Origin: Macrostomum lignano
Lineage: Eukaryota
Reading direction: 5' to 3'
Length of the DNA: 64,000 bases
Assembly: GCA_002269645.1 (NCBI GenBank)
Contig: NIVC01000168.1
Span: forward strand, 186,001-250,000
The position numbers and the translations under genes were made by a program. The notes below the pieces were generated by a model. The model did no database searches. It saw only the letters and a program-made list of their open reading frames with translations, and was not told the DNA's origin. This document shows, piece by piece, positions 1 to 64,000 of the stretch (the stretch's first letter is position 1; every line of letters starts with the position of its first letter).

Positions 1-2
1 GC

Positions 3-1191
3 GACTTTGGCTTCGAGCTGATCTCGAAAATGGTCGCTAAGAACTACTCACTGAAGGAGATTAAAATTGGTCATAACACTGTCAGCACTTCCGGTGTTTA
101 CAAAGTGCTTGAGGCTTTCCATAGGAACAAGGATTCTGATCTCAGGATTTTGGACTTTGAAGGCAAGTACATGCACAGTAGTTTTACAGTGTACTTTCGG
201 TTTGTTTGCACTTCTGAAAGAAGTACCTGCTGAGTTTAATACCTTTGAATCTACTCGTCAAGATTTGACTTGTTATCCAGAATTTCCCGCTAAAATTTGC
301 AAAGTTTACACATATGATTTTAGGCAATCATTTCGCTCATAAGCAGGAAAGTATTAATGAGAATGAAATTTTTGTCTTAAAATATTTAAGTGCAAAATCT
401 AGGGGCGTAGCCAGGTAAAAATATAATGGGGCGCCCTCAGCCCCTTAAGCAACTGGAAAAGGTATACATGGTGCTTCTAACAGTAACTTGAACGATCCTG
501 GTGCTAAAGCCCCTGGTGCTGGCGCCCATGGTGCTAAAGCCCCTGGTGCTAAAGACCCTGTGCTAAAGCCCTTGTCTGCTAAAGCCCTGGCGCTGGCGCC
601 CAGAAAAAATGAACCCCTCTGCAACCCTCCTTATAATAATTAGTTATATTGTACAGAAACGGCTACGTGCCTTTGAGAAAAGTACACCCTTCAAAGCCTC
701 AATGTACATGCTTGCCAACTGCAGGTCTCTACATGGACAAGAAGTGCTTGGAGCTGATCGACGCCATCAAGGAGGAGCGGCCGCACACCTACTTCGTGAT
801 GCACGGCACTATCGAGCGCGGCACCGAGCACAAAACCAAGGAGCTCATCCGCGGCATCATCGACCACGACAGTCCGCTGGAGATTCTGCGTTTTTACGTT
901 GAACAAACTGGCAGCCGCCTTGTTGACGTGTTCAACATCTTCGACACAGAGAAGAACAACGCGATCACAAAGAGTGACTTGGTTCGAGGCCTAGAGAAGA
1001 TCAACGTGATATTCACACAGGAGCAGGTGGACATCTTATTCGACGAACTGGACGCTGACAAATCTGGCGACATCGACTTTGGCGAGCTGATGGCCGGAGA
1101 TCGCGAGGCGCGAAAGAATCTTCGGCGTAAAGGAAAATTCCACGCGACTGCTGTCAATCAAACTGCTGTGCCAGATTTTGTTGATATCTGA
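3..1191 (+). CDS. 3' part of an LRR + EF-hand protein (LRRC74-like); exons <3-162 and 725-1191
   Basis: Exon at 3-162 reads DFGFELISKMVAKNYSLKEIKIGHNTVSTSGVYKVLEAF, an RI-type leucine-rich repeat. It joins in phase 1 (GAAG|gcaagt ... actgcag|GT) to an exon with two EF-hand loops (DTEKNNAITKSDL, DADKSGDIDFGEL). The 5' end lies outside the window. The LRRC74 label is recalled resemblance only. Confidence 0.8.
498..601. repeat. Short degenerate 15-16 bp tandem repeat (GGTGCTAAAGCCCCT family) in intron
   Basis: Direct inspection; the same motif family occurs at 11565-11745 (reverse strand) and 21345-21617. Confidence 0.8.
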
Positions 1192-2598
1192 TTTGATGAT
1201 TCAAAGTGCTGAAGACAATTAAGGAACTTTAAATTAATGATATCGAAAAGTTAATTTAATTATGTAAAGATACAGAAAATTGTGTTAAAATACTTCATGC
1301 AGTATATGACAACGCTTGGGGAGAGAGATGGTGATCATGAACTGCACTGCTAGTAGCAAAGGCATTTTTCGTCCCTTTTCTTCTCCTAATCTCGCCATTT
1401 ATATATTTCTTTGATCCTTGATCGGCCCCTACAGTGCATCTTTCCCATTCTTTCCTCCCTCTCCCTAGCTATCTTCTCCATTCTTATTCCTTCTGCCTTA
1501 TCTTCCCATATTTTTCCTCCCCTCTCCCCGACATAAATTGTACATGTAAATGTATCTTCCCCAAATTATTTCTTTAATTTTTCATCACAGACACAAAATT
1601 GATCAGTAACTAATAACAACTACCAAAATGCTTTTCGACGACAAAGTTTATCATCAACACAGGTCGGCCTCCAACTTCTGTTGTTTTCCGGTCTCTAGTA
1701 GTTAGTAGTCCCTGGCTGCACGCCATGTACCAGGTATCTTTTATCTACGCTAAAATTGGGGCTGCGGGACCATATAGTGACAGGATGAGTGGGGGCTTAG
1801 GCCATGCAGGGAGTGCTGCATACAGGTAGGTGATTAATCTTCATATTAATGTATGTGCGACCAGCCTCTGATCAAGGGGATTAAGAAAGCCGAACCAATC
1901 AATGTCGTATACACGGTATTGAGAAAGTCGAGATTTCTGGGTGAGAATTTCATAATATTGCATATTTGCAAGGTCCGTCGAAATGCGTGTGCAAAGCTGC
2001 AAAAAGGAAAGCAATGTACAGTACATGTATATGAAAAATATTACAGGATTGCTAAATATAATACGAGATGGTAATGAAATAGGATCTCTGTCTCAATAAA
2101 TTTTTTCTAGTAGCTAGAGCCGTTTCTTTGGGATGCTAATCCTTGTTTTGGAGACTGGATTGAGTTGATTCATCAAACGTTAATTTTTAAGAATCGCCTA
2201 CTGATACGTTGTTGTGTAGGCCAAAGTGTGTATATAGATATAAGATATAAATGCATTTTTACTGAGTAATTTGTACTCTGTTGCTTTGCCTTTTAAAATC
2301 AGATATCTAGGTATTTGTTTATTTAGCTTTGGGTTTTTGTGGTGGTTTTTAACTTTCTTTAACATTTCAATTTTTCCGACCAGCGGGCTTTAATTGCCTG
2401 AGCCAAACTTATTACTACTACACTAGGGGCCTATAACATAACAGAGCTTTATTTCCATAATTTATAATTTCGATAAGATCCATAATTTTAGCATTTCAAC
2501 AGTTGTATGTTTTTTATGTACGTTAGTGGGGCACTGATCAAAGGTAGATAAAACAGTGGTACATTATAAAAGTTTCTGTTAGACTTTCGACCACGACC

Positions 2599-5500
2599 AT
2601 GCAGGCGCTCAGAAGAGTTTTCGCATTGAATCAAAATGCTTCGTGGACAAGAACAGTCTTAGCAACACAGCAGAAGTCTTGCTTGTTATCCTCATCATCA
2701 ATTCTTGACAGTAAGTATTTTTATTGAGCTTAGATTTCTTATTAAATGGCAACAGTATAGGGGCCTACTTCATACATGTATGAAGTAGTCTTCTAAAATC
2801 GCTGTTTTATTTAATCCATTTTTGTAATCTAATAATCAGGCTCTCACTCACTATTTATTTTGGTGGTTGACCAAGGTTGGCCACAAGGCAAACCTAGGCC
2901 TATTCTTATTGCTTTGAAAAGAAGCCTACGAGAAAGGTAAGGTAGGCCTATAGAAATGGAAGCTTTCTCTTCTCAATTTCCCTTATCTTAACCATTTATG
3001 AGTCCATATCTTTTTGCCAAACTATACTATCTAGTTTTAGATAAGCCTGGCTTTTGAATAACCAATACTAATAGGCAATACTATTATTATATTGTTGACA
3101 AAAAACCTATATTCAAAGTTATAGTTAATAATTAAGACTTCTCTCCATACCTTAGGGGCTTGAACAGCCAAAAGTAATTTAAAGAGGTTAAAAGTTTTTT
3201 CTATTTGCATAAGCTGATTCAGATCAGTGCCTATACTATACCTTAGTGTGTGCTATTTCAGACATGCACTTTTAGTTTATTACAAAAAGTTATTTTATAA
3301 CTAGTATGATAAATGATAAAAAAAGAAGTTAAATATCTTACAAATAGCAAAATTTTAGTAGCTTAGGTCTAATGGTTAATGGTCTAATGGTTAATACTTT
3401 ATAGCCTAATAATAATAATAGTCAAAATAATAACCAAATCTATCTATAAAAGAAGTTTTGTTTATCCGATTTTTAGTCTAAAAAGTTAGGTTTAGAATCA
3501 CTAAATCCTTATTTAATTATAAACTCAATATTAAAATTTATGCATCGTAATTTATTTCTAGTTTATTAGGATTCGATTGTTATTTTCTATATTGATTTGC
3601 GTTTATTAAGATTTCATTAATTAGGCTATAAGAATAGTTATGTTTTTAATTAAACTTTGGCTTTATTTCAATTATTATTATTATTATTGATTTAATTAAC
3701 CTTTAATTTTAGTTGGCATTGGATTATCAGCAGAGAAACGCCAAATTCAAGAGTTGGCACTTACCTTCACTCAAAATGAGGTGGCACCTCATATGCAAAA
3801 GTGGGATGCTGAGCACATATTCCCAGTGGAAATGTTCACCAAAACTGCTGCTCTAGGCTTTGGGGCTATCTATTGCAAAGAAGAACATGGAGGATCTGGT
3901 CTAAGCAGACTTGATGCATCGCTGATCTTTGAGGCAATTGCTACTGGCTGCGTTACAAGCAGTGCCTATCTAAGCATTCACAAGTAAGCTAAATTGTTTG
4001 CTTCATATATTTTATCTCTTTGTATGCATTTTGCCATTGTATGTTGATTGATTGATTAGAGAAATTCCTTGACAGCGTGTTATTATCTGAATGGTCCATA
4101 AGTTTTGTATGGAGCCTGTGATTCTTTGATTGGATAGATAGTGTAATAAATATGCTAGAGATTCGTAGAGAGACTGAAATTCTCCAATTTTTTGTCATTG
4201 AGACTCGCTGGGAGTCTATGATTCTATGCTGTTTGGGCAATGAGATTCGTAGAGAGCCTGTAATTCTTTCTGATTGATCATTGAGATTCGTAGAGAGCCT
4301 ACAATTCCTTCCAATTGGTCATTGAGGTTCGTAGAGTCTACAGTTCTCTCTAATTGGTCATTGAGATTAGTAGAGAGCCTGTAATTCTTTCTGATTGATC
4401 ATCGAGATTCGTAGAGAGCCTGAAATTTTCTCCAATTGGTCTTGAGATTTATAGAGGGCCTGCAATTCTCCAATAGGTCATAGAAATTCGTAGAGAGCCT
4501 ACAATTCTCTAATTGGTAATTAAGATTTGTAGAGAGCCTGCAATTATCTCTAATTGGTCACTGAGATTCGTAAAGCCTAAAGTTCTCTCCAATCGGTCAT
4601 TGAGACTCGTAGAGAGCCTACGATTCTATACTGTTTGGGAATTTAGATTCGTAGATAACTTGCGAAATGGGCCAGAAACGTAAAGAGCCTGATAGATTTT
4701 TGAGAGTCCTAGAGAGCCTTCGAGTCTCTAATTTATTTGTAACCATCAGCCACACGTCGGGAAACTCCTACAACACTGCAGCATGTGCGCCTGGATGATT
4801 GACAGCACTGGCACAGAAGAGCAGCGTGCAAAGTGGCTGCCCCAGCTGGCCCCAATGTCCCGCCTGGCTTCCTATTGCCTCACCGAGCCCGGCAGTGGGT
4901 CGGACGCTGCGGCTCTAAAAACAACTGCCAAAAGTGACGGAAATGATTACGTTCTGAATGGAAGCAAGGTCAGCTTTGGCTGTGGTCAGCTTTAAGATTG
5001 ATTACCCGTTGAAAAGTTTAGCATGACAATAATCGCTAAAGAGTCATTGCAAACAACTCTCTAGTGACTATATAGCGACTCTGGGGCGATTCGTGTGCCT
5101 TCTTAACGACTCAAACACGTCTAATGCGACGGAGAGGTGACTGTTGCGTCACAAGCGGGCCACGTCAGTTGTAGAATCGTAAAAGAGTCATCCAAGAGTC
5201 GTTGTGTTGGCGCTTAACTTTCACCAGGGATGTGACTCTAATTCATCAAGCGACGCAAATGCGCTTTAAACACAACTCTCAGTGACACTACAGCGACTCT
5301 AGCACGCCTCAAATACGACTTTACGGCCCCAGAGTCGTTATATCGTTGTCCCAGAGTCGCAGGCAATAAAACGCTTCAAAGTGATTTTTGAGCGACTCTT
5401 TGAAAACTTTTTGGCGGCTTGTACCGTGACATCTCGTTGTTTTAGGAGTCGTTTAGAGTCAATTTCGAATTTTACCTATGTCATCTGAAACCACTCTAGG

Positions 5501-7254
5501 GCGACGCAAGTGACTCTGGGACGCTACTTGGCCTAGGTACCGTTTTCATCGGGTTAGAGATTAGAATCATTTTTTCGAATGTCTTAATTATAATAATCTT
5601 TAGGGATGCGAGATTAACAGTTTTTGGAGTCTGAGATACGTTTCTCCTCAATACGCTTCTCCTCAAATTGAACGTCTAGGCTTTCATATCGGGCGCTGGC
5701 GCTACCGACCTCTATTTGGTCATGTGTCGAACTGGAGCGGACGGCCCTAAAGGCATCTCCTGCGTCATGGTCGAGAAGGACACTCCCGGCTTGTCGTTTG
5801 GCAAAATTGAACGAAAATTAGGCTGGAATGCTCAGCCTACTAGAGAAGTTGTGTTCGAAAATTGTCGAGTACCAAAGTCAAATCGACTGGGACCGGAGGG
5901 CTCGGGATTCGGTCTGGCAATGCGCGGCCTAAATGGCGGTAGGGTGAACATCGCCTCGTGCAGTCTGGGTGCTGCTCACGCCTCTTTGCTGGCTGCTAGA
6001 GAGTACATGACTGTGCGAAAACAGTTTGGCAAACAGCTGGCCGAGTTTCAGGTTGGTTTGCGGTGCATCTTACATACTGAGTCAATGTTTCTCGTCTTTG
6101 TATCTTCAACGTGACTCTTTTTACCTCCATTTTAAGTCTGTCTCCAATCTGACTCTTGGTCCCTCCATTTTGAGTCTTTGTCTCTCCAATCTGACTCTTT
6201 GTCCCTCCATTTTAAGTTTTTGTCTCTCCAATCTGACTCTTTGTCCCTTCATTTTAAGTTTTTGTCTCTCCAATCATACTCTATGTCCCTCCATTTTAAG
6301 TTTTTGTCTCTCCAATCTGACTCTTTGTCCCTCCATTTTAAGTCTTTGTCTCTCCAATCATACTCTTTGTCCCTCCATTTTAAGTCTTTGTGTCTCCAAT
6401 CTGACTCTTTGTCCCTCCATTTTAAGTCTTTGTCTCTCCAATCATACTCTTTGTCCCTCCATTTTAAGTCTTTGTGTCTCCAATCTGACTCTTTGTCCCT
6501 CCATTTTAAGTCTTTGTCTCTCCAATCTGACTCTTTGTCCCTCCATTTTAAGTTTTTTTCTCTCCAATCTGACTCTTTGTCCCTCCATTTTAAGTTTTTG
6601 TCTCTCCAATCTGACTCTTTGTCCCTCCATTTTAAGTTTTTGTCTCTCCAATCTGACTCTTTGTCCCTCCATTTTAAGTTTTTGTCTCTCCAATCTGACT
6701 CTTTGTCCCTCCATTTTAAGTCTTTGTGTCTCCAATCTGACTCTTTGTCCTTCCATTTTAAGTCTTTGTCTCCCCAATCTGACTCTTTGTTTCTCCATTT
6801 TGAGTCTTTATCTTTCCTTTTTAAGTCATTGTATTTATGTAGTAGTTAAATCAGTTGAGTTCTCCTTAATCTCTTATGCCCTGTTTTTCTAGATTAATAA
6901 AAACCCGACCGCCCCCTCCCCCGTCATCCACAGGCCCTGCAATTCCAGCTGGCCGAGATGGCAGCCCAGCTGGTCTCCTCAAGGCTGCTGGTCCGCCAGG
7001 CTGCTCAATCTCTGGACTCGGGCGACCCCGGCGCCCCGGCTGTGTGCGCCCTGGCCAAGCTGCACGCCACAGAGCAATGCTTCGACGTGTGCAACCGCGC
7101 CCTGCAGTTGTTCGGCGGCTACGGCTATTTATTGGACTTCCCCGTGCAGCAGTACCTGCGCGATTCGCGAGTGAACTGCATCCTTGAGGGCACTAATCAG
7201 GTCATGCGAATGCTAGTTGCTAGGGATATTATTGGCAGATTGGGTGACGCTTAA
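2599..7254 (+). CDS. ACAD8: Isobutyryl-CoA dehydrogenase, mitochondrial; exons 2599-2710, 3713-3983, 4782-4968, 5680-6051, 6934-7254
   Basis: All introns are GT-AG with compatible phases (1,2,0,0). Motifs match ACAD8: [92 protein letters not shown]. Exon 1 resembles an Arg/Ser-rich mitochondrial presequence. Confidence 0.95.
4150..4720. repeat. Degenerate ~40-bp tandem repeat in ACAD8 intron 2
   Basis: Recurrent GAGATTCGTAGAGAGCCTG...ATTGGTCATT units. Confidence 0.8.
6110..6810. repeat. 42-bp minisatellite (~16 copies) in ACAD8 intron 4
   Basis: Unit CTCCAATCTGACTCTTTGTCCCTCCATTTTAAGTTTTTGTCT; explains ORFs 6026-6892, 6178-6849 and 6442-6798. Confidence 0.95.
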
Positions 7255-7489
7255 CTATTTTAGCGCTACTTCAGTAGGAAAGTGTCTGACATTTTAGTAA
7301 TTTGTTTGAGTCTCAATATAATCCCCAAAGCTATCAGTTTCAAACTTGTCGATTGAAGCTTGCCCGGCTCATTTATCATCATGTTTTGAAGTTTTTTGGA
7401 TGGAGATTATTGTTATTTCTGTATCCTACTAATAGTAGCTGAAAAATTTTCGTATATTAGATATAGTTGGTTTTCTTGGGAATTAATCT

Positions 7490-8050
7490 GAGGCTTTCGG
7501 GATTTTAATTTTGAGATAAATCTGAGGATTTAGGAGATTTTAATTTTGGGATTAATCTGAAAATTTGAGGGATTTTAACTTTGGTTTTAATCTGAGCATT
7601 TGGGGGATTTCGATTTTAGATTAATCTGAGGATTTAGAGGATTTTAATTTTGGTATTAATATGAGGATTTGGGGGATTTTAATTTTGGGATAAATCTGAG
7701 AATTTGGGGGATTTTATTTTTGGGATTAATCTGAGGATTTGGGAGATTTTAATTTTGTGATTAATCTGAGGATTTAAGGAATTTTAATTTTGAGATAAAT
7801 CTGAGAATTTTGGGAATTTTAATTTTGAGATAAATCTGAGAATTGAGGGGATTTTAATTTTGGGATTAATCTGAGGATTTGGGGATATTAATTTGTGGAT
7901 AAAAATCTAAGGATTTTAGGGATTTTAATTTTGGGATTAGTTTGATGATTTTGGGGATTTTGATTTTGGGATTAATCTGAGAAGTTAAGAAGTTTTGCCT
8001 TTGGTGTTAATCTAAGAGTTTGGGAGATTTCGTTTTGGATCAGTATCTTG
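7490..8050. repeat. Degenerate ~40-bp tandem repeat downstream of ACAD8
   Basis: Recurrent GGGATTTTAATTTTGGGATTAATCTGAGGATTT units. Confidence 0.85.
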
Positions 8051-9632
8051 GGGATTTTTAATAGCTTTTAAACTGACTCAGCCATGCAGTTAAAACCTCT
8101 CAGTTATATTTTTAATGCTACTTGTTAAAATCCAACATCGTCTAAAGAATTCCATAATTTGTCGCGATTATTTTGTTTACAATGGTAAAATAAAACGGTA
8201 GTATTCGCACGAATTCAACAAAAACATAAAGGGAGCTCTAAACTTCCAAGCAGCACTTTCTGCTGAGATGTCAGGGAATTAGGGATTATGGAGCACTAAG
8301 CTCTGCAAGCTACCCAGTATCAGTAAAAATTACAATTGATATTGCAAGTAGGAAATAAATTATAATAAACTGGTATTCACTACTCTACTAATAGTAAAAA
8401 TATCGGGGAAATACGTTACGTAATAAAAAATAAAGTAACTTTCGACTATACTCTGCTAGTAAGTAATAAGATTAGTATCTTAAATTTTCATCCTAAAACA
8501 ATCGCTTACAGTAGAACTCAGTGTAATTTCAGCTTCTGTCAATCTGTTATTGGCAAGAAAAACAAGCAAAAAAGTTAGAATTTGCTATAACAAATACAAC
8601 ACTCTTTCATTTAAAGTAATGTATTGCAGTACATGTATTTAGCATAATTAATAAGAATCCATTCATTTATTAGTTATGAATTGAAATAAAATATTCTCTA
8701 AGTACGAGCGTATATCAAAACATATCTTGTCTCTTTATAAGTTTAATTTTGACGCTTTGCATTCAAAAGTTTGATTAAAATTTACTATGATCTACAACGT
8801 GAGTAGAAAGGTAAATAAAATACGAATTACAAAAAATCAATGAATTCGAAAGTTTACGCGAAGTATTGTACTCAACCAGCTGCTTAACGGTTATAATTCA
8901 GGATTTTTGCGACTTAAAAAAGAGATTTTTCCGAATTCCAAATTATAATTTATGTTGAAATTTTTAGCCAATTTGTAGATAATTTTCCGGCGTTTCCTCC
9001 AATAAAACAAAAGTTATTTGACCATGAAGTGCCCTACTTTTTTAAGCTTCAATATTAAATCAATTATTCTTGAATTTGAATTTTATCTCTGTAGACGATA
9101 GACTGAATGTAAGTTTTTAAGATTCACACTCGTAATATCGAGATAAATTATAGAAGGTAAAAAACTATTTGTTTTAACTAGTGTCTAATAATAATTCAAC
9201 CTTTTGTCCAAAATTTTAGAAATTTTAAGCCCATATATTTTGAATTTACAATTTAAATTAGGCCGCAAATTTCGATTTTTATAACATATTGCCCATTAAC
9301 AGTAACATGACGTAAAACAGAATTGAACTATGCAAATTTTGCTGGAGGCTGTTTTTCTACTGCAATATTTTCTGAACTTTACAAAAAGTACACTAAAAGA
9401 GGTAAATCTAGCTAGAATTCAACTGGAACTTCGCCGGAAAATTGTGATAGCATATCACGAAAAAAGAAACATGAAATCAAGCAAAACACTCACACGAAGA
9501 AACGATCCTTATATGTACTTTAATTGCCTAGCTATTGTCCTAAGTTTGTACATCAAATTTTCTTGTTAAAGTCGCTCGGGTGGACATTACAGTATGGGTA
9601 AGCAAAACTGGGGAGTTGTATGCCCTGTGCAA

Positions 9633-12600
9633 TCAGAACACACCGTCTGCGTGATTCAAACTGATTCGCTTTCTCTGCTCCAGAATTGCCTCGCGCTCCA
9701 GCTCGCGTATTCGCAACGGATCAACGCTCTCGTGCTGACTCATCATCTCTCTGCGGGCAGGGCAGGCGGGGTGATGAAGTATACTCATGCTATAATTGGC
9801 CTAGGTTTAATATCTGCTGCGACACTCTTCAATCTACATGTTTCTCCACACTCTTCACTCTATCCCCACACACTCTTCACTCTATCCCCACACACTCTTC
9901 ACTCTATCCCACACACTCTTCATTCTATCCCCACACACTCTTCACTCTATCCCCCCACACTCTTCACTCTATCCCCACACACTCTTCACTCCATCCCCAC
10001 ACACTCTTCACTCTATCCCCACACACTCTTCACTCTATCCCCACACACTCTTCACTCTATCCCCACACACTCTTCACTCTATCCCCACACACTCTTCACT
10101 CAATCCCCACACACTCTTCACTCTATCCCCACACACTCTTCACTCAATCCCCACACACTCTTCACTCAATCCCCACACACTCTTCACTCTATCCCCACAC
10201 ACTCTTCACTCTATCCCCACACACTCTTCACTCTATCCCCACACACTCTTCACTCAATCCCCACACACTCTTCACTCTATCCCCACACACTCTTCACTCT
10301 ATCCCCACACACTCTTCACTCTATCCCCACACACTCTTCACTCTATCCCCACACACTCTTCACTCTATCCCCACACACTCTTCACTCTATCCCACACACT
10401 CTTCACTCAATCCCCACACACTCTTCACTCTATCCCCACACACTCTTCACTCTATCCCCACACACTCTTCACTCTATCCCCACACACTCTTCACTCTATC
10501 CCCACACACTCTTCACTCTATCCCCACACACTCTTCACTCTATCCCCACACACTCTTCACTCTATCCCCACACACTCTTCACTCTATCCCCACACACTCT
10601 TCACTCTATCCCCACACACTCTTCACTCTATCCCCACACACTCTTCACTCTATCCCCACACACTCTTCACTCAATCCCCACACACTCTTCACTCTATCCC
10701 CACACACTCTTCACTCTATCCCCACACACTCTTCACTCCATCCCCACACACTCTTCACTCTATCCCCACACACTCTTCACTCTATCCCCCCACACTCTTC
10801 ACTCTATCCCCACACATTCTTCACTCTATCCCCACACATTCTTCACTCTATCCCCACACATTCTTCACTCTATCCCCACACATTCTTCACTCTATCCCCA
10901 CACACTCTTCACTCTATCCCCCCACACTCTTCACTCCATCCCCACACACTCTTCACTCCATCCCCACACCCTACATCCCATCGCCACGCCCTCCATCCAA
11001 CTTAATTATTTTATCCCTTGGTTTGTGTCTAATCTACAGACTTAAAAGGGATAAATACTCACTGATCCTCAAAGAACCATGGACTTTTGGGCCTCTGCGG
11101 TGAGGCCGGGTTGGTGCCGTTCCCGTTTGCCGCGTTGCCATTGGTTACGCCGTTGTCTGGCGATGGCAACTCCGAAAAGTCCCTCTGCGACGGCGCAGTG
11201 GCCTGACTTTTCGGTCCGTAGCCGCCCAGCTGCTGCTCGTAAAATTTCACCGGCAGTTTAAGGGCGTCAAGAGCGCGCTGAAGGGTTGAAGTTTGGGACA
11301 GGTCGCATCATTGGGGGCGCTGCTTCATTTCATTTTCCACTCTTTTTCTTAAATCCTGGACGCCAGCACCAGAGGCGCCAGCACCAGGGGCGCCAGCACC
11401 AGGGGCGCCAGCACCAGGGGCGCCAGCACCAGGGGCGCCAGCACCAGGGGCGCCAGCACCAGGGGCGCCAGCACCAGGGGCGCCAGCACCAGGGGCGCCA
11501 GCACCAGGGGCGCCAGCACCAGGGGCGCCAGCACCAGGGGCGCCAGCACCAGGGGCGCCAGCACTAAGGGCTTTAGCACCAGGGGCTTTAGCACCAGGGG
11601 CTTTAGCACCAGGGGCTTTAGCACCAAGGGGCTTTAGCACCAAGGGGCTTTAGCACCAAGGGGCTTTAGCACCAAGGGGCTTTAGCACCAAGGGGCTTTA
11701 GCACCAAGGGGCTTTAGCACCAAGGGGCTTTAGCACTAAGGGGTTTTAGTATGCTGTTGGTATAATTTGGCTGAAACAGTAACTTCGTCCTACTGAAGCA
11801 GATAAAAAGTATTTCTTAAACACATACGATACACCAAACTCACCAAGTGCTGCACGTATTTAATCAGAACAATAAGCGCTACTAACAATACTACTGGCAG
11901 TACGCATAGCAGTACAATAGCATAGACTGGAAAAGCCGAACTAGCTGGTGGAGCAGTAGTGGCTGACAACTGAGCTGTGGTGGCATCCAACCCTGAGCCA
12001 ACGAACAGCAGGTCCAAGTCGGTCCCGTATCCGGGCATGAGCGCACGCAGCAGTTGCTGCATTCTGGCGTCGCTGGCCCCGTCTGCAACCAGCAGCTCGC
12101 CGTGCAGACTTGTCAACCCGTCCGACGTTCGATTTTCAAATCGAATCGATCGGAAATCGCCTATTAGTGAGGCTAGTTCGGGCGAAGCTCTCACGGTGCC
12201 AGTGAGCAGGTAGTAAGCCTGACTAGCCAACGATTGAGCTGCTGACCCGTTAGGCGCCTTGCTCAACTGGGCATCGAAGGGCAGTTTAGGCAGACGCCAG
12301 CTGATCGCCACTGCTCGGGCCGCGGGCAGCACCGGGTCCTGACCGATGGGACAGACGCAGGTTGCGGCCTCAGCCTGGCGGCGTCTTCTTCTTCTGGTGG
12401 TTGGACAATTGTAAGCCGGAAACGATCCGGACATTGTGACGCTGAGCTTATAATTGCTGGCTGAGTCCGTTTTTGAACTCGGATTAATCACCACGTATCG
12501 AATGTCGATGCCGTATCTGTTCACAACCTCGTTTGTTGCGCAATATTTTGTGCCGACAGAAGTTCCCGGATAGATAATCTTGTTAAAAGGATTGTTTTCC

Positions 12601-15600
12601 ATTTTTTTACGCACATCCGCTGTAACCGTGGCCACGTTGCATCCTGTGCACGCGTTCGAAACGCACACCTATAGTTGTTAAAGAACCGCCTGGTTTAACC
12701 GATTCTATATGTACCTGTGGATGCTTAAGTACATTTGTAATACAAAATGAATCAATTGACTAAGAACAAGAGGCCCTTAAGTAGGGGTTAATTTAGTAGG
12801 TGAAAATGTTTGTAAACGTTATAGAAATCATTATTAAAACCTTAAAGCGTTATATAGCCCAGCGGTCTAGCGAATCTTGGCTTGGCTCTGCTTGTGCAAT
12901 TATAACGGGTTTGAGGGCCAACCCCCAAGGCACAGCTAGTGAAGTGTACATGCCTAACGATAGATAAAGTCAAGGCCGCTGTACACTCGTGTAAGTGTGT
13001 GTCTGTGTGTGTGTGTGACTGTGTACGACTGCGTGCGAATGTGCCTGCTCAGGGGAGTCGGCGGAATGGGCAGTAATGCCCCACGCCGCTTGTGTGACAA
13101 TGTAGCTTAAAGTGCGCCAGGGTGCACACAGCCCCTGCCTTTAACTAAAAAATTTACAAAAACTTTCATCTCTTATATAGGGCTTTTGTAAACTGGATGC
13201 ATCACTATCAACAAAATAGTATTCAATAATTCTACGAGCGTAATACTTCAAAGTAGACAAATCTCACCATAGTGATTTGCGGATATCCTCTGCAGATAGC
13301 ATTGGTTGGACCAATTCTAGTGTCGAGGACAACTTGACTGTCTGATTGATCTGGCACGGTAAACGCGGACGTACTAGCCTCAAATGTGTAGCCAGTTGTT
13401 GACAATTGAAATGCGTTCACAACGAAAACTTTTGATAAAGAATCGTCCGTGATATTTGTGAAGGCTGGAATCGAAACGTTTTTTTGGAATTAGTTGGAAT
13501 GCCTAATTATCATGAAAAAATGTGCGCTTAGTTTTATATCTAGACTAACCAGCTGGAGTTGTTGGTGGGATTGTAGTAACAGTCGATGGTGCAGCAGTCG
13601 ATGGTGCAACAGTCGATGGTGCAACAGTCGATGGTGCAACAGTCGATGGTACAACAGTCGTTGGTGCAGCAGTCGATGGTACAACAGTCGTTGGTGCAGC
13701 AGTCGTTGGTGCAGCAGTCGATGGTGCAACAGTCGTTGGTGCAGCAGTCGATGGTGCAGCAGTCGTTGGTGCAGCAGTCGTTGGTGCAGCAGTCGTTGGT
13801 GCAGCAGTCGTTGGTGCAGCAGTCGTTGGTGCAACAGTCGTTGGTGCAACAGTCGTTGGTGCAACAGTCGTTGGTGCAACAGTCGTTGGTGCAGCAGTCG
13901 TTGGTGCAACAGTCGTTGGTGCAACAGTCGTTGGTGCAGCAGTCGTTGGTGCAGCAGTCGTTGGTGCAACAGTCGTTGGTGCAGCAGTCGTTGGTGCAGC
14001 AGTCGTTGGTGCAACAGTCGTTGGTGCAACAGTCGTTGGTGCAACAGTAGTTGGTGCAACAGTCGTTGGTGCAGCAGTCGTTGGTGCAGCAGTCGATGGT
14101 GTAGCAGTCGTTGGTGCAACAGTCGTTTGCTCAAAAGTCGATGGTGCGACAGTCGTTGGTGCAACAGTTGATGCAGAACCTACAATATTTTTTAAGTGCT
14201 CCTTTGGAGTCAGGTTCACAATCGAGGACTTTACTGCAATCCACTACTTTTACTGTGATAGGCGTGCAATTAAGACAACATGTAATCATGAACTGTTAGT
14301 GAAGTGACAAAATTAATTAACTTTATATGAAGCTAATCCTTTCCTGACTCATTATACAACTGGTTTCACTTAGAAAACCCTGGATTACCTAAATCTGTTG
14401 CTCCACCTGTAACAACTCCAATTGATGCAGTCGTGGCGCTGCCTCCGGCTCCACCGGTGCCTCCTCCAGGCACTGTCGTAGGGGTGCCTCCAGCTCCACC
14501 GGTGCCTCCTCCAGGCACTGTCGTAGGGGTGCCTCCGGCTCCACCGGTGCCTCCTCCAGGCACTGTCGTAGCGGTGCCTCCAGCTCCACCGGTGCCTCCT
14601 CCAGGCACTGTCGTAGGGGTGCCTCCGGCTCCACCGATGCCTCCTCCAGGTATTGTCGTAGCGGTGCCTCCAGCTCCTCCGGTGCCTCCAGGTACTGTCG
14701 TAGGGGTGCCTCCGGCTCCACCGGTGCCTCCTCCAGGCACTGTCGTAGCAGTGCCTCCAGCTCCACCGGTGCCTCCTCCAGGCACTGTCGTAGGGGTGCC
14801 TCCGGCTCCACCGGTGCCTCCTCCAGGTATTGTCGTAGCGGTGCCTCCAGCTCCTCCGGTGCCTCCAGGTACTGTCGTAGCGGTGCCTCCGGCTCCACCG
14901 GTGCCTCCAGGTACTGTCGTAGCGGTGCCTCCAGCTCCTCCGGTGCCTCCTCCAGGTATTGTGGTAGCGGTGCCTCCAGGTACTGTCGTAGAGGTGCCTC
15001 CAGCTCCACCGGTGCCTCCAGGTACTGTCGTAGCGGTACCTCCAGCTCCACCGGTGCCTCCTCCAGGCACTGTCGTAGGGGTGCCTCCGGCTCCACCGGT
15101 GCCTCCTCCAGGCACTGTCGTAGCAGTGCCTCCAGCTCCACCGGTGCCTCCTCCAGGCACTGTCGTAGGGGTGCCTCCGGCTCCACCGGTGCCTCCAGGT
15201 ATTGTCGTAGCGGTGCCTCCAGCTCCTCCGGTGCCTCCAGGTACTGTCGTAGCGGTGCCTCCGGCTCCACCGGTGCCTCCAGGTACTGTCGTAGCGGTGC
15301 CTCCAGCTCCTCCGGTGCCTCCTCCAGGTATTGTGGTAGCGGTGCCTCCAGGTACTGTCGTAGAGGTGCCTCCAGCTCCACCGGTGCCTCCAGGTACTGT
15401 CGTAGCGGTGCCTCCAGCTCCACCGGTTCCTCCTCCAGGTATTGTCGTAGCGGTGCCTCCAGCTCCACCGGTGCCTCCTCCAGGTATTGTCGTAGCGGTG
15501 CCTCCTGCCCCTCCGGTGCCTTCAGGTACTGTCGTGGCGGTACCTCCGGCTCCACCGGTGCCTCCAGTTTCCCCGGTGCCTCCACGTACTGTCGTAGCGG

Positions 15601-17597
15601 TGCCTCCGGCTCCATTGGTGCTTCCAGGTACTGTCGTAGAGGTTCCGCCGGCTCCACCGGTGCCTCCAGTTTCACCGGTGCCTCCTCCAGGTATTGTGGG
15701 ATTGGTGCTTCCGGTTCCACCGGTGCCTCCAGTTTCACCGGTGCCTCCTCCAGGTGGTGTTGTCACTGACCCAGCGCTCATATCACTGGTGCTACGTGAA
15801 CTAAGTGTGTTGGTTTCTGTGCCTGTTACAAGGTGTGCATGATTTTTTGCTAAGTGATAATATTTCGCTAATGTTGCAAAATTTGTGACTATTTCGCTAG
15901 TGGGCTTGAGTCATTTTCGTCAAAAGTTAGTATTGCGTCGAAACAAATTAGACAATTGCTTCTTGTAAAGTTGTGATCTTAGACTTAAAGCTTACCGGTG
16001 ACAAGTTAATGATTGATATATTCAGTGATGCTATACACAAGAGCTATATTTGGCTACAATTTTACATGTAAATTGCCTAGAGCAAATCTGTCATTTTACG
16101 TAATGAATGCAGCCTCACCAAACACTGCAGATGTCGTTTCGCTTGAGCCTGCTCCGAGAGCTGTCATGTCAGTGCCTCCAGCTCCACCGGTGCCTCCTCC
16201 AGGTGCAGTCGTGGCGGTGCCTCCTCCAGGTACTGTCGTGTCAGTGCCTACAGCTCCACCGGTGCCTCCTCCAGGTACTGTCGTGTCAGTGCCTCCAGCT
16301 CCACCGGTGCCTCCTCCAGGTGCAGTCGTGGCGGTGCCTCCGGATCCACCGGTTTCTGTTCCACTTCCTCCTCCAGGTGCAGTCGTGTCAGTGCTTCCAG
16401 CTCCACCGGTGCCTCCTTCAGGTGCAGTCGTGGCGGTGCCTCCAGCTCCACCGGTGCCTCCTCCAGGTGCAGTCGTGTCAGTGCCTCCAGCTCCACCGGT
16501 GCCTCCTCCAGGTGCAGTCGTGTCAGTGCCTCCAGCTCCACCGGTGCCTCCTCCAGGTGCAGTCGTAGCGGTGCCTCCAGGTTCACCGGTGCCTCCTCCA
16601 GGTGCAGTCGTAGCAGTGCCTCCAGCTCCACCGGTGCCTCCTCCAGGTGCAGTCGTGTCAGTGCCTCCAGCTCCACCGGTGCCTCCTCCAGGTGCAGTCG
16701 TGGCAGTGCCTCCAGGTTCACCGGTGCCTCCTCCAGGTGCAGTTGTAGCAGTGCCTCCAGCTCCACCGGTGCCTCCTCCAGGTGCAGTCGTGGCAGTGCC
16801 TCCAGCTCCACCGGTGCCTCCTCCAGGTGCAGTCGTGGCGGTGCCTCCAGATTCACCGGTGCCTCCAGATTCACCGGTGCCTCCTCCAGGTGCAGTCGTG
16901 GCAGTGCCTCCAGCTCCACCGGTGCCTCCTCCAGGTGCAGTCGTAGCGGTGCCTCCAGGTTCACCGGTGCCTCCTCCAGGTGCAGTCGTAGCAGTGCCTC
17001 CAGCTCCACCGGTGCCTCCTCCAGGTGCAGTCGTGGCGGTGCCTCCAGATTCACCGGTGCCTCCTCCAGGTGCAGTCGTGGCAGTGCCTCCAGCTCCACC
17101 GGTGCCTCCTCCAGGTGCAGTCGTAGCAGTGCCTCCAGCTCCACCGGTGCCTCCTCCAGGTGCAGTCGTGGTGGTGCCTCCAGATTCACCGGTGCCTCCT
17201 CCAGGTGCAGTCGTGGCAGTGCCTACAGCTCCACCGGTGCCTCCTCCAGGTGCAGTCGTAGCGGTGCCTCCAGCTTCACCGGTGCCTCCTCCAGGTGCAG
17301 TCGTAGCGGTACCTCCAGTTCCACCGGTGCCTCCACCCTGCAGAGTAGTCGCCGATGGCAAAGTGCTAAAGACGGTGGGCCCAGCTGTTGTCAAATAGAT
17401 GGATGTCGAGGGATTGCAGACGCAGGTCCCAGTTGCAGTCGTCTGACCAGTGACACCTGTAAATGTTTCAAAATGAAAATTAACTCTTATATTTTGCAAA
17501 GGACTTTGCTGTAATTTAAGCTGAGGCAAGCTAGTACGTTACCTGTATTTTCCATAACCGTAAGTATCGACAGGGCACATGTAATCAGCCTGGTCAT
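9633..17597 (-). CDS. Type I transmembrane mucin-like protein, ~1603 aa; exons 17597-17543, 17456-16119, 15822-14389, 14179-13550, 13464-13268, 12668-11844, 11277-11063, 9750-9633
   Basis: All GT-AG introns are phase-compatible (1,1,1,1,0,0,2) and the total of 4812 nt is divisible by 3. Order of parts: signal-like N-terminus [22 protein letters not shown]; two Gly/Thr repeat exons ([15 protein letters not shown]); a [10 protein letters not shown] exon; a Cys-containing region; a polybasic RRRRR-Q site; a SEA-like segment; TM helix [22 protein letters not shown]; cytoplasmic tail ending DGVF*. The exact start codon and the exon 4 acceptor are less certain. Confidence 0.85.
9838..10975. repeat. 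22-bp minisatellite (~50 copies) in last intron of the mucin-like gene
   Basis: Unit CTCTTCACTCTATCCCCACACA; 22 is not a multiple of 3, which explains the three cyclic [13 protein letters not shown] ORFs. Confidence 0.97.
11362..11745. repeat. Compound 15-bp (AGCACCAGGGGCGCC) then 15/16-bp (AGCACCAAGGGGCTTT) minisatellite, mucin-like gene intron 6
   Basis: Direct inspection; the unit changes near 11563. Confidence 0.95.
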
Positions 17598-19329
17598 CAA
17601 CCATATCCTCTGCATGATTAAAAAAATGCACGCCCAAATTAACAAAGTTAAAGTATAATAGTAGATATTTTTATTGGCGAAACATGCAGAGCTCTATACT
17701 TATGCACCTTAAAAGTAATTGAGAGTTTCTGTTCTCGGTAGCTAGCAGTCTGTTTTACCGTAAGGTCTGTGTAATATACTATTCGACACAAGATGGCACG
17801 CCCTAGTGGATAGTGGCTATAGGCTAATACCCACCCACACGCACAGACACCACATGCCAGAGAGAGAGATTGCTGCAATCTACAATAGAACTACGAGTAT
17901 TAAATAACACTGCAGATGCCCAATCCGATGAAGTACAGCAATTTCTCGCATAACCCATGACAGTGGTGGAATATGACGGCTTTTTCGTGCAAATGCATAC
18001 ATTTTTCTATTAACCTTCAATCCTGTTTGCTTATAGGCGTGCCCAGACGACACTGGAGGGCGAACTGTGTGGGGTGAAGAGAAGAAATAGAAAAACTACA
18101 AAAAAAGAGAAAAAAATCTTTAAACAAATTTGAGCTGAGTAATCATCTTGAGAAAAAATTCTGCTTGTCAATAAATTGTTCGCCTAAATCATGCACAAAA
18201 AATGCATACAGACTGGCCTCGAACGTTGGTGGAAAAACTGTGCTGCAGACTATAAGATAGGAAAGAACAGAACCTACTGTTGTGCTTTCAAGGCGAGATC
18301 AACACTGTCTAAAAATTATCTTTTAATTTCAATATTTGCATGAGTATAACCTACTGTCTGTAACTAAGCCATACTATTTCTATTGTGCTTGAAGGGTCGC
18401 CTTCTTAACTTCCATCTTCTCACCGCGTGCTTACTCACTGCGTGCTACTCTGTGTCCGCACTCTCTCCTCTCCGAGTCCGATCTCTACAATTTTTCTATC
18501 CTTTCATCTGTGCAGCATCACAACAGAAAAAAAGTAATTTTCTGCAGCTTGAGAGAGCAGATTTGCAAACTGATAGCCAGCGGGGTGCTCGCTTCAATGA
18601 ATGAACCTGAGTATCTTTTCAGTTTTAAGAATGAAATGCAATTGTGTGGGTACTTGTGCCATCTGCTTGAAATGAATACCCTTCCTTCTTATAGTGAGCA
18701 AGTGGCTGAGTTATTTGCTTAATTTTGTTATTTCAAAAGCAAACCGCAAACTGATTCTTAAAATTATTTAATATTAAAAAAATTGTTGATTTGTTCACCA
18801 TTTTATATTCAAAATTAAAGTTTTCTACGATGGAGTGCGTGACGATTAAGGCGGGAGACTTTTTGTGTAGCGGATAATTTAATTTAGTTTGATTGAGTCA
18901 ACGATCCAGATCAGCAGCCGCGATTTCACACTAGCGTAATGTACATTAGTACTTAATGAACTTTAATGCAATGGTCTCTGGTTGCGCTTTGCGAAAACCG
19001 GTCGGGACCCTGTTGTTGATTGGTGGGCCGAGGTAGGCTCGAGGAAACATGATATCAATTGATAAACAAGCCTAGCTAATCCATCAGACAACCCCTTGAG
19101 ACACAATGTACAAATTAATCGATAAAATATCGTGCTAGAATACTGCGAAGTAAATTCATATGCATAGATAGGAACTACTTTGCGAGAAGTGACACAATAT
19201 GCATGAAATACAAATAATATAATAAATACATGCGAGGCGACAAATAACTACAAATACAAAAGCAACATAAGCGTAACCTTAATACGTATTTGATATTGTT
19301 AAAATGAATGAATGATTACAAGTAGCATG

Positions 19330-19695
19330 GTATGCGTGCGAAATGCGATCTTACAGTAAAATTTGAAGTGCATAATTAACTTAGTCAGCTTTTATGGATC
19401 TTGTTTGCAGCATGCAAGTACGACCGAAATTTTGCTGAGTGAAGTGTTTTGATTTTTTTATTATTGACACCGTCGTCATGAGTGTGCAATCGAAAGAAGA
19501 CCAAAGGCACAGAATGCTCAAGCGATGGGAAAAGTATGTTGTTACAGGTGGAGACTATGTTGAGAAGGCTGCCTTGAAGGTTGCTAATGATGATGAATGA
19601 CTACAATTCATTTCTTAAAAGGAAAAAAACATCGCCTTTTGTATTTTTTAACCTCTTACTATAAGACTATTCATGCATAACTTTTGAATGAAATG
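19330..19695 (+). mobile_element. Internally deleted mariner-family element (boundaries approximate)
   Basis: The 40-aa ORF 19478-19600 (MSVQSKEDQR-HRMLKRWEKYVVTGGDYVEK...) joins a mariner-like N-terminus to the mariner C-terminal RW.K.V...GDYVEK motif. Downstream ACTTTTGAATGA resembles a mariner right TIR. The left TIR was not identified. Confidence 0.6.
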
Positions 19696-20383
19696 ACCAA
19701 AATACACGCGACTGAATTCATTGGAAAGAAGAGATTTGCCGCTTTGAAATGACACCAAAGTTGTGCTTGTAGAGCTGCTACTGTCTTGCTCTGGGATTAA
19801 AAGTGTCAGAACCAGTGTCAGAACCACTGTTTAGTACTTTTAGTAGCAATTAGTACATGTAGGTGCTGCCACAATACTATGACAATTCACGGCGAAAATC
19901 TAAATTGTGACTCCGTTTGCTCAAACTAAGCCTGAGGATTCTTCTTTGATACCAGAACAAAAAAACGAATTCGAAAAAGTTTCGCCTCAAGTGCATGTCA
20001 TCGTATGAAATAAAAAAAGGCAAAAACTGAAACAAGTATATTTTAATTAAAGTCAGTAACCTAATGCTTTAAAAAAATTATTTACATGCTTTATATAGTA
20101 AACGGAATAGTAAATATGATAGTTGTTAATATAGTTTCGCGAAAACTAGTCAATTATTTTCGCACAGCGATATTATAAAAATGAACTACAGGTAAAAAAG
20201 ACTTGCTCTATATCTAAGCAATTGAAGGTGAAAAAGTTTGGAAGTAGAATATTTATAGCTACTGTTAAAACGAGCCGTTTTTAAATTGAAACAAGTGTTT
20301 TTTGATACTGCAAGCTTATTTCTGAGTTGAGCTCTACTATAATCTACAATAAGTAGTTGATTAAAAAGTAACACGAACAAACG

Positions 20384-23300
20384 TCACGATCTAGTAACAA
20401 TATATCGTCCGCCCGAACCAGAATGTACTTTTGCCTCTTTTCGACTCGGCGATTGCTCGCGTCGACGACTGCTGTGACTTTTGCGCGATTTTACCTGCGA
20501 CATTTTTAAAGATGACAAAAGTGCATATAAGCATGGTATGATGATAGTCCCTAGTAGAGTCTCTCCTGGAATTATGATTCATTTCAAGTTCTAATTAACT
20601 GATGAAGCCACCTAACTACAAACGCATGCTAACTTCATGCAGAAGAAAATAAATCGTCCGTAAAAGTATCAAAAAGTGTACTTTGAAGCAAAATTTGGCC
20701 TTGAATGAATCCAACACTATCTGTTGCAGCATAGCCCCAAGGAAGGCCTGAACTGGCTAGTCTAATATACTAAAAATTTTCTAATAACCTTTTCATCCGA
20801 TTTCGTTCTAGCCGATCGCAAACCCCGCCGAGTCGGCGACATGTCGATCAGGTTGCGTCGTTCCAGCTCGGCAAGCGACTGTCTCAGAGCGGCTACAGTT
20901 GATGCAGCAGTTTCTGGAATTCTTTTATCGACTGCAGACGCAATTGCTGCGGAAGACCTTGATTGCTTCTTAACGTTTGCCTGCTTTGACTTGATGTCTT
21001 CAAATCGATTGGGAGATCTGCGACGACGCGGCGAACTTTCGTTGCTAGGCGGATGTGGAATGGACTTTTACATATGTAGTTATACGAGGTAGTTACTTAT
21101 TAAACTTATTCCCATTGAGGCTCCACATTGACACGAGGGGGCAATGTGGATGCAGGAAGTCACGCCCGGCCACCGTTCCACCGACCCCTAAGCCGGAACA
21201 CGCTCATACAGGGTGTACAGCGGCCCTGACTTTCTGAACGTCACTACTGGCATGTACGAGTTCACTGCGCCTTGGGTATTGGCCCTTATGGGCCCGCACG
21301 AAAGCCAATTTAATGTGCATGAGCCCCAAACGATTGTGGCTGGTGCTAAAGCCCCTTGGTGCTAAAGCCCCTTGGTGCTAAAGCCCCTTGGTGCTAAAGC
21401 CCCTTGGTGCTAAAGCCCCTTGGTGCTAAAGCCCCTTGGTGCTAAAGCCCCTTGGTGCTAAAGCCCCTTGGTGCTAAAGCCCCTTGGTGCTAAAGCCCCT
21501 TGGTGCTAAAGCCCCTTGGTGCTAAAGCCCCTTGGTGCTAAAGCCCCTTGGTGCTAAAGCCCCTTGGTGCTAAAGCCCCTTGGTGCTAAAGCCCCTTGGT
21601 GCTAAAGCCCCTTGGTGCCGGAGCCAAAAAGACGCTTCCTTTAACCACCGATAAAAAAACGAGACTGCATACAGCTTCAATTTTATCTCCGTAAAATGCC
21701 GTCAGCTGACAAACAACAAAGATGTAAACACGCATACTCCGCCAGACACTCACCTTCCAGCAACTCTCAGCCAATCCTCACAATCAGCTGCCATCTCGCT
21801 CTGCTGCTTCGCCTTGAGCCGGAAATTCTCAGTCAGCAATTCGTCAACTCGACTGTTCGCCTCGGCAAGTCGAGCCCTGAGCCAGTCGGCCTCGCGTCGG
21901 CTCTCCGCCAACAGTGCGGCCAGCTCAGCCAGCTGACCATGCAGGTGAACTGATCGCCATTCGTCGCCAGAATCGACAACAGAACTGGTTAGCTGACGGG
22001 GTGATTCGATTTGTTCTGCCTCGGGAGCTTGATAGTGCAACAACTGTTGCTGATGTTTTTTAAGACGATTCAAATCTTCTTGCTGCGATTCTAAATAGCA
22101 GCTGTGTCTAGATAACTGGACAGGACTGGCAGCAGGCCCAATATCGCTTGAATCTCTAAGCTGAAAACAGTGCACAGTGAGAATTTATAGGATACGTTTT
22201 AAATTTTAGCACTTTCTACTCACAGTCAAAGGTGATCATACTCGATACTTGTTGATAGAGTTTACCCAATGAAAACGATACTTAGACCAAGAAGTGTCCC
22301 AGAGTCTGGGTGTAAGTCGACGTCACGATGTAAGTCGCCAAACCTATTGTAGATGGCCTAGAGTCACTAGATGGCCTAGAGTCCCTAGATGGCCTAGAGT
22401 CCCTAGATGGCCTAGAGTCCCTAGATGGCCTAGAGTCCCTAGATGGCCTAGAGTCCCTAGATGGCCTAGAGTCCCTAGATGGCCTAGAGTCACTAGATGG
22501 CCTAGAGTCACTAGATGGTCTAGAGTCCCTAGATGGCCTAGAGTCCCTAGATGGCCTAGAGTCCCTAGATGGCCTAGAGTCACTAGATGGTCTAGAGCCC
22601 CTAGATGGCCTAGAGTCCCTAGATGGCCTAGAGTCCCTAGATGGCCTAGAGTCCCTAGATGGCCTAGAGTCCCTAGATGGCCTAGAGTCCCTAGATGGCC
22701 TAGAGTCCCTAGATGGCCTAGAGTCCCTAGATGGCCTAGAGTCACTAGATGGCCTAGAGTCACTAGATGGTCTAGAGCCCCTAGATGGCCTAGAGTCACT
22801 AGATGGCCTAGAGCCCCTAGATGGCCTAGAGTCACTAGATGGCCTATAGAGTCACTAGATGGCCTAGAGTCCCTAGATTGCCTAGAGTCACTAGATGGCC
22901 TAGAGTCCCTAGATGGCCTAGAGTCCCTAGATTGCCTAGAGTCACTAGATGGCCTATAGAGTCACTAGATGGCCTAGAGTCCCTAGATGGCCTAGAGTCA
23001 CTAGATGGCCTATAGAGTCACTAGATGGCCTAGAGTCCCTAGATTGCCTAGAGTCACTAGATGGCCTAGAGTCACTAGATGGCCTAGAGTCACTAGATGG
23101 CCTAGAGTCACTAGATGGTCTAGAGCCCCTAGATGGCCTAGAGTCACTAGATGGCCTAGAGTCACTATAGTGAGTTGTTTGCACTGACTTTTGTCACGGT
23201 CTTTTCACGGTAAAACACGAAGTTTGACACATACGGATGAACATTAGTAACAAAGGAAAACTACTTCATAGATTAATTAAAGTCTTCCGCTAGTAACTGA

Positions 23301-26300
23301 TTTTAACCCATAATCTTTGGAAATATTGCACTTTTGAGTCTATTGCTGATGGAAACTTGTTCCTAGCCATAAAAATGTAAAAGACAAGTTCAATATTTTT
23401 GTAGACGGGTAGGGAGACAGAGGCAGAGGCGGGGGAGACAGAGAGAGGCGGGGGAGACAGAGAGAGGCGGGGAGACAGAGAGAGGCGGGGAGACAGAGAG
23501 AGGCGGGGAGACAGAGAGAGGCGGGGAGACAGAGAGAGGCGGGGAGACAGAGAGAGGCGGGAGAAACAGGAAGAGGCGGGGAGACAGAGAGAGGCGGGAG
23601 AAACAGGAAGAGGCGGGGGAGACAGAGAGAGGCGGGGGAGACAGAGAGAGGCGGGGGAGACAGAGGGAGGCGGGGGAGACAGAGAGAGGCGGGGAGACAG
23701 AGAGAGGCGGGGAGACAGAGAGAGGCGGGGAGACAGAGAGAGGCGGGGAGACAGAGAGAGGCGGGAGAAACAGGAAGAGGCGGGGGAGACAGAGAGAGGC
23801 GGGAGAAACAGGAAGAGGCGGGGGAGACAGAGAGAGGCGGGGGAGACAGAGAGAGCGGGGGAGACAGAGGGAGGCGGGGGAGACAGAGAGAGGCGGGAGA
23901 AACAGGAAGAGGCGGGGAGACAGAGAGAGGCGGGGAGACAGAGAGAGGCGGGGAGACAGAGAGAGGCGGGAGAAACAGGAAGAGGCGGGGGAGACAGAGA
24001 GAGGCGGAGAAACAGGAAGAGGCGGGGGAGACAGAGAGAGGTGGGGAGACAGAGAGAGGCGGGGAGACAGAGAGAGGCGGGAGAAACAGGAAGAGGCGGG
24101 AGAAACAGGAAGAGGCGGGGGAGACAGAGAGAGGCGGGAGAAACAGGAAGAGGCGGGGGAGACAGAGAGAGGCGGGGGAGACAGAGAGAGGCGGGGAGAC
24201 AGAGGGAGGCGGGGGAGACAGAGAGAGGCGGGGAGACAGAGAGAGGCGGGAGAAACAGGAAGAGGCGGGGAGACAGAGGGAGGCGGGGGAGACAGAGAGA
24301 GGCGGGGGAGACAGAGAGAGGCGGGGGAGACAGGAGAGGCGGGGAGACAGAGAGAGGCGGGGAGACAGAGGGAGGCGGGGGAGACAGAGAGAGGCGGGGA
24401 GACAGAGAGAGGCGGGAAGACAGAGAGAGGCGGGAGAAACAGGAAGAGGCGGGGAGACAGAGAGAGGCGGGAGAAACAGGAAGAGGCGGGGGAGACAGAG
24501 AGAGGCGGAGGAGACAGAGAGAGGCGGGGAGACAGAGGGAGGCGGGGGAGACAGAGAGAGGCGGGGGAGACAGAGAGAGGCGGAGGAGACAGAGAGAGGC
24601 GGGGGAGACAGAGGGAGGCGGGGGAGACAGAGAGAGCGGGGGAGACAGAGAGAGGCGGGGGAGACAGGAGAGGCGGGGCAGGAGAGACAAAAAACCACAT
24701 TATAGTTTTGATCAAAACTTCAACCTCCACTTTTACCTTAACAGGCGAAAAATGGCGCGGCCGATTTTCAATCGTTCGATCTGTCGGCCTCGACTCGTGG
24801 GGTGCTGCGCGAAAAAATGATGAAAAAAATAAACGACGATGCAGTCGTATGCATGCTACTGAGCATTTAAGTAGTAGCAGTGGTAAATAGCAAAATAAAG
24901 TTTTCACAATGAAAAAATATCCTAAATCTAAAGGTATACCTCGCCTCGAGTTTGCGGTTGCCCAGCTTCCTGCGGCTTCATCTGTCAATCGATTGTGATT
25001 GGCCAGCCGCCTGTCCAATAGCAGTCTCTCCTCGGATAGGTCGCGTCGAACTCGCGACCTCATCTGTTCCAGCTCGTCGCTGTGCTGAGCGGACTGCCAT
25101 GCGGTCACGGCCGCTTGCTGGGAGTCCAGCAGCTGGCATAGCCGAGACCATTGCTCCTGGGGTGCAATTGGATAAGCAAGGAGGGCACTACTTCTACTCA
25201 TTTTTATCCCTAAAAAATGCTTACATTGGCATTTCTGGGATTCAGTTACTTCGAGGAACTCATTTTGGAGCTCTGAACAGTTTCAGCACTACGGAACTGA
25301 GTCATTGCGGGCACTTATTTTGGCAACTCCGGACACTCTTTTTGGCAACTCCGGACACTCATTTTGGCAACTCCGGACACTTATTTTGGCAACTCCGGAC
25401 ACTTGACCCTCTGGACAACAAGTTAGTCATTCTGGACACCTATTAGACAATCCGGACAGTGATTTTTGCACTCTGGACACTTAGTAAACAATCTGGACAC
25501 TCAGGTAGTCATTCAGGACACTCAGTTAGTCATTCCGGACACTCATTTTTACACTCCGGACACTCATTTTTACACTCCGGCACTTCTTTGGCAACTCCGG
25601 ACACTTATTTTGACATTCCGGACACTTAGAAGAAAATTCGGAGACGATCATTTTGGCGCTCGGGACACTTATTAGAAAATCCGGACACTCATTTTGACAC
25701 TCCAGACACTTAGTAAACAATCTGGACACTCAGGTAGTTATTCCGAACACTCAGTTAGTCATTCCGGACACTCATTTTTACACTCCGGACACTCATTTTG
25801 GCACTTTGGACACTCATTTTGGCACCCCGGACACTCATTTTGGCACTCCGGACACTCATTTTGGCACTCCGGACACTCATTTTGGCACTTTGGACACTCA
25901 TTTTGGCACCCCGGACACTCATTTTGGCACTCCGGACACTCATTTTGGCACTCCGGACAACAAGTTAGTCATTCTGGACACTTATTGGACAATCCGGACA
26001 GTGATTTTTTGCACTCTGGACACTTAGTAAACAATCTGGACACTCAGGTAGTCATTCAGGACACTCAGTTAGTCATTCCGGACACTCATTTTTACACTCC
26101 GGACACTCATTTTTACACTCCGGTACTTCTTTGGCAACTCCGGACACTTATTTTGACATTCCGGACACTTAGAAGAAAATTCGGAGACGATCATTTTGGC
26201 GCTCGGGACACTTATTAGAAATCCGGACACTCATTTTGACACTCCGGACACAGTAAACAATCTGGACACTCAGGTAGTTATTCCGAACACTCAGTTAGTC

Positions 26301-27270
26301 ATTCCGGACACTCATTTTACACTCCGGACACTCATTTTGGCAACTCCGGACACTCATTTTGGCACTCCGGACACTCATTTTGGCACTCCGGACAACAAGT
26401 TAGTCATTCTGGACACTTATTGGACAATCCGGACAGTGATTTTTGCACTCTGGACACTAGTAAACAATCTGGACACTCAGGTAGTCATTCAGGACACTCA
26501 TTTAGTCATTCCGGACACTCATTTTTACACTCCGGACACTTCTTTGGCAACTCCAGACACTTATTTTGGCACTCCGGACTCAGTAGAAAATTCTGACACT
26601 CATTTTTACACTCCGGACACTTCGTAGGCAATCCAAACACTCACTTTGACACTCTTGGCTGGACACTAAGTCTTGACGAAGTTATTGCGAGCTAGTTATA
26701 ATTATCCTTGACTCTAATTTTGGCAAATTTGCAGATCTCTAACCTAATTACCTGTTGCTTATTTGGCGGCAGCAGTTTAAAGCTAGCTTGCATTGACGGA
26801 TATTTGGCAAACAACTCATCCAGAGAAGCTTGATGCAACCGATTCGATTGAGGTTTTTGTTGTTGCTCCTGCGGTTGCTGCGGCTGCTGTTTTGTCTCTT
26901 TCGGTTCTCGAGAAGGATCCAATTGTCCAGCTAGGGCAGACGCCGGTCTCATTGGAAGCTGTTTAATTTCTTCGGCCTTTTTCTTTGAAGTCAATAATAA
27001 CTCATCGTCCGATTGATAGCCTTGTCTGTTATTGCTGGCACTAGTCGTATCTGTTCCAATAGCGACTGCAGCTTCTGAGCAGAACTTTCTACCCTGCTCC
27101 ACAGCCATGCGAGCTCGTTGCAGAGCGGGAGAAACTCTACCACTGCTGCTGCAGTTGTTGTTGCTGACTTGCTGCACTTCCCGGTAAGCAGACGGTGGCA
27201 AGCGTCTAGATTTTGACAGCTTTTTTTTCTTAGAATTGACAGGCTGCTCGGCTGTCTCAGAGTCTGCCAT
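20384..27270 (-). CDS. Uncharacterised coiled-coil, Ser/Arg/Gln-rich protein, ~525 aa; exons 27270-26752, 25156-24940, 24804-24737, 22160-21754, 21044-20789, 20494-20384
   Basis: Six non-repeat segments join through GT-AG sites with compatible phases (0,1,0,2,0) to give 1578 nt. Heptad-like stretches include ELAALLAESRREADWLRARLAEANSRVDELLTENFRLK. No family recognised. Confidence 0.75.
21345..21617. repeat. Near-perfect 16-bp minisatellite TTGGTGCTAAAGCCCC (~17 copies)
   Basis: Direct inspection; lies in intron 4 of the coiled-coil gene. Confidence 0.97.
22350..23165. repeat. 18-bp minisatellite CTAGATGGCCTAGAGTCC
   Basis: Direct inspection; explains the RWPRVP and GHLGTL ORFs. Confidence 0.97.
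23410..24688. repeat. GA-rich ~20-bp minisatellite (GAGGCGGGGAGACAGAGAGA variants)
   Basis: Direct inspection; intronic. Confidence 0.95.
25300..26630. repeat. Complex GGACACT-core (~21 bp) repeat with larger block duplications
   Basis: TCCGGACACTCATTTTGGCAC units. The block TTAGAAGAAAATTCGGAGACGATCATTTTGGCGCTCGGGACAC recurs near 25626 and 26169. Confidence 0.9.
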
Positions 27271-27969
27271 AGGTAATAATGATCAGGTGTCTATTATACT
27301 CTTTTATATCTATATCTATCTTTTCTCAACTCGAATTATATGACTGACAGGTGTGAAGAAGAGAGCTGAGTAGGCAAGCTAAATAGTTTTAAAAGAAATA
27401 GTGGCTATAGTGTTCAACACAAGTGGGTAACTACCTGCTGGGAAGTTCTGATGATGAATAAATTCACCCAGCATACACCCAGTACAGAGCCCATAAAAGA
27501 AGTCTAGAAGAAAACCTATAATGTAAAAACACCATTACAACTATGTCCACAAAGGTTCCATCTGAGTTATGACTTTAGCGTGTATAGGAGCCATGCGCGT
27601 TTGTGTGCGCCGAGAAAACAATTACCATCACGATGATTATATATGTAAAATATTAAACTCTATACGACGCTATTAAACTAAACACAGCTGTTTGAGTAAG
27701 CTACTGCACAATTTTACTATTATAAACGTTGACATAAGTTGCGCCTGAGTAAACAAAGTGGGTTGATGCATTAAGCATTAGCCCTGCATTAACCCCGATC
27801 CTGCATTCATGCAAGAGATGCCAGTAAACTATTTTGCGAGCAGCTTCTTTGGTTCAGAATTGTGCAGTAAAAACTGATGCCGATGCTTATGAGACAATTG
27901 CTTCAACATATTTTTGTATTACCCATTGTTTCAGCTGATGCTGACTTGATTCGAGGCATCAATAAACCT

Positions 27970-28397
27970 AAGGATCTGAAAGACTGGCCCAGCAACTAAG
28001 GATCTGGAAGGCTGGCCCAGCAACTGAGGATCTGGAAGGCTGGCCCAGCAACTGAGGATCTGGAAGGCTGGCCCAGCAACTGAGGATCTGAAAGGCTGGC
28101 CCAGCAACTGAGGATCTGGAAGGCTGTGGCCCAGCAACTGAGGATCTGGGAGGCTGGCCCAGCAACTGAGAATTTGTGAGGCTGGCCCAGCAACTGAGAA
28201 TCTGTGAGGCTGGCCCAGCAACTGAGGATCTGGGAGGCTGGCCCAGCAACTGAGGATCTGGGAGGCTGGCCCAGCAACTGAGAATCTGTGAGGCTGGCCC
28301 AGCAACTGAGGATCTGGGAGGCTGGTCCAGCAACTGAGAATTTGTGAGGCTGGCCCAGCAACTGAGAATCTGTGAGGCTGGCCCAGCAACTGAGGAT
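27970..28397. repeat. 28-bp dispersed minisatellite family, copy 1 (GCTGGCCCAGCAACTGAGGATCTGGGAG)
   Basis: The same unit occurs at 34690-35105, 41775-42220 and 44425-44772. Confidence 0.95.
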
Positions 28398-28786
28398 AAT
28401 CTCCAGCGTTGGGTATGTCGGATTTGTCGGCGGACGTCTCAATGCTGCACAGGAAAGCGCTTCATTCTCACAAGAGTGATTCGATAATTTACATAAAAAT
28501 GAGACACCAATCAACTAGGATATTTAAAGTAGCGGTTTTATCGGAACGTGACTTCTAGTAGTCCTTGGTTATCAGTTTTTTAAAGCAGTAACAAAAAAAA
28601 TATTTTTAATTTATTAGTTTAAATTTGGTCAACCAAAAACGATTTTGATGTGTCTTTTCTGTGTCGTGTCTGGAAGTTGAATCGAATCGTAGGAAATTGA
28701 GCACGTATGTTTATTTTATTTACCCACCACCACCAACATTGTTGTTCAACAGTCAAGATACGAATACTACTCAGTTTTAGAAGCTG

Positions 28787-31210
28787 TCAGCAATGGTTTT
28801 TATCGACTTTAAACACGGCATTGACCATCCGACCGCCGCACATTTGGTCAGAGTCGCCGGCGCAGGGCAATCGACAGTCGGAACGCTCGGCCTCGCCATT
28901 GCTGCCGTAGTTGTCGCCACAGCGGCACTGGTTGCCTTCCCGAAGGGCGAACACCGACGTGCCGCGTTTCAGACAGAGGCAGTTGCACTTCTCACGGGTC
29001 ATGTCATCGCTGGACGACGCAAGTGAATCGAAATCGGGCCAATGATTGCTCTCGAAAAAGCAGCCGACAAAATCTGGAAATGGCAGCCAATTGTAAAATG
29101 CAGATTTACGCACATATGAAAAGCATTGAATCTATTTGCGCAAAAAGATGCAACCCATGTGATGCGCTATTTTTTATGATATCTTTCTTGTTTTCGAATT
29201 TATTAGATCATTCTGACCCTTCTGTGATGGGTTTAGGCCTTTTCGGCTCCTTTGTGGAAGCCTTCGGGCCTCAGGTCTCAGAAATAAATCAATTAGAGTC
29301 CTGGCCCCCCACTCCTGTCAGATGGTCAGCCCCATGGTAGCTTGATCGTGTGGCGAGCAGTCTAGGTCCTATAGCTTAGAGAGGGACAGCGAGAGACAAG
29401 CACGGAGAATTTTGAAGGTAGAAATTAGATAATCCGCAGATTAACTAACCCGCTGCCACCAGCCCGTGCGTTCTGGCTCACCACACCGGAACTTTCGAAA
29501 TCGGGCTTCCGACTAGAGGGGGTTTAGCACTTACCTGCCAACTAGTGTCTTTTTGCTGTCAATCTCGAAGTCATAGCCGATGATAAGGGACAGATGGTTT
29601 GATTAGTTGATTGCATGTGCGCGAGTTTACTAGCCCGTATGTACACTTGCTCGCTGTACAATCATAACAATATATTAGTAAGTGCCTTGGCGCCCTGGGC
29701 AGCCAAGATTGGTCTACGCCTGAAGCCTATTTCTTGTCTTGGCTTGTTCCCACACATTGAAGTTAAAACATAAAAAACCACTTACGTCCGGCCTTGATGG
29801 CACTTTTCTTCTTTTCTCCAAAAACTTGAACTTCGCAAAGAGTCAAGGGTGAGCGTTTCCGATTGTTGATGCGTAGCTTCTGGCCGACCTTATTGCACTG
29901 GAACGTCTTCACAGAAAAGAAGCCGCTCGACTTGAACGAGGCGCACTCCTGACCGTCGACTGTGATGGAAAAGTCGTTGAGTCTCTCTGAGCAGCAGTCG
30001 AGTCGGTTGTAGATTCGAACCTGCTTGACGAGCGATCGCTCTTTGAGAGTCGCTTGCCACCAGCCAAACTCAGATTTTGTGTGAGTGCAGCTTTGTAAGT
30101 GCCAATTAGGACTCGTGTTACCATCGAATGCTCTTTGGCAAACACCATTGGTTGCTGTAGAACTTTGAGAGCATGACACGAGAGCAAGGCGGTCTAAAAA
30201 AGGAAAGAGTTGTTTAAATGCAAGCTAGGTTACACAAGTACTCTATTAAGCATCAGTATGGATAAAAACGGATTGACACCCTGTATTACTCTTTGGAGTT
30301 GGCAGTTTGACTTCCTCTCCGTACACCTGCACTTCGCAGAGAGTCAGCGGTGACGTTTTACGGTTCCTCACAGTCACAACTTGACCGATCCTGTCGCATT
30401 TGAATGCGCGAATTGAAAAGAAACTGTTGGACTTGTACGACGCGCACTCGTGCCCGTCGACCATGATTACAAAGTTGTTTAGTCGTTCTGAGCAACAGTC
30501 AATCCGGTTGGTGATTCGAACCGTCCGAATGTGAGACAGCGACTTGGTTCTCGCCTGCCACCAGCCCTTCTCATTTTTGGTGTGAGAGCAGGAATTGTGG
30601 CTATAGAATTGGTGATCGTTGTTGTCGATGGCTCGACTGCAGACGCCTTCAGAAGAGGTTGAAGACTGCAGACATTCCATCATTGGGAGCCTCGCTGAAA
30701 TCAGATGCACAAGTTCAAATATTTAGTTCTATGCTACTTCCGAAAATGTTTCTATTGGCTAAAGCCTGCTAGTATAGTATGTCTTTCTTATGCGCTTACC
30801 GCCATAAGGATTTCTTGGAATGTAGTTTCCGAAGATCTGCACTTCGCAAAGAGTCAGCGGCGTTTTGATTCGATTCTTGATTACCAGCATCTGACCGACT
30901 TTGTTACACCTGAAGATCTTCACTGAAAATGACTTTCTCGAACTGTATGACTCGCACTCTTGACCATCGAGAAAGATGGAGAAGCTGTTGAGTCTGTCTG
31001 AGCAGCAGTCGAGCCTGTTGTAGATTAGAACAAATCGCACTCGAGCGAATCCGGATCCCCTTATGTAGGCTTGCCAAAAGCCTTTCTCGGCCTTTGTGTG
31101 CGTGCACGAGCCTGCGGCATAGTGCTGGTTAATTCTTCCATCGAAGGCTCGTTCGCACGCGCCTCCAGATGACGTAGAGCTTTGGCAGCACTCACCAAAT
31201 TGCAGTTTGT
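28787..31210 (-). CDS. Three tandem F-type lectin (FTP/fucolectin) domains + C-terminal WSC domain; exons 31210-30800, 30694-30290, 30193-29786, 29073-28787; 5' exon unresolved
   Basis: Each of three phase 1-1 exons carries SC(T/S)HTK...W...NRxDCCS(D/E)RL...LTLCEVQ. The last exon has the WSC pattern FVGCF...MT.EKC...C......FAL..G.QC.CG......C...C.GD..Q.CGG. Confidence 0.9.
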
Positions 31211-33154
31211 CTAAATTACAAATTTGACAGCAAATAAAGTTAATCGTATCGGGTTTTTTAAAGTTACGGGTAAGGTGACCTGCGGTATTTAAAAACCATG
31301 TACTCTTAATATGTACTTTGCACGACGGCGTCTGATTTGACATTCACTGTAACATTGCACCGACATTTTTGCCGACTTTTGCTATTGTCATCCATCGGTG
31401 TAGTGTAAAAAAATAAATTGTCAGCAACGTCCAGCGAAGTCGAATACGTTGGAATTTTGCATGGCTGTTGATCTTCTCATTTTTTATGAAATTCTAAAAA
31501 GCGCAACCATGTACCAGGCTGAGTTAAAATCGATATTTTTAGCTGTACAAATTTGAATAGTCTTGGTACGGGCGTCTTGGGAAGGTGGAACTATCGCAAC
31601 AGCGAAACTTAATATGAAAAGAACCATGTGCATTAGTTTTTGGCGTTGTAAAATTTTGGCTTTATGAAGTCGCTTGCTAGATTTCTCGATGATGTTTTTA
31701 GATTTTGACCGTTTGAATTTTCGACCTTGTGAATGAAGGTGCCTTTGGCGCAGTGAAATATCGAGTTTAGGAAACTAGCTTCTTGGGCGAAGTTTGAAAC
31801 CTTAAACTCCATATAAGCATAAAAGCTTACTCCAGCGCTGCGATATGATACCGTTGTTTTAGCTAATCGTCAACCTTCTTTAAAACCATTTTGTTATAGT
31901 GGATTTAGTATATTTAGATTGTAATTTTCTGTAGGAGTGAAAGAAAAAAATGAATCAAATCAGTATCAAGAAAATTGACTTACTGTAGGCAGTTACAGCT
32001 TGAAGTAGCATTAAAAACAGAAGCCATCGATGCCAAGTCGCTTGAAAAGTGGGCCTGCTGGTCATGCTGAACCGTTAGAATCCTTTTGATAGCCGAATAA
32101 CTTTTTTTAGCAGTTCAGCTTAATCGTTTGAGATCGGTTTGCTCTCGAGGCGGAGGTCTTGTCAATTTTATAGTCTTTAGATTTTCATCTCCTGTCGCTG
32201 ATGGACTGGATTCGGCAGGGTTAGCAGCTGGCAGTGGTCTACATGAACAGTTTTCATGCCCCTATGTATCCGGGTTTTATCCATTACACCTGTATCCTAC
32301 GGAGGCGAGGGTATAGATTAGCTAGGGCTTTTGCTTTCGGTGAGTGAGGAGAGTTAAGCGAGGGCAGTCGTTGAGAGTCTTTTTGCTGCTCTTTCGAGCG
32401 GGTAGGCTTGCAGATCCACCCCTGGGTTGCTCCGCTCCTCGGGGTTGGCAGTGGGTCTGTCGGTCCGCAGCTTCTCACCTCCGGGTTGTGCACACGCTGC
32501 GCTCATTAATCTTTATCGTCTCGTTGGTCAGCTGCTTTGTTCAGATCGCCGCCTCGCTCACCTTCTCTGTCTGGAATGGGTGGTGGCTGCTATTGTCTTT
32601 TCCTGCGCTTTTGCCTTCCACTCACTGTAGGCTTATATTGTGTTGCCTATTGCTGTTTGTATCTTTTTGTATCTGCTTTATACTCTACTCTGGCCTCGCC
32701 TCGCTTTACCGCTCCTTGGCTTTGCTTCTTTATGCGGCCCATTCTTGCGGATTTCTAAGCCCTCTCTATCTCCTTCATGTATACAAGCTTTAAACAACAA
32801 TTGCCTTTAGATACTAACATTAGAGGTAAAAATCGACATGTAGTTTATTCAATTTTTTATTCCGTTCTTCGTTGCCGGGATTTCCGTAGAGCTCTGGAAA
32901 CAGCTGCCCAGTTTGAAAGGGATCTGAACTAGCTGGAAAACGCGATCATGATTTGGCCAAATACGAATGCACTATCAATCTTAGCATTGATTCTATGACA
33001 TTGGCCTTGTGCAGTTTTACTTCAATTCCCAAACCAGGCATTGCAGCTGGTGTTGGGACTCCTGGACCATTTGATTTCACATGACTGTCACAGTAAAAAT
33101 TAACATCAAAGTTACTGGAGATGTAACATTTAGACTAGTTTTTGTACAGTTGCT

Positions 33155-33400
33155 GATATGACGCCAAAATCAGACATCTCAGATATGGCGCCAAAATCAG
33201 GCATCTCAGATATGACGCCAAAAACAGACATCTCAGATATGGCGCCAAAATCAGGCATCTCAGATATGACGCCAAAATCAGACATCTCAGATATGGCGCC
33301 AAAAACAGACATCTCAGATATGGCGCCAAAATCAGGCATCTCAGATATGACGCCAAAAACAGACATCTCAGATATGGCGCCAAAATCAGGCATCTCAGAT
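33155..33400. repeat. 27-bp minisatellite ATGGCGCCAAAATCAGGCATCTCAGAT (alternating variants)
   Basis: Direct inspection; reverse complement is related to the 55-bp array at 54370-54820. Confidence 0.92.
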
Positions 33401-33411
33401 ACTCAGCTGCA

Positions 33412-34125
33412 TGGACGTCCCCGGCGCTGTCCAGGAGGCGCGCCTCGTCTGGGGGATTTACAGAGTCTCAGGAGGCCGGCTGCGGCGGGTGGAGGCGGTT
33501 TCTCGGAATTGAACTTTTAATCTTTGTGCGTCTGTCTTTATCTGACCTTTCTTCGCTGTCTCACCCTGTGTTCCCCTCTCACCCTCTGTGTTCCCCTCTC
33601 ACCCTGTGTTCCCCTCTCACCCTCTATGTTCCCCTCTCACCCTCTATGTTCCCCTCTCACCCTCTATGTTCCCCTCTCACCCTCTGTGTTCCCCTCTCAC
33701 CCTCTATGTTCCCCTCTCACCCTCTGTGTTCCCCTCTCACCCTCTATGTTCCCCTCTCACCCTCTATGTTCCCCTCTCACCATCTGTGTTCCCCTCTCAC
33801 CATCTGTGTTCCCCTCTCACCCTCTGTGTTCCCCTCTCACCCTCTATGTTCCCCTCTCACCCTCTATGTTCCCCTCTCACCCTCTATGTTCCCCTCTCAC
33901 CCTCTGTGTTCCCCTCTCACCCTCTATGTTCCCCTCTCACCCTCTGTGTTCCCCTCTCACCCTCTATGTTCCCCTCTCACCCTCTATGTTCCCCTCTCAC
34001 CATCTGTGTTCCCCTCTCACCATCTGTGTTCCCCTCTCACCCTCTATGTCACCCTCTCCCCGCTGTCACAGATGAATGGATCTGGATGAGGATCCATCCC
34101 AGAGTTGAAATTACCAGAAGTCAAT
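33412..34125 (-). pseudogene. Truncated inverted paralog of the 52979-57475 gene
   Basis: The reverse complement matches the 52979 mini-exon (GATTTATTGACTTCTG|gtaatt vs GATTTATGGACTTCTG|gtaagt, so ATG>ATT). It also matches the start of exon 2 (cgcag|CCGGCCTCCTGAGAC...CTCCTGGACAGCGCCGGGGACGTCCA), with an early in-frame TAA and loss of the rest of the exon. Confidence 0.7.
33555..34065. repeat. 21-bp minisatellite TGTTCCCCTCTCACCCTCTGT/ATG
   Basis: Direct inspection; positional counterpart of the 20-bp array at 53040-53455. Confidence 0.95.
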
Positions 34126-34689
34126 AAATCAGCAGTCAGGAGAGTCAGCTTTTAAGTTAAACAACTCCGTGTGTCGTATGTTGACCCCTGTGCCTCGAAT
34201 TAATTGGCTCAACTGATTTCGTTTCGCTGAAGCTTGCCCTGGGCTTGAGTTTTTGTACGGCTGCCACAACACCCGACCGCAGCCCTGTGTGGGCGGGGGG
34301 GGGGAGCTCCGCAATCCAATCGGAGGTTTCTCGCGGGAATTTCAACTGCTGGCTAATAGGGCGCACTTTGATACCGCTTTCAAGGTGTTTCTTTTTGTTT
34401 CACTTCTCAATGTTCTCGTGACCCAGCGAGTCAAGTGACAATTGCGGCAATTATCCAGTTGCTACGGGGAACTATGCAATGTGATTTTCAATTCCCAGTG
34501 ACCCAGATTGACATGATTCATGTTTGTTACTTATTGTTTCAGAAGTCGCCATAATCAGCGGTGTGTTGTGTGTTGAGGCACCACTGAGGGGATGAAGGTG
34601 AAAAAGAGGATGAAAAAGAGGGGGTGAATGTCACCGCCCTCCTGAGGGTGAATGAGATCGGGTGAATGTCAATGAGAGGGTGAAGAAGA

Positions 34690-35105
34690 GGCCCAGCAAC
34701 TGAGAATCTGTGAGGCTGACCCAGCAACTGACACTCTGGGAGGCTGACCCAGCAACTGAGGATCTGGGAGGCTGACCCAGCAACTGACACTCTGTGAGGC
34801 TGACCCAGCAACTGACACTCTGGGAGGCTGACCCAGCAACTGACACTCTGGGAGGCTGACCCAGCAACTGACACTCTGGGAGGCTGACCCAGCAACTGAG
34901 GATCTGGGAGGCTGGCCCAGCAACTGACACTCTGGGAGGCTGACCCAGCAACTGAGGATCTGGGAGGCTGAAGCAGCAACTGACACTCTGGGAGGCTGAC
35001 CCAGCAACTGACACTCTGGGAGGCTGACCCAGCAACTGACACTCTGGGAGCTGGTCCAGCAACTGAGGATCTGGGAGGCTGACCCAGCAACTGAGGATCT
35101 GGGAG
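34690..35105. repeat. 28-bp dispersed minisatellite family, copy 2
   Basis: GCTGACCCAGCAACTGACACTCTGGGAG variant; flanked on both sides by GAGGGTGAA-type sequence. Confidence 0.93.
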
Positions 35106-36126
35106 GGTGAAAAGAAAGTGATATTAGAGACAAAAATGAATAAAATCGTAGCAAAGAATTGGTAATGATATTCTATTCACAAAAAACACATTATAGCATT
35201 ATTTATCAAATATATAACTCCGCTTTAACAACCAGTTTTATTTTCGTTCACCTAAAACGCCAGCACTAGCAACAACAAACGAATTTTATTAGCGACTTTA
35301 TCGAAAGTACAAGTCAAAACAGTCCAGCTTTATTAGAAAAGAAAACCGGTTGCGCAAAAAATGCATTCATAATCGTAAGATTTCAAGCTTAATAACTTAC
35401 ACTATTATACTACTAAAAAGTAGGACGCAGAATCAGTAGAATAAAAAAATATATCAACCATAGTTTGTGAAATACGACACATGATTGGAAGAGCATGTAG
35501 TTTTAGCTTAATAGGAAAATTAATTATGATTAGAAATTTATAAGTTTGGCTTTATAAATTAGGAACTTAAAAAATATGGGTTAGAGGATAAATGGGTTAA
35601 GTTTCTAAAAATATTTTAATTCTCTAAAATATGACACCAATTAATCAATATAGGTTGTTTAACTATTGAAATGTAAATAATGTCTGACTTTCGACTTTCG
35701 TATGTCTCTTACACTTTGTCACTGTTTTCATGTCTTCTACATGTTTATGTCATTATGTGTTTTAATGTCTCAGATGCTTTAATGCCTCTACATGTATGTA
35801 TATTACTCATAATGTTTTCTTAAATTTTTATGTCACTGTCTTTTAATATCTTTTGTTTCTGACGTCACTATCTTTTAATGTTTCTTACGTTTTTAATGCT
35901 AATTTAAAAGATAGCCAACGAATATCTTTTAACGTACGTTATGTTCTTTTAAAGTTTCGATTGCATTTCATTGTCCCTACTATAGTCTTTTAATGTGTAT
36001 TACGGATTTTTTAATGTCTCTTAAATTATTCTCTGAAATATGTCTCTCAGTTAAAACAAAATTTTCTATGCTCCCAAGCAAACTGTTATAATGCCTAAGA
36101 TTTCAAATCAAATCAATCAATCAAAT

Positions 36127-39100
36127 TTAGAGTTTATCCAGAGCCAGACGGGCAGACGATCGGCAATGCTGCCTCAGGTGATTCTCGTTGTTAATAGCCT
36201 GATTGCAGCCCCGCCATCGGCATTTTACTCCGCCACCAATATCACCGCAATGCACCCGTTTCAAGTGACTGCTCAAATCTTCGGCGCTAAGAAATGCTAG
36301 AGTACAATTCGACCAATAGCACCGGAAAATATTCGATTTCAGCGTTGGCAACTGGGTGATCGTGACGCAGCCGCGACTGTCCCCAGCAACCAGACACCTG
36401 GCCGACTCGAAGTACTGAACTGAGGTGACGGCATTGCGGCCGGGACTCGCCCACACCACCACATGGGTGCAGCCGTCGGTTGGCACCGACTTGCCCGAAG
36501 CTAGCGAGGCCGGCAGCCGGTGACAACGCACTGAACCATCGGAGCAGCCAAGGAACAGCCAGGTGGATCGAACGCTAACGTGCAAACTTATTAGACGAAT
36601 GTCCGAACTCGGACAGCCGGTTGTGTCCGAACTGAATTGGCTGATTGGCGACTCCCAACGGCCGGATCGAAAAGTTTGCAGGCACCAGGAGGACAGGCAG
36701 AAGGCTATGGAGCCGGGCAGGGGGCAGCGGACCGCAACTGGGGGCGTTGGCTGCTTGATGTTGAACAGCAGTATGCCGCTGCGCTCGTCTCTGGGTTGGC
36801 AGGGGCGGATTTGAGAGTGAAGAGGGCGGATTTGAGAGTGAAGAGGGCGGATTTGAGAGTGAAGAGAGCGGATTTGAGAGTGAAGAGGGCGGATTTGAGA
36901 GTGAAGAGGGCGGATTTGAGAGTGAAGAGGGCGGATTTGAGAGTGAGGAAGGGCGGATTTGAGAGCGAGGAAGGGCGGATTTGAGAGCGAGGAAGGGCGG
37001 ATTTGAGAGTGAGGAAGGGCGGATTTTAGGGTGAAGAAGGGCGGATTTTAGAGTGAGGAAGGGCGGATTTTAGAGTGAGGAAGGGCGGATTTGAGAGTGA
37101 GGAAGGGCGGATTTGAGAGTGAGGAAGGGCGGATTTTAGGGTGAAGAAGGGCGGATTTGAGAGTGAGGAAGGGCGGATTTGAGAGTGAGGAAGGGCGGAT
37201 TTTAGAGTGAGGAAGGGCGGATTTGAGAGTGAGGAAAGGCGGATTTTAGGGTGAAGAAGGGCGGATTTAAGAGTGAGGAAGGGCGGATTTGAGAGTGAGG
37301 AAGGGCGGATTTGAGAGTGAGGAAGGGCGGATTTTAGAGTGAGGAAGGGCGGATTTGAGAGTGAGGAAGGGCGGATTTGAGAGTGAAGAAGGGCGCGTTT
37401 TAGAGTGAAGAAAGGCGGATTTTAGGGTGAAGAAGGGCGGATTTTAGAGTGAAGAGGGCGGATTTTATATTGAAGAGGGCGGATTTTAGATTGAAGAGGG
37501 CGGTTTTTAGATTGAAGAGGGCGGTTTTTAGATTGAAGAGGGCGGTTTTTAGATTGAAGAGGGCGGGTTTTAGAGTGAAGAGGGCGGATTTTAGATTGAA
37601 GAGGGCGGTTTTTAGATTGAAGAGGGCGGTTTTTAGATTGAAGAGGGCGGTTTTTAGATTGAAGAGGGCGGGTTTTAGAGTGAAGAGGGCGGATTTTAGA
37701 GTGAGGAAGGGCGGATTTTAGGGTGAAGAAGGGCGGATTTTAGAGTGAGGAAGGGCGGATTTTAGAGTGAAGAGGGCGGGTTTTAGATTGAAGATGGCGG
37801 GATTAGATTGAAGAGGGCGGGTTTTAGATTGAAGATGGCGGGATTAGATTGAAGAGGGCGGGTTTTAGATTGAAGATGGCGGATTTTAGATTGAAGAGGG
37901 CGGGTTTTAGATTGAAGAGGGCGGTTTTTAGATTGAAGAGGGCGGGTTTTAGATTGAAGAGGGCGGTTTTTAGATTGAAGAAGGCGGGATTAGATTGAAG
38001 AGGGCGGTTTTTAGATTGAAGAAGGCGGGATTAGATTGAAGAGGGCGGATTTTAGATTGAAGAGGGCGGGTTTTAGATTGAAGGCGGCGGATTGAGATTA
38101 AACGGGGTGGACCGAATATTAAAGGGAGCGGATTGCAGATTCAGGGGCGGATTGCAGATTCAGGGGCGGATTGTAGATTCAGGGGCGGATTGTAGATTCA
38201 GGGGCGGATTGTAGATTCAGGGGCGGATTGTAGATTCAGGGGTGGATTGTGGATTCAGGGGTGGATTGTGGATTCAGGGGCGGATTGTAGATTCAGGGGT
38301 GGATTGTGGATTCAGGGGTGGATTGTGGATTCAGGGGCGGATTGTAGATTCAGGGGCGGATTGTAGATTCAGGGGTGGATTGTAGATTCAGGGGCGGATT
38401 GTAGATTCAGGGGCGGATCGTGGATTCAGGGGCGGATCGTGGATTCAGGGGCGGATCGTGGATTCAGGGGCGGAATGTGGATTTAGGGGCGGATTGTGGA
38501 TTCAGGGGCGGATCGTGGATTCAGGGGCGGATTGTAGATTCAGGGGCGGATTGTAGATTCAGGGGCGGATCGTGGATTCAGGGGCGGAATGTGGATTTAG
38601 GGGCGGATTGTGGATTCAGGGGCGGATTGTAGATTCAGGGGCGGATCGTGGATTCAGGGGCGGATCGTGGATTCAGGGGCGGAATGTGGATTTAGGGGCG
38701 GATTGTGGATTCAGGGGCGGACTGTAGATTGAAGGGAGCGAATTGTAGATTGAAGGGAGCGGATTGTAGATTGAAGGGAGCGGATTGTAGATTAAAGGGA
38801 GCGGATTTTAGATCGAAGGAAGCAGATTGTGGATCAGGGGCGGATTGTAGATTCAGGGGCGGATTGTAGATTCAGGGGTGGATTGTAGATTCAGGGGCGG
38901 ATTGTAGATTCAGGGGTGGATTGTAGATTCAGAAGCGGATTGTAGATTCAGGAGCGGATTGTAGATTCATGGGCGGATTGGTTAACAATGAAAATGAGCT
39001 ACACAAAATCAAGTGAAACTCACCGAACAATAATAAGCTTGTCAGTCTGACAGCCAACTAAAGCAACGCGCCTGCCTTCGCAGACGGTCAGCTCCAGGCA

Positions 39101-42100
39101 GGACACCGGTCCGTCGCAGCCAATCCAGCCAGACATAAGTGTGGCGCTATTCAAATCGTACTTGCACACCCGGCCGCTGCCCAGGCCCAGATAGATACAA
39201 TCCCATCGATGACAGGCAGCCCATAGTTGAGCTTCTAGGCTGCTTCGCTTCAACAAATCGCCAGTTCTAGTATTGTGCACAGACAGCACCGCGTCGGAGC
39301 CGCCGCTATAGATTCTAAACACATCGATAGAGCAGCCAAGGTTAGTAACTACCATACAGTTCACCCGGCACTGGCTGCTGGAACTGCCGCCTCGCCGATA
39401 TGTAGTCAAGCATTCGTGAGTCTGCAATGAGAACCGTTTAGCGGTGCCATCGGCCGAGCCGGTGTACAGGAAACCGTTGCTAATTAGGGTGCAAATTATC
39501 TGATCTGAATTGTGCGCCTGAAATTTGCCAGGCAATGCCATTGTACTGGTTGGGGCCGATTCTTCCATTCTGGTGCGCTTTCGTTGCTCGCTTAGACTCA
39601 GGGTGGGTCTGCGCTGGGCGGCTGGGGTTTGAGCTCTGCGGTTGCTGTCGCTGCTGCTGCTGCTGCTGTCGCTGCTGCTGCTCTCGAATCGGCGTCTTTG
39701 TGCGAAATGAAAACCCATGGTTCTTTTTTACCTTATCTTTTTACGCTTATCTCTGCTGTCTACCGCTTATCTCTGCTATCTACCGCTTATCTCTCTGCTG
39801 TCTACTGCTTATCTCTGTTGTCTACCGCTTATCTCTCTGTTGTCTACCGCTTATCTCTGCTGTCTACCGCTTATCTCTGTTGTCTACCGTTTATCTCTCT
39901 CTGTCTACCGCTTATCTCTGCTGTCTACCGCTTATCTCTGCTATCTACCGCTTATCTCTCTGCTGTCTACTGCTTATCTCTCTGCTGTCTACTGCTTATC
40001 TCTGCTGTCTACCGCTTATCTCTGCTGTCTACCGCTTATCTCTCTGCTGTCTACTGCTTATCTCTGCTGTCTACCGCTTATCTCTGTTGTATACCGCTTA
40101 TCTCTGCTGTCTACCGCTTATCTCTGTTGTATACCGCTTATCTCTGCTGTCTACCGCTTATCTCTGTTGTCTACCGCTTATCTCTGCTGTCTACCGCTTA
40201 TCTCTGTTGTCTACCGCTTATCTCTGCTGTCTACCGCTTATCTCTCTGTTGTCTACCGCTTATCTCTGCTGTCTACCGCTTATCTCTCTGTTGTCTACCG
40301 CTTATCTCTCTGTTGTCTACCGCTTTTCTCTGCTGTCTACCGCTTATCTCTGTTGTCTACCGCTTATCTCTCGCTGTCTACCGCTTATCTCTGCTGTCTA
40401 CGGCTTATCTTTGCTGTCTACGGCTTACCTCTGCTGTCTACCGCTTATCTGTGCTGTCTACCGCTATCTCTGTTGTCTACCGCTTATCTCTGATGTCTAC
40501 CGCTTATCTCTGCTGTCTACCGCTTATCTCTGCTGTCTACCGCTTATCTCGGCTGTCTACCGCTTTATCTCTGCTGTCTACCGCTTATCTCTGCTGTCTA
40601 CCGCTATCTCTCTCTGTCTACCGCTTATCTCTCTGTTGTCTACCGCTATCTCTGTTGTCTACCGCTATCTCTGTTGTCTACCGCTTATCTCTGCTGTCTA
40701 CCGCTTATCTCTCTCTGTCTACCGCTTATCTCTGCTGTCTATGGCTTACCTCTGCTGTCTACCGCTTATCTCTGCTGTCTACTGCTATCTTTGTTGTCTA
40801 CCGCTATCTCTGTTGTCTACCGCTTATCTCTATGTTGTCTACCGCTTATCTCTGCTGTCTACCGCTTATCTCTGCTGTCTACTGCTTATCTCACTGAATT
40901 TACCGCTTATCTGTCTGTCTACCGCTTTCCCTAAAAATTACAACTGCTATCCTGGATCACCGATATTTCAAGCACAAAACCGCCGACAAGATCCAGCCAC
41001 TTACCGACTGGAAGATTTGGATGTACCCGCAACACTGGCAACTGCAGCACCAATAGTCGCTGCGGAATCAGAACTTTTATTATTATTATTGTTACTTTTG
41101 AGCTTATTTCTCATATCCAAATCCACCACAATGACGTCATCGGAATCTGCCTCCACTTTAACATTCTTGTCTTTCTGCTTTTTATTTTCTTTTTCGCCAT
41201 TCCTACTAACAGTAGTAGGAATATTAGTTGTACTGCTACTAGTAATATCGGTGGACTTCTCAGATTTAACAACTCCAGCTTGCTGTAAAGAACGAGCAAT
41301 ACAGGCAAACGTTGAGGAGACATTGTTGGTGTCATTCGGTCCAGCAGCTGACGTTCTTGGCCTCTTAGCCGCTGGCTCGTCTGAGTCATCTCCATCATCA
41401 TCATTATTATCGGCAGGAGCATCTCCAGTTGCAGTGGATGAATTAGCCGCTTGAGCAGACAGTCTCTCAGCCACTAGGCGATCCATTTCGGCAAACGTCA
41501 GATCTCTGGACTGCTCGGATCGAATTATACTGCGGATCACTTGTAGAGTGGCTTCGTCTACAGGGGATGAGGCGCTAGCGGAGACTGGGCCAGTGGCGTC
41601 GGAAGAACACGGCTCAGCTGGTGGTGGCGGAAGCGGCGACGGCGGCTGCGCAGGCGGCGGCGTTGGTGGAGCAACTCGAGGTTCAGCTGCAGTTTGCTGT
41701 GGCGAAGCACTGGACGGCCCTGAGACACTTTCTGGAAATGCAAGAACAAATTGTTTAGTTCTGGTACCACTGGGCTGGCCTAGCAACTGAGGCTTTGAGA
41801 GGCTGGCACAGCAACTGAGGATCTGGGAGGCTGGCACAGCAACTGAGGATCTGGGAGGCTGATCCAGCAACTGAGGATCTGGGAGGCTGGTCCAGGAGGC
41901 TGGATCTGGGAAGCTGTGGCATAGCAACTGAGGATCTGGGAGGCTGGCCCAGCAACTGAGGATCTGGGAGGCTGGCCCAGCAACTGAGAATGTGGGAGGC
42001 TGGCCCAGCAACTAAAGATCTGGGAGGCTGGCCCAGCAACTGAGAATGTGGGAGGCTGGCCTAGCAACTAAAGATCTGGGAGGCTGGCCCAGCAACTGAG

Positions 42101-45100
42101 AATGTGGGAGGCTGGCCCAGCAACTAAAGATCTGTGAGGCTGGCCCAGCAACTGAGAATGTGGGAGGCTGGCCCAGCAACTAAAGATTTGGGAGGCTGGC
42201 CCAGCAAATGAGGATCTGAGCAGTTAGCAGTGGATGCATACCACCCTACTGAATCTATTAAATAAAATGTACTATGCAACGACGCATTATCGGTTATAAA
42301 TAAACATGTTTAGATTGTTTCAAAGCGATTGATTTCTATCCCTATATTTAACTCAGTCTTTCCTTTTCAATTTCACTAGTCTGATGAGTGAGAGAACTCA
42401 GAGCTGTAGTTCCAATTAGGCATTAGTCACGAACTGCGTCTTTGCACCTAGGTTTTATCCCTGGATTCCAATTGCATTTGGTTCCTAATTGGGCTATATT
42501 TAACCGACTTAGACACGAGGCTTCGCGGAGAAAATATTAGAGAAACTTTGAAGTAAGACAATATGAAACGCTGATTGGATTGCAACTAGCTCGTACTCGC
42601 AGATAAAATGCATACCAATCCGACGGAATTACACATAGTAACTCGTCTTATACTGAGCCTTTTCTACAGCGGTTGAGCAAAAGTTGGGTGCGAGCCTGTG
42701 TAAAGGAAACTTAAACGTAAGTTTATTCTTCGACCTACTAGTACTAGCTACTATCTGATCTTAGCATCTCTCTCTACTTGTCTCTGTATCTTGCCGGCCT
42801 CTAATCCTGCCGCTTATCTGCGTATCTCGCCGGCCTCTCTTATCTTGCCGCCTCTTTGAACTTGCCACTTGTCTGTGTATTTCGCCGGCCTTTCTTATCT
42901 TGTCGCCTCTTTGATCTTGCCGCTTATCTGTGTATCTCGCCGGCCTCTTTGTTCTTGCCGCTTATCTGTGTATCTCACTGGCCTCTTTGTTCTTGCCGCT
43001 TATCTGTGTATCTCGCCGGCCTCTCTTATCTTGCCGCCTCTTTGAGCTTGCCACTTGTCTGTGTATTTCGCCGGCCTTTCTTATCTTGTCGCCTCTTTGA
43101 TCTTGCCGCTTATCTGTGTATCTCGCCGGCCTCTTTGTTCTTGCCGCTTATCTGTGTATCTCGCCGGCCTCTTTGTTCTTGCCGCTTATCTGTGTATCTC
43201 GCCGGCCTCTTTGTTCTTGCCGCTTATCTGTGTATCTCGCCGGCCTCTTTGTTCTTGCCGCTTATCTGTGTATCTCACCGACCTCTCTTATCTTGCCGCC
43301 TCTTTGATCCTGTCGGCCTCTCATCTTGCCGCATCTTTGCTCTTGCCGCCTGTATCTGATCTGAGCCTCTGATCGTGCTAAATCTGACTTCGAAGATTCT
43401 TAGTCTGATTTTGCTACCCCAGTCAAATAAGCGCTGTTTACGCCATTGCCGTAATCGCCCTCAACGGCACAAGTCTGCAACAAATCATTAATCTGGAACT
43501 TGCAAGTTAAATTAATATATCATAAATTTTATCTCAACAGACAAAACGATGACAAACGACAACAACGGAGATTCTTTCATCAGCACAGTCGCTTACCGGC
43601 AAGAAAATCAAATAAGTTTAACAACAGCATCCACACAGACTGAACAGCAACTATTTGGCACAGATTTCATATCGGTCGGCGGCCTGGCTTTAATATTTGT
43701 GGCACTATTCCTGCTACTATCTTCAGCAGTAGGCATTTTAGTGTATCAATTAGCTAGCCGGGGCCTAATCTGGCGCAGTACTGAAGCCGAGCTCAATCAG
43801 GTCAACCAGCTCTGGTCTCGGCCATCTAGCAGGGCTGGCACAACAATGGGCACTAGGACCACAGCAATGGGCGGTAGTCCTAGCGAAGCTGGCGCAATGC
43901 CAACGTCCCCTAGAAGCAGCCTGAGTGGCGGCAGCGGCAGGCAAAGCGGCGAAGCTTCTGCCACTAATAGCGGCATCGTTGTCCGACGAAACAGCAGCCG
44001 AGTGTCCATTATATCGCCTAGTAGCGTCACTAGCAACAGCAATAGCAACAACAATATTAACAGTACTACTCATAGTAATAGTCCGCAGACATCTATATCC
44101 CCGTCAATTGCGTTGACAAGAGTGGAAAGTTGAGTTACTAAGTGCATCTAATTGCTCAAGTCTTATTATTTTGCAAGTTTCATTTTTTCTCATTAACCTC
44201 AAATTCACAAGCATTGACACAATTGAATCTCATTAAATATAAAGCAAAACATCCCGAAGTCTCGGGTATAACAAAAAATTACCTTTTAAAATTGCCAGTC
44301 GTTTAGACGTCAAATTAGCCTTCTTTTCAGTCAGCTGTAAAATGAATTTTATACTAATGCTTGTAAGCTAAAACAAGAACGAGGAGCACTTGGCAATCTT
44401 AAAAATTAACAATATAATATAGTACAGCAACTGAGGATCTGTGAGGCTGGCCCAGCAACTGAGGATCTGTGAGGCTGGCCCAGCAACTGTGGATCTGGGA
44501 GGCTGGCCCAGCAACTGAGGATCTGGGAGGCTGGTCCAGCAACTGAGGATCTAGGAGGCTGGTCCAGCAACTGAGGATCTGGGAGGCTGGTCCAGCAACT
44601 GAGGATCTGGGAGGCTGGCCCAGCAACTGAGGATCTAGGAGGCTGGTCCAGCAACTGAGGATCTAGGAGGCTGGTCCAGCAACTGAGGAACTGTGAGGCT
44701 GGCCCAGCAACTGAGGATTTGGGAGGCTGGACCAGCAACTGAGGATCTGGGAGGCTGGCCCAGCAACTGAAGACGTGGGATGCTTGCCCATCAAGCTCTG
44801 GGTAGCAACACCCTATGACTGAATGCCATACATATAAACTCACCTGTTTCATAGCAGCCTCCTTATTTTCAAGAGTCTGCTGCATCTCTTGCACCCTGAG
44901 CCGCAGCTCCGCAAGCTCTTGACGCTGACTCTCTAGCTCAGTCTCCAGCTGCTCCTCTTGCAGCGACAATTCCAGGGCTTGCTGCAATCGCTGAACGGCA
45001 AGACTTGGCTGAGGTTTTGACTCCGTTGATCTAGTCTCATCCACTGCTTGATCAGGTGCTTCAGGTGCTAATTCGCCCCCCTGAGGCCCCGCACCAGACG

Positions 45101-46703
45101 TTGAAGCTTGCGATTGCTGCGACGTTGAAGCTGACAGAAGGCTGTTTATTGGCTGAGACATCGGCGCCTGCGACACTGTGTCAGATTCGTCTTCGCCTCT
45201 GGGATCGGGTCGTTTGGATCGCGATGTTCGCGACTGTTGCAATAAAGGGTTCAGCGAGAAATTAGGCGGTGGTCAGAAATAATGGCTTGGGCGCTAAACA
45301 TGCTACTTATCTGCGCTTTTGCTAAATAGTAATATAAGTTTGTTATTATGTACTCTTACTAAAGACTAGCATCTCTCTCTATGGAGAGGTTAGCATCTCT
45401 CTCTATGGGGAGGGTAGCATCTCTCTCTATGGAGAGGGTAGCATCTCTCACTATGGGGAGGGTAGCATCTCTCTCTATAGGGAGGGTAGCATCTCTCACT
45501 ATGGGGAGGGTAGCATCTCTCACTATGGAGAGGGTAGCATCTCTCACTATGGGGAGGGTAGCATCTCTCACTATGGAGAGGGCAGCATCTCTCACCATGG
45601 AGAGGGTAGCATCTCTCTCTATGGGGAGGGTAGCATCTCTCACTATGGGGAGGGTAGCATCTCTCACTATGGGGAGGGTAGCATCTCTCTCTATGGAGAG
45701 GGTAGCATCTCTCTCTATGGGGAGGGTAGCATCTCTCACTATGGAGAGGGCAGCATCTCTCACTATGGAGAGGGTAGCATCTCTCTCTATGGAGAGGGTA
45801 GCATCTCTCACTATGGGGAGGGTAGCATCTCTCACTATGAGGGTAGCATCTCTCACTATGGAGAGGGTAGCATCTCTCTCTATTGGGAGGGTAGCATCTC
45901 TCACTATGGGGAGGGTAGCATCTCTCACTATGAGGAGGGTAGCATCTCTCTATGGAGAGGGTAGCAAAATTCTACTAACACACCTTGCCACCAGCCGCGG
46001 CGCCACTATTAACAACATCCTCCCAGATGCGTCGATCTTTGCGAGTTTTCGCACCGCTATTGGCCAAATCCAACACTCGGACGGCTCGATTCGGCGAATT
46101 CGACATGCCAGAAGTTGTCGGGCCAGCAGTTTCAGTCTGATCAGATGACAAGTGAACTGATGGTCGAATTCGACCGCTGCTAGCACTACTACTAGTAGTT
46201 GGATTAGCTGCAGGTAACGATTGCGCTTCATTTTGCCATGGCTCTACCTGCTGCTGCATTAACTGTGGCGGAGTTGGCAGCAAAGCCCCTGTCTGCTGCT
46301 TCTGTTGTTGCTGATGGTTTTGACGCTGATAAGGACCAGGATATGCTGATGAATGATAAGCAGAACTGTCAATACCATGCTGATGGCCCCAATGTCCATA
46401 TTGCTGTTGTTTTTGTTGTTGTTGATGCTGCTGCTTGTGGCGAGGGGGTCTATATCTGTGATGATGGTTGTTGCCACTACCATGGCCACTGCTGCCACAA
46501 CCAATGTTGCCACCACCACGGCCAATGTTGCCACCACCACGGCCAATGTTGCCACCACCATGGCCAATGTTGCCACCACCATGGCCAATGTTGCCACCAC
46601 CACGGCCAATGTTGCCACCACCATGGCCAATGTTGCCACCACCACGACCACCATTGCCACCATTATGACCACTGCTGCCACCTCTTTGACTATGGGCAGA
46701 CAT
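36127..46703 (-). CDS. ZNF106: ZNF106 (ZFP106) orthologue, ~1074 aa: low-complexity N-terminus, coiled coil, WD40 propeller, two C-terminal C2H2-type fingers; exons 46703-45984, 45233-44844, 44334-44283, 41731-41005, 39695-39024, 36790-36127
   Basis: Phase-compatible GT-AG chain (0,0,1,2,2), 3225 nt. Compared from memory with human ZNF106: ALELSLQEEQL (vs LLNISLREEEL), KQLTEKKANLTSKRLAILK, FLYTGSADGTAKRF, RVNCMVVT, RWDCIYLGLGSG, VRDERSGILL, and FRCYWSNCTLAF...LKCRW-type KCRWRGC. Confidence 0.88.
36803..38985. repeat. G-rich 21-bp to 20-bp minisatellite filling ZNF106 intron 5
   Basis: Unit shifts from GAGGGCGGATTTGAGAGTGAA to GAGGGCGGTTTTTAGATTGAA to GGGGCGGATTGTAGATTCA. Confidence 0.95.
39745..40930. 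repeat. ~20-bp minisatellite TCTCTGCTGTCTACCGCTTA in ZNF106 intron 4
   Basis: Direct inspection; explains ORFs 39535-41454, 39629-40897 and 39717-40493. Confidence 0.95.
41775..42220. repeat. 28-bp dispersed minisatellite family, copy 3 (ZNF106 intron 3)
   Basis: Direct inspection. Confidence 0.93.
42770..43350. repeat. 38-bp minisatellite TTGCCGCTTATCTGTGTATCTCGCCGGCCTCTTTGTTC
   Basis: Direct inspection; shares the CCGCTTATCT core with the intron 4 array. Confidence 0.92.
43549..44133 (+). CDS. Putative single-pass membrane protein (194 aa) nested antisense in ZNF106 intron 3
   Basis: Non-repetitive ATG-to-TGA ORF with one hydrophobic helix (GGLALIFVALFLLLSSAVGILVYQL) and a Ser-rich tail. 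An acceptor TTTTATCTCAACAG lies 8 nt before the ATG, and ATTAAA lies near 44232. Confidence 0.6.
   Translation: MTNDNNGDSFISTVAYRQENQISLTTASTQTEQQLFGTDFISVGGLALIFVALFLLLSSAVGILVYQLASRGLIWRSTEAELNQVNQLWSRPSSRAGTTMGTRTTAMGGSPSEAGAMPTSPRSSLSGGSGRQSGEASATNSGIVVRRNSSRVSIISPSSVTSNSNSNNNINSTTHSNSPQTSISPSIALTRVES
44425..44772. repeat. 28-bp dispersed minisatellite family, copy 4 (ZNF106 intron 2)
   Basis: Direct inspection. Confidence 0.93.
45365..45965. repeat. 27-bp minisatellite AGGGTAGCATCTCTCACTATGGGG/GGAG in ZNF106 intron 1
   Basis: Direct inspection. Confidence 0.95.
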
Positions 46704-47499
46704 TTAACTGCACTGTATTATCATAGTACAAAAACTTTATAAATATTTTAATTTCTTCTTTTGAGGCTTTATGTCCAACTGCAATTGGATTTTAGACAGA
46801 TAATAGTCAGAGATAAAGTGAGAATACAATATCAACTTAGTGTTCTTATTTAATAAAGGTGTAGAATAGCTTAATACTTAACATATCCAACTCTTATAGT
46901 ATAATATATCCAATTTCATGTTTTGAAGGTATCCAACCAATGTTTAAATTCAAACCTAGCAATGTTAACTAGGGGCTTATATGATAAAATTTGGCCTATA
47001 GCTTATGCCACTTCAGATAAAAATAGTTTTGGTTAACTATAAGTTAGCATTAGTGAATTTAAACACCAAAGGGATATTGTTTTTTTAGATTAGGCTTAGA
47101 GCAAGTTTTATTCTGGTTTATATAATGTCTTTAGTGACTCTTCTCTAGATTTTCTATTAATGTATTTATCTTTTTTGGGTTATTTTGATAAAATACTTGA
47201 TTACTTTATCCTTTGTAGAAAGATATTGGCAATCTAGTGCCCCCCTCTGGGATGCCCAGTAAGCAAGGAGCAAAGAATATTCATGGAAATTCATTAAAAA
47301 GCACATGGCACTTTAGACAGGTCCTATTTTAAGAAAGGATCATTGGTATTATCCTCATATTTTGTAGGCTAATTTATGGTTTGCTAATCTAAACTGCAAA
47401 TGCTATGTCTAATTGTCTCATTAGTTGAATTAGACTATTTCTTTTTTAAATGCTATATTCTAAGTTCCTAATAAATTCTTAGATCTTAAAACTTTCTAA

Positions 47500-47710
47500 G
47501 CTTTTAGCAGCCACTTTATTGACAGTTTCCTTTAGCCAATCATCATCAAGTTGCTAAGTTTCATTAGACATCACTTTTTATGCTATTATATATAGGATTG
47601 CCTTTCTGGCATAAAAGGAGACCTTCTTGTTAACCATGGATGTTGCTAGCCTATATACCAATATTCCAATGGAGGCTAGCTTCAAATGTATATAGGTATT
47701 CAAGGAATAT
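47500..47710 (+). mobile_element. Heavily decayed Penelope-like (PLE) reverse transcriptase relic
   Basis: 47509-47580 reads SHFIDSFL*PIIIKLLSFIRHHFL. 47617-47668 reads GDLLV/(+1)TMDVASLYTNIP. Both resemble PLE RT motifs (S.F.D..LQP....LPS.I.D...FL and LVTMDVxSLYTNIP). Confidence 0.65.
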
Positions 47711-47859
47711 CACATTTACTAATGCCTACAATGTACATATCCATCTGATTATATGTCTATACAAGTTAAACCTAAAGAGCAAAAACTTTATTCAAGTTCA
47801 ATGACAAGTAATTTTTGTAAGTAAATGAAATTGCCATAGAGAAATTGTTTTTACATAGC

Positions 47860-48950
47860 TATAAAGGCTTATAGCAAAAATAATAAAGGCTATTAGGAGC
47901 TAGAAAAGCCTGTAGACTAGTCTATTTTGCTAGAGTCAATATATTTTACTTTGCTAGAATCTAAGAATATATCTAACCTTTTTTCTAGCTTAATCTTTTT
48001 AGAAATCTAGCTTTTCCCTAGCCTCAGACTTCTTTTAAAAGTTATACTATTAGCCTTTGGTCCTTTTTTAAATATAGTCTCTGCTTTAGTTGCAATCTTT
48101 TAGAATCCTTTTATCCTTCTTAGACTCTAGCCTTTAATTAGACTCAATTAATCTAAGAATCTATCTTTTCCCTAGCTCTAATCCTTCTAGCAATTCAGCC
48201 ATTCCTCTATCTGAACCCAATACTTTAAGGAATCTAGCTTCTCCCTTATTCCAATTTTTAGAAATCTAGCCATTCCTTTATCCTAATAATCCTCTAAGAA
48301 TGCAGCCATTCCCCTATCCCAATCTTCTAGAGAATCTGACTTCTCTTTTATCCTAATTCTCTAAGGAATCTATCTTATCCCTCATCCTAATCCTCCAGGG
48401 AATCTGGCCTATCCTCCATTTTCCTTTAAAGAATCTGGCCTACTCTTCATTTTAGTCCTCTAGGGAATCTGGCCTATCCTTCATCACAATCCTCTAGATA
48501 ATCTGGTCTTTCCTCCATTATAATCCTCTAGGGAATCTGGCCTATCTCCTATCCTAATCCTCTAGGGAATCTGGCCTATCTCCTATCCTAATCCTCTAAG
48601 GAATCTGGCCTATCTCTTATCCTAATCCTCTAGGGAATCTGGCCTATCTCCTATCCTAATCCTTTAGGGAATCTGGCCTATCTCTTATCCTAATCCTCTA
48701 GGGAATCTGGCCTAGCTCCTATCCTAATCCTCTAGGGAATCTGGCCTAGCTCCTATTCTAATCCTCTAAGGAATCTGGCCTATCTCCCATCTTAATCCTC
48801 TAGGGAATCTAGCCTACCCCTCATCCTAATCCTCCAGGGAATCTTGACTACCCCCTATCCTAATCCTTCAAGGAGTCCAGCCTATTTCTTATCCCAATCC
48901 TCCAGGGAATCCGGCCTACCCCCTATCCCAATCTTCTAAGAATCTAGCCT
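47860..48950. repeat. 34-bp tandem repeat CCTAATCCTCTAGGGAATCTGGCCTATCTCCTAT, decaying towards the left
   Basis: Clean units at 48530-48790; progressively mutated units at 47860-48500. Confidence 0.85.
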
Positions 48951-50804
48951 CTAATATGCTCACATCAACTATCCTTGGATCTAGCCTTTCAAGAATTTTT
49001 GCTTTGCTTTCAACAAATATTATTTAACTAGTTATTGTTTCTAGCTAATTCTATAGAGTAAAAATCTATTTACAGAAAAGCAGAAAACAGTTATTTATAT
49101 ATTATATTTTGCTTTGCAAGGCTACTTAAAGAAGTGTCTAAAGATACAAATCAATAGAGGCATACAGTGTAGCTCTTTAGTGTAAGGAAAACAAATGGCT
49201 TAAAAACAAACTCTTATAACTCTCATAATCACTCAGGTAGTACTAGAAAATAGTAGGTCCTAGTACTGAGAAATTCCATAAGAATATCATCATAGGTTTT
49301 AAAAAGTTTTTATTACTTATCTATTTTATTATTAGCTAAAATCATTCATTAAGATATAATTTTTATTATACATTAATCATTATAGCCAGAGTGGCCAAAA
49401 TTCTTGTTTTTTAATGCTTTTGTTAAAGTGTACCCAACAAAAAAGTTGATGTTGGGGTATATCACAATATATACAAATACAATATTTTAAAAGATCTATA
49501 TATAACACTAAACTGACAAAACATGCCATGAGTTTGTTTTTTTCAATATATATTTAGGCCTAGCCTATGTGTGCTTGAGTTATATTGAATGTTTCTTTTT
49601 TTATTCTCTTTAGATGAACTAAAATGAAGTTTAGTGAGCATGGTAAATTGGTAATAAAGTGATTATTTTAAAAATGTCCACAATTAAATTTTACAAAAAG
49701 TTTTTTATAACCTAACAGTGGCTTGCAAAGTTATTTTTTAACTAAAAATTCAACCCTCATATTGGCTGAATTGCATAGAAAAAATTAACTTCTTATCTTG
49801 AAAGAGAAGACTTAAAAGAGCCAGCAAAGTTGTTAAATGTCCATAATGAAAAAATGTCTTCTAAGATGGCCCACATGCCCCTCTGCAATCCATCCAACAT
49901 TCTGAGATCAGCAGTATCTTTACTCAGTAATCTTTACTCATTTAAATGTACCTTGAGATATGCAGCGAGGTAAGGAGACAACATTGACAAGAGAAGACTA
50001 AAGAGCAGTGGCTTAGAGAAAGCCCAAGCAAAGGTGTGCTATGCAAATTTCATGGCTTGAAAAAGAGCTAGCTACTGCTGTTGCTACTGCTGCTGAGGCA
50101 GAAACTTGTCACAACAGTCCTTATGCAAGCAGGAAGTTTGCTTCAATGGCTATAACAAGGAGTTTTTTATTTAACCCTATATGACAAAAGAAATCTAACA
50201 TGTGTGCACTAAATCATTTTTATGCCAAGTTTAATATATCCCTATTCTCTTGGTCATGAGAATGAGAGTCACATCATGGAAAAGGAGGGGCTCATAAAGC
50301 GGGCGCATGGGCCCGGAGATAGGCCACGCGAGAGCCCACGCACGCGCGGTTTTAATATGCACACGCACAAAAAATTAACAAAATGACAAGGGCCAGCAGA
50401 AAGAGAGGAGAGAGATAACGAATGAATTATAATTCTAAAGATGAGAGGCAAAGGTGGCAATCGAATCTCACTTTATCTCACCTAATCTCACTTTATCTCA
50501 CCTAATCTCACCCTATCCCACCGACGCGAATCTCACCCTATCTTATTTTAATGATCATATTATTGCGTTCAGCAATTTTCATGCTCTGTTTAAGGATTTA
50601 TCAAAACTTCGAGCCAATATTGAGGCAAGTTCCCCTCTAGTATAACAGCTAGTTAGTGCAGTACACGGTTCTTGTACTGGAGGCTGGTCCCCAGTAGTTG
50701 CAGTTGCAGTTTTGATCACCAAGACAAGAGAGCTGTTAGTTGGTATGGTATTGGTATTGGAACGTTAGGATTCCAATGTGAGTCACGCCAATTGCACCGC
50801 CTGT

Positions 50805-51275
50805 AGGCCAGCAGGCAGGTACTCCTGCATTTTGGCGCCACAGGCAGGTACTCATTTTGGCGCCACAGGCAGGCACTCATTTTGGCGCCGCATGCAGGCA
50901 GGCACTCATTTTGGCGCCAAAGGCAGCTGCACTGATTCTGGCGCCGAAGGCAGCTGCACTCATTCTGGCGCCGAAGACAGCTGCACTCATTTTGGCGCCG
51001 CAGGCAGGGTACTCATTTTGGCGCCGAAGGCAGCTGCACTCATTTTGGCGCCGCAGGCAGCGGTACTCATTTTGGCGCCGAAGGCAGCTGCACTCATTTT
51101 GGCGCTGCAGGCAGGGTACTCATTTTGGCGCCGAAGGCAGCGGTACTCATTTTGGCGCGGCAGGCAGCGGTACTCATTTTGGCGCCGCAGGCAGCTGCAC
51201 TCATTTTGGCGCCGAAGGCAGCTGCACTCATTCTGGCGCCGAAGGCAGCTGCACTCATTTCGGCGCCGAAGGCAC
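50805..51275. repeat. ~27-28 bp minisatellite GCACTCATTTTGGCGCCGAAGGCAGCT
   Basis: Direct inspection. Confidence 0.92.
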
Positions 51276-51879
51276 CATATTTAGGTAACCCCCTGAAGCA
51301 AAATTATTGATTTCCATAACTGGTTACAAGTTGAGGCCGGGGGGGGGACAAAGCATTAGCTTGTCCCCCCCAAAGCTTTTACTGCGGGGGGCATGTCACC
51401 TATTCGATTTCATCCAACGTGGGAAGCAGCCGCTTATCAGAAATGGCTGCAATTTGCGACCTCGTCGGATGAGAGGCCATCGACAGTCGCATAACGCGTG
51501 CCCATACGTGTGTTTTAATTCGTGTTTAACTAATAACTTTCAAGGAATTGATTGGGCTGAATTCGTTAAACAATGAAATTTACCAGCGAAGAGAATTAGC
51601 AACGGACTTAGCGATGCCCTGAGTAGGGCTAGAGAAGGTTGTTGTGCAAGCTCAGGTTAGTCTGCAGTCACAGGCATTCCAAACCACGAGCCCCGATGCT
51701 AAAAGGCGTGCGAAATGAAAAAACGGGCCCCAGGATGTTGGACCCCCACTGAGCGAATTCTGACACTGAGCGAGTGTTTAAAATTGACGTTATAATCGTG
51801 TTAATTCGTTCCATATTCATTTTCTATATTGACGTATGAAAGAAGTTATGTACAGTTAAATCTGGCTGAGCCCATTAAG

Positions 51880-52500
51880 CCCATCACCCTCTCCTTCACC
51901 CTCTTCTTCACCCTCTACTCCACCCTCTCCTTCACCTTCTTCTTTGCACCCTTTTGTTCACCCTCTCCTTCACCCTCTCCTTCACCCTCTTCTTCACCCT
52001 CTAACCCACCCTCTCCTTCACCTTCTTCTTCACCCTTTTGTTCACCCTCGCCTTCACCCTCCCCTTCACCCTCTCCTTCACCCTCTTCTTCACTCTCTCA
52101 TTCACTCTCTCCTTCACCCTCTCCTCCACCCTCCCCTTCACCCTCTTCTTCACCCTCTCATTCACCCTCTCCTCCACCCTCTCCTTCACCCTCTCCTTCA
52201 CCCTCTCCTTCACCCTCTCCTTCACCCTCTTCTTCACTCTCTCATTCACTCTCTCCTTCACCCTCTACTCCACCCTCTCCTTCACCTTCTTCTTCACCCT
52301 TTTTTTTCACCCTCCCCTTCACCCTCCCCTTCACCCTCTCCTTCACCCTCTTCTTCACTCTCTCATTCACTCTCTCCTTCACCCTCTACTCCACCCTCTC
52401 CTTCACCTTCTTATTCACCCTTTCGTTCACCCTCTCCTTCACCCTCTCATTCACCTTCTCTTTCATTCTCTTGTTCACCCTCTTATTCATCCTCTTCGTC
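51880..52500. repeat. 12-bp pyrimidine-rich repeat CCTTCACCCTCT
   Basis: Direct inspection; explains the SPSP and LHPL ORFs. Confidence 0.93.
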
Positions 52501-52978
52501 CCCTCAGTGGCGCCTCAACACACGCCACACTGGGACACCTTTGAAGCTGATAATGGCGACTTCTGAAAGAACAAGTAACAGGCATGTCAATCTGGGTCAC
52601 TTTGAATTGAAAATTACATTGCATGGTTCCCCCTACCAACAGGATAATTGCTTATTGTCACCCCGGAGGCTGACGATTGCGCCCTATTAGTCACCAGCAG
52701 TTGAGATTCCTGCGAAATGGCGACCTCCGATTGGATGGCGGAGCCCCCCCCCCTACAGGGCCGGGGCGGGTGTTGTGACAGCCGTACAAAAACTCAAGCC
52801 CATGCAGGCAAGCTCTCGGCAAGCTCACAGCGTTTTCTAAAACAAATTCAATTGGGTCAGTTAATAATACAAGGCACAGGGGTCAGCACGCGACACACAA
52901 GGTAAATCGAAGCCCTACTGCTGCAGATAAGACGCACCGAGCGATCGGTTGTTAAACTTGCAAGTTGACAGCTGATTT

Positions 52979-57475
<4,497 letters not shown>

Positions 57476-57837
57476 TGAAGCGGCATATGAAAGCTGACCT
57501 CTCATTTGCCATACCCTCCCTCTGCCTTGCTTTTACACTGTAGCTGCCGCTTGGCTGTTGATTTCCTGCCTGCCCTGACCTTTGTGTCAGTCTTTGCCCG
57601 CCTTGCAGCTTGGACGTTTTTTAATATTGACTTTTCTATTTTTTCTTATGCTCGATTCTGCCAGAATCTGTTTACTTCAAAATAATATTTTTACTGTGTG
57701 ACCACCACCGTATCTGCATTTGCATCTGTAATCTGCATCTGTAAATAAACTCTACATCTGGAACTGTGGATTTGAGTGGGTTTGGACTGCCGAGAATCAA
57801 TACCTAACTGAGCAGCTGTTGAACTCTTGAACTCTTG

Positions 57838-58094
57838 GAGATAGATAGATAGATAGATAAATAGATGGATAGATAGATGGATAGATAGATAGATGATAGA
57901 TAGATAGATGATAGATAGATAGATGATAGATAGATAGATGATAGATAGATAGATGATAGATAGATAGATAGATGGATAGATAGATAGATAAATAGATGGA
58001 TAGATAGATGGATAGATAGATGGATAGATAGATAGATGGATAGATAGATAGATGATAGATAGATAGATGATAGATAGATAGATGATAGATAGAT

Positions 58095-58138
<44 letters not shown>

Positions 58139-58142
58139 GATA
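57838..58142. repeat. (GATA)n microsatellite
   Basis: Direct inspection. Confidence 0.97.
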
Positions 58143-58317
58143 TGCCGAATGCCAACGCAAAGCCACGCTCGCAGAGTTGGTTTCTTTAAATGATAAGTCA
58201 AATCGAACTTATTTAAATTGACCGATATTTCGGCCAGAACTGGCCTTCTTCGGGGTTTATAATTGGGGGTATAAAAACAAGGATTATTTTGGCAGTGAAC
58301 TTATTTATCATAAATTT

Positions 58318-58999
58318 AATATAGGATTTTTCGTTTGATTTCATAAAATTGTCATTTGATTTCGTCCATAGAAGTTGGCAGTGCGGCCGTAGAGTCTAGT
58401 CTATGGCAATAAAGTGCGCTGTTTTCCGATTGAATTCATAACTTTGCCATGGAGCAGGCACACAGTTGTCTCAAGGCTTCGCTTAAACGCCAGCTAGCAA
58501 CACCTGAGCTTCAACAGGAACTTAGCTATCCGCCTGATGGCATCAACCGAACGCAGTGGAGACTCATGGTGCTTTTCCGCTGCGGCTACGTTGCACTAGA
58601 GGAAATTTCCGCCGCGAAGTGCCTTGCCTGGGAACGACATGTGATGCAGTTTCTGCCCCTGTGCATCAATGAGCAGCAGATAATGTGAAATTTGTAGCTT
58701 GTTGCAGCGAACGAGCATTAACTTTGGCGGACATAACTGATTTCACTGTTGCAACTGCCTACTTCCTCATGTGACTTAAATACACAGCTTTCTGTTTTTA
58801 ACAGTTCTTTCTGTACTGGACAAGCGCATCGACTTTTCTGTTGCCTTTCTACTGGGTATGTCGAAATGAAGTGGCAAAGTTATGAATTCGATTGGAAAAC
58901 AGCGCACTTTATTGCCATAGATTCTATGGCCACGCTGCCAACTTCTATGGACGAAATCAAATGACAATTTTTATGAAATCAAACGAAAAATCCTATATT
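58318..58999. mobile_element. MITE/foldback element with ~130-bp terminal inverted repeats
   Basis: 58318-58449 (AATATAGGATTTTTCGTTTGATTTCATAAAATTGTCATTTGATTTCGTCCATAGAAGTTGGCAG...ACTTTGCCA) is a near-perfect reverse complement of 58872-58999. The TSD is ambiguous in AT-rich flanks. Confidence 0.85.
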
Positions 59000-59432
59000 T
59001 ATATACCAGCTTTGGAGGGGTGCGCTGAGCAGCGTTGTGTAAAGATGTGTACGGATAATTAGTTTAAAAAGTGAACTGAAGCATGCTGATTGGTTAAAGT
59101 TTTGTGGTTAAAGCCTTGCACAAAAAGTATGGATGTTGTTGCAGATTTAAAGAATAGAAGTGTATGACTAATTATCTTTAACAGTTCAACAAATAAGTTA
59201 TTTACGCCCGTAGAAAAAACAAATATTACTGTAAATTAATACAGAGCACTGAGAACTTTGCATAAAAAAGTGTAAATAATTAGATGTAAATATTCAATAC
59301 ATATAAAGTAATTAAAGAAATTGAGTAGCCAGTCAGGCCACGAGTCGCAGTTGGCGGCGTCTGGTCACAAACCACCGTCGCCCAGGCCCTGGAAACAGGC
59401 GACTGGGCACTGCCGATCGGTTGTAGATTAAC

Positions 59433-59433
<1 letters not shown>

Positions 59434-59465
<32 letters not shown>

Positions 59466-59492
59466 TGTAGTAGTAGTAGTAGTAGTAGTAGT

Positions 59493-59530
<38 letters not shown>

Positions 59531-59743
59531 ATAGTAGTTGTAGTAGTAGTAGTAGTAGTAGTTGTAGTAGTAGTAGTAGTAGTACTAGTAGTAGTAGTAG
59601 TAGTAGTAGTAGTAATAGTAGTTGTAGTAGTAGTAGTAGTAGTAGTTGTAGTAGTAGTAGTAGTAGTTGTTGTAGTAGTAGTAGTAATAGTAGTTGTAGT
59701 AGTAGTAGTAGTAGTAGTTGTAGTAGTAGTAGTAGTAGTAGTT

Positions 59744-59799
<56 letters not shown>

Positions 59800-59829
59800 T
59801 GTAGTAGTAGTAGTAGTAGTAGTAGTAGT

Positions 59830-59864
<35 letters not shown>

Positions 59865-59919
59865 ATAGTAGTTGTAGTAGTAGTAGTAGTAGTAGTTGTA
59901 GTAGTAGTAGTAGTAGTAC

Positions 59920-59953
<34 letters not shown>

Positions 59954-59980
59954 TGTAGTAGTAGTAGTAGTAGTAGTAGT

Positions 59981-60012
<32 letters not shown>

Positions 60013-60045
60013 ATAGTAGTTGTAGTAGTAGTAGTAGTAGTAGTT

Positions 60046-60083
<38 letters not shown>

Positions 60084-60110
60084 TGTAGTAGTAGTAGTAG
60101 TAGTAGTAGT

Positions 60111-60142
<32 letters not shown>

Positions 60143-60166
60143 ATAGTAGTTGTAGTAGTAGTAGTT

Positions 60167-60225
<59 letters not shown>

Positions 60226-60342
60226 TGTAGTAGTAGTAGTAGTAGTAGTAGTAGTTAGTAGTAGTAGTAGTAGTAGTAGTAGAAGTAATAGTAGTTGTAG
60301 TAGTAGTAGTAGTAGTAGTTGTAGTAGTAGTAGTAGTAGTAC

Positions 60343-60380
<38 letters not shown>

Positions 60381-60389
60381 ATAGTAGTT

Positions 60390-60449
<60 letters not shown>

Positions 60450-60504
60450 ATAGTAGTTGTAGTAGTAGTAGTAGTAGTAGTTGTAGTAGTAGTAGTAGTA
60501 GTAC

Positions 60505-60542
<38 letters not shown>

Positions 60543-60551
60543 ATAGTAGTT

Positions 60552-60605
<54 letters not shown>

Positions 60606-60662
60606 ATAGTAGTTGTAGTAGTAGTAGTAGTAGTAGTTGTAGTAGTAGTAGTAGTAGTAGTT

Positions 60663-60700
<38 letters not shown>

Positions 60701-60836
60701 TAGTAGTAGTAGTAGTAGTAGTAGTAGTTGTAGTAGTAGTAGTAGTAGTAGTAGTTAGTAGTAATAGTAGTTGTAGTAGTAGTAGTAGTAGTAGTAGTTA
60801 GTAGTAGTAGTAGTAGTAGTAGTAGTAATAGTAGTT

Positions 60837-60868
<32 letters not shown>

Positions 60869-60898
60869 TGTAGTAGTAGTAGTAGTAGTAGTAGTAGT

Positions 60899-60930
<32 letters not shown>

Positions 60931-60969
60931 ATAGTAGTTGTAGTAGTAGTAGTAGTAGTAGTAGTAGTT

Positions 60970-61026
<57 letters not shown>

Positions 61027-61035
61027 ATAGTAGTT

Positions 61036-61091
<56 letters not shown>

Positions 61092-61115
61092 TGTAGTAGT
61101 AGTAGTAGTAGTAGT

Positions 61116-61147
<32 letters not shown>

Positions 61148-61156
61148 ATAGTAGTT

Positions 61157-61246
<90 letters not shown>

Positions 61247-61266
61247 ATAGTAGTAGTAGTAGGTAC

Positions 61267-61326
<60 letters not shown>

Positions 61327-61348
61327 GTACTAGTAGTAGTAGTAGTAA

Positions 61349-61383
<35 letters not shown>

Positions 61384-61384
61384 A

Positions 61385-61433
<49 letters not shown>

Positions 61434-61476
61434 TAGTAGTAGTAGTAGTAGTAGTAGTAGTAATAGTAGTAGTAGT

Positions 61477-61534
<58 letters not shown>

Positions 61535-61552
61535 TGTAGTAGTAGTAGTAGT

Positions 61553-61584
<32 letters not shown>

Positions 61585-61672
61585 ATAGTAGTTGTAGTAG
61601 TAGTAGTAGTAGTAGTTGTAGTAGTAGTAGTAGTAGTAGTAGTAGTTGTAGTAGTAGTAGTAGTAGTAGTAG
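59434..61672. repeat. 2.2-kb (TAG)n trinucleotide array with patterned TTG/TAA/TTAG/TAC interruptions
   Basis: Direct inspection. Confidence 0.98.
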
Positions 61673-61820
61673 AAGCAGCCAGACAGGCCACGCAAGTCGC
61701 AGTTGGCAGCGTCTGGTCACAATATTAAGCAGTAAAAGCAAAAAAATAAAAGCTATTCGGCTATTAAAAGGATTCTAACGGTTAACATGACCAGCAGGTC
61801 GACTGTTCAAGTGGTTTGGC

Positions 61821-61983
61821 CAGTAGCGCAACCAGAAATTTTTCAAGGGGGGGGCGGATTCTGAGGGTAAAGTCCCGGGAGGGGGGGGGCGGCGGAGGGG
61901 TGGCTCTGTTTTTGGCGAAAATTCGCTTGGTCCCCCCTTTGATTTTTTTTCGGTCCCCCGCCCCCCCCCTGGTTGCGCCACTG
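61821..61983. mobile_element. 163-bp hAT-type MITE with 15-bp TIRs and 8-bp TSD
   Basis: Left CAGTAGCGCAACCAG, right CTGGTTGCGCCACTG (14/15 match). GGTTTGGC is duplicated at 61813-61820 and 61984-61991. An 8-bp TSD with CAG termini is characteristic of hAT. Confidence 0.9.
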
Positions 61984-62835
61984 GGTTTGGCATCGATGGC
62001 AATTCTGTTTTTTATGCTACTCCAGACTGTAACTGCCTACAGTAAGTCAATTTTCTTGATACTCATTGGTTCATTTTTTCTTTCATACCTACAGAAAATG
62101 ACAATCCTCGATACTAAAAATGTTTTTTATAGGTATATGTACGCTCGTATACAACAATATAATACAGTTCAGAAAAAAAAACGATTTCATGAAACTTGCT
62201 AGATGCAAGCATTCGGAAGTTCGATCAGAAATTTTCCGCGGTGACGGTACCTGCGCCGTAGCTAAGAAATTAAGACGCAGTGCTAAGATCCTGGGCTGGT
62301 AAAGCAAGTGGGCTTTACCCGATTTTAATGGCGGAGCGACCCGCCTCGCTGCCGCCTTTTTTTATCGCCTTGTACTCATACTGGTTTTACGCGCTGTACA
62401 TACGTGCTGACTAGCACCCCTAACCCCCGGTGTGCATGTGCTTTACGAGCGTATTTATATGTTGCTCAGCTCAGCGCGAAAGGGGCGCTGCTGCCGCTCA
62501 ATATATTTTTTTATTTCTCTAATCATTGTAATCAATCAATTCTAATCAATACATTCGAACAATGCGTCCCCAAATCGCTTTGGGCCTGCCTCGCCTCGAT
62601 CGCCACTTGCCCCGTCTCCGCCTCGTCACTCCGGACATTAATGGGTTGAAAGACACAAGTACTCGCAGTTTCTGCCACATTGCGCAGAGTACATCAAACC
62701 CACGACACTAAGACAAAACCCAGCGTTCTGGTACTTTGCTAAAATCGTAAACTTTAAGCTGGTTTGCACCGCCACAAAGAAAGGTATCGAATTAAACAAA
62801 CAAAGTCCGTGTCACCGTGTGACAGGGGTCGCTTT

Positions 62836-63030
62836 CACAAGCTCGAAGTTTCACAACCTCGAAACCAGTTACTTTCATAAGCTCTAAATTTCACAAGCTC
62901 GAAATTTCACAAGCTCGAAATTTCATAACCTCGAAAACCATTCTAGCAGCCACTTTCACAAACTCGAAACTTCATAAGCTCGAAATTTTCATATCCTCGA
63001 AAATTTTAGCAGGCGACTTCACAAGCTGCT
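62836..63030. repeat. ~16-bp degenerate repeat TTCACAAGCTCGAAAT
   Basis: Direct inspection. Confidence 0.85.
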
Positions 63031-63033
63031 AAA

Positions 63034-63331
63034 ATGGCGGAAAGACATAATACTAGCAGGCTTTAGCCAATAGAAACATTTTCAGAAGTAGCATAGAACT
63101 AAATATTTGAACTCGTGCATCTGATTTCAGCGAGGCTCCCAATGATGGAATGTCTGCAGTCTTCAACCGCTTCTGAAGGCGTCTGCAGTCGAGCCATCGA
63201 CAACAACGATCACCAATTATTTAGCCACAATTCCTGCTCTCACACCAAAAACGAGAAGGGCTGGTGGTAGGCGAGAACCAAGTCGCATTCGGGCGAATCG
63301 AATCACCAACCGGATTGACTGTTGCTCAGAA
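63034..63331 (+). pseudogene. Inverted fragment of the F-type lectin gene (intron + start of second lectin exon)
   Basis: Reverse complement of ~30490-30806, including intron and acceptor TGATTTCAG. It has CAG>TAG at 63268-63270 and small deletions; about 6 differences in 160 exon bases by eye. Confidence 0.92.
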
Positions 63332-63476
63332 TTTGCAGAGTCATTATATTTGCAGAGCCATTTTATTTGCAGAGCCATTTTATTAGCAGAGCCATTTTAT
63401 TCGCAGAGCCATTTTATTTGCAAACCTGTGCAAATAGTGCTGACACCTCCTGGCATCGCGGCCAGATCACCAGGCG

Positions 63477-64000
63477 TCATAAACCGCGTGCTCGCCGGCG
63501 CTCCTGAACCCTCCGAGTGGACCATCGCGCACATCGTGCCGATCCCGAAGAAGGCAGGAACAACGTGGAAAGAAGACCACCGCGGGATCTAGCTGATGTC
63601 CTGCACCGCGAAGCTTTTTAACCGGCTGCTGCTCAATCGTCTGCAGTCTGTGCTAGACCCGTACCTGCGGTACGAGCAAAACGGATTCCGGCCGCAACGC
63701 GGTACAGTGACACAGATCCCCACACTCCGCCGTGTCATCGAGGAGGCGCGCATCCGCCAGTCTACGCTGATCATTGTCTTCGTTGACTTTCGAAAGGCGT
63801 TTGACTCGGTGTTGAGAGCCGCGCTCCCCTTCGTCCTTCGAGCCTACCGGGTACCCCAGCAGCTAATCGACGCTGTCATAGCGCTGTATCGTGACACTCG
63901 AGCTGCTGTGGTGACGGCGGACGGCCTGTCTGACCTGTTCGATACTTCATCAGGAGTTCTGCAGGGCGACACGCTAGCGCCGTTCCTCTTCGTGCTGCTG
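63477..64000 (+). mobile_element. Non-LTR retrotransposon reverse transcriptase (RTE-like), with one in-frame stop, running off the window
   Basis: PSEWTIAHIVPIPKK...HRGI*LMSCTAKLFNRLLLNRL...QNGFRPQRGT...FVDFRKAFDSV...GVLQGDTLAPFLFVLL; stop at 63590-63592. Confidence 0.92.

What the first reader, a model, noticed from the sequence alone, without database searches (positions are those of the whole stretch)
46647..50299. 3.65-kb block almost completely erased of CpG, beside CpG-rich DNA
By manual count there are only two CG dinucleotides (48912, 49966) in 3653 bp, against roughly 90-100 expected at about one-third GC (o/e near 0.02). Sequence from 50300 onward and at 45990-46220 is CpG-rich. 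The block holds a Penelope-like RT relic and a tandem repeat, and lies directly 5' of the ZNF106 ATG. Such focal, near-total loss implies a targeted cytosine methylation/deamination process. Two readings: (a) repeat-directed, RIP-like or TE-methylation silencing, which is unusual for an invertebrate; (b) intense 5' gene-body methylation of a 5' UTR intron. This is the best candidate for an undescribed system in this window.
Basis: partly seen in the sequence, partly recalled or inferred. Interest (0 to 1): 0.8.

Follow-up and report, generated by a model that had tools for sequence, protein, structure and literature searches.

The report
CpG-erased 5' domain in flatworm gene
A 3.65-kb stretch just upstream of a flatworm (Macrostomum lignano) gene has lost nearly all its CG dinucleotides, most likely a scar of long-term, very focal germline DNA methylation, which makes it a lead on how this little-studied animal places methylation, not evidence of a new system.

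Summary
Window 46647-50299 holds exactly 2 CpGs against 100 expected (o/e 0.02, 95% CI 0.002-0.07). It is the strongest CpG-poor segment in the window and is not explained by low complexity or AT content.

The window is Macrostomum lignano, a flatworm that keeps DNMT1 and DNMT3.

The block is native DNA:
- It has no match to plasmids, phages or Rfam.
- An ORF runs across its left edge.
- Its non-CpG oligonucleotide style matches ACAD8 intron 1, 43 kb away.

The depleted domain really spans about 46225-50299. It runs into coding exon 1 of a WD40 + C2H2 (ZNF106-like) gene and ends sharply at a 9-CpG cluster. ACAD8 shows a milder 5'-proximal CpG-poor domain crossing exon and intron.

A second signature, CAG/CTG halved and TAG/CTA doubled, maps only to these two domains. 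The expected TpG/CpA excess is absent.

Best reading: a footprint of intense, 5'-biased germline methylation at CG, with weaker CAG. RIP-like and repeat-directed readings are not supported, and the 'Penelope RT relic' could not be confirmed. Methylation itself is untested here. Interest is moderate.

The parts
46647..50299 (.). CpG-void block as reported: 2 CpG against 100 expected
   Evidence: It is the top-scoring CpG-poor segment of the whole window.
46225..46703 (-). 5' part of coding exon 1 of the WD40 + C2H2 (ZNF106-like) gene. It is also CpG-poor (7 against 32 expected, o/e 0.22), so the depleted domain extends to about 46225.
45984..46224 (-). 3' part of the same exon, CpG-normal (o/e about 1.1). 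It marks the left (downstream) edge of the domain inside one continuous ORF. The donor AAG|GTGTGT at 45984/45983 is inferred from the sequence.
46701..46703 (-). Start codon of the ZNF106-like gene, with an in-frame TAA immediately upstream.
46704..46719 (-). Candidate 3' splice or trans-splice acceptors (AATACAG|TGCAG|TTAA-ATG) just upstream of the ATG. If used, the block would be a 5'UTR intron or outron. This is inferred only.
   Evidence: read directly from the sequence. No transcript data are available.
47979..48950 (+). 34-bp minisatellite (consensus CCTATCCTAATCCTCTAGGGAATCTGGCCTATCT), about 19 clear copies at 48313-48950 and degenerate copies from 47979. The unit has no CpG.
47620..47680 (+). 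Short motif FLLTMDVASLYTNIPMEAS that resembles an RT motif of Penelope-like elements. It has no statistical support.
   Evidence: translation; no Pfam hit; no homologue.
48912..48913 (.). Surviving CpG 1, in one minisatellite copy where the consensus has TG.
49966..49967 (.). Surviving CpG 2.
50300..50348 (.). Dense CpG cluster (9 CpGs in 49 bp) forming the sharp right (upstream) boundary. It may be an unmethylated promoter-proximal element; this is inferred.
2640..4160 (+). Comparison locus: the 5'-proximal CpG-poor domain of ACAD8 (intron 1 o/e 0.32, exon 2 0.22). It is followed by a CpG-normal 3' gene body, and it carries the same CAG-to-TAG signature.

Best explanation
The block is native Macrostomum lignano DNA lying at the 5' end of a WD40 + C2H2 (ZNF106-like) gene. 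Together with the first ~480 bp of coding exon 1 it forms a domain of about 4.1 kb (about 46225-50299).

Inference: this domain has been almost fully cytosine-methylated in the germline for a long time by the DNMT1/DNMT3 machinery the species retains. Under that reading, 5-methylcytosine deamination removed CpGs from the neutral part almost to completion (o/e 0.02), while coding constraint held some in exon 1 (o/e 0.22). A weaker collateral methylation at CAG, as DNMT3-type enzymes produce, would turn CAG/CTG into TAG/CTA. That would also explain why CpG loss left extra TpA rather than extra TpG/CpA.

The domain is bounded upstream by an apparently protected CpG cluster at 50300 and ends sharply inside exon 1. 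ACAD8 in the same window shows the same architecture in milder form, so the targeting looks 5'-proximal and gene-linked rather than repeat-directed.

Shown: the depletion, its boundaries, the native composition, the second signature and its co-localisation, the species, and (from the literature) the presence of DNMT1/3.
Inferred: methylation of this locus, deamination as the cause, transcription through the block, and the CAG component.
For: - Depletion and boundaries.
- Species: ACAD8 exons are essentially identical to the UniRef M. lignano protein. M. lignano keeps DNMT1 and DNMT3 and has low 5mC (PMC11292947, PMC9246332, PMC10658182).
- Native origin. An ORF is continuous across the CpG-rich/CpG-poor switch in exon 1. 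Di- and trinucleotide style, with CG-containing words excluded, correlates r=0.92/0.84 with ACAD8 intron 1, against 0.35-0.65 (dinucleotides) and 0.05-0.55 (trinucleotides) with CpG-normal AT-rich DNA. There are no plasmid, phage or Rfam matches.
- The 5'-biased pattern recurs in ACAD8: intron 1 0.32 and exon 2 0.22, then intron 3 1.23 and exon 4 0.97.
- The ZNF106-like gene body downstream is CpG-normal at 0.8-1.1.
- Context spectrum against controls: CGN odds ratios 8-23; CAG->TAG 3.3 (p=5e-12); CTG->TTG 1.9; all other contexts 0.76-1.5. G at position -1 is protective.
- Across the whole window, the only complex 800-bp windows with TAG:CAG above 3 lie in 2801-3800 and 46801-49800.
- Simulation: o/e at or below 0.07 needs CpG transitions at least about 35-fold faster than other C->T changes, with a point estimate near 100-fold. 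This is high but still within a deamination framework.
- CpG o/e is an accepted proxy for historical germline methylation (PMC8857923).
Against: - No methylation data were examined, and published summaries report only 'low' global 5mC in adult M. lignano.
- The classical companion of CpG decay is missing. TpG/CpA o/e is 1.08 in the block, 1.06 in controls and 0.80 in ACAD8 intron 1, where the simulation predicts about 1.15-1.2. The CAG add-on is a post-hoc way to reconcile this.
- The CAG/TAG contrast could instead reflect the controls being younger or TE-derived DNA with a coding-like k-mer bias.
- An o/e of 0.02 is about ten times lower than in vertebrates or in methylated invertebrate genes. 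It requires unusually complete methylation, weak T:G repair, or great age.
- The TSS and transcript structure are unknown, so 'gene-body' versus 'promoter/intergenic' is not settled.
- The pattern rests on two genes in one 64-kb window.
Confidence: 0.55

Rival explanations
1. Repeat- or transposon-directed silencing. The block is methylated because it contains a decayed mobile element and a minisatellite (for example piRNA-guided DNMT3 targeting), and the CpG loss is a by-product. Gene position would be incidental.
For: A 34-bp array of about 1 kb sits in the middle of the block. A short RT-like motif lies at 47620-47680. The same deamination signatures would be expected.
Against: - No TE homology could be demonstrated.
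- The block has no other copy in the window.
- About half of the roughly 30 tandem arrays in the window carry CpGs and keep them in most copies, for example 36803-38980 with o/e above 1.3.
- The depletion extends into unique coding sequence.
- ACAD8 intron 1 and exon 2, which have the same signatures, are not repeat DNA.
Confidence: 0.15
2. A context-specific mutational or selective process that does not involve 5mC. Candidates are an AID/APOBEC-like deaminase, oxidative damage at CpG, or selection against CpG and CAG in a transcribed outron or intron.
For: TpG/CpA excess is absent. ApG/CpT, CpC and TpA, rather than CpA/TpG, take up the missing CpG share. Cytosines preceded by G are spared, which looks like an enzyme's flanking-base preference.
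Against: No known deaminase has CG >> CAG specificity with near-complete CpG removal, whereas DNMT-type enzymes have exactly this context order. The species has DNMT1/3 (PMC9246332). There is no functional reason known for selection against CpG over 3.6 kb of non-coding DNA.
Confidence: 0.12
3. The block was 'born' CpG-free: an insertion of foreign, organellar, viral or TE DNA from a CpG-poor source, or an assembly chimera.
For: The right boundary at 50300 is very sharp. GC drops from about 0.5 to 0.3.
Against: - The oligonucleotide style equals that of a bona fide M. lignano intron.
- The depletion continues into the adjoining coding exon within one ORF.
- A native-type minisatellite lies inside the block.
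- There are no matches to plasmids, phages or Rfam rRNA/tRNA families.
- No ORF longer than 54 aa is present.
- There are no flanking TIRs or TSDs at the CpG boundaries.
Confidence: 0.07
4. Sequencing or consensus artefact: systematic miscalling of methylated CpG in long-read data, so that the CpGs exist in the worm but not in the assembly.
For: This would give focal, near-total loss with sharp edges exactly where methylation is dense.
Against: It would not create the CAG/TAG, TpA and ApG/CpT shifts or the low GC. It would have to convert about 98% of sites. It predicts a TpG/CpA excess, which is not seen. The read technology behind the assembly is unknown to me.
Confidence: 0.04

Closest known systems
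Mosaic or gene-body methylation footprints in invertebrates (low CpG o/e in germline-methylated genes; e.g. cnidarians PMC8857923, oyster PMC4378273)
   Same: CpG depletion is confined to part of the genome and linked to genes of housekeeping type. The species has DNMT1 and DNMT3. Neighbouring tissue-specific-type genes (F5/8-type-C lectin exons at 29763-31343) are CpG-normal.
   Different: The depletion is about ten-fold deeper (0.02 against the 0.3-0.6 usually reported; that range is from my own knowledge). It is restricted to the first 1.5-4 kb rather than the whole gene body. It shows no TpG/CpA excess. Methylation here is unmeasured.
5'-biased gene-body methylation of insects (own knowledge, not checked in a paper here)
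   Same: The domain starts just downstream of a CpG-retaining promoter-like element, covers 5' exons and introns alike, and fades towards the 3' end.
   Different: Insects show mild CpG depletion, mostly in exons. Here the effect is strongest in non-coding DNA and far stronger overall.
DNMT3-dependent non-CG (CAG/CAC) methylation co-occurring with CG methylation in mammalian oocytes, ES cells and neurons (own knowledge)
   Same: The context order CG >> CAG > other CA, weak at CT/CC, matches the inferred erosion spectrum. A CAG methylation level of a few percent would give the roughly 3-fold shift seen, if CG gives about 100-fold.
   Different: This is known as an epigenetic mark and has not been reported as a mutational footprint. 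It is not known in flatworms, apart from a non-CpG methylation report for Taenia solium cited in PMC10658182.
Fungal repeat-induced point mutation (RIP)
   Same: C-to-T erosion makes AT-rich, TpA-enriched DNA with sharp borders. TpA/ApT is 1.05-1.09.
   Different: RIP acts on duplicated DNA, prefers CpA over CpG and depletes CpA/TpG. Here the sequence is single-copy in the window, CpG is the main target, CpA/TpG is not depleted (index 1.36-1.47), and RID-type enzymes are fungal.
Vertebrate-type global CpG depletion with CpG islands
   Same: A CpG-poor tract abuts a short CpG-dense cluster at a possible promoter.
   Different: The rest of this genome region is CpG-normal (window o/e 0.68; unique AT-rich DNA 0.8-1.0), so the depletion is an island in a CpG-normal sea, the reverse of the vertebrate pattern.

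Membership tests
Methylation-driven CpG-depleted domain (germline 5mC footprint) | CpG o/e far below that of matched unmethylated DNA | tested here: met
   0.02 against 0.81-0.99 in AT-matched controls.
Methylation-driven CpG-depleted domain (germline 5mC footprint) | Reciprocal excess of TpG/CpA | tested here: not met
   CpA/TpG o/e is 1.08 in the block, 1.06 in controls and 0.80 in ACAD8 intron 1. The simulation expects about 1.15-1.2.
Methylation-driven CpG-depleted domain (germline 5mC footprint) | The organism encodes maintenance and de novo CpG methyltransferases | tested here: met
   The species was identified as M. lignano. DNMT1 and DNMT3 retention is stated in PMC11292947 and PMC9246332. 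The genes themselves are not in this window.
Methylation-driven CpG-depleted domain (germline 5mC footprint) | Residual CpGs of the domain are methylated in germ cells | not testable with these tools
   No methylome data are accessible. Wasik et al. 2015 is not held.
Gene-body (transcription-linked) methylation | The domain lies within the transcribed unit of a broadly expressed gene | tested here: inconclusive
   The domain covers the 5' part of exon 1 and the DNA directly upstream of the ATG, which has acceptor-like sites. The TSS is unknown and donor candidates are ambiguous. The ACAD8 analogue is clearly intragenic.
RIP / RIP-like repeat-directed mutation | The target is duplicated DNA | tested here: not met
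   No second copy exists in the window apart from the internal minisatellite. The rest of the genome was not searchable.
RIP / RIP-like repeat-directed mutation | (CpA+TpG)/(ApC+GpT) below 1.03 together with TpA/ApT above 0.89 | tested here: not met
   Block values are 1.47 and 1.05. Without the minisatellite they are 1.36 and 1.09. The first index fails. The second passes, but it also passes or nearly passes in controls (0.85-1.02).
Penelope-like retroelement relic | A recognisable reverse-transcriptase domain (and a GIY-YIG endonuclease) | tested here: not met
   No Pfam family at E<=10 in the three + frames of 46706-48298. The 47-aa stretch found no homologue. Only a motif-level resemblance remains.
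ZNF106-type protein (neighbouring gene) | WD40 beta-propeller followed by C-terminal C2H2 zinc fingers | tested here: inconclusive
   There are weak beta-propeller hits (E 2e-4 to 9e-3, below the curated cut-offs) and C2H2-type hits in the last exon. No orthologue was retrieved. The architecture is consistent, but orthology is unproven.

The most novel reading that the evidence does not exclude
Macrostomum lignano may concentrate its DNA methylation in short, almost fully methylated 5'-proximal gene domains that also carry non-CG (CAG) methylation. These domains would mutate so fast (CpG transitions about 35-100 times background, possibly through weak T:G repair or enzyme-assisted deamination) that they become CpG-void. 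This would be the first germline non-CG methylation footprint, and the most extreme focal CpG erosion, described in an animal. It would also explain why global 5mC in this worm looks 'low'.
Probability: 0.2. Interest if true: 0.75.

Novelty: new variant of a known kind. Interest (0 to 1): 0.45.

Why it matters
Where free-living flatworms place their methylation is described as unknown (PMC9246332). M. lignano is the flatworm model that kept DNMT1 and DNMT3.

A CpG-void domain with a sharp border, a gene-5' position and a co-located CAG-to-TAG shift gives concrete, cheap predictions. It says which few CpGs should be fully methylated, where the borders should lie, and that non-CG methylation should be detectable.

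If the pattern holds genome-wide, three things would follow:
- Methylation in this lineage is focal and 5'-biased.
- 'Low global 5mC' partly reflects targets that have already been mutated away.
- Methylation is a strong local mutagen shaping 5' UTR introns and N-terminal coding sequence.

If it is a one-off, it is a curiosity.

Tried and rejected
- Chance or low complexity: rejected. Other CpG-free gaps are tandem arrays, but the block is complex.
- AT content: rejected. AT-matched DNA has o/e 0.8-1.0.
- More genome from the same species: failed.
  - The metagenome scan with the dispersed 28-bp minisatellite gave one chance hit in a 64%-GC bacterial contig.
  - The exact-protein look-up of exon 1 found nothing.
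  - The homologue search with the WD40 exon returned one weak plant hit, so this gene is not in the protein collection.
- RT relic: no Pfam hit and no homologues.
- Vector, phage, organellar or RNA-gene origin: no plasmid or phage match, and no Rfam match inside the block, where nothing reached gathering score.
- TE termini: a 17-nt inverted match (46810 / 50483) does not coincide with the CpG borders, and its right arm is part of a small tandem repeat. It is judged to be chance.
- Minisatellite columns as a record of CpG decay: uninformative. Variation is general C<->T on a pyrimidine-rich strand.
- The CACGG/CATGG alternation in the exon-1 21-bp repeat: explained by amplification of a 42-bp higher-order unit, so it is not independent evidence.
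- Promoter and donor-site inspection: ambiguous. Donor-like GTGAGA sites lie in a 10-bp repeat at 50472-50537.
- Correlation of CpG loss with CpT/CpC gain outside the block: mostly a normalisation effect, so not interpreted.
- Wasik et al. 2015, the only M. lignano methylation data I know of, is not in the library. Further literature searches added no locus-level information.


Full report
OBSERVATION

Window 46647-50299 (3653 bp, GC 0.335) contains two CG dinucleotides, at 48912 and 49966, against 100 expected from its C and G content (o/e 0.02). GpC is not depleted (o/e 1.36). The flanks are CpG-normal to rich:
- 45975-46224 has 19 CpGs against 16.8 expected.
- 50300-51500 has 67 against 81, beginning with 9 CpGs in 49 bp.

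The window as a whole has o/e 0.68. Every other long CpG-free gap is a low-complexity tandem array whose unit happens to lack CG. The only complex exceptions are the three consecutive gaps that make up the block and a 536-bp gap in ACAD8 intron 1. Unique AT-rich DNA of the same GC content elsewhere in the window has o/e 0.81-0.99.

Poisson P(<=2) is 2e-37 against those controls, 7e-12 against the 0.32 of ACAD8 intron 1, and 5e-7 against a vertebrate-like 0.2. The exact 95% interval of o/e is 0.002-0.072. A likelihood scan of all 64 kb returns 46648-50293 as the best CpG-poor segment. With a softer model it returns 46226-50293 (9 CpGs against 125.6 expected).

WHAT THE SEQUENCE IS

Five exons at 2599-7254 encode an isobutyryl-CoA dehydrogenase (ACAD8). 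It is essentially identical to the UniRef protein of Macrostomum lignano: one substitution, with the other differences being my own splice-junction errors. The window's 46% GC and the roughly 30 minisatellite arrays fit what I recall of that genome, though I did not check this in a paper. So this is a free-living flatworm.

The minus strand from 46703 down to 36127 carries a gene with these features:
- a low-complexity N-terminal exon,
- a WD40-type propeller (weak Pfam hits),
- C2H2-type fingers in the last exon.

This architecture is consistent with ZNF106, but no orthologue was retrieved. Its ATG is at 46703, preceded by an in-frame TAA and by acceptor-like AATACAG|TGCAG| sites. The block is therefore non-coding DNA directly 5' of this gene: a 5'UTR intron, an outron or an intergenic spacer. 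I could not decide which.

Inside the block:
- The longest ORF has 54 codons.
- There is a 34-bp minisatellite, about 1 kb long including degenerate copies.
- Nothing matches Rfam, Pfam, plasmids or phages, or the rest of the window.
- The 'Penelope-like RT relic' reduces to a motif of about 20 residues (FLLTMDVASLYTNIPMEAS) without statistical support.

THE BLOCK IS NATIVE, AND THE DOMAIN IS LARGER THAN REPORTED

The CpG-poor state continues into coding exon 1. Positions 46225-46703 hold 7 CpGs against 32 expected (o/e 0.22). Then, within the same ORF, 45975-46224 holds 19 against 17. A boundary inside a continuous reading frame argues against a chimera or an insertion whose edge is the exon border.

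With CG-containing words excluded, the di- and trinucleotide profile of the block's left half correlates r=0.92/0.84 with ACAD8 intron 1, which lies 43 kb away in another gene. Its correlation with CpG-normal AT-rich segments is only 0.35-0.65 (dinucleotides) and 0.05-0.55 (trinucleotides). The right half is intermediate. The two regions share no alignable sequence, so this is a shared compositional class, not shared ancestry.

A SECOND GENE SHOWS THE SAME ARCHITECTURE

In ACAD8, CpG o/e runs as follows:

| Segment | CpG o/e |
|---|---|
| start-codon exon | 0.61 |
| intron 1 | 0.32 |
| exon 2 | 0.22 |
| first part of intron 2 | 0.27 |
| end of intron 2 | 0.82 |
| exon 3 | 0.65 |
| intron 3 | 1.23 |
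| exon 4 | 0.97 |
| exon 5 | 0.78 |

So ACAD8 has a 1.5-kb 5'-proximal CpG-poor domain that ignores exon/intron borders, followed by a mostly CpG-normal body. The exception is intron 4 (0.23), which is taken up by a 42-bp array whose unit has no CpG.

The ZNF106-like gene has the same layout, only longer (about 4.1 kb) and deeper. Its remaining exons and unique intron pieces have o/e 0.8-1.04. The three F5/8-type-C lectin exons at 29763-31343, which are likely tissue-specific, are CpG-normal. Tandem arrays as such are not eroded: roughly half carry CpGs and keep them.

A neutral simulation with AT-biased mutation shows that any CpG hypermutability of at least 5-fold should raise TpG/CpA o/e to about 1.15-1.2. 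The block has 1.08, controls have 1.06, and ACAD8 intron 1 has 0.80. TpA, ApG/CpT and GpC are raised instead.

I broke down the C-versus-T imbalance by sequence context relative to the controls:

| Context | Odds ratio |
|---|---|
| CGN | 8-23 |
| CAG->TAG | 3.3 (p=5e-12) |
| CTG->TTG | 1.9 (p=3e-4) |
| all other contexts | 0.76-1.5 |
| overall AT shift (baseline) | 1.28 |

By the preceding base, CCAG->CTAG has odds ratio 7.4, TCAG 3.9, ACAG 2.9 and GCAG 1.1. Cytosines after G are therefore spared, which fits the high GpC.

The TAG:CAG site ratio is 4.8 in the left half of the block, 2.1 in the right half and 6.2 in ACAD8 intron 1. In eleven other unique segments, including AT-matched ones, it is 0.85-2.25. 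In an 800-bp sliding scan of the entire window, the only complex windows with a ratio above 3 lie in 2801-3800 and 46801-49800. The CAG-to-TAG shift thus co-localises precisely with the two CpG-poor domains.

MECHANISM

M. lignano, unlike planarians and parasitic flatworms, retains DNMT1 and DNMT3 and shows low-level 5mC. The genomic pattern is described as unknown (PMC11292947, PMC9246332, PMC10658182). CpG o/e is the standard proxy for historical germline methylation in invertebrates (PMC8857923, PMC4378273).

The most economical reading is that about 46225-50299 is a long-standing, almost fully methylated germline domain at the 5' end of the gene. Under this reading, 5mC deamination removed CpGs nearly to completion where the sequence is neutral, and partly where it codes.

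The simulation puts the required CpG transition rate at 35-fold or more (point estimate about 100-fold) above other C-to-T changes. My recollection is that the mammalian figure is roughly 10-15-fold. The required rate is therefore high, but conceivable with complete methylation, AT-biased mutation and weak T:G repair. That last part is inference.

The context order CG >> CAG > other CA, with CT and CC unaffected, is what DNMT3-type enzymes show for CG and non-CG methylation (my own knowledge). If full CG methylation gives about 100-fold, a CAG methylation level of a few percent gives the observed roughly 3-fold shift. Conversion of CpG-derived CAG/CTG onward to TAG/CTA would then explain both the missing TpG/CpA excess and the extra TpA and CTAG. 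This last step is a post-hoc inference.

An alternative for the second signature is that the control segments are younger or TE-derived DNA that keeps a coding-like CAG excess and TAG deficit.

RIVALS

- Repeat/TE-directed silencing (0.15) shares the chemistry but not the targeting logic. It is weakened by the lack of TE evidence, by the CpG-rich arrays nearby, and by the spread into unique coding DNA.
- A non-5mC context-specific mutational or selective process (0.12) is kept alive by the missing TpG/CpA excess.
- Foreign or 'born CpG-free' DNA or a chimera (0.07) and a consensus artefact at methylated CpGs (0.04) are unlikely for the reasons given above.
- RIP proper fails two of its defining tests: no duplication, and the CpA/TpG index.

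COMPARISON AND NOVELTY

In kind, this is a methylation-type CpG-depleted domain, a known phenomenon. It differs from the usual case in four ways:
- its depth, about ten-fold below methylated invertebrate genes and vertebrate bulk DNA;
- its restriction to a short 5'-proximal domain with sharp borders in an otherwise CpG-normal region;
- the absence of TpG/CpA excess;
- the co-located CAG-to-TAG shift.

I therefore class it as a new variant of a known kind, conditional on methylation being confirmed. As one locus with one milder analogue, it is a lead and not yet a result.

LIMITS

- No methylome, transcript, population or comparative data could be reached.
- No further M. lignano sequence was accessible with these tools.
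- All mutational inferences are from composition, not from polarised substitutions.
- The control set is 8.7 kb from the same window.

Noticed in passing
window 2640-4160 (ACAD8 exon 1 to start of intron 2): A second, milder 5'-proximal CpG-poor domain (o/e 0.22-0.32). It crosses exon/intron borders and carries the same CAG-depleted, TAG-enriched signature. The 3' half of the gene is CpG-normal.
   Followed up: yes
window 27971-28397, 34692-35110, 41773-42218, 44425-44794: The same 28-bp minisatellite unit (CAGCAACTGAGGATCTGGGAGGCTGGCC, or a close variant) is expanded at four separate loci. Two of them lie inside the ZNF106-like gene. It looks like a dispersed minisatellite family or the tail of a mobile element, and the unit has no CpG.
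   Followed up: partly
whole window (about 30 arrays; e.g. 9847-10969, 22350-23167, 36803-38980, 39744-40927, 59433-61672): The minisatellite load is extraordinary. It includes a 1.1-kb C-rich 22-mer array with almost no G, 2.2 kb of G-rich GGGCGG-containing 19-21-mers, and a 2.2-kb (AGT)n tract. Several arrays lie in open reading frames on both strands.
   Followed up: no
window 46501-46682 (exon 1, minus strand): A coding 21/42-bp repeat gives GGGNIG(R/H) peptide repeats. Arg (CGT) and His (CAT) alternate through a single CpG/TpG difference in a 42-bp higher-order unit.
   Followed up: partly
window 14366-17529 (minus strand): Long Thr/Gly/Pro-rich repeat ORFs ([13 protein letters not shown]...) look like a mucin- or adhesive-type secreted protein gene. 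The region is GC-rich (0.57-0.62) with CpG o/e 0.5-0.7.
   Followed up: no
window 29763-31343 (minus strand): Three tandem exons or ORFs each encode an F5/8-type-C (fucolectin-like) domain. They are CpG-normal (o/e 0.9-1.2), in contrast to the two housekeeping-type genes.
   Followed up: partly
window 46810-46826 and 50483-50499: A 17-nt inverted match (94%) roughly brackets the block, and its right arm lies in a 10-bp tandem repeat whose minus strand reads as repeated splice-donor-like AG|GTGAGA. It does not coincide with the CpG borders and is probably chance.
   Followed up: partly
all AT-rich unique DNA of the window: GpC is over-represented everywhere (o/e 1.3-1.7), most strongly in the CpG-poor domains. 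Cytosines preceded by G appear to be spared from the C-to-T shift.
   Followed up: partly
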